Source: a virus. Taken from it: DNA of 64,000 bases. The position numbers and the translations under genes are program-made. Every line of letters begins with the position of its first letter. Within the stretch, counting starts at the first letter, position 1. The DNA lies in the IMG/VR virus record IMGVR_UViG_3300037069_001724, positions 7,521 through 71,520 of that record; one strand, written 5' to 3'. Below the pieces are notes generated by a model that saw nothing but the letters and a program-made list of their open reading frames with translations, did not search any database and was not told the origin of the DNA. This document shows, piece by piece, positions 1 through 64,000 of the stretch.

Positions 1-927
1 GTTGTCCACGATATTCGCCTCGAGAACCGGGTCGATGTCCCAGTTGATGCGGATCGGGAACCTGGACAGGAACGCCGCGTCCAGCTTGGTGGCGCCGCTG
101 TAGTTCGCGTCGGCGCCGAGACCCCAAGTGTTAGCGGTGCACACGATGATACAGTCCTTGTGCCGCTTGATCTGCTTGTCCGGGAACGTCGCGATCCCGT
201 TGGCCAGATGCGGGTTGACTGCGAGCAGCGCCACCGGGTCCGATCGATCAACCTCGTCGAACGTGTAGACGCCCCCGTTCTCGTACGCCTCGCGGAACGG
301 CGTGCGGTGATACTTGCCGGCGCCGTCGATGAAGCCGAGCATCTCGTGCGGGAACGAGATGGCTCCGTTGAAGTGCCACTTGAGACCGAGCGTCTCCGCC
401 AGCATGCGGGCGCCGGTGGTCTTGCCGCTGGAGGCCTCGCCCTGCAGGAATATGCCGGGGGTGTAGCCGTTCGGCAGCTTGACGCTGGCGGCGCGCATGA
501 GATGCTCGAACTGCGAGTGCGCGTGCCCCTTGATCTTGACGACCTTGCCGTCGGAGTTCTTGACGGTCAGCTCGACCTTGCGCGGCACGCGAGTCTCGAG
601 CGCCTTCAGCACGACGTTCGCCACGGCCTCGATGTCCACGGCCTTGTTCCCGATCTTCTCGAGAACCTGCTCAGTCACCTTGTCCACGTCCACGCTCTGG
701 ATCACGTTGGTCGTGAGTGCGACGCCGCCGGCCTTGTTGTGCCTGCGATTGGCGCGCAGGATCAGGCGTCCAGCGAATAGCTCCTGCTTCTCAGTCCAGA
801 TGCGACCGTTGTCGACCCAGCGAAGGAGGTCCTTCGCCTTCTCGTAGCTCGGCAGGATCAGGCCCTGCGTCTCCTTCTCCTTCAGTACGGGGAGAAGCTT
901 GCGTAGTTCTTCGACATTGTTTGCCAT
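1..927 (-). CDS. MoxR/CobS-like AAA+ ATPase (3' end runs off window)
   Basis: Manual minus-strand translation (not in ORF track): Walker A GEASSGKTT, Walker B YTFDEVDR, CTANTWG and LDAAFLSRF; ATG at 927 with CAGGAG RBS. Confidence 0.85.
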   Translation of the reverse strand, partial: MANNVEELRKLLPVLKEKETQGLILPSYEKAKDLLRWVDNGRIWTEKQELFAGRLILRANRRHNKAGGVALTTNVIQSVDVDKVTEQVLEKIGNKAVDIEAVANVVLKALETRVPRKVELTVKNSDGKVVKIKGHAHSQFEHLMRAASVKLPNGYTPGIFLQGEASSGKTTGARMLAETLGLKWHFNGAISFPHEMLGFIDGAGKYHRTPFREAYENGGVYTFDEVDRSDPVALLAVNPHLANGIATFPDKQIKRHKDCIIVCTANTWGLGADANYSGATKLDAAFLSRFPIRINWDIDPVLEANIVDN

Positions 928-1026
928 TGTACGGCTCCTGTCATGTGAAAACGAACTGCTGCGGCGCGCACGCCGCAGCATCACCGTTGATTTCATGATG
1001 TTGCCCTTACCTTAGTGTGACGCCCC

Positions 1027-1260
1027 TTACGACGCAGTGGCGCGAACTGGCAACACCTTGATGATCTTCTCGTTCAGCGCGTACCGCACGGTGGACTTGC
1101 GGGCGCCCGCCTTCAGCGCCGCTGCGACGGTGCGCTTCTGGTTAGCGGTGCGCATCACCGCTTCCCAACGCTTCGCGACCTCGGTGCCTGCTCGGAAGGG
1201 ATTCTCGATCTTCTTCACGAGCACGATCTTCGCGTTGTCCTGAATGAGCTTGACAGCCAT
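1027..1260 (-). CDS. small basic protein with NP-R-GT domain, possibly DNA-binding
   Basis: 77 aa, GGAGAG RBS; motif ENPFRAGT...TVAAALKAG shared with two other ORFs in the window. Confidence 0.65.
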   Translation of the reverse strand: MAVKLIQDNAKIVLVKKIENPFRAGTEVAKRWEAVMRTANQKRTVAAALKAGARKSTVRYALNEKIIKVLPVRATAS

Positions 1261-1351
1261 GATACTCTCCTACTGATGAACCGGCTTCTCGCCGGGAAGT
1301 GCGGATGCACTTCGCTGTGGAGCGACCGGAGCGGCTCCACGCCGAAGGGCG

Positions 1352-1597
1352 TCAGTACTTTCTTCCCATGTCGTGCAGCGTGTCGCGCTGCCCCTGCTCA
1401 TACATGTCGTGGCGGCGCCCCGGAGGGTACGGGTTTGTCTGCCAGTGTTTCGGCACGAACGAGGCGACGGACGCTGAGCCCATGCTCCACGCCTCCTCCA
1501 CTCTCGAGCCGGAGGTCGACATTCTGTGGAACCGCTTGAAGCGGCGCCCAGAAGTGTTGCGGTCGTACATGAGTTCGCGGTGCGTCTGCTTGGTCAT
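1352..1597 (-). CDS. hypothetical protein
   Basis: 81 aa ORF with GGGAGAG RBS, co-oriented with neighbours. Confidence 0.55.
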   Translation of the reverse strand: MTKQTHRELMYDRNTSGRRFKRFHRMSTSGSRVEEAWSMGSASVASFVPKHWQTNPYPPGRRHDMYEQGQRDTLHDMGRKY

Positions 1598-1609
1598 TGT
1601 GTCTCTCCC

Positions 1610-1783
1610 TTACCAGTGCGCCTTGTGCATTGCACGATCCTCAACGGCGATGAGACCGTTGGACAGTTCGCACGCCAGCTCGAACTCTTCGAGGTTGGAC
1701 ATGCCGAGGCGGCGAAGGCCGTCGACTAGCTTGTTGGCCAAGAGGCGGAGGTCGTTCATTTCTTCGGATGTGATCTCGATCAT
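1610..1783 (-). CDS. hypothetical protein (57 aa, MIEITSEEMNDLRLL...)
   Basis: Manual translation; GGAGAG RBS; fills gap between neighbours. Confidence 0.55.
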   Translation of the reverse strand: MIEITSEEMNDLRLLANKLVDGLRRLGMSNLEEFELACELSNGLIAVEDRAMHKAHW

Positions 1784-2126
1784 TGTATCTCTCCATTGTT
1801 CGGATTTCGGTTAGTCGGCTAACCGACAATGCGGCGGCACCGCATGGGCGCCGCCGCATAAACTGTTAGCTGCAATTGTGTTGGGACTCTTACCTCCCGC
1901 CGCTGAAACCACCCAATTACTCTGCCTGAGCCCTCGCCCCCGTTTCTCGCCCTTCTCGTTTCGCTGAGGGCGCGGCGGACTGGCGGGCGGGCTTGCTGCG
2001 GGGCGCCTACTGCGGGCACGGTGGCCATTGGGCGCTGCTGCGAAGCCGGTGCTGGTAAAAGGTACTAGCCGGTTAGTAGCGGGCGGGGCCGGGTGTAACC
2101 TGCACTTGCGACCTGCTACTGGTAGC

Positions 2127-2156
2127 AATATAGCCTCAAATCACCTGACCTGACAA
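2127..2156 (-). promoter_or_regulatory. sigma70-like promoter driving early genes leftward
   Basis: Minus strand TTGTCA-N18-TATATT, immediately followed by palindrome TGCTAC-CA-GTAGCA. Confidence 0.55.
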
Positions 2157-2175
2157 TAGCGAAATCCCCGTCGTT

Positions 2176-4332
2176 TTATCGCTTTTTGGACCCGCTACGG
2201 GTAGCCGGGGCCGGTTTACCCTTTATATGGGCCGGCGCCGGGCGGCCAGATTGCTTTAGGGTTAAAGCGATATTTGGCGCCGCCAGCGCCGCCGCCTCGG
2301 CGTGGGAGTGCTTCGCGTTTCCCCAATTCGTGCCCCACTCTGCGTCGACGAGAAACGGAACGCCGCACTGATAGACCGTTCGCATGATCTCGACGACGCG
2401 CGCTCCCTTATCGGGGTCCGTCATCGAGAACGAGAGCTCGTCGTGCATCTGGAGCATGGGAACGAGTCCCTCCTCCCAGCACTGCGCCATGGCCATCTTC
2501 ATCTGCCGCGCGGCGCTGCCCTGGATCCTGCGGTTCATGGCCTTGTGCGTGTGACTGCGCTTGATGCGCTTGTTGAACCACGGATGGTTCTCATCCGCCG
2601 CCCGCGCCTCCGCGTCAGCACGATGCGTCGGACCCATGGGCCGATGCTCGGACATACCGCGCTGCCACTCGCCCTTGTCCAGCCACGCCGCCTCCCACAT
2701 GTCGAAGTGTGCGCGGGCACCGTCGATCATGCGAATGTAGCCTCGCTCCTGCGCCGCCTTCTCGCAGCGCTGACCGAACTCCCGCACGAACGGCAGCTTG
2801 GTGTCGTACTGCTTCATGATGGACTCTGCCTCCTCGAACTCCGCGCCTATCATGGTGGCGAACTTGCGCACGCCGGCCCCGAACGCCTTGGCGAAGTTGC
2901 AGTCCTTGGCCCTTCGACGTGTCAGCCCGGTCATCTGGACCACGAGGTTGTGAAAGTCGGTCTTAGGGTCGTTGCGATACATGTCCGCTGCCTCGACGGC
3001 GCGGGCGCATCCCGCCTCCTCGGCGTCGTTCACTATGTGTCGATACTCCTGCTGCGAGTAGTCCGGGCTGAACCAGAGCGTTCCCTCCTCCGGCTCGAAC
3101 ATGCTGCGGTACGCGGTCGCGATCTCACCTGTCAGTTTCCAGCTCTCGATGGGATCCGGCCGACTCGGGGCCTGCTGAAGCGGCGGATCGGCGTACGACA
3201 GGCGCTGACTTCGCGTGCCACCCTCCTCCGTGCGAAACTGGTTGATGGACGCGTGCACTCTGCCGCGATGCGTGAAATCCATGATGTACGCCTTCACGAA
3301 CTTCTCGGCCGCCTCGTGACACTGCTTCGCCTCCGCTATCATCAGCGGGAGCCAGTGCTCGGCCGCGCGCATCCAGTCCGCCTCGAAGCTGGCCTTGGCG
3401 CTGCCCTCCTCGCCCTTCATGTTGTACGGCACCTTCTCAATGTCGAACACACTGATCAGCCACCGGCTCGACCGTATCTCTTCCATTCCGACAGGCATCT
3501 TGAGGCGGCTGGTGAGCTCGGCCAGCGCCGCGTCCCTGCGCGCGTGCAGCCACTTTCGCAGCTTCGCGGCCTGATCCACGTTGACCCTGATGCCGGTGCG
3601 CCGCATCTGGTGGATCAGCGGAACCAGACGCATCTCGGTTCGGTACGCCTCCGTCAGCCTCTGCTCCTCCATCTCCGGGCGCAGACTGTCCATCAGCAGC
3701 AGCGTGCTGACAGGGTCCTGCTGACCGTAGATGCCGGCGTACCGCGCCGGTAGTCGCGCGATGTTGGCCACCGCGTCGTTCGCCGAGAAGCCGTAGACAT
3801 TCGCCGCCTCGATCAGTGCAGCCTTGTCCTTCCCCTCCACCCCCCGCCATCGGCACGTCGCGTCGAGGCTGTTGTCCAGCCGGTTCTCGTCCACCATGAA
3901 CGCGGCGCACGACGCGTCGTCGATCTTGGGCGGGGGGAGGACACCGAGGTCGGTCTGGAGCCAGCCGATGTCGTAGCCGGCGTTGAAGAACACGACGCTG
4001 CACGTCGCGAACAGATCGCGGAGCCACTCGGCCACGCGATCCTTGTCGAAGTTCTCCGTCTCGGGATGCCTGATCGGCACGTACATGCGCCCGATGTCCG
4101 CGCCCTGACGCCACGCCACGCCGACGCCGGCCACGTAGCCGGAGCCGAAGGCCCATCCGGGGCCGACACCCCTCAGCAGACCGAGGTCCCTAGTCTCCGT
4201 GTCCACCGCTATCTCGCCCGCGCGCCGCAGATCCGGCAGCTCGGTCGGCGGCGTCCAGTCGCTGTCCGGTGTTATCAGCGGGATCTGATCCGGGTTCAGC
4301 CTCGTGGCGCGCGGGCGGATTATCCTTGGCAT
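2176..4332 (-). CDS. polA: family A DNA polymerase with 3'-5' exonuclease domain
   Basis: Exo I AVDTET, Exo II FNAGYD, Exo III YGQQD; motif A DYSQQEYR, motif B RRRAKDCNF, motif C MHDEL. Confidence 0.95.
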   Translation of the reverse strand: MPRIIRPRATRLNPDQIPLITPDSDWTPPTELPDLRRAGEIAVDTETRDLGLLRGVGPGWAFGSGYVAGVGVAWRQGADIGRMYVPIRHPETENFDKDRVAEWLRDLFATCSVVFFNAGYDIGWLQTDLGVLPPPKIDDASCAAFMVDENRLDNSLDATCRWRGVEGKDKAALIEAANVYGFSANDAVANIARLPARYAGIYGQQDPVSTLLLMDSLRPEMEEQRLTEAYRTEMRLVPLIHQMRRTGIRVNVDQAAKLRKWLHARRDAALAELTSRLKMPVGMEEIRSSRWLISVFDIEKVPYNMKGEEGSAKASFEADWMRAAEHWLPLMIAEAKQCHEAAEKFVKAYIMDFTHRGRVHASINQFRTEEGGTRSQRLSYADPPLQQAPSRPDPIESWKLTGEIATAYRSMFEPEEGTLWFSPDYSQQEYRHIVNDAEEAGCARAVEAADMYRNDPKTDFHNLVVQMTGLTRRRAKDCNFAKAFGAGVRKFATMIGAEFEEAESIMKQYDTKLPFVREFGQRCEKAAQERGYIRMIDGARAHFDMWEAAWLDKGEWQRGMSEHRPMGPTHRADAEARAADENHPWFNKRIKRSHTHKAMNRRIQGSAARQMKMAMAQCWEEGLVPMLQMHDELSFSMTDPDKGARVVEIMRTVYQCGVPFLVDAEWGTNWGNAKHSHAEAAALAAPNIALTLKQSGRPAPAHIKGKPAPATRSGSKKR

Positions 4333-5130
4333 CTACTCCATCCCCGTCCACGCGACGAAGTCGTCTCCTATGACATACTTGCCGCTGCTCTCGATCCAGC
4401 GATACATCTCGCGTGCCCACGGCGGCTGCTCGTCGTGCTCCTTGGCGTTCATCTCGCGCTTGAGGCAGACGTAGTTCTCGCGTAGCTCGCTCGGCACCGC
4501 GCCCATCTTGATGACATAGAATGCGCCGCTCTCGCGATACTTGCCGACGAGACATCGGGGTATCTCCACGGTCTTAGGAACAACGGTGTCCAGCACGAAC
4601 GTGTTGGACTGTCCCAGGCGATGCCAGTACATGTTCCACTGCTCCACGGTCACGTTGCCCGCCAGCCACTCGCGGTCGGCGAGATACGGGTGATGACTCT
4701 CGTGGTGTCCACCGTCCTCCGGCGTGCCGGGTCGGTAGTCGTGCACCTTACCGTCGATCCTCACGTGATCGAAGTGCGGCCCTATGGTCCTGACGCCGTC
4801 GGCCTTCTGTCGGGCTACTCTCTCGACAATCTCCTGCGACATCATCTCGGCCTCGACCAGCAGCAGATACCGACGAAGATCCCTGACCTCCGCCAGCATG
4901 GTTCCGTCGGCACCGTCAGGGGCCGCCGCTATGTGCGCGAAGATGTCGTACTGCGCACTGCCGCCGGCGATCATGCTCTCCATGCGGTCCCACTTGCGCG
5001 CCAGCATCATGAAGGCACCGACACCGCCGCGCTTCTTCCAGCTACCCTGATACGTTTTCTCTCTCATCTCGACGAACGCTATGTCCTCCTCGCTCACTAT
5101 CCCGAGATATTTCATGTGGTCCATGTTCAT
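4333..5130 (-). CDS. nucleotide-modification-associated all-alpha (Nmad1/DUF1599/MazG-like) putative dNTP pyrophosphohydrolase with C-terminal extension
   Basis: N-terminal REKTYQGSWKKRGGVGAFMMLARKWDR...DLRRYLLLVEAE pattern; context next to HD and TS-like genes. Confidence 0.6.
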   Translation of the reverse strand: MNMDHMKYLGIVSEEDIAFVEMREKTYQGSWKKRGGVGAFMMLARKWDRMESMIAGGSAQYDIFAHIAAAPDGADGTMLAEVRDLRRYLLLVEAEMMSQEIVERVARQKADGVRTIGPHFDHVRIDGKVHDYRPGTPEDGGHHESHHPYLADREWLAGNVTVEQWNMYWHRLGQSNTFVLDTVVPKTVEIPRCLVGKYRESGAFYVIKMGAVPSELRENYVCLKREMNAKEHDEQPPWAREMYRWIESSGKYVIGDDFVAWTGME

Positions 5131-5653
5131 CGTAACCCTCCTGTTGCTGTCGCCTGTCGCAGTACCGCTTGACAGCGGCCTGAGTGGTGTCGTCCATGGT
5201 GTCGCAGATGGCGCCCGCCGCCTGTATCATGCGCAGCGCAACGAGCTGACCGTACTTGTTGCCTAGCGCGAGCTCGTGAAGTCCCCACTCCCACATCTCG
5301 ATGTACTCGCACATCTTGAAGAAGCGGTGGTCGGCATAGTCGAGCGTGATGCGCCGAGGAACGCCCCACTGTTCGGTCATCTTGGCGTGTATCTGGCTCT
5401 CGAGGATCTCCATCCGGTCCTTGAGCACCTGATCGTTCTTCTTGCCGGGATACGGGATGTCGCCACCCATCTCGCCGACGTCGTGCGTCACGGCGTGCAC
5501 CAGCAGCCGACGGCTCACGTCCGGCCGCACCGCGAGCATGATGCGCATGATTTGAGCCGAATGTTCACCGACTGATTGATCTCGAGTGCGAGGCCAAGTA
5601 TGAAACCTAGTTATTTGCAGGGCAACTCGAGGATCATGTGTAGGATCTATCAC
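5042..5653 (-). CDS. HD-domain 5'-deoxynucleotidase (YfbR-like)
   Basis: RFHT..QSVGEHS...HDVGE..GDIPYP motifs; GTG start overlaps upstream stop (GTGA); ORF-track N-terminal extension discarded. Confidence 0.85.
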   Translation of the reverse strand: MIDPTHDPRVALQITRFHTWPRTRDQSVGEHSAQIMRIMLAVRPDVSRRLLVHAVTHDVGEMGGDIPYPGKKNDQVLKDRMEILESQIHAKMTEQWGVPRRITLDYADHRFFKMCEYIEMWEWGLHELALGNKYGQLVALRMIQAAGAICDTMDDTTQAAVKRYCDRRQQQEGYDEHGPHEISRDSERGGHSVRRDERENVSG

Positions 5654-6711
5654 CTGCGATGCCTCCCTATCCAGCCCATTGCCGCGCGGCGCCAGTCGTC
5701 GGCCTCGACCTGCCGCACGCGGGTCACGGCCATGTCCCACCAACCCGCGCGCCGCGCCTTGTTGGCCATGCACATGGGCGCCGCCACGCGGTCGAACCAT
5801 CTGTTGTTATACGTCGGCGTGGTCATGTCACTAAGTCCAGCGGCGTGCCACCGCATGAAGTTCGACAGGTCCTCGTCCCAGTGATAGAAGCTGTCTCCGA
5901 TCGGCAGCGGAACTACGAGCTCGTCGCGATACGGGTCATCCATCATTGGAGGGATCTCATCGACCAGTGGCAGAAACACGTCGTCGTAGGCGTGATAGTT
6001 GTTCGAGAGCTGGTACATCTTGCCCACGCCGACCCCGATGCGACCGGCGAGATACTCCTGTAGAAAGCTGAAGTGCACGGCGTTGGCGCCGTAGGCTCCC
6101 CACACGATGTCGTTGCTGCGACACATGACCGTCAGGTCCAGGACGTACTTGCGCGTTGGATGCTCGGAGTCCACGTGACCGATGTCGCGGTCGTAGTCCT
6201 CGCGAACGCGCAGATAGACGTGCGTGTTGCAGGGGCGATCCCTCCAGTCGCCGGTGAGATCTTGCTCTCCAACTCTGCCAGACAACTGATGCCGCGCGTC
6301 CCACATTTGGATCACTGCTTGTCTATCGTCGCGATTACTGCGCAGCCTCGTCACGACCTCGTCCAGTTGATCAATGCCGAGGGCGCTGCGCCAGCGGTGC
6401 CCGTAGGCACCGTGGATCACGCCGTCGTCGGCGTATCGCTTGCTGAACGTGGCCACGTAGGCGTCCAGCATCTTGGCGTCGTTCTGCCCGCTCAGCATCC
6501 AGAGACACTCGAACAGGTGAAAGAACGGATTGGCATCACGCGCTGGATCGAACAGAACACGCTGCGTTGAACTGTCGTAGATCGACATGACAGGGCAGTC
6601 CATCACGGTCACTGGTCCGTTGCGGCTGTCGCTCTTGCGCCCGTACTTCCTGAGCATCAGCATGCCGTTATGATACAGATCGTTGACGTTGGTTCCCAGT
6701 AGTGTGATCAA
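5650..6711 (-). CDS. thymidylate synthase homolog, probable dUMP hydroxymethylase (M6/YuA type)
   Basis: DANPFFHLFE, GAYGHRWR, catalytic PCN, RSNDIVWGAYGAN (Asn = uracil specificity), NNYHAY; TTG start overlapping upstream TGA. Confidence 0.85.
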   Translation of the reverse strand: MITLLGTNVNDLYHNGMLMLRKYGRKSDSRNGPVTVMDCPVMSIYDSSTQRVLFDPARDANPFFHLFECLWMLSGQNDAKMLDAYVATFSKRYADDGVIHGAYGHRWRSALGIDQLDEVVTRLRSNRDDRQAVIQMWDARHQLSGRVGEQDLTGDWRDRPCNTHVYLRVREDYDRDIGHVDSEHPTRKYVLDLTVMCRSNDIVWGAYGANAVHFSFLQEYLAGRIGVGVGKMYQLSNNYHAYDDVFLPLVDEIPPMMDDPYRDELVVPLPIGDSFYHWDEDLSNFMRWHAAGLSDMTTPTYNNRWFDRVAAPMCMANKARRAGWWDMAVTRVRQVEADDWRRAAMGWIGRHRR

Positions 6712-7136
6712 TGCTTCCTCCTGCGCAGTAAGTCGTTGACTCCCTCGGCCATCCGACCAAAGAACTCCCTCGAGTCCTTCTGTTTCTCCGGCGTCAGGTC
6801 GTTGTACATCTGATACTTGACGCGAAGACCGTCGAGTAGTCTCTTCTCGATGCCGGCGATGTGACGCTCCGACTCCCAGAGCGCCTCCTGGCTGCCTAGC
6901 TCGATGGCCGGCGCCTCCTCGCTCATGAAGATTGTCATGCACGACAGGATCAGTTCGTGCATCACCAGCTTCGACGCGCTCAGGCACAGCGACTGCTCCA
7001 TGCACAGTTTGAACATGATGTTCGATGTGGTGGCAGCCACGCCTATGACACGCGACAGCGCGTGGTTTCTCGTGTTCTCGTCCTCGAAGCATCCGCATCC
7101 TGGCTCCGGGATCACGTCGATATCAAACTTTGTCAT
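6708..7136 (-). CDS. hypothetical protein
   Basis: 142 aa, translationally coupled on both sides, GGAGG RBS. Confidence 0.6.
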   Translation of the reverse strand: MTKFDIDVIPEPGCGCFEDENTRNHALSRVIGVAATTSNIMFKLCMEQSLCLSASKLVMHELILSCMTIFMSEEAPAIELGSQEALWESERHIAGIEKRLLDGLRVKYQMYNDLTPEKQKDSREFFGRMAEGVNDLLRRRKH

Positions 7137-7594
7137 CAGCCAACCTCCTCCTTGTGATAAGCCGCGTAGAGCTCCTCGAGAAGCAGGCCCACGGCCTTCC
7201 TGTTCTCAGAACCATTATACCATCTATTGCGGCCACTCGGATGAGGTACTTGTCGCCACGTACTCCCACCGATGTCCTGCGGATGGAGCAGCAGCGGGGG
7301 GTGGCAGAAGGCGCGGCGCACCTCCTCGCCGAGCAGAACTATTGTGCGGCGCGATCCCCAGAACTCTGCGTAGAACAGGTCGGCGGACTTGCGCGCCGTG
7401 TCCCGGTCCCAGTCCCCTACGACGAGGTTGCGTCGCTCGAACGTATCGAGGTAGTTCTGTCGTCGCAGGTCCGGGCGCCGCTCGCGCAGCATCTCGAAGA
7501 TGCGGTGCCCGGTGCAGCCCGGCGGATACGGGAACAGCGCGTGCTCCGGTCGAACCGACAGAGGGTTCTGCATTCCGATGAGAACTGGTTTCAT
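7136..7594 (-). CDS. uracil-DNA-glycosylase-fold protein
   Basis: VLIGMQNP, TGHRI, FERRNL, IVLLGEEVRRAF and PHPSGRNRWYN motifs; ATGA overlap start. Confidence 0.7.
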   Translation of the reverse strand: MKPVLIGMQNPLSVRPEHALFPYPPGCTGHRIFEMLRERRPDLRRQNYLDTFERRNLVVGDWDRDTARKSADLFYAEFWGSRRTIVLLGEEVRRAFCHPPLLLHPQDIGGSTWRQVPHPSGRNRWYNGSENRKAVGLLLEELYAAYHKEEVG

Positions 7595-8151
7595 AGCTTC
7601 AGCCACCACTTGATCGCGTTGAAGCACGCCTCGCGGTCGCCCGCGAACACGTTCGGCACTCGCAGCGCGCGGAACGTCTTCACGTTGCTGTCCACCTTCC
7701 GCATCGTCTTCTCGATGCTGGCGGCGGCTATCTTGTGGCCGCGCGCCCGCACGCCCTCGACGCACTGCTCCAGCGGCGTGGTAAGGTGCACGATGCGCGC
7801 GTCGTGACCCTCCCGCACGAGCTGCATGAAGTTTGTGGTGCCGTCGCCCATGTTCATCCCCTCGTACAGCACGTCCATGGCGCCGGTGGTGATGGACGTG
7901 GACGCCACCGTGCGAATGGTGTTGTAGACGTCGTTCAGGTCGCCGATGGTGTCGATGCCGCCGTTCGCAATCTGGTAGTGACCGAGAACCACCAGAATGG
8001 CGCCCGTCGGCGGGTCCCGCGTGAACACGCTCATGATGGGCTTCTTGCGCTTCGGCGCCATCACGTCCTGCTGACCGGGATACATGGCCATGATGCGCCG
8101 GGCGAGATGCGACTTACCGCTGCCGCTAGTCCCTCGGATGCTGATGATCAT
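7591..8151 (-). CDS. P-loop kinase of the type associated with 5-hmdU DNA kinase / thymidine hypermodification
   Basis: IISIRGTSGSGKS Walker A, VLGHY..GGIDTI, VLYEG, LTTPLEQCVEGVRAR. Confidence 0.8.
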   Translation of the reverse strand: MIISIRGTSGSGKSHLARRIMAMYPGQQDVMAPKRKKPIMSVFTRDPPTGAILVVLGHYQIANGGIDTIGDLNDVYNTIRTVASTSITTGAMDVLYEGMNMGDGTTNFMQLVREGHDARIVHLTTPLEQCVEGVRARGHKIAAASIEKTMRKVDSNVKTFRALRVPNVFAGDREACFNAIKWWLKL

Positions 8152-9182
8152 CACCGCTCCTCCCACGGTCTGAGAACCGGCTTCGTCTGCGGCGACAGCG
8201 CGTTGACGCGCGCGATCTCCTCGCGTGTCTGCGCGTCCGGCCTGCGCAGCGTTCCGCTACCGTCGTAGTTCGGCAGAATGCCGACCCTGAAGCTACGATG
8301 ATCGCAGCCCTTGCACGGCCTGAGCATGTCGCGTCGACCGGCATACAGTGCCTCGCGCGCCGCCCCGAACGCCGGACCATTCCAGATGGCCTCGATGCCG
8401 TCGGTCAGTATGTTGCCGCAGTGATACTCACCTCGCCAGTCGTTGCAGCACACGGCCACCGATCCGTCCCAGTGAATGGCGAGCTGACGGAACGGAAGTG
8501 CACAACGCTTGCCCTGCATCCTGTCGTTCGGGGGCGCCCCCGCTCCGGCGTGGTTCGACAGTCGATTGTGATTGCCCTTCTTGTCAGTCTTCTCGGTCCA
8601 CGCTATGTCCTTGATGCGAACGAGCATTCTGGTCCCCGGCTTGTATCGAGCGTGTGGATTGCCGCGCGAGTCGTACGGATACTCGTAGAAGTTGAACTGC
8701 TGACCACCGTGTGCGCTGTACTTCTCGCCAGAAACGAATTGAAGATTACCCTGCATCGCGGTCAGAACCTTCGGAACATACTCGATGTTCTGGTAGTGAT
8801 CGAGGCCGAGGATCGTCAGCCCGGCGTCGAACAGCGCGTTGACATTGGCCACCGCACCCGGCTTTCGCAGCAGTCCACCGGCGTTCGTCAGCATCAGCTT
8901 GGTCGAGCGCGGTCTGTGCTCGTGCGTGATCGCCACCATGCCGGCGTAGTTCGGATGCTGCGTCGGGTCGCCGCGCATGGCGAAGCCGATGCGCGAGTTC
9001 CAGCCCAGCTCGGCCACCTGCTCCATCGCGCTGCGCATCGTGGCCTCGGCCATGAACTTGTAGCCGTGGCCCTGCTTCTCCTGAATGCCAGCGATCCCGC
9101 AGAACGAGCATCGGAGATTACATCCCATGCTCAGCTCGAACGAGAGACTGTTCGGCGGCTCCTGCCTTCTGTACTTTCGCAT
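8151..9182 (-). CDS. radical SAM enzyme with C-terminal SPASM/twitch domain
   Basis: CNLRCSFC (CxxxCxxC), MRGDP, LTNAG; C-terminal CALPF...DGSVAVCCND...GNI...PCKGC; start MRKYRR at TGATG overlap. Confidence 0.9.
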   Translation of the reverse strand: MRKYRRQEPPNSLSFELSMGCNLRCSFCGIAGIQEKQGHGYKFMAEATMRSAMEQVAELGWNSRIGFAMRGDPTQHPNYAGMVAITHEHRPRSTKLMLTNAGGLLRKPGAVANVNALFDAGLTILGLDHYQNIEYVPKVLTAMQGNLQFVSGEKYSAHGGQQFNFYEYPYDSRGNPHARYKPGTRMLVRIKDIAWTEKTDKKGNHNRLSNHAGAGAPPNDRMQGKRCALPFRQLAIHWDGSVAVCCNDWRGEYHCGNILTDGIEAIWNGPAFGAAREALYAGRRDMLRPCKGCDHRSFRVGILPNYDGSGTLRRPDAQTREEIARVNALSPQTKPVLRPWEER

Positions 9183-10171
9183 CACGCCATCTCCCTCTCC
9201 AGCTTGACCTGCGCCGACTTCATCTGCTCCAGCAGCAGCCCGTGATAATTGCCGCGTATCCACTGCCTGCGCTGCTCCAGGCCGTGCTTGTCCCTGTCCA
9301 CCATGAACTTGGCCACGTCGCGGGCCTTCTCCACGACCCACGGCGCGGGATCGTAGCCCGCCTTGCGCAGCATGGGACCGCACTCCTGCTGAAACACCAT
9401 GGGCAGGCCGGCGCTCAGCATCTCGTAGAACCGATTGGCCGGGCTGTGAAAGTTCTCGCTGGATTTGCGGTCCTCGATGTAGAGGCCGAGACCGTTGGTG
9501 CCCAGCACGTTGTAGAAGTTGTCCAGTATCGGTCCGACGTGCGTGCACTTGGGATATCGCTCGGCGAACTGCTTCGCCGGGCTGCTGATGGTGGTCGCCA
9601 CCGTCGGCTCCGCGAAGTAGCGGTCGAACAGCGGCACGCGACTGGACTTGCCGGAGCCGTCGCGATACGACCCGTAGTACAGCAGCGTCTTGCTCGCGCT
9701 GCTGCCGCGCCGCTGCGTGATCCTCTTCTCGCTGAAGTCCTTGTCGAAGGTCAGCATGTTCCAGTTCACGTACGAGCTGCCCTTTCGCTGAGACCACTCC
9801 TCGCACGTCGACCAGAAGTCCATGTGCGGCTTGCCGGCCTCGTGCCTCTCGCGGAACGCCGCGCGGAACGGACTGATGCCCTCGCTCTCGATCTTCGGCG
9901 GAATGATGCTGTAGTCGTTCTGTATCCAGACGATGCGACGCGCGGTCTTCACCAGCGCCGCGAGTTCCGGCAGACACTTGCAGAAGCCATACGCCCCGTT
10001 GACGATGTAGAGAACGTCCAGCTCGGCACCGTCGTACTGTCGAATATTCTGGTAGTCGACCTCCGGCAGCTTGAGATGCGCCGCCACGTACTTGAGAATG
10101 CGAATACTCGCGACCATGCTGTTGTCGCTGATCCGCACGAACGAGAACACGATGCTATTGGCTCTTGGCAT
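9182..10171 (-). CDS. GT-B glycosyltransferase resembling T4 DNA beta-glucosyltransferase
   Basis: DVLYIVNG, LLYYGSYRDG, LYIEDRKSSENFHSPANRFYEMLSAGLPMVF resemble T4 BGT segments as recalled (IYGGSFRSG; IIGDKNYNDNFITLRVWETMAS). Confidence 0.7.
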   Translation of the reverse strand: MPRANSIVFSFVRISDNSMVASIRILKYVAAHLKLPEVDYQNIRQYDGAELDVLYIVNGAYGFCKCLPELAALVKTARRIVWIQNDYSIIPPKIESEGISPFRAAFRERHEAGKPHMDFWSTCEEWSQRKGSSYVNWNMLTFDKDFSEKRITQRRGSSASKTLLYYGSYRDGSGKSSRVPLFDRYFAEPTVATTISSPAKQFAERYPKCTHVGPILDNFYNVLGTNGLGLYIEDRKSSENFHSPANRFYEMLSAGLPMVFQQECGPMLRKAGYDPAPWVVEKARDVAKFMVDRDKHGLEQRRQWIRGNYHGLLLEQMKSAQVKLEREMA

Positions 10172-10391
10172 TTTCAATCTCCCTCAGGCGTGTCAGAACG
10201 CCGCGTTTCCTGTCTAGCTCGCCTCTGACGAACTCGCGTATCTTGGCTAGGCGATTGTAGCGCTCCTCCGCCTCGACCATCGTCTCGCGCGCTCTCTGCT
10301 CCTCTCTCATCACGGCGCTGGCCAAGCCGTTCAGGCCGTCGATCTCCTCCACGATAGCCCTGATCGGGTTGAATGGTGTCGGCTCTGTCAT
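10155..10391 (-). CDS. small coiled-coil hypothetical protein
   Basis: MTEPTPFNP..., 78 aa, ATGA overlap with upstream gene. Confidence 0.55.
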   Translation of the reverse strand: MTEPTPFNPIRAIVEEIDGLNGLASAVMREEQRARETMVEAEERYNRLAKIREFVRGELDRKRGVLTRLREIENAKSQ

Positions 10392-11344
10392 CGGTAGACC
10401 CCTCTCGGCTTGCCCTCGCCAAGCCTGACGCGCTCGTACTTGTCGAACTCGCAGAGCGTATGCTCCACCTCGCGCATTTCCCACGCCGGCCATTTATTCT
10501 CAATTTCCCTGCGATGTCTCTCGTCAAACGAACCATCGCCGCACGAGGCCGTATCTGCATGTGGCCACATTCTAGCATCCCTCGAGATCTCTAGCAACGC
10601 GCGCATCTCTTCTATGAGACCATCCCTGCCGACAGTGTGATCCTTCACCTTGCGCTCGTGCACGCGGTTCAACCCACGCCGCGCCCCCGGTCCCGGGTTC
10701 GCCCAAGTCAATATATCGGGGGCGCCTCCGAGAAGCGTGGTGTGACGCAGGTCGGTCACGATCTCGTACGAGTGGAACGGCCCGAAGTAGTCGTTACGCT
10801 TGAACCAGTCCCAGGCAATCTCCAGTGAGGAGTGTCCGTCCATCTTACTCATGTAGTTTGCCTCGACCTGCCAGCCAGACTTCTTATTGAACGTGTCGAT
10901 GATCTTGAGCATCCCGTCCAGCTTGTTCATTCCCGGCGGACTGCTGATGATGTAGGCCCCGGTGACGTATGGTCCGTTCCCGCAGTTCGCCAGTATCGCA
11001 CGCTTGAGAACAGCCACCTTGCCCGTCTCCATGTACTGAGCCCACGCGCTCTCGTACTCGATGTCGGCTTGGTTCCAGATGGCCTCGCCCACCGATATGC
11101 GGTTCAGCAGCCGAAAGACCACGGTCGCCAGCATCACCTCGTCGGTGTTACGCATCGGATCGCGGACGTTCTTCCTGAACCAGACGGTTGTCTTGTCTAA
11201 TTCTCTATAGATATTTGTAAAGCGATATTGGTTGAGAATTGGATCTTTAGACCATGGTCTTGGTTTCCCCGCTGTTCTATCAAGATATATTTGATGACGC
11301 GCCCGCGCGTACCGGAAGAAAGCATTGGTGCCACGACTGGTCAT
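10388..11344 (-). CDS. alpha-glutamyl/putrescinyl thymine pyrophosphorylase clade 1 (5-hmdU DNA kinase helical domain) protein
   Basis: ARHQIYLDR..G.PRPWSKDPILNQYRFTNIYRELDKTT, TGAYII, GPFHSYEIVTDL, NPGPGARRGL, EVEHTLCEFDKYER. Confidence 0.9.
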   Translation of the reverse strand: MTSRGTNAFFRYARARHQIYLDRTAGKPRPWSKDPILNQYRFTNIYRELDKTTVWFRKNVRDPMRNTDEVMLATVVFRLLNRISVGEAIWNQADIEYESAWAQYMETGKVAVLKRAILANCGNGPYVTGAYIISSPPGMNKLDGMLKIIDTFNKKSGWQVEANYMSKMDGHSSLEIAWDWFKRNDYFGPFHSYEIVTDLRHTTLLGGAPDILTWANPGPGARRGLNRVHERKVKDHTVGRDGLIEEMRALLEISRDARMWPHADTASCGDGSFDERHRREIENKWPAWEMREVEHTLCEFDKYERVRLGEGKPRGVYR

Positions 11345-11619
11345 TTCAATCTCCACACGCCGGGCACCACCAAGCGAAACAGATCTTCTTGTCCGGTGTA
11401 CCACTCCTGCTCACGGCTGTGACGCTGCAACGTGCATCGAACGGTGCTGGTCGCTGTCTTCGGCCAACTGCGACCCTTCGACTTGCGAAGCTTCTCCATC
11501 TTATCGTATATAGATGGAAGGCTAATCTCCTTGCCAGTCTTGAGAACAGTGACCAAGTCAGCAGTCCAGTCGCCACTAACAGTGTCGACCGTTTCTTCAC
11601 CAGTGAACATGTCTCTCAT
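11341..11619 (-). CDS. small winged-helix-like DNA-binding protein
   Basis: ISLPSIY...STVRCTLQRHS...GQEDLF..VVPGVWRL pattern; ATGA overlaps at both ends. Confidence 0.55.
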   Translation of the reverse strand: MRDMFTGEETVDTVSGDWTADLVTVLKTGKEISLPSIYDKMEKLRKSKGRSWPKTATSTVRCTLQRHSREQEWYTGQEDLFRLVVPGVWRLK

Positions 11620-12161
11620 TTTCCCCTCCTCAGTCTCTTGTGTGCCATCTGGACGCACTTCGCCTGATGCTCCGCGTCGTCCAGGGCGTTGTGGTAGGTT
11701 CCTATTCTCTTGATCGCGTTGTAGTTCAGTCCCGCCATGGCGTACGCGGTGCGAGTGTCCCGCGCATTGTAGAACTTCCACGGCGGCGACCTGCCCACGG
11801 CCCGACAGGCCGCGTCCCACAGAACGCCGTCGAAGTTGCTGCCCTGCGACCACACGAAGAAGCCGGCATTCTTGTTGAACCAGCGCTCGAAGTCCCGAAC
11901 CGCCGTGTCGAGGCTGACGGGCTTCAGTAGCAACGACTCCTGCGCCGCTGGTGACTGCTTCGCCCACCAGTCCAGCGTACCAAGATCCATCGACAGGCCG
12001 GCCTCCGCGCTCGAGACGTGCGTGATGTTTCGGTAGAACTTCGACCCCACCGCGTCGGAGTCGGCGTCGAACATGACGGCCCCGACGCTGCGGACGATGG
12101 AGCCGACCGACGTTCCGAACGTCTCGAGATCTATCATGCAGTCGTTGCAGTCTACAACCAT
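11616..12161 (-). CDS. DEDDh 3'-5' exonuclease (Rv2179c/exonuclease VIII-like)
   Basis: MIDLETFG, VWSQGSNFD, PWKFYNARDTRT, HNALDDAEHQA. Confidence 0.9.
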   Translation of the reverse strand: MVVDCNDCMIDLETFGTSVGSIVRSVGAVMFDADSDAVGSKFYRNITHVSSAEAGLSMDLGTLDWWAKQSPAAQESLLLKPVSLDTAVRDFERWFNKNAGFFVWSQGSNFDGVLWDAACRAVGRSPPWKFYNARDTRTAYAMAGLNYNAIKRIGTYHNALDDAEHQAKCVQMAHKRLRRGK

Positions 12162-13681
12162 GGACAGTACCTCCCGCTTCGGTCCGGGTCCACCAGCGTC
12201 AGGCGGTCCCGCGCTCTGGTGACTCCGACGTACCAAACGCGCCGCTCGTCGTCCGGATTGCGCGCCATCTCGTCGTGAGTGCGCAGCGCCATGTCTGTCA
12301 TCAGCACCACGTGATCAGCCTCGCCGCCCTTGGCGCTGTGTATGGTGGACACGCGAACGCGCGGCTTGCTGCGCAGCTTCTCGCCGTGGCGTAGCGCCGC
12401 CTGCATGTAGACTGTGTCCTCGCTAGGTATGCGGTCGAGGGCGTCGTACCACGGCTTCTCGAGGCTCGCTCGCAGACCACCGTCCCTCACGAGCTCGGCC
12501 GCTGTCACCAGCACGTCTCCGATCTCGCCGAACGACGGTAGCTTCTTGTGTCCGTGCTTGACTCCAGTGTTCGTCGACAGGAACTGATACATCTGTCGCG
12601 CCTCGTCCAGTCGCACCGGCTTGTCGCGCGTCAGACGCGTCCACGTCTCCGCCGCTCCCAGTCCGTCAAGGTTCAGGCTCGACTTGCCGTTGCTCATCTC
12701 GTACACGACGCCGATCCTTCGCAGCACCGGCTCGATGATCTTCTGAATGTACGAGTTGTTCCTGGCCAGCACGAGCACACTGTCTCTCGCCATGTCCGCG
12801 TCCACGAACTCATTTACGCGCCTGATGCCCCCCGCTCCACCCTCCCGCGCCCTCCACACCTTGGCGCGTCGATGCTTCACAGGCCCAATGACCTCGTTGG
12901 ACAGAAGCTGGACAGGCGGGGGGCAGCGGAAGGACTGGCCAAGTACGCGAACCTTGCCGTCCATGTCGATCATGTGTTCGACGTCGGCGCCTGACCATCT
13001 GTATATGGCCTGATCATCGTCGCCGGCCACGCAGACGCGACGAGCCTTCTTGGCCAGCTTCTCGAATACCCGCCACTGAAGTGCGCTGAAGTCCTGCATC
13101 TCGTCGCCGATGAGAACGTCCAGGGATATGCTGGCCGTGGACTTCACGAACTCAGACAGCGTGTCCGTGAAGTCCAGCAGACCGTTCTGCTTCTTGAAGT
13201 TGGCCAGTGCCTCGGCCACGCGCTTGACCTCCTTCCACGGCAGATTGTCGTCGAACTCGTCGAACTGACTCTTGAGCGGCACCATGCGCACGCGCGCCAT
13301 GTTCTCCATGAACAGAATACGGTCTCCGATCTCGAAGCCGCTGAGTATGCCGTCGTCCGACCATGCTCTGCCGGTGACGCGCAGACCAACGTAGTTTGCG
13401 AACTCGTTCATCTTCTCTCCGACCAGCATGTCACTGTTCCGCAGTCCCAGAACCCTGAAGCACATGCTGTGAAGCGTGCGAAACCACGGCAGCTTCTCCT
13501 TGCGGTCGAACTTGAACCGCTCGGCCGCGCGCTCCGCCGCCTCGTTGGCCGCCTTGACGGTGAACGAGAAGAAGCCGATGCGCGTCGGATCCGTCTGTCT
13601 CGCCAGCTCCTCGTCCACGATGTTCAGGAGCGTGGTGGTCTTGCCGGTGCCCGGTGGTCCTAGGTAGATCTCAGGATGCAT
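12152..13681 (-). CDS. UvrD/Rep-like superfamily 1 DNA helicase
   Basis: GPPGTGKTT, FRTLHS, DEMQD, AGDDDQAIY, QSFRCP, STIHSAKGGEAD, YVGVTRA. Confidence 0.92.
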   Translation of the reverse strand: MHPEIYLGPPGTGKTTTLLNIVDEELARQTDPTRIGFFSFTVKAANEAAERAAERFKFDRKEKLPWFRTLHSMCFRVLGLRNSDMLVGEKMNEFANYVGLRVTGRAWSDDGILSGFEIGDRILFMENMARVRMVPLKSQFDEFDDNLPWKEVKRVAEALANFKKQNGLLDFTDTLSEFVKSTASISLDVLIGDEMQDFSALQWRVFEKLAKKARRVCVAGDDDQAIYRWSGADVEHMIDMDGKVRVLGQSFRCPPPVQLLSNEVIGPVKHRRAKVWRAREGGAGGIRRVNEFVDADMARDSVLVLARNNSYIQKIIEPVLRRIGVVYEMSNGKSSLNLDGLGAAETWTRLTRDKPVRLDEARQMYQFLSTNTGVKHGHKKLPSFGEIGDVLVTAAELVRDGGLRASLEKPWYDALDRIPSEDTVYMQAALRHGEKLRSKPRVRVSTIHSAKGGEADHVVLMTDMALRTHDEMARNPDDERRVWYVGVTRARDRLTLVDPDRSGRYCPWL

Positions 13682-13682
13682 G

Positions 13683-13844
13683 TCAGTCTCCATCATCCAT
13701 GAGAGCGTCATCTACACCCTTTTCATGACACTCCCACATAGCTTGTTCAATATCCTTTGCCAAACTCTCTGTGGGGATATTTTTAACGACCGAGTCCATG
13801 ACACTCACAGTGTAGGTGCCGTCCATCTCTTTCCTGTAGTTCAT
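13683..13844 (-). CDS. hypothetical protein (53 aa)
   Basis: MNYRKEMDG... with GGAG RBS. Confidence 0.45.
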   Translation of the reverse strand: MNYRKEMDGTYTVSVMDSVVKNIPTESLAKDIEQAMWECHEKGVDDALMDDGD

Positions 13845-13845
13845 C

Positions 13846-14061
13846 TCAGTCTCCCAGCTTCTTGGCGCAGTCGGGGCAGGCGGCCATCCACTCGTTGATG
13901 CCGTTGCGATACGTCGCGTAGAACGACCATCCCATAGCCTTGGCCTCGTCGCGCGTCTCCTTGAACTTGGCGTCGCCCGCGCTGTAGTTTCTGTTGCAGT
14001 GCCGACCGCCGACACCGTCGCAGTTGAAAACCAGCTCACCGTCCAGCATCTCGTGGCTCAT
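13846..14061 (-). CDS. small zinc-finger-like protein
   Basis: CDG....C and CPDC cysteine pairs; ATGA overlap. Confidence 0.55.
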   Translation of the reverse strand: MSHEMLDGELVFNCDGVGGRHCNRNYSAGDAKFKETRDEAKAMGWSFYATYRNGINEWMAACPDCAKKLGD

Positions 14062-15623
14062 ATCTTCGACTCCTTGATCTTAGGTGGTGGAATGTCCGGT
14101 CCCTCCTTGAACGACTTGCTCGGAACCCACCAGCAGTAGATGCACGATCCCTTGATATGCTGCTGACCTGCCTCGCCGCCCAGCCGCTTGATGCGAACCG
14201 TGATCTGGCCCTGCTTGAGGTCCTTGACGCCCTCGCGCTCCAGGAACTTCTCGAACGAGTTGAGCCTGAAGTAGTGCCGCCCCTCCTCCTCGTCCTCCCA
14301 CGGCCTTCCAGAAAGCAGATCCTCGCGAGACTCGCCGCGCTGCCGATTTGTCAGATACTCGTGCAGGAGCTCCTTGAACCGCCCCCCGATCTGAATGTCC
14401 GGGGGCACCGGAATGGGCGTGCAGTTGATCAGCGCGTCGTTCAGTACAGCGAACCACTCCTTCTTCGTCAGCGGCATGAACGACTTGTTGAGGTTCTCGA
14501 TGCAGAGCCTGTGGAAGTCGTCGTAGTTGTGAAGCTGACGCGAGTCGCACTGTATGCTCTCGGTCTCGCCGTCCAGCGACACGAAGAATATGGCCGGCTC
14601 CGTGGCCATCTTGCTCATGGTCGTGATATGCGGATAGGTGCCAGCCGCTCCGACACCGTGCTTGCGTATGCGGCACTTCACCGCGTCGCAGTGGCTCTCC
14701 ATCGGCTGGTCCTTGCACTTGTACTGATAGTCCCTGCGGTCCAGCGACTTGATGACACCGGCCACGCCGTCCGACGGATGCGGCGGCTTGCAGTATTTCT
14801 GGTTCGCCTCCTCCAGCCTCTCCTTCCAGCTCTCTGGACTCGCCTTCTTGAAGTAGACGCCCATGTGAAACAGCGCGTTGTTCTGGCCGCCCTGAGCTAT
14901 GCCCGCCGCCGCCAGATGCTCGAGACACGGTGGACCGTCCGAGAACGGAGATCGCACCTTGCTTGCCTTCTTCGCCTTGGGCGCTGTCAGCACTGCGGGG
15001 TCTATGGCCGCCTCCTCGCAGGCCGTGCAAAACTCCACGACGGTCATGTCGGCGCCGGTCCGCTTGATGCCGTGCTGCCACTTCAGCAGGTTCTTGTACG
15101 TGTCGCCGTAGTACGGCATCACCATCCAGCTACCGCGCTCCCCTCTGGATACCATCAGCTTGGTCTGCTTCGGAAAGATCTCGGACTTGGCGAAGCCGAT
15201 GCTGGCGGCCACGTCCCTTAGATATGCCTGAAGTATCGCTGCCGGAACCGGCTTCCTAAAGAATATGAACAGATGCAGGCCGCCGGACTTGCTGCGGCAG
15301 ACCACGAGTGGCAGCTTGGAGTCCTCGATCCTCTTGATGATCTCGAGCGGGTCGAGGTCGCCGTCGTACTCGTCCACGTCGATGCTGCCCCACTTGCACA
15401 GTCCCTGCTCGTCGTCCTGGATCGGCGCGATGCCCAGCGGCGTCTTGCCGTCGAGATGCTTCTTCCAGAGCTCCGGGGTCGTCGGTCCCAGGACTGTCTT
15501 CGCGGTGGTCTTGATGGCGGCCTTGCCGGTGGTGTGATCATATACTGGTAGTCCGTGCGTTCCGTAGCTCGACTGGTTCCCCTCGAAGAGAGCCATGATG
15601 CGCTCGAGTGCAGTTGGTGACAT
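14058..15623 (-). CDS. AEP-family DNA primase/primase-polymerase with PriCT-like and Cys-rich region
   Basis: WGSIDVDEY, RSKSGGLHLF, EIFPKQ, MPY; GPPCL..GGQNNALF; C..PM..HC...C. Confidence 0.8.
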   Translation of the reverse strand: MSPTALERIMALFEGNQSSYGTHGLPVYDHTTGKAAIKTTAKTVLGPTTPELWKKHLDGKTPLGIAPIQDDEQGLCKWGSIDVDEYDGDLDPLEIIKRIEDSKLPLVVCRSKSGGLHLFIFFRKPVPAAILQAYLRDVAASIGFAKSEIFPKQTKLMVSRGERGSWMVMPYYGDTYKNLLKWQHGIKRTGADMTVVEFCTACEEAAIDPAVLTAPKAKKASKVRSPFSDGPPCLEHLAAAGIAQGGQNNALFHMGVYFKKASPESWKERLEEANQKYCKPPHPSDGVAGVIKSLDRRDYQYKCKDQPMESHCDAVKCRIRKHGVGAAGTYPHITTMSKMATEPAIFFVSLDGETESIQCDSRQLHNYDDFHRLCIENLNKSFMPLTKKEWFAVLNDALINCTPIPVPPDIQIGGRFKELLHEYLTNRQRGESREDLLSGRPWEDEEEGRHYFRLNSFEKFLEREGVKDLKQGQITVRIKRLGGEAGQQHIKGSCIYCWWVPSKSFKEGPDIPPPKIKESKI

Positions 15624-15686
15624 CGTGGTCGCAGCCCCGCCGTGCAGAAGTTCGGGGCGCCCCGATGCTGGAGCGCCCCGCCGCGA

Positions 15687-16565
15687 CTAGATGTTGCCGT
15701 GGTCGCGCCTGCCGCCTCCGCTCGGCAGACTCTCGTCCTCCGGCTCCTCTGCTCGGATGGCGCCGCTCGAGAAGTCGCGGTTCACCTTGCGGCCCTGAGC
15801 TATGAGCTCGGAGGACGCCATCGCCGGCACACTCGCCCCGTCCTCCTCGCCAGCGTCCTCGATATTCCACATGTACCAGTCACCGTCGTCGTTACTGCGG
15901 AAGATCGTCTTGGCGCGATAGAGATAGCCGTAGCTCGGTGCCGTCTTGCCGCTGGGAAGCACCTTGCTGTTGATCAATCCCATCCAGTTCTTGCTGGCGC
16001 TGTGATTGCTGCCGGACATCGAGATAACGAAGCCGCCCTTGGACGTCATGGTCTCCTCGTCGATCAGCAGAACTACGTGCACGCGGGACTGGTTCACGAT
16101 GTTCTCGCCGAGCGCCCAGAAGCTCTTGCCCTTGGCGTCCGTCTTCTGCACTGCACCCCTCGGCGGCTCGCGACTGTCGTCCGGAGTGACGTGACGCGTC
16201 ACGAAGCCGCCGCGATTGGGCTTCCACTCCACCCACTCCTTGCCGAAGTAGCACGGCAATACGAGTATGCCGGCGCCATCCTCGCCACCCTCGAACAGCG
16301 TCTTGGTGCCGCGCAGCCAGATGCTGCCGCCCTCCGCGCCCTTGATGTACTTCTCCTTGTTGCCCTTGATCGCCTGCGGGGACTGAGCCTGAAGAATGTA
16401 GATGTACGGAATGACGTTGTCTTCGGCGCGTGTCGACACGCCGGCGCCGGCGTCCTCCTCCATAAGCGCCAGCGCGTTGGCGTTGGTGTTGGCGTCCTTC
16501 ATCACCTTGGCTACCGCCCTGCTCTCCGGCACCTTGGTCGTAGTCTTAGTTGCCTGCTTTGCCAC
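15687..16565 (-). CDS. putative ssDNA-binding/recombination protein
   Basis: IPYIYILQAQSPQ, WVEWKP..GGFV, acidic tail; position in replication operon. Confidence 0.6.
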   Translation of the reverse strand: MAKQATKTTTKVPESRAVAKVMKDANTNANALALMEEDAGAGVSTRAEDNVIPYIYILQAQSPQAIKGNKEKYIKGAEGGSIWLRGTKTLFEGGEDGAGILVLPCYFGKEWVEWKPNRGGFVTRHVTPDDSREPPRGAVQKTDAKGKSFWALGENIVNQSRVHVVLLIDEETMTSKGGFVISMSGSNHSASKNWMGLINSKVLPSGKTAPSYGYLYRAKTIFRSNDDGDWYMWNIEDAGEEDGASVPAMASSELIAQGRKVNRDFSSGAIRAEEPEDESLPSGGGRRDHGNI

Positions 16566-17178
16566 TTGTCTTCTCCTTTATGACGATTGCGACGCGTCCG
16601 ACGGTAGCTCCCAGCATCTCAAGAGGCGGCGTCTTTTTCTTCTTGATCTGCTCCTTGACGAACGCCGTCAAGGTATTCCAGGGAATTCCATACTCGCTGC
16701 TGTAGTCGATCCCAGACTTCTTCAGAAACGCCAGCAGCGCCCTCTGCGCCTTCTGCGTTCCCTTGCCCAGATGCACGGTCACGGTGTTGCGCAGCATGTC
16801 GCCGTGTCCGTTCTTTTCGAACCACGCATACGCCCGCTCCCGGCGCTCCGGCTCCCAGTCCGCCGCGATGTTCGCGCGCACGTATGGCTTGATCTCGATG
16901 TCGTACGGTGGCAGATTGCCGTGAGCCTCGACCCCTAGGCTGGTGATACCGGCGCCGTCGAACATGTCCACCAGTGTCTTCTCCTTGAGAAAACGCACTC
17001 GCTCCTTGGTTATCTTGAGACGCTCCTCCATCGAGGCTATCTCGAACTCCAGCGAGCGTAGCTCCTTGATCTCGTCGCGTATCTTCTCGAGCGTTGGAGC
17101 CACTCGCTCCTGCTGCTCGGTGGCCATTGCCTCGAGCATGCTGATCGTCGCCTGTGATGTCGGCCTGGATTGTCTCAC
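16546..17178 (-). CDS. conserved phage replication-operon coiled-coil protein
   Basis: AYAWFEKNGHGDMLRN, IPWNTLTAFVKEQ motifs; GTG start after GGGGAGG. Confidence 0.6.
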   Translation of the reverse strand: MRQSRPTSQATISMLEAMATEQQERVAPTLEKIRDEIKELRSLEFEIASMEERLKITKERVRFLKEKTLVDMFDGAGITSLGVEAHGNLPPYDIEIKPYVRANIAADWEPERRERAYAWFEKNGHGDMLRNTVTVHLGKGTQKAQRALLAFLKKSGIDYSSEYGIPWNTLTAFVKEQIKKKKTPPLEMLGATVGRVAIVIKEKTSGKAGN

Positions 17179-17262
17179 GATTGCCTCCCCGTGCGTGGGA
17201 CACCAAGCATGGCTCACGTAAAAGTCAACAGCAAGTGGTTTGTGTCACTGTGCACAGCCCGC

Positions 17263-17299
17263 AAAAGGCCCCGTCGAACGCTCAGCACTCGACGGGGCC
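17263..17299 (-). terminator. rho-independent terminator-like hairpin
   Basis: Perfect 11-bp stem GGCCCCGTCGA/TCGACGGGGCC followed by TTTT on the minus strand. Confidence 0.55.
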
Positions 17300-17467
17300 A
17301 GTGGTCCATGCGGTGCAGCCACTCTGCACAGGGAGGTCGCACCGCGTCTCGGCTGGAGCCAACCACGGAAACCAGCCGCAAGTATTCTGCATCAGGGCGG
17401 GGGCGATGGCAAGGTGACAATCAGCGATATAATAATTTTGCTAATACGCGCGCACGCCTTGAGCGTG

Positions 17468-17522
17468 GCTGCACGAGCGCGCGTGAGGGGTTATAATCTT
17501 ATAATCTTATATGTGTGCGCGC
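17468..17522. repeat. dispersed repeat copy 1 (core GGGTTATAATCTTATAATCTTATATGT)
   Basis: 27-bp core 17488-17514 identical to 58092-58118; flanks similar. Confidence 0.85.
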
Positions 17523-17529
17523 ATGTAGC

Positions 17530-17614
17530 TGAAAACATTGGGCTTTCACCCATAGGATTTTTCAGGTGTGATCCTATACCGCTAGTGGGAATTTGTTGAA
17601 AACATTGGGCTTTC
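17530..17614. repeat. 18-bp direct repeat pair TGAAAACATTGGGCTTTC
   Basis: Exact copies at 17530-17547 and 17597-17614 in an AT-rich intergenic region. Confidence 0.8.
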
Positions 17615-17654
17615 TTGCCTGCCTAATTCCAGACACAAACGCAAAACGCGACAC

Positions 17655-17683
17655 TTGCCAGTGCCCCCGGTCACCCGCACAAT
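17655..17683 (+). promoter_or_regulatory. putative promoter for SNF2 helicase
   Basis: TTGCCA-N17-CACAAT about 30 bp upstream of ATG. Confidence 0.4.
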
Positions 17684-17711
17684 TGGTCTAACCAGCAGCG
17701 CGGGAACAGTC

Positions 17712-19253
17712 ATGAAGTACACTCCGAGAACGAAGCCAATGAGGCATCAGGTGGACGCCATACGCGCCGCCGAGAAGTCTCCACCGATGGAGGACAACGT
17801 GTTTGCCTTCCTGATGGAGATGGGCACCGGCAAGTCCAAGGTAGTGCTGGACGAGTGGGGTCAGATGACTGTGAGCGGGGGGCCGCGGACGCTCGTGGTG
17901 ATCGGCCCCAAGGGATCGTACAGGAACTGGTATCAGGACAAGGGGGATGCTCAGCTCAGCGAGATGAGGACGCACCTGGACCCGGACCTGCTGGACAGGA
18001 CGGCGGTGCTGGGCTGGCGGAGCGGTGGCGGCAAGGAGTACCGCGAGGAGGTGAGGCGCTGGCTGGGTCACAGGGACGAGCGAATGCGGCGGGCACTCTT
18101 CGTGAACGTGGAGGCCCTGAGCACCGACACCGGCGCCGCCGAGTTGATGCGACAGGCCATGGAGCAGGACTTCTGCTACGTGGCCGTCGACGAGAGCACC
18201 AAGATAAAGGGCGACAGCCGGCGCACCAACCGGATCATAGAGCTGACGCGCGAGTCGAGCCACCGCAGGATCCTGACCGGGCTGGTGGCCCCGAGGTCAC
18301 CACTGGATCTGTACTACCAGTTCAGTTTCCTGGATCCGAAGATACTGAAGTACTCGTCGTTCTATCCATTTCAGTATCGCTACGCCATAACTCGGCGACA
18401 GCAGTTCAAGGGCAATAGCCGCAAGACCATCATGGTGCTCGGCTATCAGAACGAGGAGGAGCTGGCCGAGAAGATAGCGCCGTTCAGCTTTCGGGCGCTG
18501 AAGAAGGACTGCCTGGATCTCGCCCCCAAGACGTTCACGTCGCGGTCGGTGGAGCACACGCCGGAGCAGGCGCGAATGTACATCGAGCTGAAGAAATACG
18601 CCTCGACGAAGATCAGTGGTGACAAGCACATGACGGCGCTGCACAAGATGACGATGATGATGCGGCTGCATCAGATCAATCTCGGGCACGTCACCGACGA
18701 CGAGGACAGGGTCGTACACGACATTCCGAGTAATCGCATAGACGCGCTGCTGGATCTGCTGGAGGAGCACGAGGGCACGCGCGGCAACAAGGGCGAGGAG
18801 GACTTCGAGCGGCAGACCGTGGCCGGCAAGACCATCATCTGGTGTCCGTACCGGCGCCCGCTCGAGAAGATCGTGCAGACGCTGACGCGGGAGTATGGTC
18901 CCAGGTCGGTGGCGCAGTTTCACGGCGGCAACGCCGGCACGCGCGACGCGGAGGAGCAGCGGTTCAAGAACGACCCGGCCTGCCGCTTCATCGCGGCGAC
19001 GCAGGGCGCCGGCATGATGGGGAACAACTGGATCGAGGCGGATCTCGTGGTCTACTTCGCCAACGACCACGACCTGGAGCATCGCGAGCAGAGCGAGGAC
19101 CGGGCGCACCGCAAGGGCCAGACGCGGCGCGTGACCTACGTGGACCTGATAACCGAGGGAACCGTGGACGTCAAGATCGTGAAGTGTCTGCGAGCCAAGA
19201 TCAACATGGCGACCACGCTGATGGGCGACGGATACAAGGACTGGCTGATCTAG
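17712..19253 (+). CDS. SNF2-family superfamily 2 helicase
   Basis: MEMGTGKS, VDEST, RILTG, DLYYQF, QSEDRAHRKGQ. Confidence 0.92.
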   Translation: MKYTPRTKPMRHQVDAIRAAEKSPPMEDNVFAFLMEMGTGKSKVVLDEWGQMTVSGGPRTLVVIGPKGSYRNWYQDKGDAQLSEMRTHLDPDLLDRTAVLGWRSGGGKEYREEVRRWLGHRDERMRRALFVNVEALSTDTGAAELMRQAMEQDFCYVAVDESTKIKGDSRRTNRIIELTRESSHRRILTGLVAPRSPLDLYYQFSFLDPKILKYSSFYPFQYRYAITRRQQFKGNSRKTIMVLGYQNEEELAEKIAPFSFRALKKDCLDLAPKTFTSRSVEHTPEQARMYIELKKYASTKISGDKHMTALHKMTMMMRLHQINLGHVTDDEDRVVHDIPSNRIDALLDLLEEHEGTRGNKGEEDFERQTVAGKTIIWCPYRRPLEKIVQTLTREYGPRSVAQFHGGNAGTRDAEEQRFKNDPACRFIAATQGAGMMGNNWIEADLVVYFANDHDLEHREQSEDRAHRKGQTRRVTYVDLITEGTVDVKIVKCLRAKINMATTLMGDGYKDWLI

Positions 19254-19257
19254 GTCA

Positions 19258-19293
19258 CAAAAATAGCCCGCCGAAGCGCGACTTCCGGCGGGC
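19258..19293 (-). terminator. terminator at convergent junction ending the late operon
   Basis: Stem GCCCGCCG/CGGCGGGC followed by TATTTTT on the minus strand. Confidence 0.6.
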
Positions 19294-19322
19294 CTAGATG
19301 GTCCAGGTAGTTTCTTGTTTTA

Positions 19323-19991
19323 TCAGGTGGCGCTGAGCTGCACACTGTCGAAGGACAGGTAGCACCTGTCCCGCCACGTGCGAACGTAGCCTCGCAGCGT
19401 CTCGCTGCACGCCGGGTTGTCCACGAAGGCGGTGAAGCCGACCCCCTCCCTGTCCACGTACTCGGCGGCCCGTTCGTCCAGCTTGCCGATGGTGATGGCG
19501 CCGCTGCCGAGTGCTCGCATCTCGTGCGAGAGACCGAGGAACGACGACTTGTTGATGTAGTTCGTCACCAGAATATGCTTCGCGCCAAGCATCAGCTCCG
19601 AGGCGGTCTTGATCTCGTCGAAGCTGGCCTTGGTGCTGCCAAGAATGTGCAGCACGGTGATGCGAAGCTGGTTCTGTCGCATGCGCTCGAGAAAGCCGGT
19701 CTCCGCCAGCGTCTCGAGCATGGGCGACAGCAGACTGGCGCGAATGTCGATGAGCGTGACGGCGTGCTTGCCGAGATTGTCGAGAACGAGCATCTGCCCG
19801 TCGCTGTCGGCCAAGTCAACGACCGCGGTGACGTCCGGGTAGAAGCGGCGTAGAACTCCCTCCGGGGTCTGCGTGTCCCACGCGGCGTGATCGACTGACT
19901 TATTCTTGAGGTAGTCCAGTAGAATGCGGCTGACCGTGGTCTTGCCGACGCCGCCCTTGTCGGCACCGACGATTATCAGATGGGGTATCAT
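19323..19991 (-). CDS. ParA/MinD-superfamily P-loop ATPase
   Basis: Deviant Walker A GADKGGVGKTT, LIDIRA; start MIPHLII with GGAGAG RBS. Confidence 0.8.
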   Translation of the reverse strand: MIPHLIIVGADKGGVGKTTVSRILLDYLKNKSVDHAAWDTQTPEGVLRRFYPDVTAVVDLADSDGQMLVLDNLGKHAVTLIDIRASLLSPMLETLAETGFLERMRQNQLRITVLHILGSTKASFDEIKTASELMLGAKHILVTNYINKSSFLGLSHEMRALGSGAITIGKLDERAAEYVDREGVGFTAFVDNPACSETLRGYVRTWRDRCYLSFDSVQLSAT

Positions 19992-20019
19992 ACTGTCTCT
20001 CCTACAGACCACCACGCTT

Positions 20020-20853
20020 TCAAAGAGCGCCAGCGACCTGATTGTTGATAGTGGACTGGACCCAATTCTTGCACGCCGTTGGTCCATTGGCCAGCGTGAA
20101 CTCGCGGTACTTCTGGAACAGAGTGATCACGCCGGCAAACTTGGCGGGCACCCCCGCCACCGCAGCAACGGCAGGAGTCGTGCCGCTGGCGGGCACCGCA
20201 GCCACGGGATCCACAGCCGGCGTCCCCACCGCCGCCTTCACGATGGCGAGAACGGGGGTGAGGCAGTCGATGCCGGGCTTGTCCTGGGCTGCGGTGGCGC
20301 TGTCGAGTGCTCCCTGGATGTCAGGAAGGAACTGCATGTTGACGTTGGACACGCAAGCCTGGATCTGCGGCACGAAGGTCTTGGGGCTCATGGCGGTGAA
20401 CAGGTTGAAGTCGCAGATGTCCGAGACCGGCTTGCCAGTGACGGGGTCGATGGTCGGCTTGATGCCGAGGTCGGTCTTGATGTCCTGCACCGGGTCACCA
20501 GTGAGGGCGAGCGGAGGCGCCTGGATCCGGCGACCCTGAGCGTGCGCACTCTGGAACAGCAGCGGCAGAAGCAGGAACACTGCGATTATGCAGCCTGCCA
20601 CCTTGGCGACCTGAGCAACGGACGGCCCCAGCCAGAACTTCTGTGGACTGTTGGGATTGTTCTGCGAGGGGATCATGTGCAGCACGCCGTTTGCGCCGTT
20701 GACAATGGCGTTGAAGATGCCGAGCGCGGCCAGGATCTTGGTGGTGGTGATGCCGCCGAACAGGGTCGTGAATTCCGCGCCGCAGAGCAGCAGAACACTG
20801 ATGATGGCGGCGAGTACGCTGATTATCGCGCCAATGCGCGGGTCGATTGTCAT
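20020..20853 (-). CDS. membrane protein, holin-like N-terminus plus exported Cys-containing domain
   Basis: Two to three hydrophobic helices then AHA|Q signal-like site; lies in lysis region. Confidence 0.5.
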   Translation of the reverse strand: MTIDPRIGAIISVLAAIISVLLLCGAEFTTLFGGITTTKILAALGIFNAIVNGANGVLHMIPSQNNPNSPQKFWLGPSVAQVAKVAGCIIAVFLLLPLLFQSAHAQGRRIQAPPLALTGDPVQDIKTDLGIKPTIDPVTGKPVSDICDFNLFTAMSPKTFVPQIQACVSNVNMQFLPDIQGALDSATAAQDKPGIDCLTPVLAIVKAAVGTPAVDPVAAVPASGTTPAVAAVAGVPAKFAGVITLFQKYREFTLANGPTACKNWVQSTINNQVAGAL

Positions 20854-21524
20854 TGGTGACTCTCCTGAGATTTGACGTAGTCGGTTACTGCGGCCACGTA
20901 CAGTTCGATGTGATGGAACGCGAACACGGATAGATCGTCGAGTGTATTGGGCATCGGCTCCGCGTCCACGTCCACGAGTTTCTTGCGGTGCACGAAGGCG
21001 TCGAAGGGCCGCAGCGTTATCGGGACCTCAGTGACAATGTCCTTGAACGTGGCGTTGCCGTTGCGGTAACTCGTGCCCGGTATGCTGTTGATCAGCTTCC
21101 CGAAGTCCTCGAAGCCGGGCTTCGGCTCTCCGAACACGCTGAGCTTCACGGGCGGCATGCCGTCCACGGTCATGAGACCGGCTAGAATATCCGCCCGCGC
21201 CGCACCGAGGGAGTGACCGGTGACGCAGGCGGGCTGCGTGATGCTCTTCTTGACGTCGTTCCACATGTGCTCCATGCCGTCGTAGAAACCCTTGTGCACG
21301 GTGCCGATGCGCGTGACATACGGTATGGCGCGAATGTCATCCAACCAATCGTGCGCTGTGATGGAGCCACGGAACGTGATGATATCGAAGCCCGCCGTCT
21401 TCTTCAGCGACCAGTAGATGTTGTCGTCCGGGCCGGGGTCCAGTACGTCCCAGTAGCCGTTGGGTTGCGGATTATAGACGGCGCTCGAGAAATTGACTAG
21501 ATCGATGTCACTCGGGAGCAGCAT
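20850..21524 (-). CDS. class 3 lipase (alpha/beta hydrolase)
   Basis: TFRGS, DWLDD, VHKGF, TGHSLGAA nucleophile elbow, FGEPK, DIVTEVP, C-terminal His. Confidence 0.9.
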   Translation of the reverse strand: MLLPSDIDLVNFSSAVYNPQPNGYWDVLDPGPDDNIYWSLKKTAGFDIITFRGSITAHDWLDDIRAIPYVTRIGTVHKGFYDGMEHMWNDVKKSITQPACVTGHSLGAARADILAGLMTVDGMPPVKLSVFGEPKPGFEDFGKLINSIPGTSYRNGNATFKDIVTEVPITLRPFDAFVHRKKLVDVDAEPMPNTLDDLSVFAFHHIELYVAAVTDYVKSQESHQ

Positions 21525-21702
21525 GTGCGATCTCCAGCTTGGCGATGCGAACCGCGTGGTCGGCGGCCTCGGTCTCGAGGGCCTCGATGCGGTTCTTGGC
21601 GTCGGCCAGTCCCGCCTTCAGCACCGGAAGATCGAGGCCGAACGGCGAACTAGTCGCCTCCAGGCTTTCTATCGCTATCTCGAACGGTTTCTTTATCGAC
21701 AT
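21508..21702 (-). CDS. small coiled-coil hypothetical protein
   Basis: 64 aa, GGAG RBS, overlaps neighbours. Confidence 0.5.
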   Translation of the reverse strand: MSIKKPFEIAIESLEATSSPFGLDLPVLKAGLADAKNRIEALETEAADHAVRIAKLEIAHAAPE

Positions 21703-21892
21703 GTTCGATCTCCGTGACGAGGGCTTGCATGATGGAGCGCGCGAGATAGGCGTCCTCGATACCCTTTCGCGTGCGCGTCTTGGCGGTGTTCTTGGTCTCC
21801 GGGTCTATGATGAGACCCATCAGCCTGCCGAACAACAGGCCGAGTTCCTTGCAGAACGCCTCGTCTATTGCCTTGTCGCTAAGTGCTGACAT
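21650..21892 (-). CDS. hypothetical protein
   Basis: 80 aa, coupled to endolysin. Confidence 0.5.
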   Translation of the reverse strand: MSALSDKAIDEAFCKELGLLFGRLMGLIIDPETKNTAKTRTRKGIEDAYLARSIMQALVTEIEHVDKETVRDSDRKPGGD

Positions 21893-22517
21893 TCAGTGCT
21901 CTCTTCCAGAGTCGTATCGACGCCTGACGCTGCGCCAGTCCGATGAGGCCGCCGTTCAGGTGACGCGTCTCGTTGACCTCGTCGTCGCGCTGCGCCCACG
22001 GCAGGCATCCGCAGATCCGCACGAAATCTGCGAACGCGCACTCGAACGTCCAGCGCACGTCGTTGATCTGATCCGGGTTGCTCACGAGATCAACGCCGAT
22101 GATCTTCCCGAGGGCGACATAGCCGTCCCGGCCGGTAGTCTGGCAGAAACCGCGTCCCCTGAAGTTAAAGCCGTCGTTGGTTCCTGGACGATTTCCCATC
22201 CTGCCGTTGTACGCCTGATTGGCGATCAACTGCGGGTTGTGCTGCATGGCCACGGCCTGCGTCTGCGTGAAGTGACTCGGCCACTGCGACACCAGCACCG
22301 ACGCGCGATAGTTCAGGTTCTCAACCAACTCCGTACCCCCTGCGCACTCCTCCGTGAACTCGCCCATCATGTTGGCCAGCACGAGTGCGTCGTCGATGCC
22401 GTACTTCTTCGCGAGGGCGGGGGCCTGCGCGACCATGGCGGAGCGGAGACCAGGAATGACAGAGTCTCCGCGCGGCCACAGTGTCATCAGAGCGTTGGAA
22501 AAAACCGTTACGTCCAT
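21879..22517 (-). CDS. glycoside hydrolase family 19 endolysin
   Basis: EEC.G...LVENLNY, AYNGRMGN, DGFNFRGRGFCQTTGRDGY, LNGGLIGLAQR. Confidence 0.9.
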   Translation of the reverse strand: MDVTVFSNALMTLWPRGDSVIPGLRSAMVAQAPALAKKYGIDDALVLANMMGEFTEECAGGTELVENLNYRASVLVSQWPSHFTQTQAVAMQHNPQLIANQAYNGRMGNRPGTNDGFNFRGRGFCQTTGRDGYVALGKIIGVDLVSNPDQINDVRWTFECAFADFVRICGCLPWAQRDDEVNETRHLNGGLIGLAQRQASIRLWKRALNVST

Positions 22518-23089
22518 CGGATCGCCTCGGCAACCTTGTTCGCGTCCGGTTCCGAGGTCGCGGCCATCACGGCTTTCTTTCCGTTGAGACGTTTGGCCTC
22601 GATGTCGGCGGCTCTTTTTCGCAACTCGATATCCTCGGCGCAGATCGTCTCGGAGACTGCGCGATTATCGTTTCCCTTGTGACCGATTAACGCGGACAAC
22701 AGTGGATAGCTGTTGGCGTCGGCCATTGGATCGTTGATGGCTTCTCTCGCCTCGGATAGCGTATGCAGATACATTGGATTTGACATCGCGGCAGTGTCCT
22801 TGGCATGGGCCTTGATCGCGCTCATGTCAATTTGTTTGCAAAGGGCCGCTTTACGAGTAATGAGCATTTGGTCGGCTGTGATCGAACACGGAGTTATCGG
22901 TCCAAAGTCGCCGCGAATGGCGCGCTCGAACAATTCAATCCCATGCCCGTGAACGTCATTCATTGCGGCGGCAAATGGAATGGCGCCGAGATGTTTCAAT
23001 TCCTCGAACACCACACTCAAGTAAATAATGTTGTTGTCCGGGGTGGCGTATTGTGGATCGCTCGCCGATACGATGGTTCGGGTTGTCAT
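22508..23089 (-). CDS. tail fibre assembly/chaperone-like protein
   Basis: IPFAA..ND...HG.ELFERA..GDFGPI pattern; directly downstream of tail fibre. Confidence 0.65.
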   Translation of the reverse strand: MTTRTIVSASDPQYATPDNNIIYLSVVFEELKHLGAIPFAAAMNDVHGHGIELFERAIRGDFGPITPCSITADQMLITRKAALCKQIDMSAIKAHAKDTAAMSNPMYLHTLSEAREAINDPMADANSYPLLSALIGHKGNDNRAVSETICAEDIELRKRAADIEAKRLNGKKAVMAATSEPDANKVAEAIRWT

Positions 23090-23112
23090 GGTAAAATTAT
23101 CCTCTTGTTATG

Positions 23113-24729
23113 TTACGCAATCCGCTGCACGAGCTGGATCGGGAAGTTGTCGCCGACAAAGGCCGGCTGTGACGGATCGAGGTAAAATTGTGATACGATC
23201 TGCCACGTTCCCGGCCAGTTGCCGGGGCCGCCATTGCCTTGACTGTTGTTGTAGTTGAACACGATCTGCTGCCCGCCAGATGCGAACGCCGGTGCCGACG
23301 TGTAAGTACTGGCGAGAAAACTGTTAACCGAGGAAGTGGCATATGTACCGATGGCGCCGGGCGTCAGCGGGAACGTGCCGGCAGGACCTTGAGGACCAGC
23401 GGGACCGGCCGCTCCGGCTGCGCCTTGAGGACCAGTTGCGCCGGGCGATCCTCCGCCAGTCGATAGCGAGGCAATGACCTGATACTCGGTGCCGTCGTAG
23501 GCCAGCAACAGCAATTCGCCGGCCGTAAAATTGCTTGCGGTCAGTGCCGAGAGGTTGCCGTAGGTGACGTTCTTGTTGCCGAGACTCGAGACGTTGATGG
23601 TGGTGGCCGCCGTGATGTTGTTGGCGAGCTTGACCATGATGAGCAGGCCGGCGATCTGCTGGCCGCTGGTGATCGACGGCGAGAAGTTCGCAGTGATCGC
23701 GTTCGCGACACCGGAACTATCCGCGATGTACGGGATATTAATCGAGTTGAAGTTGTTGGTGATCGCGCCGGTCGACTGCCCGGGATAATTCGCAATCTGG
23801 AAGTTGGCGCCGTCATAAGTCAGTTCCAGAACCATGCCGGCGAGAATGTCGCCGGTGATTACGGCGGCGCCTCCCGCGCGCTGGATCGCGACCGTGCCGA
23901 AGCCGTTGACGTTGATGGTGCTGGCGCCGCTGTTGGCGTGTATGAACTTGGCGCGGAACGTAAAGCCTGCGACATAAGCAGTAACGGGCAATGCCGCCTG
24001 CGGTATCGTAATAATGTAGGCGTTCGCAGCGCCCGTGTCGGTGCCCCACACCCAGTCGCCCTTCAGCGTGTGACCCTGCACCGATGGCAGCGTCGGGAAG
24101 AATGGTGCGGTTGATAGTAGCGCGATGCTGGTGGACGTGATCTGTGTCTGACCGTTCGCGACCGTGATGGCGTACAGCGCGGTAAAACCCGCATCCGGCG
24201 ACGGCGTGGTCTGCGAGCCGGTGGCGGCGGCGACGCCGGCCTTCAATCCGATCGTGCAGACACACTGACGCACGGTGAAGTTTGATCCGCCTGAATTTGC
24301 TGGTCCAGAGAACGGCGCTGCGGGATTGGCCGAGTTGAAATAACTCAATACCGACGACCCAGCATCGACATCACTTAGTTCTACCTGGATCAGATAGACT
24401 TGCGAGAAGCCAGAAGTCGACGGCGGCGTGATCGTCAACGGCGTACTGATCTGCACGATACCTTGCTTCACGACGATGTTTGAATTGATACCGAGGTCGC
24501 CGTAAGCGATGGCATCGATTGCATCCAGCGAGTAGATTGATCCTGGCGCCACGTTGACGATCAGGTTCGCAGTGGGGGTGGTCGGCGTACACGCAAGACC
24601 TGCAACAACTGTGCTCGTACCTAGCACTCCAGCGTTCTGATACGCTTGCGCGATCATTCCGAAAAGATTGGTATTTAGAATATCGATGGTTTGCGGCAGT
24701 GCGCCGTCATAAACGAATGGGCGATCCAT
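23113..24729 (-). CDS. tail fibre protein
   Basis: Baseplate-anchoring N-terminus (MDRPFVYDGALP), two tandem ~85-aa D..G.ANA...YDG..Q modules, short collagen-like GXY run near 23380-23455. Confidence 0.85.
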   Translation of the reverse strand: MDRPFVYDGALPQTIDILNTNLFGMIAQAYQNAGVLGTSTVVAGLACTPTTPTANLIVNVAPGSIYSLDAIDAIAYGDLGINSNIVVKQGIVQISTPLTITPPSTSGFSQVYLIQVELSDVDAGSSVLSYFNSANPAAPFSGPANSGGSNFTVRQCVCTIGLKAGVAAATGSQTTPSPDAGFTALYAITVANGQTQITSTSIALLSTAPFFPTLPSVQGHTLKGDWVWGTDTGAANAYIITIPQAALPVTAYVAGFTFRAKFIHANSGASTINVNGFGTVAIQRAGGAAVITGDILAGMVLELTYDGANFQIANYPGQSTGAITNNFNSINIPYIADSSGVANAITANFSPSITSGQQIAGLLIMVKLANNITAATTINVSSLGNKNVTYGNLSALTASNFTAGELLLLAYDGTEYQVIASLSTGGGSPGATGPQGAAGAAGPAGPQGPAGTFPLTPGAIGTYATSSVNSFLASTYTSAPAFASGGQQIVFNYNNSQGNGGPGNWPGTWQIVSQFYLDPSQPAFVGDNFPIQLVQRIA

Positions 24730-24750
24730 TTTACATTTCCTCTTCTCGGA

Positions 24751-25812
24751 TTAGTCGATTGCGGCCCAGCAGGTCATGCCGGTCGGTTTTGTGCGATTGA
24801 TCATGTTGAGAATATCTTGATTGGTGACACCTATCAGAGCGGTGTAAGTTCCAACATATTCGATGGACCCGACGCCGTATCCGGCAACGTTGCCTCCATA
24901 ACCACCAACAAGTGGAACACCAGAATTGGTGGTGCGAGTTACTTTCACAAACGCTTGACAGGGCAACTGCATGCTGCCCCACCCGCCCTTTCCGGCACCA
25001 TAGCCAAACGATCCATATTTCTGGCTTCCGGCGATCAACGATGATCCGCTGTATGCTCCAGTGTCAAATGTGTTCCAAGGTTCGAATATCGTAGCGGCGC
25101 TGGTCACACCATTTATCAGGGACAAGGAGGACAGCGTTATCACACTAGATGCTTGCGACCATGTCAGAAAATTATTAGCGAGCGAGCCCGCCAAGACATT
25201 GACATTTGCCGAACCTGTGACCACGCTTCCGTTCACAGTCAGGGTCCACTTGTAAAGATTGGTGTCAGCAGAATTATTCACTAGTGTTGCGAGACTGGCT
25301 AAAGTTACGGCCAACGTGCCGCCGATGTTCACTTGATTTCCAGTTGCACCACTGGTTTTGAACGTGACGGTAGTGGTATTTCCGGTCGCATCGCCAAATG
25401 AAATTGAGTCATTGTTTGCAGGCTGGCCCGAGAACGTAGCAGTTGCACTGGCTTGTACGTTGCCCGGCTGCACGCCGCAAAGGTTCGTGATGGCTGCGAT
25501 CATGCCAGCGCGCGTTACACGCTCCTGCAAGATGGTCGCCTTGATCAAGGCACGATAGGTCGGGTCCTGTATCTTACCTCGTAATAGGGTGCGACCCAAG
25601 AAATCCAGAGAGATGATATCCAACCAAATCCCGTACGCGGTGCCGATGCGCGTTTGTGCTCTCGCATACCCGATCAACCCGTAGGACCACGATGCGAGGT
25701 CGGCAATGCCTCCGAGGATCGCGTCACGGTATGGCGCAGTCCACTTAAACCACTTGTTTGGAATTAGACCTTTGACGCGACTTACAATGTCGCTTGAGCT
25801 TCCAGTTGTCAT
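24751..25812 (-). CDS. baseplate wedge protein (gpI-like) with inserted domain
   Basis: TRIGTAYGIWLDIISLDFLG, IFEPWN, KPTGMTCW; follows baseplate J. Confidence 0.75.
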   Translation of the reverse strand: MTTGSSSDIVSRVKGLIPNKWFKWTAPYRDAILGGIADLASWSYGLIGYARAQTRIGTAYGIWLDIISLDFLGRTLLRGKIQDPTYRALIKATILQERVTRAGMIAAITNLCGVQPGNVQASATATFSGQPANNDSISFGDATGNTTTVTFKTSGATGNQVNIGGTLAVTLASLATLVNNSADTNLYKWTLTVNGSVVTGSANVNVLAGSLANNFLTWSQASSVITLSSLSLINGVTSAATIFEPWNTFDTGAYSGSSLIAGSQKYGSFGYGAGKGGWGSMQLPCQAFVKVTRTTNSGVPLVGGYGGNVAGYGVGSIEYVGTYTALIGVTNQDILNMINRTKPTGMTCWAAID

Positions 25813-27023
25813 GATATGCTCATCGTCCTTGCCTTGATCGTTGCGTAATTGATCGTAGAGTGCTGATCCTGCGTTAGAAAAGTTGTGGACAATGATGCCG
25901 CATCACCAGTTGCTTGATTTAGAAACACAGCATCTACCGCAATAACTCCGGGGATCGCATACGGCCACGACGAAACCAATGTCCAAGGAAGGCCGACCCC
26001 GAGACCCAATGAGTTGATATTGGTTGCGACTAATGCCTTGACCTGAGCGACGACCGTGTTATGATCGAACAATGGGGAGGTCTTTAGTTGCATCGAGACA
26101 TCGGCTGTGATGATCACAGGTGGGAACACCTGACATTGCACTCCCAGCGGGCGAACGGCGATCGCGGCATTCAGTGCCGCTGTCAGAAACGCCGGTGACG
26201 GACTGCCAGAGCCATCATCGGCCACGACAAAGAAATATCCCGGCCGATAGCTGCCATCATAATTATATCCCTCAGTCAAGGTCCATTGAATTGTGATATC
26301 GACACCTTCAATGGAAGATGTCAGACCGTAAAGATCGCCGCGAGACAGTCCGAGAATGTATGCCGCGAACCTAGCTTTAAGCGCACTGTCGCTCTCGAAG
26401 TTTGCGCCATTTAGAAAGGCCGCCGGGTTCTGCACCATGTCCACACCAGTGATCGGTGATGTCATCACACTGATCGACGTGGCCACCACGTTCCCCCCCA
26501 CTCCCGGCGTGGTGCACTGAACCGGGACTACGACTGAGCCAACGCTGGAGGGCATGATATAACCTCCGGGCGCTGGAGTAGCAGAGTATGAGCCATTGGT
26601 CGGGTCCGCTGTGACGGCGAATGTCACCGATCCGTCGTTGGTCTGAACCGAGGTGCCAACCGGGACGAAGACAGAGCTGGGTCCGGCGGTGAAGCGAGAG
26701 AATATGACCTGTCCGGAAGACGCCTGAGCTCCTAGGCGGGGGGATCCGCCGGGGAGTGCTGTGGTCTGGCTTCCTGGAATGATTGGCATGAAGTCGGCGG
26801 TGAACGTGTCAACATCGTTACCCTTCGAAGTTGAGAGGCGCGTTGCGGTGAGTACCTGAAGGATCAGGGCCTGAAACCACAGGAAGACGCCGGCGAACCC
26901 CTCCACGATAGCCCGCACGGAGGAACCCTGCGAGAAGTTTACGATCTTGATCGCGCGTCCCTGGATGCCGGCAGTGATGTTGCTGACGATCGTGGCGAAC
27001 GATTGGGTCGGAAGCGTTGCCAT
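25809..27023 (-). CDS. baseplate J-like protein
   Basis: GSSVRAIVE, PGVGGNV, GANFESDSALKARF, VVADDGSG, VRPLG. Confidence 0.9.
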   Translation of the reverse strand: MATLPTQSFATIVSNITAGIQGRAIKIVNFSQGSSVRAIVEGFAGVFLWFQALILQVLTATRLSTSKGNDVDTFTADFMPIIPGSQTTALPGGSPRLGAQASSGQVIFSRFTAGPSSVFVPVGTSVQTNDGSVTFAVTADPTNGSYSATPAPGGYIMPSSVGSVVVPVQCTTPGVGGNVVATSISVMTSPITGVDMVQNPAAFLNGANFESDSALKARFAAYILGLSRGDLYGLTSSIEGVDITIQWTLTEGYNYDGSYRPGYFFVVADDGSGSPSPAFLTAALNAAIAVRPLGVQCQVFPPVIITADVSMQLKTSPLFDHNTVVAQVKALVATNINSLGLGVGLPWTLVSSWPYAIPGVIAVDAVFLNQATGDAASLSTTFLTQDQHSTINYATIKARTMSIS

Positions 27024-27030
27024 TTGGCCC

Positions 27031-27399
27031 TCAGTTGGTAATCGTGAAGGATACCGACACGCCAGTCAGGGCGTCCCAGTACTGAATTCCTATGGAGATG
27101 TTATCCGTGGTGTTCGACACCTTGGTCACCGTGATAATAGCCGGTGGACTCGGCGCCACAGATTGTTCAAGACCGAGCTGCTGCGAGACAATCGATTGTA
27201 TGTCAGTGACAGACAGTAAGCTGCCAATCTTTTGAGGAAGACCGGCGCCGTACTGCGGATGCCACACATAGCCGTTGACCGCGGTGAAGAGACGTCGCTC
27301 GATGCGCTGCCTGACCTCATCGTCACCATCAATGACAAGCAAATCACCAGTAGCATCAAGCACAAAGTCACCGTCCCATTCAAGATAGAAATCAGCCAT
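27031..27399 (-). CDS. baseplate wedge / sheath initiator (gp25/gpW-like)
   Basis: QRIERRLFT..YVWHPQYGAGL. Confidence 0.8.
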   Translation of the reverse strand: MADFYLEWDGDFVLDATGDLLVIDGDDEVRQRIERRLFTAVNGYVWHPQYGAGLPQKIGSLLSVTDIQSIVSQQLGLEQSVAPSPPAIITVTKVSNTTDNISIGIQYWDALTGVSVSFTITN

Positions 27400-27402
27400 G
27401 GT

Positions 27403-28377
27403 CTACCATCCTGTCGTCGTGTCATAGGCTATGACCGCCGCAATGGTTGCCAACGCCGCCAGTGCGGCTTGCTTCTGATAGCGCACCAGTTGCTTATTGT
27501 TGCGCTGGGTCATCGCAGCCGAGACGATCGCGATTTGGTCGGCGGTCGTGAACGCCGGATACGATGTGCCACCGATCGGGATGAAGTTGGCTGAGCCGGA
27601 CAAGCCACCGGAGAGCGTGGCCGGTGGCGTCGGGCCGGAGTAGGACACCGAGATGGTCGGCGCGGTCGGGTTGACAGTGGACAGCCCCGTGAACGCCATG
27701 TTACTGAAATTCGAAACGCTGATACCTTGAGTGCTTAACTGAATAATAAGCGTGCCAGTACCGCCGCCCCAACCGTTGAGGGTGCTCTCGATGTTCCCGG
27801 TGATCGAGTTGCCGGTCGTCACGATGTCGCCGAGACTAGTGATTACGGAGCTGTTGTGGGACGAAAAGGCGCCGTTCACCGCTGAGTTGAGTGCGGCGAC
27901 AAGCGTGCCGATATCGGTGTTGATCGCCGTGATGTCGGAGATCAGCGAGTTGATCGTCGGCACGATGCTGTTGGCGACCAGCGCGCCTTGCGCCTGCACG
28001 CCGGTAAGGTCGGTGGCATCGAATGAAAACGTGCCGAGCGAGGTGATGACCGAGACCGGCGCCTGTCGTTTGACCGCCCATATCGCATCGATCAACGCTG
28101 CCTTGACGGCGATGGCCTGCGCCAATGACAGTGGTGCCGTAGCCCGCAACGAGACCGACTGCATCCACTCTTCAATATAGCCTTGATAGGGCGACGGGTC
28201 GGTAAAGGTCTCGGGAACTGGTGGCCGGTCGTTAAAGATAGTCCAGCCGCCGCCGTTCTGATAGAACACGGTGTTGATGTTGGAAGCGAGTGCGCCAGTG
28301 ATCGGGGCCGCCACCACGCCGATGAACATTTTCATATTCATCGCGTCGAGTTCGAACTGAAGATTTGTGCTCGTCAT
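27403..28377 (-). CDS. putative tail/baseplate structural protein
   Basis: 324 aa Thr/Ser/Ala-rich ORF inside baseplate cluster. Confidence 0.55.
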   Translation of the reverse strand: MTSTNLQFELDAMNMKMFIGVVAAPITGALASNINTVFYQNGGGWTIFNDRPPVPETFTDPSPYQGYIEEWMQSVSLRATAPLSLAQAIAVKAALIDAIWAVKRQAPVSVITSLGTFSFDATDLTGVQAQGALVANSIVPTINSLISDITAINTDIGTLVAALNSAVNGAFSSHNSSVITSLGDIVTTGNSITGNIESTLNGWGGGTGTLIIQLSTQGISVSNFSNMAFTGLSTVNPTAPTISVSYSGPTPPATLSGGLSGSANFIPIGGTSYPAFTTADQIAIVSAAMTQRNNKQLVRYQKQAALAALATIAAVIAYDTTTGW

Positions 28378-29105
28378 GCCGGTGGCACCGTGTACGGTGG
28401 AATGGCCGCCTGCGGCTGCGGCGGTGTGACTGAACCGTCGGAGACCGAGCCACCGCCTTGCGCGGTGACGCCGACGGTGGCGTCGAAGCCGACTTGATTG
28501 GTGGCCTGCAATTCGATGTTCGTTCCCTTGAGGCCGATGTTGGCGCCGGCGATAGCGGTGATCGTGCCGGACGCGTCGATCTGCAAGTTCTTGCAGGTAA
28601 TCTTGACGTTACCGTTGCCATCGCAAACGATGGTGGCGCCGTTGCCGTCGGTCAGTGTCAGCGAGCCGTCGTTCTTGAAGTAGATCTGCTGTCCAGTACC
28701 GCCCTGCGCTCCCTGCGCCGAGTTGGAACCACCGTCGGACTTCTGAAACCGCGTGTAGATCATAGACTCGCCGGACTGCACCTCCGGCGGCTTGTCGTTG
28801 TCAGAGTGAACTCGCTGCACGATCTTGCCGGCCTCGACGTCACCCTCCTGGAACCGCACGACGACCTGATCACCTGTAGACTTTCCGTCGCCGGGTTGTA
28901 GTCCAGTGGCTATGCCGTAGCCCGCGCCTATGTGTCCGGTCTCGATTGGGATCCAGCCGCTCTCCTGACCCTGCGGCTGAAACATCACCTTGGCGAGATG
29001 CAGTTTTGGATCGTAGCTGGTAACGAGACCATGCTTCTCGCTGTATCTACCGGCCCACCATCTCTCGATGATGTTCAGGACCATGTTCTCGATGCTGCCG
29101 CTCAT
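28374..29105 (-). CDS. baseplate spike (gpV/gp45-like)
   Basis: GLVTSYDP..AKV..QP...SGWIP, GDQVVVRFQEGD, C-terminal beta-repeat region. Confidence 0.85.
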   Translation of the reverse strand: MSGSIENMVLNIIERWWAGRYSEKHGLVTSYDPKLHLAKVMFQPQGQESGWIPIETGHIGAGYGIATGLQPGDGKSTGDQVVVRFQEGDVEAGKIVQRVHSDNDKPPEVQSGESMIYTRFQKSDGGSNSAQGAQGGTGQQIYFKNDGSLTLTDGNGATIVCDGNGNVKITCKNLQIDASGTITAIAGANIGLKGTNIELQATNQVGFDATVGVTAQGGGSVSDGSVTPPQPQAAIPPYTVPPA

Positions 29106-30196
29106 AGTGCTGGTGCCGTTCCATTCGCAACTGCTAGGGCCTCTGTCGAGGACGCCCCGGTGCTCGTGGTGGCGGAGCGCCCGTTGACAGTTGCCAGCGC
29201 CGTGATGTGAGTGCGGTGCCCCGTCATCCCGATCTCATGTTCCACCGTGTCGATGTCGTACGTCTGATCCCAGTAGTTCGTACCGTTGAGCTGGAGGCCC
29301 ATGCCAGCGTATACCGTTGGATCACCCACCACGCTCGCCGTGACCTTGATCTCGTGCCTCGCGCGCTCGTTGGCCATGGCAAGTGAGTGCTGGTTCACGT
29401 GATCTTGCAGAAGTCCAGGCAGATCATAGTTGTACTGAAGCGGCCCCCCGCGCCCTGGAATATTCGTGTATCCCTGGAACATCTGTTTCTTCTTGGGATG
29501 CCACGACTTGACCTGCACGTTGACCGACTTGCCGGCCTGAACGTTCCTGGCGATCCTGAGCTCCATGGCGTCCGACGTTATGTAGCCGGGACCGGGGGGC
29601 TGATAATTGATGGTGTATGTACCGGCGGAGTTGGATCCTACGATGTAGTGAAACGTGCCGCTACCGTCCACGTACCAGCGCGCACCGTCGAACTCGGCTA
29701 ACTTGTGTATGACATATGCGAATGACACGTTGTCCGACAGACGAACATAGTCCTGCTGAAGCTTAAGACCAGCCAGCAGCGTGCCACCTTCCTGAATGCT
29801 GCACGGCATGCCGACACGACCAGTCAGATCTTGTACGATCGACGAGGGGGTTTTGTTCAGAAACTTCTCGGCGGTCTTGTTCTGATGCAGCTTGGCGGAC
29901 TTGTCCCGTCCGGTGAAGTGGATCTCTCGCTTGATGTAGTCGAAGTTGACGAGATCGACCTCGCCGGTGACGAGCGGCGCGGACGTGCCGCGCGTGATCA
30001 CGGTGATGACCGCGATGTTGTCGCCGAGACCAGCAAACGCAGACTCCGCTCCAGGATAGCTGAGCGGCAGGGCACCACTGAACGACGATGAGCGACGAGT
30101 CGCATTCTGTGAGACGCGGCCACGCTCCAGCGGGAACTGCTGGCCATCGACCGATATGAAGGCGAAGTGTGATCCGACACCAGAGTTGACCGCCAT
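29102..30196 (-). CDS. baseplate hub (gpD/Mu gp44-like)
   Basis: TGEVD, TGRDKSA, VKSWHPKK, YDIDTVEH; position before spike. Confidence 0.8.
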   Translation of the reverse strand: MAVNSGVGSHFAFISVDGQQFPLERGRVSQNATRRSSSFSGALPLSYPGAESAFAGLGDNIAVITVITRGTSAPLVTGEVDLVNFDYIKREIHFTGRDKSAKLHQNKTAEKFLNKTPSSIVQDLTGRVGMPCSIQEGGTLLAGLKLQQDYVRLSDNVSFAYVIHKLAEFDGARWYVDGSGTFHYIVGSNSAGTYTINYQPPGPGYITSDAMELRIARNVQAGKSVNVQVKSWHPKKKQMFQGYTNIPGRGGPLQYNYDLPGLLQDHVNQHSLAMANERARHEIKVTASVVGDPTVYAGMGLQLNGTNYWDQTYDIDTVEHEIGMTGHRTHITALATVNGRSATTSTGASSTEALAVANGTAPAL

Positions 30197-30197
30197 C

Positions 30198-30416
30198 TCA
30201 CAGTCCCAATATTCCTGTCTGAGTTCCGGTCGGAAACACTGGAGGAATGAGAACTTCCTGGTTTCCAAAGATCCACGGGTCCGTCAGATTGTTCAATTCA
30301 GCAATGGCGACCCACTGCAACGGATCACCGTTGTTAAGCATCGCCACGTGGAACAACGTAGTGTTTGATACGCGATCGATGGCCGCTGGCACCGTGGCTG
30401 CGATATACTCGGTCAT
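30198..30416 (-). CDS. LysM/tail X-like small baseplate protein
   Basis: TLFHVA....GDPLQWVAIAELNNLTDP. Confidence 0.8.
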   Translation of the reverse strand: MTEYIAATVPAAIDRVSNTTLFHVAMLNNGDPLQWVAIAELNNLTDPWIFGNQEVLIPPVFPTGTQTGILGL

Positions 30417-30721
30417 AGTTGATCCAGGTTGATGGAGACGCGTCCCACCTTGTAGTTTATGACGTTGATATTGTTCATGTCGAGAGATGTCTGATAGATC
30501 TGCAACACCTCTGGTATCATGGCTGCTGGATCAGGACTGACAACATAGTTGTCGAGTATCGACGGTGCTAGAAGTGCGGCGCTGGAGTCGTTTACTAGCT
30601 GCTCGGCGTTGAGCTGCAACGCCGTGATCGTGGCGTAGGACGCGTTGGTCAGCGGCGCCGCAGCCGCGATCTGAGATCGTAGCGCGGTGACCTCCGATGA
30701 GATATTTGCTGGCACGGTCAT
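30413..30721 (-). CDS. tail/baseplate hypothetical protein
   Basis: 102 aa, ATGA-coupled. Confidence 0.55.
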   Translation of the reverse strand: MTVPANISSEVTALRSQIAAAAPLTNASYATITALQLNAEQLVNDSSAALLAPSILDNYVVSPDPAAMIPEVLQIYQTSLDMNNINVINYKVGRVSINLDQL

Positions 30722-31203
30722 ACTGGTGCTGTCCCACTCGCTAGAGCGATGGCCTCAGGTGACGCCGCTGCGCTCGCAGCGTCTGACATGTCACCACTGA
30801 CCAGTGTGTCCATGCTGCTGGTGACGCCGGTGGTGGCACCGTTGGACGGGTTCTGATAGACAGCGCAGGAGATGGTGTATGCGACCCACACCGGATATCG
30901 TCGTATTTCGAACGTGAATGTTTCTATCACGACGCTGCGAAACTGTCCAGCGAACGTGAGTGGAAGTACCTGCCCGCTGGCGCGCATGCCATCGAGCAGT
31001 AGGGCATTCGTCAGAGAGGAGTTCCCAAAGAACTCACCGCTCCAGCTTATGTTGTCCTCGTCCGGCCCGAGAGTGTCGATGGTGCGGGCGCCGCCCGGCA
31101 GCTTGTGAATTACCATCTGCTGCTTTCCACCTGCCCTCATTCGGTCGGGGGTGGAGTAGCCGTCGAATTGGAAACCTGCGAGAGTGAGAATGTCGCTGGG
31201 CAT
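30718..31203 (-). CDS. tail tube initiator (gpU-like)
   Basis: GGKQQMVIHKLPGGARTIDTLGPD..ISWSG. Confidence 0.75.
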   Translation of the reverse strand: MPSDILTLAGFQFDGYSTPDRMRAGGKQQMVIHKLPGGARTIDTLGPDEDNISWSGEFFGNSSLTNALLLDGMRASGQVLPLTFAGQFRSVVIETFTFEIRRYPVWVAYTISCAVYQNPSNGATTGVTSSMDTLVSGDMSDAASAAASPEAIALASGTAPV

Positions 31204-32966
31204 CAGGTCCTCACTCGATTATCGTGCGGCTCTACGTACATCTGGGACGCGTCGCCGGCTGGTGCGCCGTTGGCGAACGTGTACATGTCCTGGAGCAGAG
31301 TGCTCATGGTCTGCGCCAGCGTCTGGCCGTCCACGTTGAGCGACAGTGATATGGGCGTGGGCTTGATCACCTTCTCGGGACCGGACAGGAAGCTCTGGTT
31401 CTGCAGTTTTGGAAGAGCAGACGCACCGCTCCACGGCATCCAATCGTGAAGATGTTCCATCCAGTTCGGCTTGAATGTCTTGTCTTCCTGAGTGCGATGC
31501 TTTCCTTCAAACCAGCCCAGCGCCGCAGAGAGAGCCTTGACGCCCGCAATAGCGGGAGGCAGTATTCTGCCGCCCAACTCTATCAGTGCGACATTGAATT
31601 CTTGCATAGTGGTGCGCGCCACCATCTTGGAGGTACCCATCGTGTCATCCAAGATGGTGTTGTATCGGTTTATATTTCCTGGATCGTTCATACCAGTGCG
31701 CAGTTGATGGTATCGCTCGATAGCCATTGGACTACCCAGCACCGCGAATGCTCCACCGCCGCGCTCTCCGAACAAATCTTTTTCATAGGACAGCCGCCGT
31801 TCTGGGGGCAGCGCCGCCGCTATCGGTCCAGCTATCTCCAGCGCCTTCGCCATGTCTGGCTTGCCATCAGTAAACCAAGTCGGCTTGCCGTTTTCATCCA
31901 GCAAGCCAAGCCCCGTGAGCATCGCATTGTGCGCTTTGTTGCCCTTCATTAACCGCTCACCCAAGCTGCGCGTCCAGGTGCCGGCCTTGCTTTGAGTGAC
32001 GCCAGAAGTTGACAGCACGGTGCTGAGAAGCATTATGTCTTGGGGACTAAAGCCGCCAGCCTTCAGCATCGGAATGGCGTAACTGTAGGTCTTCTCCATA
32101 GAGCCCAGCGTTGCCGGGTTGGCGGTGGAGAGATAGGCAAACACTCGATACAGCTTCTCCATCTCAGCGGGATCGTAGGTCTGCAGCATGTGTGTCATGC
32201 CGAGAATAGATTTTACCGACTCGTCCAGCGTAGTGCCCTTCGACAGCGACTCGGTTAGGGCCGCTCGCAGCAGTCTCGGCGCCTCCTTGACGACATCAAA
32301 GTTGGGGGTGTCCCTCATGATCCGCGCAATGTCCGTGACTGCCTTGCCAACTTCAGGCAGTCCCAGACCAGTGCTCTTCATCGTATCTTCGATGAGTTTC
32401 TGAGATTGATTGTTGTTCGACGTGTTGTCTGCTCGTCCGAGATGATAGTTCAACCAATGTACGTCGGTCTCCATGTTGGCGGCTTCAAAGAGACTAAGTC
32501 CGGCCAGAGCGGCAATCCCCAGTGTCGTGTTGCTTCCGTGTAGATGAGCGCCGCCGCCAAGTGGCACAGGAGACAGATTGACTCCGGTCGAACGCCGACC
32601 CGGCCAGTGTCCGGCAGCGCCGCCGCCTGCTGCCGCTGCAACGCCGGACGTTGCTGCGGTCGCCGCGCCGGACGCTGCTGCGGCAGTGCGCGCGGCAGCA
32701 GCCGCTGAGGCCGCCGACTCGTTCATCACGCGAGCTGCTGCCACGCTGCTCTCGGCCGCTCTGGTCCAAGCGCCAGCCAGACCACTAGTCTCGGTGATGG
32801 CTGCGCTTATGCCTGGAGCGACTGCGGCACCGAACCCAGCCATCTCATCGCGAGCGACCTTGACCGCATCGGTCACTTCGCGAATGGTTGCCAGAATTTT
32901 CCGAAGCGGAGCTGTCGCCTCATCGACGATACGAAAGACCGCGCCGACCTCGAAACCTGCGATCAC
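31203..32966 (-). CDS. tape measure protein
   Basis: Ala-rich helical 587 aa, SKAGT, LFGERGG; position after chaperones. Confidence 0.85.
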   Translation of the reverse strand: MIAGFEVGAVFRIVDEATAPLRKILATIREVTDAVKVARDEMAGFGAAVAPGISAAITETSGLAGAWTRAAESSVAAARVMNESAASAAAAARTAAAASGAATAATSGVAAAAGGGAAGHWPGRRSTGVNLSPVPLGGGAHLHGSNTTLGIAALAGLSLFEAANMETDVHWLNYHLGRADNTSNNNQSQKLIEDTMKSTGLGLPEVGKAVTDIARIMRDTPNFDVVKEAPRLLRAALTESLSKGTTLDESVKSILGMTHMLQTYDPAEMEKLYRVFAYLSTANPATLGSMEKTYSYAIPMLKAGGFSPQDIMLLSTVLSTSGVTQSKAGTWTRSLGERLMKGNKAHNAMLTGLGLLDENGKPTWFTDGKPDMAKALEIAGPIAAALPPERRLSYEKDLFGERGGGAFAVLGSPMAIERYHQLRTGMNDPGNINRYNTILDDTMGTSKMVARTTMQEFNVALIELGGRILPPAIAGVKALSAALGWFEGKHRTQEDKTFKPNWMEHLHDWMPWSGASALPKLQNQSFLSGPEKVIKPTPISLSLNVDGQTLAQTMSTLLQDMYTFANGAPAGDASQMYVEPHDNRVRT

Positions 32967-33394
32967 AACTTACCTCCCAGCAGTGAGACTGCTATCTCGC
33001 CGAGAACGTCGGCGGCGTAGGGCAGCGAGTTTTTAAGGGCCGGCTCGCACACCGGCCGAGGCGGAATGCGCGAGGTACCTATCTCCTGATAGAGCGCGAT
33101 CTTGCTTGGCGAGCCGACGGTGACGGCCAACTCCGCCGGCTCGAGCTCGTGGCGGTAGCTCCCGGCCATCTCGCCGGTCCGCAGCAGCGGCGACGGCACC
33201 GGCCAACCATCGCGCTCCTTGCCTAGGATCGTGGACTCGGCGAGCGGCGCCCAGCCGGGCTGATAGGTGCCGGGATACGAGGCCGCCAGCGTCGCCGCCA
33301 GCGTGCCGATCTTGTCGAGCCCGACTTCCAGCCGGGGGCGAACCATGTCCAGAGAGGCGGTGAGCACTCGCTCGAACTCCTGAAGTGTCATCAT
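32963..33394 (-). CDS. virion morphogenesis protein (HK97 gp10-like)
   Basis: WAPLAESTI, PLLRTGEM, YQEIGTSRIPPRP. Confidence 0.8.
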   Translation of the reverse strand: MMTLQEFERVLTASLDMVRPRLEVGLDKIGTLAATLAASYPGTYQPGWAPLAESTILGKERDGWPVPSPLLRTGEMAGSYRHELEPAELAVTVGSPSKIALYQEIGTSRIPPRPVCEPALKNSLPYAADVLGEIAVSLLGGKL

Positions 33395-33564
33395 CGACGT
33401 TCAATCCACTTCATCGTTTTCCAGTCGAACTCGCCGCCCTCGTTCTCACCACGCGCTATGAACCACGCAAGAACAAAGTCGTCGTCCGCGTCGAAGGCCA
33501 CGTCGAAGGGTAGCGATCCACCGCATGCTGCGACCCGAATTTTGAAATCGGGCCGCTGACTTAG
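33391..33564 (-). CDS. tail assembly chaperone -1 frameshift extension
   Basis: Open -1 frame after slippery A AAA AAC: LSQRPDF...PFDVAF...GENEGGEFDWKTMKW; no own RBS/start. Confidence 0.75.
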   Translation of the reverse strand, partial: LSQRPDFKIRVAACGGSLPFDVAFDADDDFVLAWFIARGENEGGEFDWKTMKWIERR

Positions 33565-33911
33565 TTTTTTGCGATGTCGGTCCCACCATCAGCCGCCTTC
33601 ACGTGCAGTTGTCTCAAACCTTCGCCCGCCGCCCTGATGCCCTCGAAATCCAATAATTGCATGGCAAACTCGACATCACGCTCGCTGCTCGGCATCGCAA
33701 GATCAGTCGTGTCGATCCTGCGAACGGAGGCAGCAGTGACTGCAAGATCCATCAGTGTCTGGTTACTGGCAGACTCTCCCATCGCTCGTGTGAGTTGGTA
33801 GTAATTGAGGGCGGTGAGTTTTTGCACCTTGATGACCCGGCCGCGCGCGTCCGTGATCAGTACGGTGGTCAGAGCGGCGGTGACGGTGGCGGCAACTGTG
33901 GTATCAGTCAT
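33561..33911 (-). CDS. tail assembly chaperone
   Basis: TDARGRVIKV..., LDFEGI, ends IAKN on slippery site. Confidence 0.8.
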   Translation of the reverse strand: MTDTTVAATVTAALTTVLITDARGRVIKVQKLTALNYYQLTRAMGESASNQTLMDLAVTAASVRRIDTTDLAMPSSERDVEFAMQLLDFEGIRAAGEGLRQLHVKAADGGTDIAKN

Positions 33912-33945
33912 GTGTCTTGTCCTACTGTTGATGGCGCGCGGAAGT

Positions 33946-34770
33946 TCATACTCCCGGCTCTTCTTCGGTCTTGGTGGCCTCCGGCTGCGGAGTCGGTGTG
34001 GCGGCCTTCTGCTGCGACTCGAAGGTCTGCGCTCTGTTGTAGAGCTGCTGCCAGTGTTGCTCCTGCGCCGGCTCGGCGCTGCCCGGCGAGAAGAACGACT
34101 CTCCGTTGATCTTGGCGTGTCGATGAAATCGTCCGCTGGAGGCCTCCCCCTCCGCCATGCCACCGGACGAGTTGTCCGTGGCATAGTTGGAGATGTTCGA
34201 CTGCCCCTTGCCGCCGGTGCCGAGTGCGGAGCCGAGGTTCTGCTCGAACATGTGACGCTTGCTGTCCGGGAAGCTGCTCGCCCAGCCGGCATAGTAGCCT
34301 CCCTCGTCCACGCCGGAGCTGCGGTGGCGTCGCACCTGCGCCTCCAGCGTCGTGCCGCGCACCGTGGCGCGGTTCATCATGGTCTCGATGACTGCCAGAT
34401 TGGCGCGCGGATCCTGGTTCTCTCCGAGCGAGATGTGAGCCATCTTCTCCTTGAGCCAAGGTTTCTGCGCCAGCTCGCTGCGGAACCGCTCGCGATCGAA
34501 CGGATTGCCCTTGGAGCTGGTCGGAATGTCGCCGGTGATGTGATCCGACGTGTAGCGGTCGCCGCCGTGGTCGTCGTGACTGTGATGCGAGTGACTGTGA
34601 GGTCCCTCGCCGTGTCCGCCGCGACCCATCTCGGAATAATTTTCGCGGTCGTTGGCCATAGCGTAGATATTGGCGTACAGGTCGGGCGAAAACTTGTCTG
34701 GCTGAGTCCCCTCCGCGAAGGTTACAACACCAACTTGTCTTCCATCAATCGTTACGACCCCGACCTGCAC
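33946..34770 (-). CDS. putative SleB-like (cell wall hydrolase 2) peptidoglycan hydrolase with His-rich linker
   Basis: SLGEN...ANLAVIETMMNRA, SNISNYATDN, INGESF; HGEGPHSHSHHSHDDH linker. Confidence 0.55.
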   Translation of the reverse strand: MQVGVVTIDGRQVGVVTFAEGTQPDKFSPDLYANIYAMANDRENYSEMGRGGHGEGPHSHSHHSHDDHGGDRYTSDHITGDIPTSSKGNPFDRERFRSELAQKPWLKEKMAHISLGENQDPRANLAVIETMMNRATVRGTTLEAQVRRHRSSGVDEGGYYAGWASSFPDSKRHMFEQNLGSALGTGGKGQSNISNYATDNSSGGMAEGEASSGRFHRHAKINGESFFSPGSAEPAQEQHWQQLYNRAQTFESQQKAATPTPQPEATKTEEEPGV

Positions 34771-34797
34771 GCTATCCTCTCTATGTCTTCCAACTGT

Positions 34798-35235
34798 TTA
34801 GGAGATCTGCACCTTGTCCGAGGCCATTCCATCGAGTTTCAGGGTCACCACTTTCTCGCGACTGATGTCGCCGTGGTCTGTCAGAAAGACCACGAAGTTG
34901 GTGTACTGATACCGACGGACACTGCCGTCCGGGTTGATGATGGACTCGTTCAGGAAGCCTGGCGATAGCACGTTGCCCGCGTTGAACTGCTGACTGAGTG
35001 TCACCATGAGGTCCTCCAGCGTCGACCCGATGCGAGTGACGGTGAAGTCGATCTTGAAGCCGTCCGGCACGTAGCCGAAGCGAGGCACCTGATTGTACGG
35101 CCTAGAGGAAATGTCGTGTTTCTGGGCCGTGATGCGAACATTCTGAACGTCGCCGATGTTGATCAGCTGCCCCGAGGAACCCTCGAAGTAGCTGATCGAA
35201 TAATCGACACCGACGTTCATACCATTGATGGGCAT
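34798..35235 (-). CDS. tail tube protein
   Basis: 145 aa after sheath; ESIINPDGSVRRYQY. Confidence 0.85.
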   Translation of the reverse strand: MPINGMNVGVDYSISYFEGSSGQLINIGDVQNVRITAQKHDISSRPYNQVPRFGYVPDGFKIDFTVTRIGSTLEDLMVTLSQQFNAGNVLSPGFLNESIINPDGSVRRYQYTNFVVFLTDHGDISREKVVTLKLDGMASDKVQIS

Positions 35236-35264
35236 TTCTGTATCTCCTTATGAGTCGATGCGAA

Positions 35265-37553
35265 CTAGATGACCGAGGTGTTCGCCAAACCGGCGAACTG
35301 CGTCGGGCTGGGCGGCGTGTTCTGCACGCTGACTGTCACGTTGCCTCCGCCCTGGAACTTGATCACGAAGTAGCGGATCACGTTCAGGTAGCGAACCTGC
35401 CAATACAGGAACAGATAACCGCGAGCCTGCAAGTCTGACGGATTGTTGGTGAGGTCACAGACCACCGACCAAGGCTTGTCGATCATGCCCTGTCCGTTGA
35501 TACCGAGACCGACCTGCGGCGACGCGAGCTGACCCGATAAACCGTCGAACAGGGACTTCGCATTGGCGCGAGTCTGGTCGTTCGGCTGGATCGACTGAAG
35601 CTGACCGATAAAGCTTCCCGCCGCCTTGCTCTGCGCAGCGCGGATGAGGAAGTTGGTCAAGCGCGTGTACTCGAGCCCCTGCGCCGCCGTGTTGCTGGAC
35701 GCGTTGCGACCAGTGGCGAAGCTGAAGTAGTATCCCCCCGGCGAGCTCGGGGGTGACAGGATGGTGTCGATGCCGCCCGTGTTGATGAGCGATAGCTCCG
35801 TGTCCGAGTAGGTCTGGCCCTGCTGCGATCGCTGCGTGGCCGACACACCCTGAAGCGGCTTGTTCAGCGGAGACTGCTGCGGCGAGAGGTTGCCGCAGAT
35901 GCCGATGCCGAACGCCGACGGGTTGATCAGGCGCGACACTCCGTTGAAGGAGTCGTAGAACGTCGGCCAGTCGCCGAGGATGAACCAGAACCAAGGCGTG
36001 TCGATGCCCGCATTGATGCGGGTCTGGAGCGCGTTGGCGATAGTGTCGCCGGACGGCGACGCGAACACTGGCGTCATGTTCTCGCCGATGGCGAACGAGG
36101 AGATAGCGGCGTAGTCCGCGATGGTGGAGAGGTCGCAGAGGGTGAAGCAGTCCACGTTGCTGTTGCGCAGTGCGTACATGCCCTTGCGCGGCACGACGTC
36201 CTGGCCCATCAGCACCGCGTCGGTCACGCCGCTGGCGCCGTCCGTGCCACCCGACAGAGTGACTGGAGTGGACAGCAGCGGAATGGCGACACCGGCGCCC
36301 GCCGTGGCGATGACGACCTGCGAGGGACCACGCGATTGGTTGCCGGCGTTGATAACGGTGGCGAGATTGACCCAGAACGTGTTTCCGGTGCCGACACCTC
36401 CGGTGAAAGTGCCGCCGGAGATGGCGATGACAGTGGACGACTTGGCCAGAGTGAGCGCGTTGCCAGCAGCGCCGACAACCTGATTGAAGTTGGCGGTGAG
36501 CGTGACCACCTGACCGGACACCGACTGATTGACCTTGATCAGGTTGGGGTCGGTGGAGTTGGTCAGCAACGTGATCAGATTGGCCAACGTCGCGGCCAGC
36601 GAACCACCGATATTGACTTGGTTGCCAGTGGCGCCGCTCGTGACGAACGTGATGGCAGTGCCAGCGATAGTTAGCGTATCGCTGTTGGCCGGGTTGGCCG
36701 AGAACGTGGCGGTGGCAGTCGCGGGAGTGGCCGCCGGAACGTTGTTGTACTGCTCTGGCGTCAGTCCAGGGAACGCCACGACCGCCATGTAGGAATTCGC
36801 GGCGGTGCCGTTCTGAATGCTGAACGTGATCTTGTTGCCCAGAACGCCGGAGTACTTGCCAGTGATCTGTACGCCGAAGGCCCCTGACGCGGCGCCGCCA
36901 GTCAGAGTCGCACCGGACAGAGTGATAGCGGTGGAGGTCTTCGCGATGGTCAGCGAGTTGCCGCCGACGCCGGGCGTGACAGCGGTGAGGTTCAGGACGA
37001 ACCCGACCAGACTATACGCGAACTTGACGAGCTGTGTATCGGCACTGTTCTGCAACATGTTGATCAAGTTGACCAGCGTTGCCGGCAGATTGTTGCCGAT
37101 ATTGACCTGCGTGCCGGTGGCGCCGCTGGCCACGAAGCTGACTACGGTGCCGTTCAGCGTCAGGGAGTCGGCCACCGCCGGATTGGCCGAGAACGTGGCC
37201 GTGCCTGTCGCGCTCGCCGCGCCGCCCTGGATCTGGGCGGAGGCAGCGGTGTCGGTGCCGTCCGAGACGCGAACGCACAGAAACCCGATGCTGCCACCGA
37301 CCTGCGTGGCCGCCGCGACATACGATGCGATGTCACCGGATCGGATCTGCGGCGTGCCGATGGAGATGGCGCAGTCGGATGACTTACTAACCGGGATCAG
37401 GGCGTTCAGCGGACCCCACGACCCGACGCCGACGAGTCCCTCGATATTGGTGGGAGTGCCAGCGAGAAAAGGAGTGGGGAGAATGATGTCGCCGTAGACT
37501 CCCGGAACTGTCAGTGACGCCAGATTTTGCTGGCCGTCGAGGAAAGTTGGCAT
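35265..37553 (-). CDS. contractile tail sheath protein with two inserted domains
   Basis: VPGVY, GVGSWGP, VRVSDGTD, LSGGTDG, YTRLTNF, CDLTNNP, VRYLNVI. Confidence 0.92.
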   Translation of the reverse strand: MPTFLDGQQNLASLTVPGVYGDIILPTPFLAGTPTNIEGLVGVGSWGPLNALIPVSKSSDCAISIGTPQIRSGDIASYVAAATQVGGSIGFLCVRVSDGTDTAASAQIQGGAASATGTATFSANPAVADSLTLNGTVVSFVASGATGTQVNIGNNLPATLVNLINMLQNSADTQLVKFAYSLVGFVLNLTAVTPGVGGNSLTIAKTSTAITLSGATLTGGAASGAFGVQITGKYSGVLGNKITFSIQNGTAANSYMAVVAFPGLTPEQYNNVPAATPATATATFSANPANSDTLTIAGTAITFVTSGATGNQVNIGGSLAATLANLITLLTNSTDPNLIKVNQSVSGQVVTLTANFNQVVGAAGNALTLAKSSTVIAISGGTFTGGVGTGNTFWVNLATVINAGNQSRGPSQVVIATAGAGVAIPLLSTPVTLSGGTDGASGVTDAVLMGQDVVPRKGMYALRNSNVDCFTLCDLSTIADYAAISSFAIGENMTPVFASPSGDTIANALQTRINAGIDTPWFWFILGDWPTFYDSFNGVSRLINPSAFGIGICGNLSPQQSPLNKPLQGVSATQRSQQGQTYSDTELSLINTGGIDTILSPPSSPGGYYFSFATGRNASSNTAAQGLEYTRLTNFLIRAAQSKAAGSFIGQLQSIQPNDQTRANAKSLFDGLSGQLASPQVGLGINGQGMIDKPWSVVCDLTNNPSDLQARGYLFLYWQVRYLNVIRYFVIKFQGGGNVTVSVQNTPPSPTQFAGLANTSVI

Positions 37554-37581
37554 TGTTCAGGTTCCTTGTGTAAGTGGAGAC

Positions 37582-37728
37582 TTACTGCGGAGCGGCGACA
37601 CGAACGAAGTGATGGTCGCGATCCTTGGTCAGCGCGTCGACCTGATCCTTATCAGTGACGAGCTGCCCCTTGGTGAAGTCACCGAGGGTCGGATGGGTGA
37701 AAGGATGGACACAGACTAGGTGAAACAT
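37582..37728 (-). CDS. small protein upstream of sheath
   Basis: MFHLVCVHPF..., 48 aa, GAGGAG RBS. Confidence 0.6.
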   Translation of the reverse strand: MFHLVCVHPFTHPTLGDFTKGQLVTDKDQVDALTKDRDHHFVRVAAPQ

Positions 37729-37739
37729 GGCGGTCTCCT

Positions 37740-38618
37740 CTAAGTTATTGCTGGAACTGTGTTGCTGTTGATGAAATTCGCGATCGAGACGTTGGCCGAG
37801 GTGATCACGTAGCCCGGGAACTCCCAGACGGTGGCGTACTCCACGTCGTATATCAGGTCGCGTCGGTATATGGTGGCGACCTGCTTCTCGTCCGACACGT
37901 TCGTTCGGTTGTAGCACACGATGGCCTGACTGGTGTCCGGCATCGAGACGCGGATCTGCTGCTTCAGCACGTTGTCGATGGTCTTGGCGACCAGCGTCCG
38001 CAGCGCCTGCGTCGGCGCCCAGACCGAGATCATGATGGACTGCTTCTCGCGATGCGTGACCTTGCCCAGAGTACCGACTGCGCCCTGCCGCACTGTCAGC
38101 GCGAACCCGAACGGTATCGTCAGCGTCGTGGCGGTGCTGCTCGCGCCGGGATACTGAGCCTGAGCATCTGTCGCGAGCGCCGCTAGAATGGCGGCGGTGT
38201 TGGCGCCGCTGCGCGAGTACACGTTCTCGCGGTCGGCGATGATAGTTAGGTACTCCCCAGATGTCGGCTGTCCGGTCACCGTGATCACGTCGCCGGCTAT
38301 CGCGAATGCCATGCCGTAGGACGGAGGCACGATGACGAACGTGTCGTCCTGTATCTGGTGCTGACTCGGCGTGGACCCGAGCATCGGGAATATCGAGACG
38401 TTCACGACCGAGCCGCCGGGACGCGTGACTGGCACCGACGGCACTGTGGCGGACATCATCTGCCCCGCCATGTCGAGGTCTAGCTCGGCCGCGACCGGCC
38501 ATCCCTCGTACAGTCGAATGTCGCACGCTGCGATGGACGGCTGCGACGTGCCGCTGGGATAGACGGCGCTGGTGGCGGACGCCAGCAGAAACGCCGTGAC
38601 GTCACTGATGTCAGCCAC
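37740..38618 (-). CDS. tail terminator/completion protein
   Basis: MADISDV, RLYEGWP, YRRDLIYDVEYAT. Confidence 0.75.
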   Translation of the reverse strand: MADISDVTAFLLASATSAVYPSGTSQPSIAACDIRLYEGWPVAAELDLDMAGQMMSATVPSVPVTRPGGSVVNVSIFPMLGSTPSQHQIQDDTFVIVPPSYGMAFAIAGDVITVTGQPTSGEYLTIIADRENVYSRSGANTAAILAALATDAQAQYPGASSTATTLTIPFGFALTVRQGAVGTLGKVTHREKQSIMISVWAPTQALRTLVAKTIDNVLKQQIRVSMPDTSQAIVCYNRTNVSDEKQVATIYRRDLIYDVEYATVWEFPGYVITSANVSIANFINSNTVPAIT

Positions 38619-38891
38619 CTAGATCACCGCGCAGGTCAGCGTTACGGTCTCGACCAGAATGTCTCCTGCGGCGGTCATCACTGTGTTGGTGAGAACGTAT
38701 ATATTGTTCGGTGTTCCGGTGGAAAGCCACACCTCCGTCATGTTTGTCGTGTGTCCGGTGTTCGACATGGTGAGGGATGGATCAGAGCTGGACCACGTGG
38801 ACGACACAATCGTGTCGCTGCCGAGCCTGGGACCCCAGAGTATCTGGTAGTTCTTCAGCTCGGTGGGTCCAAGTGGAGGCCATGTCAGCAT
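38619..38891 (-). CDS. small virion adaptor-like protein
   Basis: DTIVSSTW, VWLSTG...Y.LTNTV.TA.G. Confidence 0.65.
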   Translation of the reverse strand: MLTWPPLGPTELKNYQILWGPRLGSDTIVSSTWSSSDPSLTMSNTGHTTNMTEVWLSTGTPNNIYVLTNTVMTAAGDILVETVTLTCAVI

Positions 38892-38898
38892 CTCGTCC

Positions 38899-41061
38899 TC
38901 ACGTGTCTGGGTTCGCGTCGGCGGTCAGTGGCACAATCGTGTCTGCAGCTCTCTCCTCAGCAAGTGTCTGCGTCAGGGTGAGAACCTGTTTCGTGGATAC
39001 TGAGTTTGGAGGCACAGAGGCGACTACACTCCTGTTGAAGAACTTTGTCATCGCGAAGCGTGGACTCGCCTGATAGATGCGTGTCGACGCGCGCGCGGAC
39101 ACTTTCGCGATTGCACTGCCCGCCACCGACAAAAACGGCAGCACCGCCACGATGCTGGCGCCGGCCTGCCCCGCCGCTCTCGAGGCCGCCGCAAGCCGCA
39201 CCACCAAGGCGCCAAATGACGCCCTGGAGGTCGCAGCGGCCCTTGAAGCACCACTTAAGACCGCTTTTGCCAGCAGCCCGGCCTTCCCCCGTCCGCCAGC
39301 GCGTCCGCTGGAGGCCAAGGCCGCAAACCACCCCCCGCCCGCCCGGCTCACCACGGAGGCCCTGGAGGCCGCCAGCAGTGCCATCACAGCCACTAGCCGG
39401 GGGGCCGCCCTGAGCGATGCAGCAGCGCGTCCCGCGAGTGGGGTCGTGCCGGCCACGCCGCCGCGCAGAAAGATGCGCACGGCGCCCGCCGCGAGCAGTG
39501 CGACAGCGCCGGGCTGAACCATCTTGGCGAACACCGCCGCGCGGGACGCGCCGGAGAGAGAAGCGCGACCCGCAGCGACAGCGCCCGCCCGCGCCGCCGC
39601 GAGCGAGCTCGAGAGCAGGCGAACCGACAAAAGGGCCGAGGAGACGCGTCCCGTCGCCGTCGCGACCGACTGCGTTTGCATCACAGCCCTGAACACGCCT
39701 CCGGCCGCTGCTCTGCTCGTAGCCAGAGCGCGACCAAATAGAAACACCGACGGCAGCACGGCGCCGCGAGCGAACGTTTTGACGAAGCCAGACGCGCCGG
39801 TGAGCGCGAGCGCGCCGGTTATCGTGTCCTTGCCGAATGTCGCGGCGCGCGACACTGCCGCCAGCGCCACTCGCCCCGACTCTGTCGCGCGTCCGTACGC
39901 CTGACCTATGGTGCGCGCGGCGAGATTGCCAGTCCACGTGCCACCAGCGCGCGACGCGGAGGTCGACTCGGCGGAGCTGCTCAGCGGTGCCCTGCCGGAG
40001 AAGCCGCTCCTGGCGAGCGTCGCGCCGAGAGCACTGGCCAGAAGTGCGATCGTCGACGGCGCTGCGATGCTCGCCGGTGGCAGCATCGGTCGAAAGGTCG
40101 GTCCGGTGCGACGCGCACGCGCGAACAGGAGTGTCGCGATCAGGGACACGCCCGGCGTATAAGAAATGCGAATGATGCCCGCGCCGCCTGCGGCGAACTG
40201 CGTGTCGGCAAAACCGGCCGAACCAGCGCCGCCGCCGCCGTACAGACCACCGGCGCCGGGAACGCCTCCGGTTCCCGAGCCGCCAGCGGCACCGGGTCCG
40301 GCGCCGCCGCCGCCCGCTCCGTGCGAGAGGTCCCAATCGGTGCCGGGACCACCGGCGCCACCGGCAAACGAACTTCCGGTCGAGGAAAAAGCGCCGCCAC
40401 CACCGCCACCGCCGACCGTGCCGACTGATCCATTGGCCGCCGTGCCGCCAGCGCCGCCGCCGGAACCGGCCGCGTTGTTACCGCCAGCGCCGCCGATCGT
40501 TGCAGAATTGCTGCCCGCCGCTCCGATCGTCCCGCTGCCGCCGCCACCAGCACCGCCGCCGCCGCCGCCACCACCGGCCGCGCTATTGGCGCCCGCGCCG
40601 CCGTTGCCCTGCGGCCCCGCCGCGCCGCCGCCGCTGTTGCCGCCCGACTGCTGATTGGACCAAGTCGCCGCAGCGCCGCCAGTGTGCAGCGTCGAGCCGT
40701 TGACGCCCGCGCCGCCCGCGCCGCCCGAACCACCGGATGCAGGGCCAGCGCCACCTGTCGCGCTGACCGACGAGTTGCCGAGCGTGACGGCGGTGCCGTT
40801 GAACCACGTCGCGCCGCCCGCGCTCGCTGTGGCCGTCGCGCCGGCGCCGACCGCGTAGGCGACCGGAAACGTGACTGTGAGCGCCGTTGTCTTCGCGTAG
40901 CCGCCGCCAGAACCGCCGCCGCCCTGCGCTTGCGGGTTGGCATTCGACTCCTGACCAGAGCCGCCGCCGCCGATGACCTCGACCGTGTCGAGCAGACCGC
41001 CGTTAGTGTCGCCGGGATTAGCCCAAGACGTTCCGGATAGTAGATAGACGATCGTTGACAT
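38899..41061 (-). CDS. glycine-rich fibre-like virion protein with ~20-aa Ala-rich repeats
   Basis: VEVIGGGG..GGGGYAK, long GGxGG tracts, GGAGIIRISY, then periodic L.x.S.A repeats. Confidence 0.7.
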   Translation of the reverse strand: MSTIVYLLSGTSWANPGDTNGGLLDTVEVIGGGGSGQESNANPQAQGGGGSGGGYAKTTALTVTFPVAYAVGAGATATASAGGATWFNGTAVTLGNSSVSATGGAGPASGGSGGAGGAGVNGSTLHTGGAAATWSNQQSGGNSGGGAAGPQGNGGAGANSAAGGGGGGGGAGGGGSGTIGAAGSNSATIGGAGGNNAAGSGGGAGGTAANGSVGTVGGGGGGGAFSSTGSSFAGGAGGPGTDWDLSHGAGGGGAGPGAAGGSGTGGVPGAGGLYGGGGAGSAGFADTQFAAGGAGIIRISYTPGVSLIATLLFARARRTGPTFRPMLPPASIAAPSTIALLASALGATLARSGFSGRAPLSSSAESTSASRAGGTWTGNLAARTIGQAYGRATESGRVALAAVSRAATFGKDTITGALALTGASGFVKTFARGAVLPSVFLFGRALATSRAAAGGVFRAVMQTQSVATATGRVSSALLSVRLLSSSLAAARAGAVAAGRASLSGASRAAVFAKMVQPGAVALLAAGAVRIFLRGGVAGTTPLAGRAAASLRAAPRLVAVMALLAASRASVVSRAGGGWFAALASSGRAGGRGKAGLLAKAVLSGASRAAATSRASFGALVVRLAAASRAAGQAGASIVAVLPFLSVAGSAIAKVSARASTRIYQASPRFAMTKFFNRSVVASVPPNSVSTKQVLTLTQTLAEERAADTIVPLTADANPDT

Positions 41062-41495
41062 CAGGCGACCGACGGACGAGTAAACCCGCCGTTCGCGTAG
41101 ACATCGCCGACCACGGCGTCGGCATTATTGACGAGCAGTTTGCCCGGCAGACTATCGATGCTGTCGTCGGCGCGAATGACATTCTCGACCACGCCGGTCG
41201 CGAGATCGATCACGGCGCAGTGCGCGCTGGGATCGTCGTGTTGGACCGCATTGACACCGTGCAGGGCCACGATGGCTGCGTTGATCGCTCCGTGAAAGCG
41301 ATCGTGGCCGGCGTGGTGATGTTCGAGGTCGATCATGACCATGCCCTCGCCCGGAAGCAGCCATCCCGGATGGTTCAGCTCTGCATCGTCGCGAAGCGCG
41401 TGACCAGCCGCGTCACTCGGATCAACCAAATAGATGTGACGACGGATATGCTTCTTGCCTAGTGAGTAGACGACTCCCATCTTGGTGACCGGCAT
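41061..41495 (-). CDS. hypothetical virion-associated protein
   Basis: MPVTKMG..., CAVID..TGVVENVIRAD; GGTGG RBS. Confidence 0.55.
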   Translation of the reverse strand: MPVTKMGVVYSLGKKHIRRHIYLVDPSDAAGHALRDDAELNHPGWLLPGEGMVMIDLEHHHAGHDRFHGAINAAIVALHGVNAVQHDDPSAHCAVIDLATGVVENVIRADDSIDSLPGKLLVNNADAVVGDVYANGGFTRPSVA

Positions 41496-41506
41496 GATAT
41501 TCCACC

Positions 41507-42061
41507 TTAGTTCATCGCCTCGAACATGTACTCGTGAACCTGCATGGTCTCGGCAGTCGAACCCGATCGCTTGTACTGCACGCTGATGACGTTCGCCACC
41601 GTGAGATCGACGGTAACAGCGGCGGGAGCCGAGGCCGGAACCATGACTGGTTGCAACGTGGACGCGATGACACCGACGTTGGCGTTCAGCATTCCGGTGC
41701 AGAACAGACTGCCGGACGAGCCCATCGCGCGACAGCGAATGAACAGGTCGAGCTCCCAAGACAAGCTGGTCTGACTCGCCGTCAACGCCACCGCCGCCGA
41801 CGAGGCGATGATGGTGCCATTCGCGTCGGCGCCACTGCCCCAATAGACATCCAGCGTGCCGTTTCCGGGTGTCGCGCCAGTCGTGATGCGCCCGAATACG
41901 CGAATTCGAACGTTCTTGCCGACCCATCCGAAGTAGTTCGATCCCAGGATGGGCAGGTTCGCGATCGGCAGCAGTGCCTTGTCGGTGGTCGACAGGGTGA
42001 CCGCGGCCACGTCCGCCGCGAGAAACGGCGCGCGGCTGTCTACGTAGAATTGACCGTCCAT
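41507..42061 (-). CDS. hypothetical beta-rich virion protein
   Basis: 184 aa, GAGGAG RBS. Confidence 0.6.
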   Translation of the reverse strand: MDGQFYVDSRAPFLAADVAAVTLSTTDKALLPIANLPILGSNYFGWVGKNVRIRVFGRITTGATPGNGTLDVYWGSGADANGTIIASSAAVALTASQTSLSWELDLFIRCRAMGSSGSLFCTGMLNANVGVIASTLQPVMVPASAPAAVTVDLTVANVISVQYKRSGSTAETMQVHEYMFEAMN

Positions 42062-42071
42062 GGAGTGCTCC

Positions 42072-42929
42072 TCACGCCGCCGTCAGGGTGATTGTGTTTG
42101 CCGCGAACGAGGCGGTGACACCGGATGGAATGGACTGCTCGGTCACCTGACGGATCATGCCGTTGCCGGTGGCCGACGTGTTGACTCCGGTGACGTCAAG
42201 TGTGTCGGTAGCAACACCGGCCGCCGTGAGAATGCCGGTGAAGTTGCCAGCCGAGAACGTCGGAGCGGTGCCGCCGAACTCCGTCGAGAACACGAAGAAG
42301 CCGCCGTTCGCGATGCCGTGCGCGTGCGCCGTGATGACGCCGGGCGAGGCAGAGGAGACCGTGGCCGGCATCCACTGGAAGGCGCCCATGTAGTCCCACA
42401 TGAGGAGATTGCCGGCGGTGACCGCGTCGTACAGACCGAACGCGACCACGGTTCCCCACGACGCGGTGGCGGCCGGAAACGTGATAGCGGCGGCGTTGAG
42501 CGTACTCGCGGGTCCGGTGCCGCTGGCCTGCGGCCACGCGCTGAACGTCAGGTTGTCCGTTCCGCCGCTGTTCGCGTGCGCGGCGTTCGCGTTCAGCACG
42601 AGCGCGGTGCCGGAGTAGCTCAGCACCGTGCCGAGGAAGAAACCGACGGTGGTGTCGAACACCGACATGCCGGGCTGGACCCATCCCGGATTGCTGACAC
42701 CCATCGTGATGTTCGGTGTCGCCGTGGTCCAGGTGCCTCCGGCCGCGAGGTTGCCGGCCACCTGAACGCGAGCGTACGATCCGCCGCTGACCTCGGTGAA
42801 GCCGGTGCCGGCGTCGGTACCGACCGCAGTGAACAGCGCGAGCCAGACCGACGGCAGAGCCGGCTCCGGGTCCTGTCCGGTCAGCCAGTCGAGTAAATTG
42901 AAAGCAGAGTAGTTGGTGAGACCGGTCAT
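42072..42929 (-). CDS. neck/tail fibre-associated protein
   Basis: WLALFTA...TEVSGGSYARV, ITFPAATASWGTV..GLYDA.TAGNLL. Confidence 0.7.
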   Translation of the reverse strand: MTGLTNYSAFNLLDWLTGQDPEPALPSVWLALFTAVGTDAGTGFTEVSGGSYARVQVAGNLAAGGTWTTATPNITMGVSNPGWVQPGMSVFDTTVGFFLGTVLSYSGTALVLNANAAHANSGGTDNLTFSAWPQASGTGPASTLNAAAITFPAATASWGTVVAFGLYDAVTAGNLLMWDYMGAFQWMPATVSSASPGVITAHAHGIANGGFFVFSTEFGGTAPTFSAGNFTGILTAAGVATDTLDVTGVNTSATGNGMIRQVTEQSIPSGVTASFAANTITLTAA

Positions 42930-42951
42930 TCCCTATCTCCTGGAGTGTGGT

Positions 42952-43371
42952 TCACGCCTCTAGGCGCACTGAGTAGAGCTGATATCCAAAGGTCGTCCAG
43001 AACGCGGCGCCGACCTGATAGCGATAGTTCTCGTCGTCCGTGATGACGTCCCTGTCGCGTATGCCGTACTGCGGGACTGCCGAGCCAGGAATGAATATCT
43101 GCCAGATCGGCTTGTCGATGATGTCTGCCGGCAGGTTCGTGTTCTTGGTGCGCCCGGCGGACTTGCTCTGAATGTCGGCCGGAATTCCCGAGTATAGTGT
43201 CGCATAACCATTACTCGACGAGTCGAGTTGAGCACCGGAGTACCCGACATTCCCGATCTGATCATCGGCGGCGCCGGCCACCGTGTTGAGACGAGTGATC
43301 GTGACGACGCGTTGATATGTTTCAGTGATCCACGGCGCTTGGTTCGCTGTGATCTCCCACGGTGCAGTCAT
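42952..43371 (-). CDS. head closure / head-tail joining protein
   Basis: IRDRDVITDD..YRY; position after connector. Confidence 0.65.
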   Translation of the reverse strand: MTAPWEITANQAPWITETYQRVVTITRLNTVAGAADDQIGNVGYSGAQLDSSSNGYATLYSGIPADIQSKSAGRTKNTNLPADIIDKPIWQIFIPGSAVPQYGIRDRDVITDDENYRYQVGAAFWTTFGYQLYSVRLEA

Positions 43372-43838
43372 GGATTTGGAGTTCCGTTTCCTGCGAAAGT
43401 CTCGAGCGTTTCGTTGGCGCCGGCAGGCTCAGGCAGATAGTTGTCGTCCATACCGACGGTGAACTGCGGCTGCATTCGATCGGAGTTGACCTCCTGGAGC
43501 AGAACGTCGCTGGCGCTGATGCCCCCTGCGTAGACCACCGCAGTTAGAATGCCGGCCTTCTCCTCGAACTGAGCAGCCTTGGTGTTGTACGCCTTGGCCA
43601 TCTGCGAGAACGAGAACTTGGACTGACCGGACTGCTGATCCACCGAGCGAGAGAACTTGGACGCCATCGCGCGACATGCGTCGGCGGCGGCACCGTACAG
43701 TGTTCCGCGGTTCGTGACGAAGTAGTTGATCTCCTCGTCCTGTAGCTGCGGATCAGACGACAGCACGTCCCCGATGAGGAGACGCACCGTGTCCTTTGCC
43801 TGCTTGCCCAGAAGATTTGGAAAGTATGACCACGTCAT
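43368..43838 (-). CDS. head-tail connector protein
   Basis: MTWSY, DTVRLLIGD, LQDEEI. Confidence 0.75.
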   Translation of the reverse strand: MTWSYFPNLLGKQAKDTVRLLIGDVLSSDPQLQDEEINYFVTNRGTLYGAAADACRAMASKFSRSVDQQSGQSKFSFSQMAKAYNTKAAQFEEKAGILTAVVYAGGISASDVLLQEVNSDRMQPQFTVGMDDNYLPEPAGANETLETFAGNGTPNP

Positions 43839-44317
43839 TGCAGTGTGATCCCAGTTCCAATTGCGTCAACGCGAAGCACGGTTCCGCCGGCGTAGGTTCC
43901 GACGGTGACCCACTTGACGCGCAGCAGATTACCGATGACTCCGTCCTTCGCGGTGTTGGCCGCTATGGAGCCGTCCGTCGGCGTGTACTCGGTGGTGACA
44001 GGGGTCAGCGACGACAGATTGTACGTGAACCGAGCCGACGCCAGCAGGAAGTGGAAGTTGGCGACGTCGATCCAGGTAGTTCCGCCGTCCAGGGATGTCT
44101 GCACGTAGGCATCGGCACTCGTGCCTCCGCTGCCGTAGGTGAAAGTTCCCTGGAGCTGAATATTCAGTCCGGCCACCCCCGGCCCGCTCCTGAGCTGGAA
44201 CACCTGAGCGGGGGTGAGCGCGACTGCGTTGGTGACAGTGACGTTGAGTAGCGCCGCCGCGTCCGCCGGGACGCACAGTCCCAGCGTTAGCATGAGCGCG
44301 ATTAGAAGCTGGCGCAT
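43835..44317 (-). CDS. beta-sandwich protein with signal-peptide-like N-terminus
   Basis: VQTSLDGGTTWIDVA, LRVKW; N-terminal LLIALMLTLGLCVPADA. Confidence 0.6.
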   Translation of the reverse strand: MRQLLIALMLTLGLCVPADAAALLNVTVTNAVALTPAQVFQLRSGPGVAGLNIQLQGTFTYGSGGTSADAYVQTSLDGGTTWIDVANFHFLLASARFTYNLSSLTPVTTEYTPTDGSIAANTAKDGVIGNLLRVKWVTVGTYAGGTVLRVDAIGTGITLQ

Positions 44318-44344
44318 GGCTGATGTTCCTCTCGTTGCTAGATA

Positions 44345-44737
44345 CTACGCGCTCAGCAGCATGTGCCACGCGCCGACGAGCGTGGTGTAGAAGGTCGCGG
44401 TCTTGCCGGCCGGCACCGCGACAGCGGCATTCGCGCCACCGCCGTTGATGGTTGAGCCGGAGTCCGGGAACACGTTCATGCTGGCGGCGCCGGCGTTGAT
44501 GACCGTGATCTCCGCGCCCGCGATGGCGAGCTTCGGCAGAATGCTGCTGTCCGCGATGGTGGCGACGGTGGTGAACCGATTGACCATGGCGGTGATGGGA
44601 GTGGCCGAGCCCTGCCCGCCGCCCGCGTGCGCGGTGAGTCCCTCCGACACCGAGCCGAAGAACTGCCCGCCGACGGACATCTGGATGATGGCGGCGCTGA
44701 TCTTGCCCTTGAAACGCTGCATGAAGCCTGTAGCCAT
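44345..44737 (-). CDS. capsid decoration-like protein
   Basis: TAHAGGGQ..AT, VINAGAASMNVFP..G.TING. Confidence 0.6.
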   Translation of the reverse strand: MATGFMQRFKGKISAAIIQMSVGGQFFGSVSEGLTAHAGGGQGSATPITAMVNRFTTVATIADSSILPKLAIAGAEITVINAGAASMNVFPDSGSTINGGGANAAVAVPAGKTATFYTTLVGAWHMLLSA

Positions 44738-44791
44738 GACGTATGCTCCTTATCCGTTTGTGATTGGTTTTAATTCTGTGGACTTGGACTT

Positions 44792-45103
44792 CTACTGTTC
44801 GCCTCGCACCAGCTTGGTGGCCTCCTCCCGCGACAGGGGCTCGGTGTTCAGCATTCGGCCCTCGATCACGTTGTACTTGTTCTTCTCGGTGCTCATCAGG
44901 AACCGCTCCACCGGCCCTGCCGGCGCCGCCTTCGGGATGATCTCGAGCTGGTGATTGTCCACCAGCGCGCGGCGGTTCACCAGATTGATCTTCCGAACCT
45001 CCTCCGGGGACAGGATCTCGCCGCTCAGGACTCGGCGGTCGCCGATCGTGAAGGTTCGCAGAACTCTGGCACCACCGCCGAGCAAATCCGCAGTCTGTAG
45101 CAT
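44792..45103 (-). CDS. hypothetical head-region protein
   Basis: 103 aa, CAGGAG RBS. Confidence 0.55.
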   Translation of the reverse strand: MLQTADLLGGGARVLRTFTIGDRRVLSGEILSPEEVRKINLVNRRALVDNHQLEIIPKAAPAGPVERFLMSTEKNKYNVIEGRMLNTEPLSREEATKLVRGEQ

Positions 45104-45183
45104 TGTCTTTCTCCTGTGAGAGTATGAGGAGCAGGACGCTGAGGCACGCCACGACGACGAGCGCCGCGATGCCGGACGTCAGC

Positions 45184-45447
45184 TCAAGGTTGTTCAGCAA
45201 CGCCTGTCGAAGGCTCCGTCGCCGCCTCACGGTCGTACTCCCCGCACCAGCCGCTCGACTGAGTTCCGGGGAAGGTGGCCGTGAACACCGGCCGAGGCTG
45301 TCCCGGATTTAGAACGGGACCGTTGTCGCCAAAGCCGAGCATGATCGGTGTTGGTGGATATCTTCGACATGCGTTCGTTCCGTGCATGTGAAAGCGGCAC
45401 GAGCCGCAGGACTCTTGGTTTCCTAACAAGTTTCCCAGATCGAACAT
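45184..45447 (-). CDS. small Cys-rich protein (CxxC...CRRYPP...WCGE)
   Basis: MFDLGNLL..., 87 aa. Confidence 0.55.
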   Translation of the reverse strand: MFDLGNLLGNQESCGSCRFHMHGTNACRRYPPTPIMLGFGDNGPVLNPGQPRPVFTATFPGTQSSGWCGEYDREAATEPSTGVAEQP

Positions 45448-45478
45448 CGGATGTATCCTACTGCACTGCGGAAAGGGA

Positions 45479-45515
45479 CGAGGGCGCCGCACCGGGGGTC
45501 TGAGCGGCGCCCTCG
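45479..45515 (-). terminator. hairpin downstream of major capsid gene
   Basis: 12-bp stem CGAGGGCGCCGC/GCGGCGCCCTCG with weak U-tract. Confidence 0.5.
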
Positions 45516-45529
45516 CTTGTCTAGTCGAC

Positions 45530-46543
45530 TTACTGAACGATGCCGCTCCAGTGAACGGCGAGGTCAGAGCCAACGACCTGCATGTCGAACGCCATCTCGG
45601 CCTCCGTGCGCACGGTCTCGAGGCCGAGCCACGGCATCGGGATCTGAGCGACGCGAACGCCCATGGTGTTGATGCCCGTGAGGCCGGCCCACGCGAACGT
45701 ATAGCCTGCGGTCGGGATCATCAGACCAGGAGCGGGCGCCGCGTGGCAGAGGATAGCGTCCTTGCTCGCAACGAACGAGTAGGTGCCGGCGTTGCCGGTG
45801 ACGTTGGTGGACTCGGCAGCGGAGTTGTAGACCGCCTTGGACACGATGACGCGCTCGACGTCGAACGCCGCCGCCAGAAGCTCCGGCGTGATCTTCGACG
45901 CGTCCGCGCGCGTGGTGTACTTGATGCGGTCGATCACCAGCGGATGCTTGCGCAGCGCCTGATACACCGGGAACGCGATCAACAGGGTGTTGGCCTCGTA
46001 GCCGGTGTTCTGGAGAATGAACGTCTGCGCGTTGGCGATGTCCGTGAAGGGATCGCCGTTCGCGTCGTCGTTCCAGAATGACGGAGTGGTGCCGCCCGGA
46101 GCGCCATTCGCGGTGCCCGTGCAGTCCTCGGACCACACGCCGTTCACCATGAACTTCTGCATGAAGAACCGATCCCTGCGGATCAGCATCTTCTGCATGA
46201 CGTACTTGGTGGTGGCGACGTCCATGTTGACCGCCGGATCGGCGTTGCGCCGGGTCTGGCCGCCGAGGTCCTTGTGATAGGCCCAGACGTCGGCGGAGTA
46301 CGAACCGTTGGAGTTCAGCTCGAACCCGCCGCCTGCGGACTCGACGCCGTCAGCACGGCGAGTTGCCTCGTCGCGCAGAAAGTCGTCCTTCGAGAACTGG
46401 AAGAACTTGTCGGCCTGGAACTCGACGGGGACACAGGGAAACACCTGCTCCGCGACGTAGTTACGCTGGTCCTGGAGGTACGCGGTGGCGATCTGAGTGA
46501 GCGCCGCCTGTACGTGGACCTGCATGAGTGTCGGCTGTGGCAT
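45530..46543 (-). CDS. major capsid protein
   Basis: LTQIATAYLQD...VAEQVFP.VPV, LRKHPLVIDRIKY, PTAGYTFAW; strong RBS. Confidence 0.9.
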   Translation of the reverse strand: MPQPTLMQVHVQAALTQIATAYLQDQRNYVAEQVFPCVPVEFQADKFFQFSKDDFLRDEATRRADGVESAGGGFELNSNGSYSADVWAYHKDLGGQTRRNADPAVNMDVATTKYVMQKMLIRRDRFFMQKFMVNGVWSEDCTGTANGAPGGTTPSFWNDDANGDPFTDIANAQTFILQNTGYEANTLLIAFPVYQALRKHPLVIDRIKYTTRADASKITPELLAAAFDVERVIVSKAVYNSAAESTNVTGNAGTYSFVASKDAILCHAAPAPGLMIPTAGYTFAWAGLTGINTMGVRVAQIPMPWLGLETVRTEAEMAFDMQVVGSDLAVHWSGIVQ

Positions 46544-46601
46544 TGGATTTATCTCCTTTCAATGCCGGGTTTGAAATCAACAGCAGGAACGAACGGCGCT
46601 G

Positions 46602-47027
46602 TTACGTCACGACCTTGTAGTTCGGATTGTAGATGTTGCCACTGAAGACTTGGTTCGCAGCGGCGACGGTCTCGAGTGCCTGACCGACCTTGAAGTTGCC
46701 GGATCCGGCGGCCCACGTGACGAACCGACCGGAGGCGTCGATCATGAGCTCGGCGCCAGCGGCGATGGCGGCACCGGCCACCATCTTGCTGACTCCGTTC
46801 AGGCCGACGTCGGCCGCCTCGTTGAGCGCGGCGGGCTGGTTCTGCAGTACGCCGTACATCTGGCCACCGGCAGAGGTCTGCACGCCGATCTGGCGCGAGG
46901 CGGTGATCACCACCGCGAGGAACTGGCCGGACCCGCCGACGCCCGCGAGGGCGCTTCCCGGGTTGTAGAGGTTCGCGTTGGCGACCATCTGGCCGCCGTC
47001 GCGCTGGAGTGGAGAGTCGAGTGCCAT
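46602..47027 (-). CDS. capsid cement/decoration protein (DUF2190-like)
   Basis: GVLQNQP, GVSKMVAGAAIAAGAELM.DASG, GQALE. Confidence 0.75.
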   Translation of the reverse strand: MALDSPLQRDGGQMVANANLYNPGSALAGVGGSGQFLAVVITASRQIGVQTSAGGQMYGVLQNQPAALNEAADVGLNGVSKMVAGAAIAAGAELMIDASGRFVTWAAGSGNFKVGQALETVAAANQVFSGNIYNPNYKVVT

Positions 47028-47072
47028 GTGAATGGCTCCTTGTGTCTAGGGGTTTCGTGGACTGGAGGAGGC

Positions 47073-48110
47073 TCAGGCCGCCTGCGGGCGGTTCTTGAGA
47101 CGCTCCTTCTTGACGAGCTCGGCGTTGGCCGGGTCCGCGTAGATCTTCTCGAACGCCTGCGCCTCGGTCAGGTCCGGCTTCACCTTGCGGAGCTCGGCGG
47201 CCTTCGCCATGAGAGCGGCGTAGGCGTCGTCGGGCTGATTGCCGCCCAGCGTGGTTCCGAGCTCGGTGAACACGCCGCCCTTCTTCAGAGCGATGCGGTC
47301 CGCCTTGATTATGCCGAGCAGCTTGTCCACGGAGGCACTGTCCCCCCGATAAGCCTTCTGGATCACCTCGGCGTCGGCCTCGACCAGCCCGTGGTCCACG
47401 GCCTTCTTCTGAAGAGTGACCAGCTCCTGCGAGCCGTTCAGCACGTCGAGCTGCTTCTTCATGTCGGCGTTGGCGGCCAAGATTGCCTGCACGTACTCGG
47501 GGACCGGGGGTGCGGCCTTCTCGATGGCGATCTTGCGATCTGCCTTCGACAGAGCGCGGAACACCTTCTTGGCCTCCTCGGTGGGCAGCGCGTCGTGGTG
47601 CGTCTTCTCCGTGGGGTCCATGCCGGCGTTCGCGATCTCCAGATCGTGCTGGATCTTCGCCACCGCCTTGGTGGCCGCCTCGGTTTCGGTCCGCTGCTTC
47701 GCGATCGCTGCGGTTACGTCGGCCTCGGTCGCCGTGTCAGCGAGGCCGAGCGCCTTCTTAAGGACGTTGATGTCCATATCGTGCGTTCCTTCTTCGATAA
47801 CTGCTGGCCCCGCAGTCAGGGTTTTGGAGATGTGGTCGTCGAACTGCTCGAAGGTCTTCGCGAGCGCGGCTCCCTTGTCGGTCACCTTGTCGTCCGCGAG
47901 GATGCTGCTGACGGACTCCGCCAGCGCCCCGGTGGCCTTCGTCACGTCCGTAGTGGACGCAGCGCCGCCGCCGAAGATCTTGCTGAAAATGCTTGGCTTC
48001 TTGCTCATCGTGGTGTTCCTCTTTGTGAGCATGACTCTGACACCCTCGCCCGCGCCCCGATCAACGCTCGAGACCTCGTCGATGCGGAGGTTCGTGAGAA
48101 TTCGTACCAT
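47073..48110 (-). CDS. capsid scaffolding protein
   Basis: LRIDEVSSVDRGAG N-terminus then Ala/Lys/Glu helical region ending TEAQAF. Confidence 0.7.
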   Translation of the reverse strand: MVRILTNLRIDEVSSVDRGAGEGVRVMLTKRNTTMSKKPSIFSKIFGGGAASTTDVTKATGALAESVSSILADDKVTDKGAALAKTFEQFDDHISKTLTAGPAVIEEGTHDMDINVLKKALGLADTATEADVTAAIAKQRTETEAATKAVAKIQHDLEIANAGMDPTEKTHHDALPTEEAKKVFRALSKADRKIAIEKAAPPVPEYVQAILAANADMKKQLDVLNGSQELVTLQKKAVDHGLVEADAEVIQKAYRGDSASVDKLLGIIKADRIALKKGGVFTELGTTLGGNQPDDAYAALMAKAAELRKVKPDLTEAQAFEKIYADPANAELVKKERLKNRPQAA

Positions 48111-48112
48111 GG

Positions 48113-48706
48113 CTAGTCCTCCAGAGTGGTGACACGAGAGGAGCCGCCGATGCTGAACTCAGGCTTCTCGCCGCGCTTGACCGCAGCCCAGAGCTCGGTG
48201 TCGTCCACCTTGAAGCCGACCCACCAGCCGACCAGACCGAGGTCGATGCCGAGTGCCTTCTGCTTCTCCTTGGTGAACACCATGCTCTCGACCATGCGAC
48301 CGACGCCGACGGTGTCGTGCATGTCGCCCTGCACGCGACTCGACAGCGTGTACTCGTAAGCCGCCTTCTCGAGTTCCTCGGCAGGGATGATGTCTCCCTG
48401 CTTGTCCACGATGATGCGTCCGTCCTTCTCGACGACGCTGGCCCACCCGAACATGAGCTGCTGATCCTGGTCGAACTTCTTGATCTCGAGCGGCAGCGAC
48501 CATCCCTTCGAGGCGTGCACGATATCACCGCTATCGTTCTCTTCGTCGAGACCGACATCAGGATCCTTGACGCTCTCGGCTGCGGTGGTAGCGGCCATCT
48601 CGCGTCTCGCCGCGCGCCTCTTTCGCCCCTCGTTGCCGATAGCGGTGCGCGCGTGGACGCCGTTGACACCGGCGTCCTTCCCGAAGATGTCGTCGAAGCT
48701 CTGCAT
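48113..48706 (-). CDS. XkdF-like putative prohead serine protease
   Basis: FGWASV, DKQGD, LEKAAYEY, GDMH, GWWVGFKV, FSIGG. Confidence 0.85.
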   Translation of the reverse strand: MQSFDDIFGKDAGVNGVHARTAIGNEGRKRRAARREMAATTAAESVKDPDVGLDEENDSGDIVHASKGWSLPLEIKKFDQDQQLMFGWASVVEKDGRIIVDKQGDIIPAEELEKAAYEYTLSSRVQGDMHDTVGVGRMVESMVFTKEKQKALGIDLGLVGWWVGFKVDDTELWAAVKRGEKPEFSIGGSSRVTTLED

Positions 48707-48847
48707 GTCAGTGTCCGGTTCCGAATGGGTTGAACAGATAGACCAGAAACGCGAACAGCCCCACCACCGCCAGCGGCACGCCGACGAGTAGTGAGACGTA
48801 TCCGATGGCGTACACCACGTCGTGCACCGTTATCGCGTGATCCATGT

Positions 48848-49270
48848 TCATGTCATCGGTCCCGGCATGAAGCACCTGATCCATACGGGCGGATCAGCCC
48901 CAATCGTGTAGACCGGCCACACCATTGTGCGACCGAACTTGTTCGGCTCCGTGACCAGAGCCTCGTCCGGCACGTCGACCCAGATCATGTCGGTGGAGTC
49001 CGGCTCTCGCGGAATGCGCACGCGATAGTGTCCGTCGTGATTGTCCCAGTCCGCGTCCCGCATCGGGAAGCCGTCGGTCAAGGAGCAGCACAGTCCCTTG
49101 CCGGACTTGAGCTGATCGAACCACGCCTTGAGAGGAGAGTCAGCGTACTTGCCGTCCAGGTCCCGCGCCTGCACGGCGCACGCGAACAGGCACGCGAGTG
49201 AGAGACCCACGATGCCGTAGATGAGAACGAGCTGGATGAGAAGCGCGAAGGACTTCCTTGCCCTTGACAT
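48848..49270 (-). CDS. exported Cys-containing protein resembling Bradyrhizobium-group hypothetical proteins
   Basis: Signal-like N-terminus; SPLKAWFDQLKSGKGLCCS..DG, WVDVPDEA..EPN..GRTMVWP, IRCFMPG. Confidence 0.65.
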   Translation of the reverse strand: MSRARKSFALLIQLVLIYGIVGLSLACLFACAVQARDLDGKYADSPLKAWFDQLKSGKGLCCSLTDGFPMRDADWDNHDGHYRVRIPREPDSTDMIWVDVPDEALVTEPNKFGRTMVWPVYTIGADPPVWIRCFMPGPMT

Positions 49271-49641
49271 CAGAACCTCACGCGCTGACCGTTGATCGTG
49301 AAGCCCTCCTCGCCGTGCTGTCCGCCCATGGTGGGCAGACGCGGATCGGCCTCGCGAATGGCCGCTAGAAACTCCTTGTCGTTCGGGTCGAACGGCTTGA
49401 GCGGCGGTGCCCGAGGCGGCACGTACATGTCGATCTTGGGCGGAGGGATGGTCGGCATGCCGCGCGCCTGAAGCAGGCGATTGTGCGCCGCGCGACGCTC
49501 CGGCGACAGCCACGGCCATCGCGCCTCCTCGTACGTCTTGCCGGTGCCCTCGTAGCTCTGCTGCTCCACCTGAACGCGCTCGACGAGAACCGGGATCTCG
49601 GTGATCTGGCGACGCTTGCGGCGATTGTGTCTACTGCTCAT
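49270..49641 (-). CDS. hypothetical protein
   Basis: 123 aa, coupled overlaps at both ends. Confidence 0.55.
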   Translation of the reverse strand: MSSRHNRRKRRQITEIPVLVERVQVEQQSYEGTGKTYEEARWPWLSPERRAAHNRLLQARGMPTIPPPKIDMYVPPRAPPLKPFDPNDKEFLAAIREADPRLPTMGGQHGEEGFTINGQRVRF

Positions 49642-50036
49642 GGCTCCATCTTCCCTGTCAGTCTGTACTTGATGAATGCGAACACGATGGTGGCGAGATA
49701 TCCGATAGCTGGGATCAGGAGCGCGAGACCAATCTTACCTCCCAGCTTCCAGTAGTTCTCGATCGAGGCCAGTCGTTGCTTCAGGTCGTCGTTGGTCTTC
49801 TGAAACTCCTCTGTCTTCTCCTCGAAGTCCCTCTCCTGCTCGGCGCGCTGCTGCGCCATGTTCCTCTCCATGTCGCCCATCTCGCGCTCCATGTGATCGA
49901 GTCTCTTCTGGAGCTCCAGTACGCGAGACGCGGCCTCGCGGGCATCCAGGACGCGGAGCAGTCGACGCTCCATCTCGTCTTCGTCGATGCCAGCCATGTC
50001 TATAAATTCCTTTAATTTAACGACGACTGCTGCCAT
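49638..50036 (-). CDS. coiled-coil protein with C-terminal transmembrane helix
   Basis: Heptad-rich region then IGLALLIPAIGYLATIVFAFI. Confidence 0.6.
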   Translation of the reverse strand: MAAVVVKLKEFIDMAGIDEDEMERRLLRVLDAREAASRVLELQKRLDHMEREMGDMERNMAQQRAEQERDFEEKTEEFQKTNDDLKQRLASIENYWKLGGKIGLALLIPAIGYLATIVFAFIKYRLTGKMEP

Positions 50037-50391
50037 TGACTAGCTCCAGCTTCTCGTGCTCGAGATCACTGTTCTTTGAGACGGTGGCGGCGATACCATC
50101 GCTCACCGCGTTGAGGCGCTCCATGTATATCGCCTTGACGCTGTCGCTCGTCTCCTGCTTGATCTGCACCTGCCGATCGATCTGCTCCTTGCGAAGTAGG
50201 TCTAGCTGAAGCTTGTTCGTCTGTATCGAGTTGTCGATCAGGCGCTCGGTCAGCTTCTCGTTCTGCGCGATCACGTACTGTCGCGATGCCGGGATCGGAC
50301 CACCGATCGTGACGTAGCCGGTGGCGCACGCCGTGATGCAGGTGGCCGCTCCTCCAGCGACCTTGAGTATCGTTCCCCAGCCCTCTAGCAT
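50017..50391 (-). CDS. N-terminally anchored coiled-coil protein
   Basis: MLEGWGTILKVAGG..., TGATG overlap with portal stop. Confidence 0.55.
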   Translation of the reverse strand: MLEGWGTILKVAGGAATCITACATGYVTIGGPIPASRQYVIAQNEKLTERLIDNSIQTNKLQLDLLRKEQIDRQVQIKQETSDSVKAIYMERLNAVSDGIAATVSKNSDLEHEKLELVNGSSRR

Positions 50392-51908
50392 CACGATCCT
50401 CCGCTCTGTCTCATCTCCTTGATGCGCCGTGCCATCATGCCCTTTAGCATCTTCTTCAGGTTGTCCTTGTCCATGCCGAGCATCTGCACCGGAACGGCCT
50501 TGGTCTTTCCGTTCTCCTCCTCGTTCACCTCCGGGAAGCCCGCCGCGTCCCTGAGGAAGGACTCGAGCTCCTCGTCGGGGAACAGCGCCATCCCTGACAT
50601 CGCGAGATTGTTGATGAACGCGCCGAGGCCGTCCAGGTCCATGCGCTGCGGCATGTCCGGCTGAAACTCCGGCATCAGCTTCAGGTCGAGGCCGTTCAGC
50701 TCCCAGATGCGAGGAAGCGCGTATCGGTTCAGCACCGAGGCGATGGACTGGAGCCAGCCCTCGATGGCCGCGTAGAACATGTCGACCTTCATGGTGCCGA
50801 GGTTGTTCGTGCCTCGCACCTCGTGCCCCATCTGGATGAAGTCGCAGAGCACAGTCATGAGCATGTCGATCTTGTGACGCGTGATAGTCTTGTCGATGTC
50901 GACGCCGCCCTTGCCGCCGCCGGATCCAGGCGTCAGGAGCTGAAAGTCGTACATCTTGACGTTCGACATCGTGCCGTCGGCGTTCTGATAGGTGTTCGAC
51001 GGAAGCATCGCTCCCATCTGCTCGCCGATGCGCACGTTGGTCACGAGGTTCTTGAGCGCCTGAAGCGTCATGCTGGCCTTGGCGCTGTCCGGCCCGGTGC
51101 CGGCCGCCGCGTCCATCAGGGCGTTCGGCACGGTCAGCAGCGGAAAGCCGCTGATGCGCTCGAACAGAACCGCCTCCATCTCCTCCATCCTCTTGACGAA
51201 GTAGTACGAGCGATACGCCGTGCGCAGTATGCTTCGTCCCTCCGGGTTGTTCTTGTGCGACTGCGGCCGAAACAGCAGCATCTTCTCGATCGGTATGTCG
51301 ATGAATGTACCGACCCACGGCTGCTGAGTAAGGCCGCGCACCTGTCCGTTGCCGTCGAAGAACCACTTGAGCACGGTGTCCTGTCCGCGGATGGGAAGCC
51401 GGCGCCAGCCGATGCGTCCGTCCGCGAAGTCCGACGTCGGCAGCGCCGGCGTCATGCCCCCCGCCGTGTCGTCGCTGACTTGGGGAGGGCGGGGGCCGCT
51501 GCGACGCTTGTACACGATCTCGTGAGCCGCGAAGCCGTAGCCGAGCATCGACAGCGCCTCGGTGACGAAGTCCTCCCAGGTGTGGGACATGTCCATGCGC
51601 AGACTGTCGGCGAAGTCGGCCTCCTTCTTCGCGGCGGCGTTGTCACTCGCAGGCTCGACGCGCCACTTAACCTTGCGCATGGCCTGCTGAATGGCGAACA
51701 GCATCGAGCCGACAACCGAGGAGTTGTCGATCATCTCCCGGTAGACGGTGATGGCCTGACGACCAACTAGCTGCGGAAGAAACTCCTCTCGCACCCAGCC
51801 CGAGTATTGACGAAGACCGTAGGATCCGTAGTCCTCGAACAGCATCTGCGAGTTGAGCTGCGGAGGCAGATAGCCGCCGCTGCCGTCGGTGGTCGGGTTC
51901 TGCGCCAC
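50391..51908 (-). CDS. portal protein (DUF935/Mu gp29-like)
   Basis: GLRQYSGWVREEFLPQL, ALSMLGYGFAAHEIVYK, NPEGRSILR. Confidence 0.9.
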   Translation of the reverse strand: MAQNPTTDGSGGYLPPQLNSQMLFEDYGSYGLRQYSGWVREEFLPQLVGRQAITVYREMIDNSSVVGSMLFAIQQAMRKVKWRVEPASDNAAAKKEADFADSLRMDMSHTWEDFVTEALSMLGYGFAAHEIVYKRRSGPRPPQVSDDTAGGMTPALPTSDFADGRIGWRRLPIRGQDTVLKWFFDGNGQVRGLTQQPWVGTFIDIPIEKMLLFRPQSHKNNPEGRSILRTAYRSYYFVKRMEEMEAVLFERISGFPLLTVPNALMDAAAGTGPDSAKASMTLQALKNLVTNVRIGEQMGAMLPSNTYQNADGTMSNVKMYDFQLLTPGSGGGKGGVDIDKTITRHKIDMLMTVLCDFIQMGHEVRGTNNLGTMKVDMFYAAIEGWLQSIASVLNRYALPRIWELNGLDLKLMPEFQPDMPQRMDLDGLGAFINNLAMSGMALFPDEELESFLRDAAGFPEVNEEENGKTKAVPVQMLGMDKDNLKKMLKGMMARRIKEMRQSGGS

Positions 51909-51911
51909 TTA

Positions 51912-53282
51912 TCAGTCTTCCCTGTTGATGGGCGTCCGCGCCTGAATGATGTCGGACACGCGCTCGATCACCTGTCTCCAGTCACCCTGCTTCTGCTGAC
52001 GGACCTGCATCACGTTCGCGTACCAAGGAGACGACTGACGCGAGCCGAACCAGCGCCAGCAGTTGTCCCTCGGCGTCATGACGATGGTGGGAACGCCGAG
52101 CGCCCCCGCGAGATGTGCGACAGCGGTGTCCACCGCCACCACCAGATCGAGACACACGATCAGGCGCGCGGTGTCGTAGAAGTCGTGTATCCCCACCTCG
52201 TGGTGCCGCATCTGGAACGGAGGTGCGCGGTACGGATACTGAAGACTGTGCCACTCCACGCCGAGCAGCGCCCCGAGCGGCGCGATCAGCGAGAGGTCCC
52301 CGATACTCTTCATGGCGGCCAACTGCGCCAGCTCCGGCTGGAGAGGCCTCTCGCCCGCGTGCCAGCAGATGCCGACGCGCGTGATACCATCGACTACTTG
52401 CGGACCGTCCTCCATCGGGCGAACGTGGACGTATGGCTGCGGCCGAATGTCGTCGATGATGCCGACGTGAGCCGCTCGCGCCGCGCTCATGATCGACATG
52501 GCGTGCGACACCTCGCGCGGTATCGAGTCTCCGTAGGCCACAACACCGTCGATGCCCTGCGTTCCGTGGATCACGAGATCCAGCAGCGGCTTCTTGGCCT
52601 CGAGCCAGATCTTCATGCGCGGATACATCGACTTGAGCGCGAAGGCGTACCGCATGAACATGATGTAGTCGCCGTGGCCCTGCTCGCCGTAGATGAGCAG
52701 ACCACTCGGCAGTGCGTCCGCCATGCCGTTCCACTCCGGCACTCCGAGGTGACGCCGCGCCGCGTTCGGCATCCGGCGACGCCACTCGAGCTCGTCCCAT
52801 CCCTCGCGAAGGTGACCGGCGCGGAGCAGCGCGTTCGCGAAGCTCGTGTGCATGGTCGGCGTGTCTGGCTCCGCCTCCACCGCGCGCCGCATCAGCGCGA
52901 TGGCCTCGTCGTCGCGGTCGTCGAGTCTCGCGAGCGACGCTAGGTTGTGCAGCGCGGGAGCGTGACGCGGATCTAGCTGCGTCGCGTGCTCCCAGCATCG
53001 CTGCGACTCGTCGAACCGGCCCATCTGCATCCAGGCGACGCCCTCGTCGGCGAGCCAGTTCGCGCTCGGTCCGGCGTGGTCCATCGCGCGATCGAGACAC
53101 TGCATGGACTCGAACGGCATTCCGATCTTGCCGAACAGAGCGCCGCGCGCCGCCCAAGCCTCGGAGTAGTTGGGACGCAGGATCAGTGCCTCCTGGAGCG
53201 CGACGAACGCTCCCTGCACGTTGCCGCGCGCCGCGTGGTTGCTGGCGCTCTCGAAGAACTGCTCGGCGGTGATCTCACTCAT
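51912..53282 (-). CDS. TPR-repeat protein with GT9-like glycosyltransferase domain
   Basis: N-terminal TPRs; EQGHGDYIMFMRY, RVGICWHAG, DFYDTA....LDLVVAVDTAVAHLAGALGVPT, WRW...SPWY. Confidence 0.88.
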   Translation of the reverse strand: MSEITAEQFFESASNHAARGNVQGAFVALQEALILRPNYSEAWAARGALFGKIGMPFESMQCLDRAMDHAGPSANWLADEGVAWMQMGRFDESQRCWEHATQLDPRHAPALHNLASLARLDDRDDEAIALMRRAVEAEPDTPTMHTSFANALLRAGHLREGWDELEWRRRMPNAARRHLGVPEWNGMADALPSGLLIYGEQGHGDYIMFMRYAFALKSMYPRMKIWLEAKKPLLDLVIHGTQGIDGVVAYGDSIPREVSHAMSIMSAARAAHVGIIDDIRPQPYVHVRPMEDGPQVVDGITRVGICWHAGERPLQPELAQLAAMKSIGDLSLIAPLGALLGVEWHSLQYPYRAPPFQMRHHEVGIHDFYDTARLIVCLDLVVAVDTAVAHLAGALGVPTIVMTPRDNCWRWFGSRQSSPWYANVMQVRQQKQGDWRQVIERVSDIIQARTPINRED

Positions 53283-53520
53283 GTCCGCCTCCCTGCGCGT
53301 CGCCGACGGGGATGGTAAAATTCGTGCCGTCGTGATCGAGCGTGATGCCAGACACGATATTCAGGCCGACGAGCTTCTGCTCGTCCTTCTCGCGCGCATC
53401 CATGGCGGCGACGGTCACCATGAGCTCGGCCCGCGCCAACGCCGCCGCGTTTGTCGGCGCCTTGGTCTGACCGAGCCAGTCGATCAAGGCGATTATGTTC
53501 CTCAGGTCCTTGGACTGCAC
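53275..53520 (-). CDS. hypothetical protein
   Basis: 81 aa, AAGGAG RBS. Confidence 0.5.
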   Translation of the reverse strand: MQSKDLRNIIALIDWLGQTKAPTNAAALARAELMVTVAAMDAREKDEQKLVGLNIVSGITLDHDGTNFTIPVGDAQGGGHE

Positions 53521-53550
53521 TGCACTGCTCCTTTACTGCTGATGAGTTGA

Positions 53551-53862
53551 CTAGCCGGCCTGATCGGTGCCGGGCTCCGACGAGGTCGCGTCGCCACCCG
53601 GCTCGTCGCCGGGATACACCGCGTTCGGGTTTTTCGGCGTGTTCACGGTGTCGCTGCGTCCACTCGGATCCTGGTGAAGTCCGCGCTCGAAGGTCTCGGC
53701 CGGATGCAGCACGCCATGGATCACTTGCTCGGCCACGTCCTCGGCGGCCTTCGCGGTGTCCTTCAGAGCCTCGAGCTCCCTTCCCTTCTCCGCGTTCCGG
53801 ATCGCCTCCTCGGCGTTCTGGTCGTCGGCCTTCGGCACGTTATCGTGATATGACTCTGGCAT
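53551..53862 (-). CDS. acidic low-complexity hypothetical protein
   Basis: 103 aa, GGAGG RBS. Confidence 0.55.
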   Translation of the reverse strand: MPESYHDNVPKADDQNAEEAIRNAEKGRELEALKDTAKAAEDVAEQVIHGVLHPAETFERGLHQDPSGRSDTVNTPKNPNAVYPGDEPGGDATSSEPGTDQAG

Positions 53863-53871
53863 CGATCCCTC

Positions 53872-54048
53872 CTATGCGTCGAACTGGTTGACTTCCTGGA
53901 GCTCGAGACGTCCAGTCTCCGTGTCGAGCTCGTAGTTCTCTCCGTAGCGAAGTGTGCCCTGTATCAGCATCGGTCCGCTCGGCGTGGGAACAGTGAACTG
54001 CGCCTGCACGACGCGCTCGCTGCTCCCACGAATGCAGATGATGATCAC
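53872..54048 (-). CDS. hypothetical protein (58 aa)
   Basis: GTGA overlap start, VIIICIRG... Confidence 0.4.
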   Translation of the reverse strand: MIIICIRGSSERVVQAQFTVPTPSGPMLIQGTLRYGENYELDTETGRLELQEVNQFDA

Positions 54049-54136
54049 CGAAACTGTCCCGCAGCCCAGATAATCATGACGCAGACGCAGATCATCGCCA
54101 CGCAGATGACCCAAGCCTGACCAGTGCTGATGTCCA

Positions 54137-54358
54137 TCATATCGCGTCCCTCGGCTGATAGTCGTACGGCGCGCATCGGTATCCACCGACCGTCCACTGC
54201 TCGCCGCGATAGATGGACTTCTCCTTCCATCCGGCGACCTCCTGCGGCACGATCAGGCACAGCGGCGCCTCCTCGCGCGACATGACCTCCTCGTGACAGA
54301 CCGGTGTGTCCATCAGTCCGATGGAGTGACATACGAGCACGACGGTGGCGAACCTCAC
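54137..54358 (-). CDS. small exported Cys-rich protein
   Basis: 73 aa, 4 Cys, GTGA overlap. Confidence 0.5.
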   Translation of the reverse strand: MRFATVVLVCHSIGLMDTPVCHEEVMSREEAPLCLIVPQEVAGWKEKSIYRGEQWTVGGYRCAPYDYQPRDAI

Positions 54359-54555
54359 TTCAGCAGCACGCTGCGCACCGCGCAGTCCTTTGCCTCGAGC
54401 AGCTTGCGCAGCGCCACGGTCCGCTCGCTGTTGCGCGGCAGTGTCTCCACGATGTCGTACGCCAGCAGACAGAACGGCCGCGACACGAGACGCAGATGCT
54501 CGGGAAGGTGCGCGTACTGAAAGAACTGAAGCATCGGGTCCGGCATGTCGCTCAT
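54355..54555 (-). CDS. conserved small helical-hairpin phage protein
   Basis: FFQYAHLPEHL..VSRPF..LA.....LP.N.E.TVALRKLLEAKDCAVR. Confidence 0.75.
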   Translation of the reverse strand: MSDMPDPMLQFFQYAHLPEHLRLVSRPFCLLAYDIVETLPRNSERTVALRKLLEAKDCAVRSVLLK

Positions 54556-54785
54556 GGCTTCTTGCTCCAGCTTCTGTACTTCACGATCACGTACTTCTTC
54601 AGACCGGTGATCGGCGTGCGCTGCTGCTCGATCATCGCGGCGTCGGCCAGATCCTCGAGCACGCGCGCCACGTCCGCCTGATCACCGCTGCCGATGGCCA
54701 TGCGGACCTCCGCTGGACTTCGCCACTCGGTGGTCACGTGCGCCAGCACGCGAGCGCGCGACGGCGAGTTCGGGCTATGACTCAC
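54552..54785 (-). CDS. small winged-helix-like protein
   Basis: RVLAHV..EW.SPAEV......V.RVLEDL; start uncertain. Confidence 0.4.
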   Translation of the reverse strand: MSHSPNSPSRARVLAHVTTEWRSPAEVRMAIGSGDQADVARVLEDLADAAMIEQQRTPITGLKKYVIVKYRSWSKKP

Positions 54786-55338
54786 GGCGACGATCCAGTG
54801 CCGAGTAGCCGGGTGGTGGATCGCCCTGTATCCACGCCACGATGGGACGCGGCATGTCGCGACGTATCGCGGCGTCCATAAGCATGTCCTCGGACGGACG
54901 CGACGCACTGTACTGCACGCGATCAAGGTCCCACGACGTCGGGCCACCGCGCACCTCCGGCGCTATCTGCGACTCGCCTCTGCGAACGCGGATGCCGGCT
55001 CGGTCGCGAAGTGTCGCGCGGCGCTGCCAGATGCTGCCGACTGTGCGATGCGGAAGCTTCTCCGTGCACTCGTTGACGTTGGTGCACGTCATCGCGATCT
55101 CGTCCTCCTCTGGAGTCCAATTTCTGCGTCGCCTCTGCCCGACACTGCGGTCGTCAGTGACGCGGACCCTCAGGTGAGTGCCGCGCTGCATGATGCTGCC
55201 CTGCGAGCGACCGAGGTCGCGACTCATGTCCTGTATTGACACCGAGTTGCGCGACATCTCGCGAAGCCGATTGTCCTCGTGCTCGGTCCACGCCTTGCCG
55301 TTTCGTGGATGCGTCTCGCTCGGGTAGTGTCTTGACAT
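54775..55338 (-). CDS. Myb/SANT-like repeat DNA-binding protein
   Basis: Two repeats: WTEHEDNRL...LGRSQGSI and WTPEEDEI...LPHRTVGSI. Confidence 0.65.
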   Translation of the reverse strand: MSRHYPSETHPRNGKAWTEHEDNRLREMSRNSVSIQDMSRDLGRSQGSIMQRGTHLRVRVTDDRSVGQRRRRNWTPEEDEIAMTCTNVNECTEKLPHRTVGSIWQRRATLRDRAGIRVRRGESQIAPEVRGGPTSWDLDRVQYSASRPSEDMLMDAAIRRDMPRPIVAWIQGDPPPGYSALDRRRES

Positions 55339-55342
55339 GACG

Positions 55343-56791
55343 TCACCATCCCCTGTATGGCGAACTCGGTTGCGTAGTATGCTGTCCCGGGATGTTGCGG
55401 ATGCTCCCGGTCACGAACGGAACGACGAACGGAACGTTCACCTCGGTCAGCATCAGGTTGGTGATGGCCCAGACCACCGCGTCCAGTCTGTCCGGCGATG
55501 GATCACCGCTGAGCGGCTCCCAGGTGCACATCTGGTCCTCCATCTCGGCGAACGTCTGCGTGTGCTTCACGCGTCCCTGCTCGTACAGCGCGGCCACCGG
55601 CTCTGCGCGAGCCTGCTTGGAGCGCGACGCGTGCACGATCTTGACGGGAACGTTCTCGCTGACGGTCTTGATGGTGAACACCACCATCTCGCCGCCCTGA
55701 TTTCCCTCGGCGACGATGCTGTCGGCCTTGAAGTCCTGGTACGCCTTTACTGCGACCCGACCCCACTCGTCTGGCGTGTAGCGTCCGCTGATATCAGCCA
55801 GGACATATCCAAGGCCATCTGCTCCAACTCCTGCCACGACGATGCCCGTGAGGTTGCTGGTCGCCTTGCTTGTAGTTGCCGGATCGACTGCAACCACAAT
55901 GCGGCGCATGTCAGGTGGCTGCTTGTCGCGAGCATAGCACTTCTCAATCGTCGCACGGGACCAGAGCGCACCCTCCGCCTCCTCTACGATGTCGCCCATC
56001 AGCTCCTGTCGTCCGAGGCGCGTCCCCTCGTACTTGGCGATGATGGTCGTGATGAAACTGTCCGCGAGATTTGCGCGGTTGGAGTAGGTACTGGCCCGCG
56101 TCACCACGGTGAGAGGCGGATCCAGCTTCGACATTCGCATCAGCTCCCGAACAATCGGGATTGGCCGAGGCGTCGTGGATATCATGGCCTGCGGGTTCAC
56201 GCCGAGACGCAGACCGAACATCGCCATGTCCCACGCCTCCTGCGCATACTGCCACGCCGCCAGCTCGTCGCACCAGAGTGCGTCGTGCTGCGGGCCGCGA
56301 AGTCTGTCAGGCTCCTCCGCGGAGTACAGCGAGGCGATGGCGCCGTTGGCCCACGTGACGCGGCGCTTGCTAGGCTCGTACACGGGACGCCCCATGTGAG
56401 CTCCGGCGTTCGTCTGGTCGCCGTCCCACCCGACACTGAGCACACCGCTCCCGCCCTCGATCATGACGTCGCGCACGTCGGCCGCCGTCGGGGCGATCAT
56501 GCCGATGCGCATGCAGCCGGACTTCACCTTGTTGCGAACCCACTCGGCGCCAGCGCGCGTCTTGCCGGCGCCGCGTCCCGCGAGGAAGAGCCAATACTGC
56601 CACGGACCCTCAGGCGGCCTTTGATGCTCTCTCGACTGGAACGACCAGTCGTGGTTCAGTATCTCGCACTGGATCGACGTTAATGAGGAGAGGAACTCGC
56701 TCTGGTTCAGGTTTGTTTCGTGCAGAAATTGCGCCAAGGAGGAGACGTCCAAGGGCCTCTCGCTCTGATGTGACGTCGCGGTATCTGTCAT
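55343..56791 (-). CDS. terL: terminase large subunit
   Basis: AGRGAGKTR, LRGPQ..LWCDELAAW, TTPRP, VVAVDPA, EGNQGG, SPDRLDA. Confidence 0.95.
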   Translation of the reverse strand: MTDTATSHQSERPLDVSSLAQFLHETNLNQSEFLSSLTSIQCEILNHDWSFQSREHQRPPEGPWQYWLFLAGRGAGKTRAGAEWVRNKVKSGCMRIGMIAPTAADVRDVMIEGGSGVLSVGWDGDQTNAGAHMGRPVYEPSKRRVTWANGAIASLYSAEEPDRLRGPQHDALWCDELAAWQYAQEAWDMAMFGLRLGVNPQAMISTTPRPIPIVRELMRMSKLDPPLTVVTRASTYSNRANLADSFITTIIAKYEGTRLGRQELMGDIVEEAEGALWSRATIEKCYARDKQPPDMRRIVVAVDPATTSKATSNLTGIVVAGVGADGLGYVLADISGRYTPDEWGRVAVKAYQDFKADSIVAEGNQGGEMVVFTIKTVSENVPVKIVHASRSKQARAEPVAALYEQGRVKHTQTFAEMEDQMCTWEPLSGDPSPDRLDAVVWAITNLMLTEVNVPFVVPFVTGSIRNIPGQHTTQPSSPYRGW

Positions 56792-57110
56792 TGGTCGTCT
56801 CTGCGTTCACTTGCACTGGAAGGAGTCTCGGATAGATGTCATGATAGAACATGTCGAGGCGCTCTTTCGATGACCGAGCCCACTTGGCCATCCCGACGGC
56901 GCCGCCGAGCAGATCGAAGACCTCGGTGATGTTGATCTTCGACTCGCGTCCTACCTTGTTGGGAGTACCCGGCTTCCTGCCGCCACCATGCAGCAGCTTC
57001 CCGTCCGCTCCGCGAGGAAGATTGGAGTAGAACGTGCCGTTCTTCACTCGAAGCTGCACGGCCTTCGACACGTTCGAGTTCTTTTTCTTCTTCTTGAGGT
57101 TCCTTGCCAT
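56610..57110 (-). CDS. terS: terminase small subunit
   Basis: GGRKPGTPNK, LGGAVGMAKWA, FY..IYPRLLP; immediately upstream of terL. Confidence 0.75.
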   Translation of the reverse strand: MARNLKKKKKNSNVSKAVQLRVKNGTFYSNLPRGADGKLLHGGGRKPGTPNKVGRESKINITEVFDLLGGAVGMAKWARSSKERLDMFYHDIYPRLLPVQVNAETTNDRYRDVTSEREALGRLLLGAISARNKPEPERVPLLINVDPVRDTEPRLVVPVERASKAA

Positions 57111-57120
57111 CGTTAGATCC

Positions 57121-57336
57121 TCAGGTATTATTCGTAACGACAACAGCCGACGCCGCGAACCCGTTGCCCTTCTCTGTCTTCACGAGCTCGTACGTCACGA
57201 TCTGGTTCTGCACGAGCCTGAGCAGCGGACGGATTGCGGTGCGATGCACGAACACGTCGATGCTCCCCTCGTCAGGTATGATGAAGCCGTAGCCGCTCTT
57301 GTCCGAGAAGAAGCGGACGCGTCCAGTGTGGCGCAT
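57121..57336 (-). CDS. cold-shock domain protein
   Basis: TGRVRFF, RNP1 SGYGFI, RNP2 DVFVH. Confidence 0.85.
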   Translation of the reverse strand: MRHTGRVRFFSDKSGYGFIIPDEGSIDVFVHRTAIRPLLRLVQNQIVTYELVKTEKGNGFAASAVVVTNNT

Positions 57337-57436
57337 TGCGGTCCCGATGAATTGTGATGACTTGACAGAGCTCCGCCAGTAGCGGGGAAATGGCTCCCAG
57401 CCCAGAAGGCTCATGTCAGCGACTTGACAGCCGAAC

Positions 57437-57955
57437 TCAGGCGATATCCCGCAGCATCATCTCTTGCTCGACGGGCTGTCCCAGAAGCTGGAAGAGCACG
57501 CGAACTCGGGCCGCATCTGTTCGCCCGAGGAAGAGGCCCGCCTGACCGGCGAACATTCCCCGCATCGCAGTAATCTGCTGATGTAGAACGAACCTGCGTG
57601 ACGACGCTGGCAACTCACCTTCGACCAGAACATAGCCCGACTCGGGGTCCTCCATGACGCGAATGTCGTCGAGGTCCTTGTCGAGAACAGTGGATGGAAG
57701 ATCCCCGGCACCCATGATCACTCGGCGAACACCGCGAAGCGAGTTGAGATCTCGCCACGCGTCTGTCAGTCTTGCGAACATGTACGTGAGGAAGAGTGGA
57801 CGGACTGTCCGAACGCCGGCGTGATTGCGCCGCTCTCGATACAGAGGAAGATAGACCTCGTGGCCGAAACGCCTCGCCTGCCGAGCTGCGATAAACTCCT
57901 CGCGCCACCCGGTCTCGAGAACCAGCCAAGATTTGGAACGTGCCCGCCTGCCCAT
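57437..57955 (-). CDS. NusG/RfaH-family transcription antiterminator
   Basis: WLVLET, VYLP, RPLF.TYMFA, SLRGV, KOW-like GMFAGQ.G, RVRVLFQLLG. Confidence 0.85.
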   Translation of the reverse strand: MGRRARSKSWLVLETGWREEFIAARQARRFGHEVYLPLYRERRNHAGVRTVRPLFLTYMFARLTDAWRDLNSLRGVRRVIMGAGDLPSTVLDKDLDDIRVMEDPESGYVLVEGELPASSRRFVLHQQITAMRGMFAGQAGLFLGRTDAARVRVLFQLLGQPVEQEMMLRDIA

Positions 57956-58072
57956 GGGTCAAATCATGTAGCGCAAAACCGCACGACGCGCAAGCGGGGG
58001 CCGCCGCTGTACCCCAAATCGAAAACGATCCAGGTTGTATTGGGCCTCGCATAGTGCGCACACCTCTGCGCC

Positions 58073-58127
58073 GCTGCATGAGCGCACGTGAGGGTTATAA
58101 TCTTATAATCTTATATGTCTGCACGTA
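58073..58127. repeat. dispersed repeat copy 2 (core GGGTTATAATCTTATAATCTTATATGT)
   Basis: Core 58092-58118 identical to 17488-17514. Confidence 0.85.
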
Positions 58128-58517
58128 AAGGCTTGAAACTAAACAGCTTTCGCATATAAGATTTTCCATAGCATTTTGGCTCCACTATATCACCCCGCCT
58201 AGAAACCACTGGCCTTTTGCTGAAAACTGTGGCCCCACCGCCACACGAAAAAGTCCAGCAACGGCGCGACCTCGGACGCATACCGGGCCGCCACAATTTC
58301 AAGTTTCACGTGTAACTTCAAAAGCACATGGACCTGCATCAATGGGTTAGGAGTTATACACTTTTTATTTTTGGACCAGTTTTCGGGAAACGACCCCAAA
58401 ACCGTTGAAATATAATTAGCTATGCGCAGCCTCAGGTTTAGAAAGCACCGCCCAGCACAACCGGCAAAAGCGCGCGACAACTTGCCCTTGCCCGTCAGCG
58501 CAAGGTGTGGCACTTAT

Positions 58518-58530
58518 TGCTACTGGTAGC
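58518..58530. promoter_or_regulatory. operator-like palindrome TGCTAC-TG-GTAGC
   Basis: Matches 2114-2127 and 62881-62894; downstream of a TTGCCC -35-like hexamer. Confidence 0.5.
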
Positions 58531-58575
58531 CAGCCGCGTTCCAATTCACATCAGCCACACATACGGGGGAAGCAC

Positions 58576-59034
58576 ATGCTTCTGCGACGGTACTTCGCTG
58601 CGATTTGCCGCATAGGGGACGACAGACGTGCGAGCACGCTCATCAGAGTCTACTTCCACATGGCAGATGGACCGCCTCTGCTATACGCGATGCGGGACAG
58701 TGGTATCAGTCAGTGTGATCTCGTCCTCGCGATGCTTCACCATGGTCTGGGACTTGATAGAACCTGGGAGTACGTGCAGATGCTATGCAACGCCAGAGTT
58801 CTGCCACCAGTCCGGATGGGCTGGCCCGTGATCAATCAGCTCCGGACGCGCGTCCGCCGCATGAGGCACGTCGCTCCCAATCCGCGGCGCCTCAACACGC
58901 CGGCTCACGAGCGATATGCGAGAGCCTTTCGCGTCGGCCGCACGCTGGAGGAGGCTAGGATCAGGGGCGCCACGACCAAGGACATACGACAGGCTCTCAG
59001 GATGGGATACGTGAAGATGGAGGAGGCGGCATGA
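58576..59034 (+). CDS. hypothetical protein with C-terminal NP-R-T domain
   Basis: GGGGGA RBS; PNPRRLNTPAHERY...GRTLEEA..RGAT..DIR.AL..GYV. Confidence 0.6.
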   Translation: MLLRRYFAAICRIGDDRRASTLIRVYFHMADGPPLLYAMRDSGISQCDLVLAMLHHGLGLDRTWEYVQMLCNARVLPPVRMGWPVINQLRTRVRRMRHVAPNPRRLNTPAHERYARAFRVGRTLEEARIRGATTKDIRQALRMGYVKMEEAA

Positions 59035-59123
59035 CAAGACTTGACTTATTGGTGGTGCTGTGCTTCGCGTGGTTCGCCGCGGGATTTGCGACGTGCTTCG
59101 CGTTATTTAACTAGGAGGGACTG

Positions 59124-59291
59124 GTGAGGAAGTACAAGACAAGAGCGACAGGGGTCCTGTGCCCGAGAAAGGAGTGCGGCGCCCGCAGCCGAGTGCTGCG
59201 CACCGTGCGCGACAAGGAGACGGGCGAGATAACTCGCGAGAGGATCTGCGCCAGGAAGCACAAGTTCAAGACGAGGGAGACACCGACATGA
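59124..59291 (+). CDS. NrdR-like zinc-ribbon protein (55 aa)
   Basis: Manual translation: CPRKECGARSRVLRT...TRERICARKHKFKTRE; GGAGG RBS. Confidence 0.6.
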   Translation: MRKYKTRATGVLCPRKECGARSRVLRTVRDKETGEITRERICARKHKFKTRETPT

Positions 59292-59746
59292 GCATGCAAA
59301 AGAATATATACGTGGCCGGCTTCGCGTTCACGGCCGACAGGCGGGAGGTTCTGCTCGTCGAGAAGCAGAGGCCGGACTGGCAGAAGGATCTCTGGAACGG
59401 CGTCGGCGGGAAGGTCAATCCAGGTGAGCGAGCGAGCGAGGCCATGGACAGGGAGTTTCACGAGGAGACGAGCATCAGTATCCGGCAGAACTGGGAGCTG
59501 TTCTGCGTGGAGGACGGTCCAGGCTATCGCGTCCACTTCTATCGGTCGTTCTGCTGGCTCGTGGGCGTTCCCATCCGCCCTGTCAACGACGTCGGCGAGA
59601 TACTCGATCTCCACTACGTGGACAGACTGGCTAATCTCGCGGTCATCGGCAATCTGCGCTGGCTGATCCCGCTGGCGCTGGACCCGCGTCCCGTGTCCGT
59701 CACCATGCACACCGAGGGCAGCATCAGGGAGATACGAACATGGTGA
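59288..59746 (+). CDS. Nudix hydrolase
   Basis: Nudix box GGKVNPGERASEAMDREFHEETS. Confidence 0.9.
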   Translation: MSMQKNIYVAGFAFTADRREVLLVEKQRPDWQKDLWNGVGGKVNPGERASEAMDREFHEETSISIRQNWELFCVEDGPGYRVHFYRSFCWLVGVPIRPVNDVGEILDLHYVDRLANLAVIGNLRWLIPLALDPRPVSVTMHTEGSIREIRTW

Positions 59747-60111
59747 CTACTCACGCGATCGCGTGCGCCAAGTGCAGGACGAGACCGTCCAGTCACTACG
59801 GCAGCGAGCCACTGTGCTGCGAGTGCTACGTCGCCGAGGGCAATCCGCCCGCGGACTGGCACGAGGGATGCATGAGGGCCGTCCGCCCGTCCTCCTTCCC
59901 CTACCTTCAGGTGGCGAGGGAGCACGGCGTCGACTACGGCGAGGTCCTGCGACTGGCTGACTTCATCGACAGCGACGAGAACGACAAGAACTGGCCCGGC
60001 ATGCCGGCGGCGTTCAGCGCCGAGTGGCAGGTGGCCACGCTGCGGGCGCACAGCCGCGAGCGCGTGAGGAGACTGGACGCGGCGGTGGAGCAGGACAGGA
60101 GGAAGGCATGA
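59740..60111 (+). CDS. hypothetical protein with N-terminal Cys pairs
   Basis: 123 aa; CAKC, CCEC. Confidence 0.5.
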   Translation: MVTTHAIACAKCRTRPSSHYGSEPLCCECYVAEGNPPADWHEGCMRAVRPSSFPYLQVAREHGVDYGEVLRLADFIDSDENDKNWPGMPAAFSAEWQVATLRAHSRERVRRLDAAVEQDRRKA

Positions 60112-60578
60112 GTCTCGTGGAGAAGACACAGTGGATAGGCGTGGACCTGGACGGCACGCTGGCGGAGTACTACGGTTGGACCAAGTGGAACGAGTTCGGC
60201 GCCCCCATCGTGCCGATGCAGAAGCGCGTTATGCGCTGGCTCGCGGAGGGAAGGACAGTCAAGATCGTGACGGCGCGCGTGGGATTGCCGATAGTTCGCC
60301 ACGGCGACAAGGGCGACAAGAGATACATCAACCTGATGAGAACCGAGACGTGTCACAAGTCCGGCGAGAAGTTCAGCGACTACGACATGGTGTTGGCCAT
60401 TCAGGCGTGGACGTCGCGATATCTCGGAGTGGCGCTCGACGTCCAGTGCTACAAGGATCTGCACATGATCGAGCTCTGGGACGACAGGGCCGTTCAGGTG
60501 ATACCGAACACCGGCATGCCTCTCGGCGGCAGAGCAGAGGCGACGGCAGAAGAGGGAAAGGCTTGGGACAATGGGTAA
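60108..60578 (+). CDS. HAD-superfamily phosphatase
   Basis: WIGVDLDGTLA, IVTARV, ELWDDRAVQV. Confidence 0.85.
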   Translation: MSLVEKTQWIGVDLDGTLAEYYGWTKWNEFGAPIVPMQKRVMRWLAEGRTVKIVTARVGLPIVRHGDKGDKRYINLMRTETCHKSGEKFSDYDMVLAIQAWTSRYLGVALDVQCYKDLHMIELWDDRAVQVIPNTGMPLGGRAEATAEEGKAWDNG

Positions 60579-60900
60579 GCCTCACGAGGTAGAGATCGCC
60601 ACCGGGTTCGCGCTCGACATGTGGGCCCACGACTTCGGCGTCGAGCGCCTGCGATCTCCGCACAGCGCCGAGACAGACGACTCACTGCGGCGTCGCGTAG
60701 CCGATGTGATAATCGTTAGAAGTATGGAACAGCACCCTCGGGTCTGGGTCGTCATGCAGAACGACTTTCCGGCGGCGGTGTTCTCCAGCAAGATCGGCGC
60801 CATGTGCTATGTCGAGCATCACAAGGCGAAGATGGTGCCTCGCGTTCACTGGCACGTTCACGACTTCTACCTGGACCCGATCAGGGAGGACGCGGCATGA
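60571..60900 (+). CDS. hypothetical protein
   Basis: 109 aa, coupled to neighbours. Confidence 0.5.
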   Translation: MGKPHEVEIATGFALDMWAHDFGVERLRSPHSAETDDSLRRRVADVIIVRSMEQHPRVWVVMQNDFPAAVFSSKIGAMCYVEHHKAKMVPRVHWHVHDFYLDPIREDAA

Positions 60901-61220
60901 ACACCTACTTCATGTCCTTCGTGGACTTCGACAAGGACCAAGAGCAAGAGTTCATTGGCGCCTGCATTGTACGCGCCAAGAACAGCGAGGATGCACCGCA
61001 GGAGGCGTGGCGTCGAGGATGCAATCCTGGAGGCGAGATGATTGGTCTGCTGGTCCCGGATGACAGGCTGCCAGACGAGAGATGGTACAATCGCACGCTG
61101 ACCCGCGAGGAAGTCGAGGACATGGGCGAGGAAGTCAGGCTGAAGTACGGCGTGGTCAACGATCCTCCGGAGATGTTCGACGTGTGCGCGAGCTGCAATG
61201 TGTGGAGGAGGGAGCATTGA
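60897..61220 (+). CDS. hypothetical protein
   Basis: MNTYFMSFVD..., ATGA overlap. Confidence 0.5.
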   Translation: MNTYFMSFVDFDKDQEQEFIGACIVRAKNSEDAPQEAWRRGCNPGGEMIGLLVPDDRLPDERWYNRTLTREEVEDMGEEVRLKYGVVNDPPEMFDVCASCNVWRREH

Positions 61221-61657
61221 CAACCGACGGAGGACTGCGACCGCTGTTCCGGCAGCATCTCCGGGACTTCATGTGGACGTCGATCGAGACTGGCCTTACC
61301 ACGCCGGGCGTGAGCGACAGCCACTATCAGCATCGCGACGGTGCCGAGGGATGGGTTGAGCACAAGCAGACCGACGGATGGGCCGTCACGCTCGACCCGG
61401 AGCAGATCGGCTGGATCACGCAGGGCGCGCGGTACGGTGGCCGACGCTGGATAGCGGTGCGGCGCCGACACGACGGTGGCCCCCGCCTAGGGCCGGCGGT
61501 GGACGAGCTCTGGATGATGCCGGGTCGACTGGCCATCGCGGCGAAGGAGCTGGGACTTCGGGGCGTGATCGCGAGCGAGCCGGGGGGCGTGTTCTGCTGG
61601 CCAGGAGGTCCGGGACAGTGGGCCTGGACAGAGATTAGAAGACTGCTGATAACTTAA
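61217..61657 (+). CDS. PD-(D/E)XK nuclease, VRR-NUC/Holliday-junction-resolvase-like
   Basis: IET...PGVSD......EGWVEHK....L.PEQIGW; TTGA overlap start. Confidence 0.7.
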   Translation: MTTDGGLRPLFRQHLRDFMWTSIETGLTTPGVSDSHYQHRDGAEGWVEHKQTDGWAVTLDPEQIGWITQGARYGGRRWIAVRRRHDGGPRLGPAVDELWMMPGRLAIAAKELGLRGVIASEPGGVFCWPGGPGQWAWTEIRRLLIT

Positions 61658-61673
61658 CCGAGGGGAGCTGACA

Positions 61674-62069
61674 ATGCCTGAGTACGACCTGACCATAAGA
61701 GTGCACGACGAGGAGAAGCTGGCCGTCATCATAAGCGCGCTGAAGGGAGCCGGCACGCTGCTGACCGTGGCGCCGGTTAGCGAGTTTCCGCAGGGGACCG
61801 GCAGACTGAAGATCCGCAGGCGGCGCGGCAACGGAGCAGGGACAGATCACGGCGGCGAGAGGCACGGCACGTCCTCCGTGGCCGTGGCACTGCTGAAGGT
61901 GTCGCCGGGCGGCAGGGCGAGCAGACATCAGATAGAGGCGGCGCTCGAGGCGGCGGGCTACTCGGCCTCGTCCCTCAGTCCCACCATGTCGGCGCTCACC
62001 AGAAGCGGCACGGTGCGGCGTGTCGGCAACGGGCACACGTTCGAGCTCGTGCCGGTGGTGGCGTCATGA
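61674..62069 (+). CDS. hypothetical protein with probable C-terminal winged helix
   Basis: 131 aa, GGGGAG RBS; GYSASSLSPTMSALTRSG.VRRVG.G. Confidence 0.55.
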   Translation: MPEYDLTIRVHDEEKLAVIISALKGAGTLLTVAPVSEFPQGTGRLKIRRRRGNGAGTDHGGERHGTSSVAVALLKVSPGGRASRHQIEAALEAAGYSASSLSPTMSALTRSGTVRRVGNGHTFELVPVVAS

Positions 62070-62160
62070 CCGTCGTTTTCGACATTGGCTCGGCGATGAT
62101 TGACATCGGCGTCGTGCTGCTGATCCTGTCCGCGCTAGTCTGGGCGTGGGAAGGTGAGTC

Positions 62161-62370
62161 ATGAGATGCGGTGATTGCAGACACTATCACCCGAGAAAGA
62201 ACTCGCATCTCGGGCAGTGTCACCGCTGGCGCGGTGGCAATGGTCGGGACGGATACGCTTGGCATCCGGACGACATCCCGTTGAACGGGGTCGTGGTCGA
62301 GACCGACGAGGGATGGGGCGCCGCCATGGGGCCAGACTTCGGGTGTGTCCTGTTCGAGGCACAACCTTAA
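62161..62370 (+). CDS. small Cys-rich protein
   Basis: CGDCRHY...GQCHR...DFGCVLFE. Confidence 0.55.
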   Translation: MRCGDCRHYHPRKNSHLGQCHRWRGGNGRDGYAWHPDDIPLNGVVVETDEGWGAAMGPDFGCVLFEAQP

Positions 62371-62610
62371 ATGGGTCTATTCTTGCTGCGGTGCAGCATC
62401 TGGCCCCCTCGCTGGGCGCCCCTGAGGACGTCTGTGGATGGCCTGCCGAGCGCCCGCTACCTTGGCCCACTGGCACCGGCCCCAAGCCCTCAGTCGGGCG
62501 GCGCTGGCCAGCCGCCAACGGGGCAAAACCGGCCCCCTGCCTGCCCCTTGGCGGCGCGGCAGGGTCCGTGGCGGGCGGCGCCGGCCTTGGCACCCTTGCA
62601 CCGGCCAACG

Positions 62611-62635
62611 AAAAGGGCGCCCCTGCGGGCGCCCC
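62611..62635 (-). terminator. terminator at convergent junction
   Basis: GGGCGCCC-CTGC-GGGCGCCC stem-loop with TTTT on the minus strand. Confidence 0.6.
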
Positions 62636-62656
62636 ATTTGTCGCTGGCGAGCGGTC

Positions 62657-62854
62657 CTAGGCCAAGCGCAGCACGCGGCTGGCAGGGACGTCGAAGCACT
62701 CGTGGTCGGGCTGGTGGGGCAGCTTGCAGGCGTAGCCGTGGCCCTCGCCGTTGGCCCACTTGCAGACGACAACGACCTCGACGGCCTTGCCCCTGCGCTG
62801 CACGATAACGGCCTGCCCGCGCCTTAGCGGCTTCTGGAAATACGAGTTGGTCAT
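62657..62854 (-). CDS. hypothetical protein (65 aa)
   Basis: MTNSYFQKPL..., GGAGA RBS, own promoter-like element upstream. Confidence 0.55.
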   Translation of the reverse strand: MTNSYFQKPLRRGQAVIVQRRGKAVEVVVVCKWANGEGHGYACKLPHQPDHECFDVPASRVLRLA

Positions 62855-62880
62855 GGTGGTTCTCCGTTGGTTGGGCAACG

Positions 62881-62894
62881 TGCTACCAGTAGCA
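62881..62894. promoter_or_regulatory. operator-like palindrome TGCTAC-CA-GTAGCA overlapping putative -10
   Basis: Exact reverse complement of 2114-2127; TTGCCA lies upstream on the minus strand. Confidence 0.55.
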
Positions 62895-63006
62895 CGACCA
62901 AGTCGCGGCTGGCAAGGGGGCATCCCGGTCGCAGTCGCAGGGACCCCACCGGAGTCCCTGCGCACGCCCCCCTAGCGGGCGGTGTCCCAACACAATGCAG
63001 CGGCGC

Positions 63007-63663
63007 CTAGCCTACCTTCGCCTTCTTCTCTGCCACGCACGCGGCCAAGGACTGCGAGTTGCCCTTGGCGGCCAGGAACGCCTTGACGGTCTTTCCGTCG
63101 GCCTTCTTCACCGCCATGTGGCGGTCGTGCTTGCCGGTGCCCTCGCGGCAGCCGATGCCCTCGCCCTTGTAGATCCACGTGATCTTGGCGTCCGGGTCGA
63201 ACGCGCTTCGCGTCTCTCGAGCGGCGGCCTTCTTCGCCGGGGTTTTCTTAGCTGCGGCCTTCTTCGTCGGGGCCTTCTTGGCTGTCTTCTTGGCTACTGC
63301 CACGGTACTCTCCTCTTTCTCCGCCGGAGCGGGATGCTCGGGCTTCTGCTTCTTCGCCTCGGCCCTCGCCTTGGCGATCTTTCGCCCCTTGGCCGTGTCG
63401 GGCAGGGGCTTGGTCTCAGTCTGCTCCTCTCCGGAGTCACTTGCAACATCTATCGCGGCCTCGTCGAGACCGGCCCGGAACTTGGTCAGCCCCTCGTGGA
63501 ACTCGGCGCAGATGGCGGCGCCGGCCTCGACCGTCTCGAATAGCTGAAGCACGCTGTCCGGCGGCGAGTAGCCGAGGTCCTCTGCGGTTATGATCATGTC
63601 GCTGTGCGAGTTCTGGAGTTGCTCGAGTGTCATCTTGGAGAAGTTCAGTTTCTTGGTGGTCAT
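63007..63663 (-). CDS. protein with histone H1-like Lys/Ala repeats and C-terminal putative DNA-binding domain
   Basis: AKKTAKKAPTKKAAAKKTPAKKAAA; AAGGA RBS. Confidence 0.65.
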   Translation of the reverse strand: MTTKKLNFSKMTLEQLQNSHSDMIITAEDLGYSPPDSVLQLFETVEAGAAICAEFHEGLTKFRAGLDEAAIDVASDSGEEQTETKPLPDTAKGRKIAKARAEAKKQKPEHPAPAEKEESTVAVAKKTAKKAPTKKAAAKKTPAKKAAARETRSAFDPDAKITWIYKGEGIGCREGTGKHDRHMAVKKADGKTVKAFLAAKGNSQSLAACVAEKKAKVG

Positions 63664-63817
63664 GGTAGATCCTTGTTGATGTTTGATACTCGGTTGGTTA
63701 CTGGTAGAGAGTGGGCGTTCAGCACACATGCTGCGTTCTCAACTCGCGGGCAACAGGTGCGAGTCGCTTGCCGCCGCGCCGTTGCCGGCGCGGCCGCCCA
63801 AGTTTATATCGCGTTCG

Positions 63818-64000
63818 CTACTCGAACACGCCGTAGGTCTTCAGCGCTCCCGTCCACTTCTTGCATCCCCGCGATTTGTTGTCATCGATGTCCGACATGG
63901 TCTCCGCCATTGCACTGATCACAACGCGGGTGATCTCCGGCACGAGGTCGTCGCGCTCGTACGGCAGTCCGGCATTGGCCTGTATCGCCGCTCGCACCGC
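63818..64000 (-). CDS. 3' end of hypothetical protein (runs off window)
   Basis: Open frame AVRAAIQANAG...KTYGVFE* by manual translation. Confidence 0.45.
   Translation of the reverse strand, partial: AVRAAIQANAGLPYERDDLVPEITRVVISAMAETMSDIDDNKSRGCKKWTGALKTYGVFE

Follow-up and report, generated by a model that had tools for sequence, protein, structure and literature searches.

Does a phage glycosyltransferase encoded near a uracil-type thymidylate-synthase (TS) homologue act on 5-hydroxymethyluracil (hmU) rather than on 5-hydroxymethylcytosine (hmC), and is base J its end product? The question is raised by one open reading frame in a 64,000-nucleotide stretch of viral DNA (positions 7,521 to 71,520 of record IMGVR_UViG_3300037069_001724, hereafter the window), which belongs to a genome of 71.5 kb that is 99% complete. 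A first-pass annotation, made from the letters and their open reading frames, had described the product as resembling T4 beta-glucosyltransferase (BGT), had placed it in a hydroxymethyluracil context and had proposed a possible phage base J. In phages, BGT-like enzymes are known to glycosylate DNA at hmC, and base J (glycosyl-hmU) is known from kinetoplastids.

A remote homologue of T4 beta-glucosyltransferase

The gene was recovered at 9182..10171 on the minus strand, exactly as annotated, with an ATG start at 10171 preceded by GAGGGAGA and a TGA stop at 9184-9182. Its product of 329 aa, hereafter GT, contains both of the GT-B motifs that had been quoted for it, LLYYGSYRDG at residues 163-172 and LYIEDRKSSENFHSPANRFYEML at residues 230-252. 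Searches with GT returned no match in Pfam (E <= 0.01), PHROG or NCBIfam, no precomputed Pfam domain is carried by any of the 120 GT homologues listed, and a sequence-profile search of the PDB gave a flagellar protein at E = 1 as its sole match. No relative was retrieved by tblastn from 50,697 phage records at 1e-5, nor did 7 kb of the cluster match any phage by Megablast. The phage of the window is uncultured and has no close relative in culture, and the GT family comprises 437 clusters at 50% identity.

The fold was assessed on an AlphaFold2 model (pLDDT 93.3). Foldseek placed T4 BGT entries at ranks 1-5 (E 8e-9 to 3e-8), and VIA-align placed them at ranks 1-4 (Z 20.4-21.4, rmsd 3.4-3.9, 290-297 residues aligned), followed by an unrelated GT-B enzyme at Z 17.0 compared with 21.4 for the best BGT entry. 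Identity between GT and T4 BGT is about 12%, and homology at the sequence level was firmly established only once both families were represented by deeper profiles. A shallow alignment (A1) compared by hhalign with the lone T4 BGT sequence gave a weak match (E 0.062) restricted to the C-terminal half, whereas a profile of 69 GT-family sequences (A3) matched a profile of 24 BGT-family sequences (A2) at 97.9%, with an E-value of 5.4e-13 over 297 columns. The BGT-like GT-B fold, for which a comparison of this kind had been suggested as a check, is thus borne out and, judged by its predicted structure and by profile comparison, GT is related to T4 BGT remotely but along its full length.

In the profile-profile alignment, D86 of GT falls on the catalytic D100 of BGT, a residue that is invariant across the BGT family, and R170, R178, R247 and E250 correspond to the UDP-binding residues R191, R195, R269 and E272 of T4 BGT. 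These four positions are invariant in the 69 diverse family members; among 71 non-identical members taken from individual loci they are again invariant, bar one Lys at R170, and the D86 column holds Asp or Glu in 70 sequences and a gap in one. Given this conservation, the alignment onto BGT residues and BGT as the top fold match, the motifs are not chance matches. Glu22 of BGT, at least 90% conserved in its own family, aligns with Arg24 of GT, and this position is Arg or Lys in most GT-family members. PF09198, which corresponds to CAZy GT63, is carried by all 42 T4 BGT homologues; GT itself has no PF09198 match.

A hydroxymethyluracil gene cluster

About 2.5 kb downstream of GT, in the same gene string, lies a TS-fold enzyme (5650..6711, minus strand; PF00303 3.5e-17, phrog_5131 4.3e-87), a putative dUMP hydroxymethylase of the M6/PaMx11 type. 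It carries CRSNDIVWGAYGAN, and a MAFFT alignment places its Asn at the column of E. coli ThyA N177, in agreement with the uracil-type Asn that had been read from the sequence; T4 gp42 has ND at this position, its Asp being one column off the MAFFT placement. The motif WGAYGAN is identical to that of M6 gp58 and PaMx11 gp51, identity to the TS of M6-like phages reaches 39-40% over the full length, and the protein scores far under the NCBIfam ThyA equivalog cut-offs.

The gene at 7591..8151 (minus strand) encodes a P-loop kinase with 34% identity (BLASTP, E 9e-33) to PaMx11 gp49, which is given as a 5-hmdU DNA kinase in Table 1 of PMC8989533. The window kinase matches Pfam AAA_33 at 1.4e-8 and HMUDK_HMUD1 at 8.7e-4, the latter below its cut-off. 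Upstream of GT, the product of 10388..11404 (minus strand) is an HMUDK_hel protein (formerly aGPT-Pplase clade 1; PF18723 7.6e-44), a homologue of PaMx11 gp50 and M6 gp55 with 45% identity to the PaMx11 gp50 region by tblastn. Reading this PF18723 protein as an amino-acid:DNA transferase (ADDT) was rejected, as comparison with PaMx11 assigns it to gp50 (clade 1/HMUDK_hel) and not to the ADDT, gp46. An HD-domain protein resembling 5'-deoxynucleotidases (5042..5602, minus strand; YfbR-like 2.6e-4, below cut-off; phrog_6047 9e-19) occupies, by synteny, the position of PaMx11 gp52 and M6 gp59, and a family A DNA polymerase (2176..4332, minus strand; PF00476 5e-40, phrog_17) closes this string of replication and modification genes.

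The thymidine hypermodification clusters of M6 and PaMx11, as described by Lee et al. 2021 (PMC8989533), share with the window the TS-fold hydroxymethylase, the 5-hmdU DNA kinase, HMUDK_hel (aGPT-Pplase1), the HD protein and the DNA polymerase, in the same order. They differ in possessing ADDT (aGPT-Pplase2) and its PLP, SPL-like radical SAM, FAD and acetyltransferase partners, in place of which the window has GT and a BtrN-like radical SAM enzyme. A search of the 71.5-kb genome for ADDT (PF18724) came back empty at E <= 1, and this transferase scored over the cut-off in 0/50 GT-bearing viral records, including 0/18 of those at least 90% complete; in PaMx11, the positive control, it was found. 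On gene content and order, the new element here is a cluster syntenic with that of M6 and PaMx11 in which a GT-radical SAM pair stands in the place of ADDT. This synteny and the shared TS motif support the proposed hydroxymethyluracil context, and because a BGT relative is found inside an hmU-DNA gene cluster, GT probably glycosylates thymine-like bases and not cytosine, an activity that is not known from any phage enzyme with this fold.

A BtrN-like radical SAM partner

GT is followed by a BtrN-like radical SAM enzyme of the twitch/SPASM type (8151..9182, minus strand; 343 aa; Pfam SPASM 1.9e-14), hereafter rSAM. Its start codon and the stop codon of GT share 1 nt (TGATG), so that the two genes are translationally coupled, and the stop codon of rSAM in turn shares 1 nt with the start of the kinase gene. 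Against the PDB, the rSAM profile matched BtrN (4m7t) at E 5.9e-35 in two stretches covering both halves of the protein, the next match being at 1e-7, and Foldseek also ranked 4m7t on top (2.6e-16, TM 0.81 on the target; next 3.8e-8). The cysteines of the CxxxCxxC motif (C21, C25 and C28) are invariant, as are C227, C245, C246, C290 and C293. A homologue of rSAM was detected in 24 loci of the GT family, on the GT strand in all of them and within about 300 nt of GT in 17/24, and the pairing occurs in both TS and TET contexts (L051, L037).

BtrN, for which 2-DOIA is named in the PDB title, is a radical SAM 2-deoxy-scyllo-inosamine dehydrogenase. Its resemblance to rSAM, of which it is the best fold match, extends over the radical SAM core and the auxiliary-cluster domain. 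The two proteins differ in size, rSAM having 343 aa against about 250 and an insert of about 55 residues, and in setting, since BtrN belongs to an aminoglycoside cluster and rSAM to a phage DNA-modification operon. The predicted function of this neighbour implies that a sugar is what GT transfers. It also bears on the base J proposal: as the translationally coupled BtrN-like enzyme should alter the sugar added by GT, base J is probably not the end product.

Genomic contexts of the GT family

Among 50 GT-bearing viral records, 33 encode a TS homologue and nine others a Tet_JBP protein, the two never occurring together, so that 42/50 have one or the other. The same applies to 16 of the 18 records that are at least 90% complete, and in the remaining two a ParB_N ORF lies directly upstream of GT. 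Distant members of the family adjoin ParB/TET-JBP thymine dioxygenase genes, a neighbourhood that, judging from gene content, is a second, independent route to hmU for this family. Consistent with this assignment, ParB-linked phage 5mYOX enzymes are reported to be T-dioxygenases by experiment (PMC13229309). A scan of 10 TET/ParB-type loci revealed no neighbouring C5-cytosine methyltransferase. At the ThyA N177 column, Asp occurs in 2 of the 25 TS homologues having a residue there, one of which (L083) adjoins an HMUDK_hel gene, suggesting that some distant GT members may act in cytosine chemistry.

HMUDK_hel is kept in 12/13 complete TS-type genomes and is missing from the TET-linked members, which indicates that phospho-hmU is not needed by the GT family in general. 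In GTs of the TS type an additional helix, on which Arg103 and Arg109 are conserved, could be a phosphate-binding feature; the alignment shows a gap at this helix in 10-11 of the 11 TET-linked and in 4/4 ParB-linked members. By phmmer, the kinase was found in 21/80 related loci; AAA_33 proved too insensitive for detecting it in GT relatives (17/50 at E <= 0.01, four over the cut-off). Several variants of this framework were encountered. A close relative (L004, a 100% complete record) has HMUDK_hel, GT, kinase, phrog_12275 protein and TS in that order and without rSAM, a second glycosyltransferase gene, the GT-A type TAGT, adjoins the family member at some distant loci (L028, L037), and in IME392 and EP_H11, two E. 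coli phages in culture, a distant family member lies beside HMUDK_hel, a P-loop protein and TS.

Proposed activity and competing explanations

Our preferred reading, to which we give a probability of about 0.55, is that GT is a DNA 5-hmU glycosyltransferase and that its sugar is then oxidised. What the analysis shows is the fold, the homology, the conservation of catalytic and UDP-binding residues, the gene order and the co-occurrence; which acceptor and donor GT uses, that configuration is inverted, in what sequence the steps run and what the kinase does are inferences. The TS-fold dUMP hydroxymethylase would lead to 5-hmdUTP, and hmU would be built into phage DNA. GT would flip hmU out after replication, with Asp86 acting as the general base and Arg170, Arg178, Arg247 and Glu250 holding the nucleotide, and a hexose from a host NDP-sugar would be transferred to the oxygen of the 5-CH2OH group, giving a base-J-like glycosyl-hmU. 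The coupled BtrN-like rSAM would convert a secondary alcohol of the added sugar into a ketone and, in a parallel branch, the hmU DNA kinase, together with HMUDK_hel, would work on other hmU residues. The replacement of BGT Glu22 by Arg/Lys and the failure to find any NDP-sugar synthesis gene in the genome count against this reading, as does the retention of HMUDK_hel in TS-type genomes, which would be unexplained if GT needed the hydroxyl of hmU alone. The additional Arg-bearing helix of TS-type GTs, the two TS homologues with Asp at the N177 column, the weak hhalign match to the lone T4 BGT sequence and the fruitless PDB profile search weigh on the same side.

A broader proposal, possible in our view and held tentatively, is that this lineage puts a sugar on thymine positions that is oxidised on DNA by the BtrN-like rSAM, yielding an undescribed keto-sugar (or derived) hmU. 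A BGT-fold enzyme would here replace ADDT, and the GT-rSAM module would move between TS- and dioxygenase-based systems. In the boldest form of this proposal, the sugar would be joined via the phosphate made by the kinase.

That phosphate is central to the main rival, rather unlikely in our estimation, in which GT glycosylates phospho-hmU: kinase and HMUDK_hel would make 5-phosphomethyl-dU and the sugar would go to a phosphate oxygen, phosphodiester-linked as in SP-15-like phages. Such a route would account for the translational coupling of the kinase to the GT-rSAM pair, for the presence of HMUDK_hel in genomes that have no ADDT to use phospho-hmU, and for an Arg-bearing helix that TS-type GTs have and TET-type ones lack. 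One of the fold matches ranking next after BGT (Z 16.8) is SenB, a selenophosphate-glycosylating GT-B enzyme, and for the thymidine modifications of Carin-5 and YerA41 a phosphorylation followed by glycosylation is described (PMC12686479); IME392 and EP_H11, which carry the family member described above, are placed in the Carin-5/YerA41 group. However, the general-base Asp is kept family-wide, although an ionised phosphate acceptor would not need one, the TET/ParB-linked members do without HMUDK_hel, and the phosphate of the SP-15 type is on a pentyl linker and not on the hydroxymethyl group, according to the same source (PMC12686479).

It is improbable that GT shares the hmC glucosyltransferase activity of T4 BGT, or that its acceptor is something other than DNA, for example a protein or a component of the host envelope. 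The closest characterised homologue does work on hmC, Asp at the N177 column is found in the two TS homologues noted above, and the GT-B fold is widely used for non-DNA acceptors, as seen at lower fold-match ranks. Yet the TS of the window is of the Asn type and groups with its counterparts in M6 and PaMx11, the cluster includes an hmU-specific kinase family and HMUDK_hel, and GT sits inside a replication/nucleotide operon with one-base overlaps with its neighbours; the frequency of TS or TET/JBP enzymes in related records and the lack of C5-cytosine methyltransferases beside the TET/ParB-type loci that were scanned also argue against this possibility. Very improbable is a later action of GT, either on the hydroxyl of another group put on hmU (by rSAM or a UDG-like protein, in lieu of ADDT) or in adding a second sugar. 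The TAGT genes at L028 and L037 and the ORFs without an assigned role at 7136-7600, 6708-7136 and 4333-5130 would fit such a scheme; the window cluster, however, holds no other DNA-type glycosyltransferase, relatives such as L004 have no rSAM and offer GT no obvious upstream tailoring enzyme, and the phrog_12275 protein is found in few loci (see below).

Relation to known DNA glycosyltransferases

GT and T4 BGT share the GT-B fold, full-length profile homology, the catalytic Asp, four UDP-binding residues and a similar size, and both are encoded by phage genes near a TS-fold hydroxymethylase. This partner is of the Asp type (cytosine) for T4 BGT and of the Asn type (uracil) for GT which, unlike T4 BGT, lies within an hmU kinase cluster and beside a radical SAM enzyme; T4 BGT is reported to be inactive on matched hmU:A (PMC5741180). 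The reaction predicted for GT, in which a sugar passes from an NDP-sugar to the hydroxymethyl group of DNA-borne hmU, is that of the kinetoplastid base J glucosyltransferase (JGT). JGT groups with enzymes of the GT-A fold (10.1101/2023.12.21.572611), whereas the model of GT is GT-B; the hmU that JGT uses is supplied by JBP dioxygenases and not, as predicted for GT, by a putative dUMP hydroxymethylase, and GT differs further in being coupled to a predicted sugar-oxidising enzyme.

The GT53, GT66 and GT94 enzymes of 5mYOX clusters are described by Pyle et al. (10.1101/2023.12.21.572611) as GT-B proteins with a structural match to T4 BGT and a proposed catalytic Asp, and 28% of their HMM matches are given there as ThyS-associated. 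These enzymes were shown to act on 5hmC, and their likeness to and difference from GT are drawn here from that published description. Metavirome surveys also report GT-B DNA glycosyltransferases with ThyS homologues and glycosyltransferases with phage T-dioxygenases (10.1101/2023.12.21.572611; PMC13229309), and the idea of an association between such enzymes and hmU is less isolated than the first-pass annotation had assumed. A full-text literature search found no published demonstration of glycosylated hmU made by a phage enzyme of this kind.

If the preferred reading is correct, a widespread BGT-fold family tied to hmU would represent a convergent second way to J-like bases, a sugar branch would join the amino-acid-based pathways of thymidine hypermodification, and radical SAM chemistry, through the BtrN-like partner, would be at work on a sugar carried by DNA. 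A GT-B enzyme specific for hmU would serve as a tool for 5hmU mapping, and glycosylated hmU bases bear on the escape of phages from restriction and on phage DNA that is hard to sequence.

Other open reading frames of the cluster

The remaining genes of the string, all on the minus strand, have less defined roles. The phrog_12275 protein (7136..7600; 154 aa; 7.4e-19) has relatives in 7/80 related loci and no sequence match in the PDB. It is possibly UDG-like, a weak lead drawn from PF03167 UDG on 12% of the members of its third Atlas neighbour cluster. A 142-aa ORF (6708..7136) has neither a family match nor a relative in the 80 loci. A possible small ORF between the HMUDK_hel gene and GT (10155..10493 in the ORF list; at most 112 aa and likely shorter) is of uncertain reality, with no family match, a GC3 of 0.67 that is under the values of its neighbours and one weak relative, in L001. 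A 265-aa ORF (4333..5130), without a match in Pfam, PHROG or NCBIfam, travels with the cluster and has a relative in 23/80 related loci.

Genome context and the glycosyltransferase family

The 71.5-kb viral record in which the window occupies bases 7521-71520 (hereafter L082; completeness 99% according to CheckV) is a tailed-phage genome encoding a family A DNA polymerase, a primase, helicases, a major head protein, a portal and a large terminase, and several of its proteins are similar to those of the Pseudanabaena phage Pam3. The glycosyltransferase (GT) resembling T4 beta-glucosyltransferase (BGT) is encoded on the minus strand (9182-10171), from an ATG at 10171 with GAGGGAGA upstream to a TGA at 9184-9182. 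Its 329-aa product contains both motifs quoted in the first-pass annotation. A second glycosyltransferase-like gene is located in the structural module, where it adjoins the portal gene and encodes a 456-aa TPR-repeat protein with a short Glyco_transf_9-like match (51912-53282(-)); the 7.5 kb preceding the window carry a SAM-dependent methyltransferase gene (L082:2019-2879(-); Methyltransf_25, 3e-15).

No match was obtained when the GT protein was searched against Pfam, PHROGs and NCBIfam, when its profile was compared with PDB sequences, or when 50,697 deposited phage genomes were screened by tblastn at 1e-5. Despite this absence of a named family, the protein is not an orphan. Homologues amounted to 390 proteins at E <= 1e-3 (clusters at 90% identity), and the family comprises 437 representatives at 50% identity; among the 120 homologues listed, all are unnamed or 'hypothetical' and none has a Pfam domain. 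On IMG/VR viral contigs, 97 relatives were found, 80 of which were retained as loci.

The AlphaFold2 model of the GT (input of 34 sequences) has a mean pLDDT of 93.3, and the Foldseek comparison suggested by the first-pass annotation placed T4 BGT entries at ranks 1-5 (E 8e-9 to 3e-8). With VIA-align, four BGT entries aligned over 290-297 residues (Z 20.4-21.4, rmsd 3.4-3.9), followed by an unrelated GT-B enzyme (Z 17.0) and T4 alpha-glucosyltransferase (Z 16.9). When a shallow GT alignment was compared by hhalign with the single T4 BGT sequence, the match was weak and limited to the C-terminal half (E 0.062); a profile of 69 GT-family members matched one of 24 BGT-family proteins with a probability of 97.9% (E 5.4e-13) over 297 columns covering both proteins. 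This profile alignment superimposes GT D86 on BGT D100, a residue invariant across the BGT family and changed in the D100A structures found among the Foldseek matches, and GT R170, R178, R247 and E250 on BGT R191, R195, R269 and E272. The latter four are invariant in the GT profile, D86 is kept in at least 90%, and the 71 non-identical members drawn from the loci likewise conserve all five; BGT Glu22 is not retained, the aligned GT residue being Arg24. Fold, profile alignment and this conserved residue set identify the GT as a remote, full-length BGT homologue with intact catalytic and nucleotide-binding residues. It lies outside the BGT Pfam family and is filed here as a putative DNA hydroxymethylpyrimidine glycosyltransferase, a known kind of enzyme.

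Gene neighbourhood and the hydroxymethylase

In the cluster of phage M6, an amino-acid:DNA transferase (ADDT) is followed by a PLP enzyme, an SPL-like radical SAM (rSAM) enzyme, a kinase, an HMUDK_hel protein and, further on, a thymidylate-synthase homologue (TS), an HD protein and, again further on, the polymerase. The order in PaMx11 is ADDT, FAD enzyme, acetyltransferase, kinase, HMUDK_hel, TS, HD and, further on, polymerase, and that of the window is HMUDK_hel, a small ORF, GT, rSAM, kinase, phrog_12275, a 142-aa ORF, TS, HD, a 265-aa ORF and polymerase. Comparison of these orders indicates that ADDT and the tailoring genes of M6 and PaMx11 have been replaced in the window by the BGT-like GT and a different rSAM. 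One-base overlaps join the GT stop to the rSAM start (TGATG) and the rSAM stop to the kinase start, the kinase gene being translationally coupled to the GT-rSAM pair. The window P-loop protein shares 34% identity with PaMx11 gp49 (E 9e-33); Lee et al. (PMC8989533) showed gp49 and M6 gp54 to be 5-hmdU DNA kinases, and PaMx11 gp46 and M6 gp51 to be the transferases. A reading of the PF18723 protein (10388-11404(-)) as an amino-acid transferase was rejected, as among cultured phages it is closest to PaMx11 gp50, an HMUDK_hel and not an ADDT; Pfam distinguishes gp50 (HMUDK_hel, formerly aGPT-Pplase clade 1) from gp46 (ADDT).

No ADDT match was found in the whole L082 genome at E <= 1. The search was extended to the entire records containing 50 of the 80 loci (39 with contigs of at least 25 kb and 11 shorter), and ADDT was above cut-off in none of these GT-bearing records, including the 18 with a completeness of at least 90%. 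The sole sub-threshold match fell within an HMUDK_hel ORF, and the identical search detected ADDT in PaMx11. The phrog_12275 protein (7136-7600(-)), which occurs in only 7 of the 80 loci, displays by eye the motifs GMQNP and HPSGRN, which we take to recall uracil-DNA glycosylases; a PDB sequence search gave no match, and in one Atlas neighbour cluster 12% of the members carry PF03167.

The TS-fold gene (5650-6711(-)) shares 39-40% identity over its whole length with M6-like Pseudomonas phage enzymes, and its scores against the NCBIfam models of true thymidylate synthases fall far short of the cut-offs. Its alignment to ThyA of E. coli, T4 gp42, M6 gp58 and PaMx11 gp51 revealed the catalytic Cys, Arg166 and Asp169, and supported the uracil-type Asn proposed earlier: it occupies the ThyA N177 column, within a WGAYGAN motif common to M6 and PaMx11, at the place where T4 gp42 has Asp. 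Across 30 sequences (the window TS and 29 homologues from GT-bearing records), this column holds Asn in 23 and Asp in two, five being incomplete there. The two exceptions, L083 (record G038) and L091 (record G025), also have a PCT motif resembling T4 gp42, and in G038 the Asp-type gene adjoins HMUDK_hel, an unusual combination of cytosine-type TS and hmU-kinase machinery (hmU, 5-hydroxymethyluracil). Because of these two Asp-type enzymes, one of them beside HMUDK_hel, some distant GT members may act in cytosine chemistry.

Two routes to hmU and the likely acceptor

TS homologues were detected in 33 of the 50 records (13 of the 18 at least 90% complete), HMUDK_hel in 31 (12 of 18), SPASM rSAM in 16 (5 of 18) and Tet_JBP in nine, eight of them above cut-off (3 of 18). 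TS and Tet_JBP never occurred together in the 50 records, and one or the other was present in 42, including 16 of the 18 most complete; in the other two, a ParB_N ORF immediately precedes the GT gene. When the surroundings of ten loci lacking TS were scanned with Pfam, ParB_N and Tet_JBP turned up in six loci each, frequently in the order ParB, TET, GT, with occasional TAGT GT-A, epimerase, BtrN-like rSAM, and APS-kinase-like and cytidylyltransferase-like proteins. Loci L028 and L037 (~5700-14100) associate the family GT with an NAD epimerase/dehydratase, a 707-aa unknown protein, a ParB-like protein and a TAGT GT-A, plus, in L037, a BtrN-like and a second rSAM; by gene content they resemble clusters for DNA hypermodification with several sugars. 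In the ParB/TET context of L070, an APS-kinase-like P-loop and a cytidylyltransferase-like protein directly follow the GT (11121-12000). ParB-linked phage 5mYOX enzymes were shown experimentally to be thymine dioxygenases, and a C5 methyltransferase was present in only 6% of the 5mYOX pathways surveyed in that study (PMC13229309). Judged by its neighbours, the GT family thus accompanies two unrelated routes to hmU in DNA, and no other argument bears as strongly on the acceptor, which we infer to be hmU or a derivative.

HMUDK_hel is kept in 12 of 13 complete TS-type genomes, which have no ADDT to use phospho-hmU. Either the GT acts on phospho-hmU, as the retention of HMUDK_hel and the coupled kinase without ADDT would suggest, or the kinase branch would serve another fate of hmU; in phage phiW-14, hmU is reportedly converted to thymine via a phosphorylated intermediate. 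TS-type GTs, found in TS/HMUDK_hel contexts, share an extra helix (residues ~100-109; window 9845-9874) with conserved Arg103, Phe/Trp106 and Arg109, whose columns are gapped in 10-11 of the 11 TET-type members and in all 4 ParB-type ones. Phosphate binding would fit this pattern, and altered DNA contacts would fit too. HMUDK_hel was, however, not found with TET-type members in the records searched, so that phospho-hmU cannot, on gene content, be generally required by the family. The host presumably supplies the nucleotide sugar used as donor, since no gene for NDP-sugar synthesis was found in the L082 genome.

A BtrN-like radical SAM partner

The profile built for the window rSAM (8151-9182(-)) from 18 homologues matches BtrN (PDB 4m7t, E 5.9e-35) across the SAM core as well as the auxiliary-cluster domain, and the next PDB match is at 1e-7. 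In Foldseek, the AF2 model (pLDDT 88.6) is likewise closest to BtrN (2.6e-16, TM 0.81 on target), followed by anSME (3.8e-8), and profile and model together indicate a close relationship. The reaction of BtrN is the oxidation of a secondary alcohol on an aminocyclitol ring, and its PDB title names the ligand 2-DOIA. In contrast to the SPL-like isomerase of M6, the window protein would be a sugar/cyclitol dehydrogenase-type rSAM inside a DNA-modification operon. Homologues were detected by phmmer in 24 of the 80 loci, always on the GT strand and in 17 within ~300 nt of the GT, in both TS and TET contexts. As L004, whose record is 100% complete, and other close relatives have none, the rSAM appears to be an optional tailoring step, acting most simply on the GT-installed sugar.

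It was initially proposed that the GT could generate a phage base J. On testing, the GT-B fold, the BGT homology and the hmU context held; base J itself is probably not the final base, which in this phage is more probably an oxidised derivative. Acceptor, sugar and final product are what we infer for this enzyme.

Literature and cultured relatives

Full-text literature searches found no paper showing phage glycosyl-hmU from a BGT-like enzyme. Pyle et al. (10.1101/2023.12.21.572611) reported 28% of GT-B HMM hits in metaviromes to be ThyS-associated, and the chemistry they showed is on 5hmC only; the term 'glycosyltransferases' has zero occurrences in the main text of Lee et al. 2021 (PMC8989533). 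The cultured E. coli phages IME392 and EP_H11 encode distant GT members (30% identity to the GT of locus L049), and the top structural match of the window GT in BFVD is an unnamed viral protein of 359 aa, the annotated length of the IME392 gene. Their cluster (vB_EcoM_IME392, L116, 4295-10607) comprises a PIG-L deacetylase, a 344-aa ORF, GT, HMUDK_hel, an AAA_28 P-loop protein, TS and HD. Both phages were predicted to be T-modified from aGPT-Pplase, with an undetectable kinase, in PMC13697223 and PMC12686479; the AAA_28 P-loop protein of IME392 may be the kinase called undetectable in PMC13697223.
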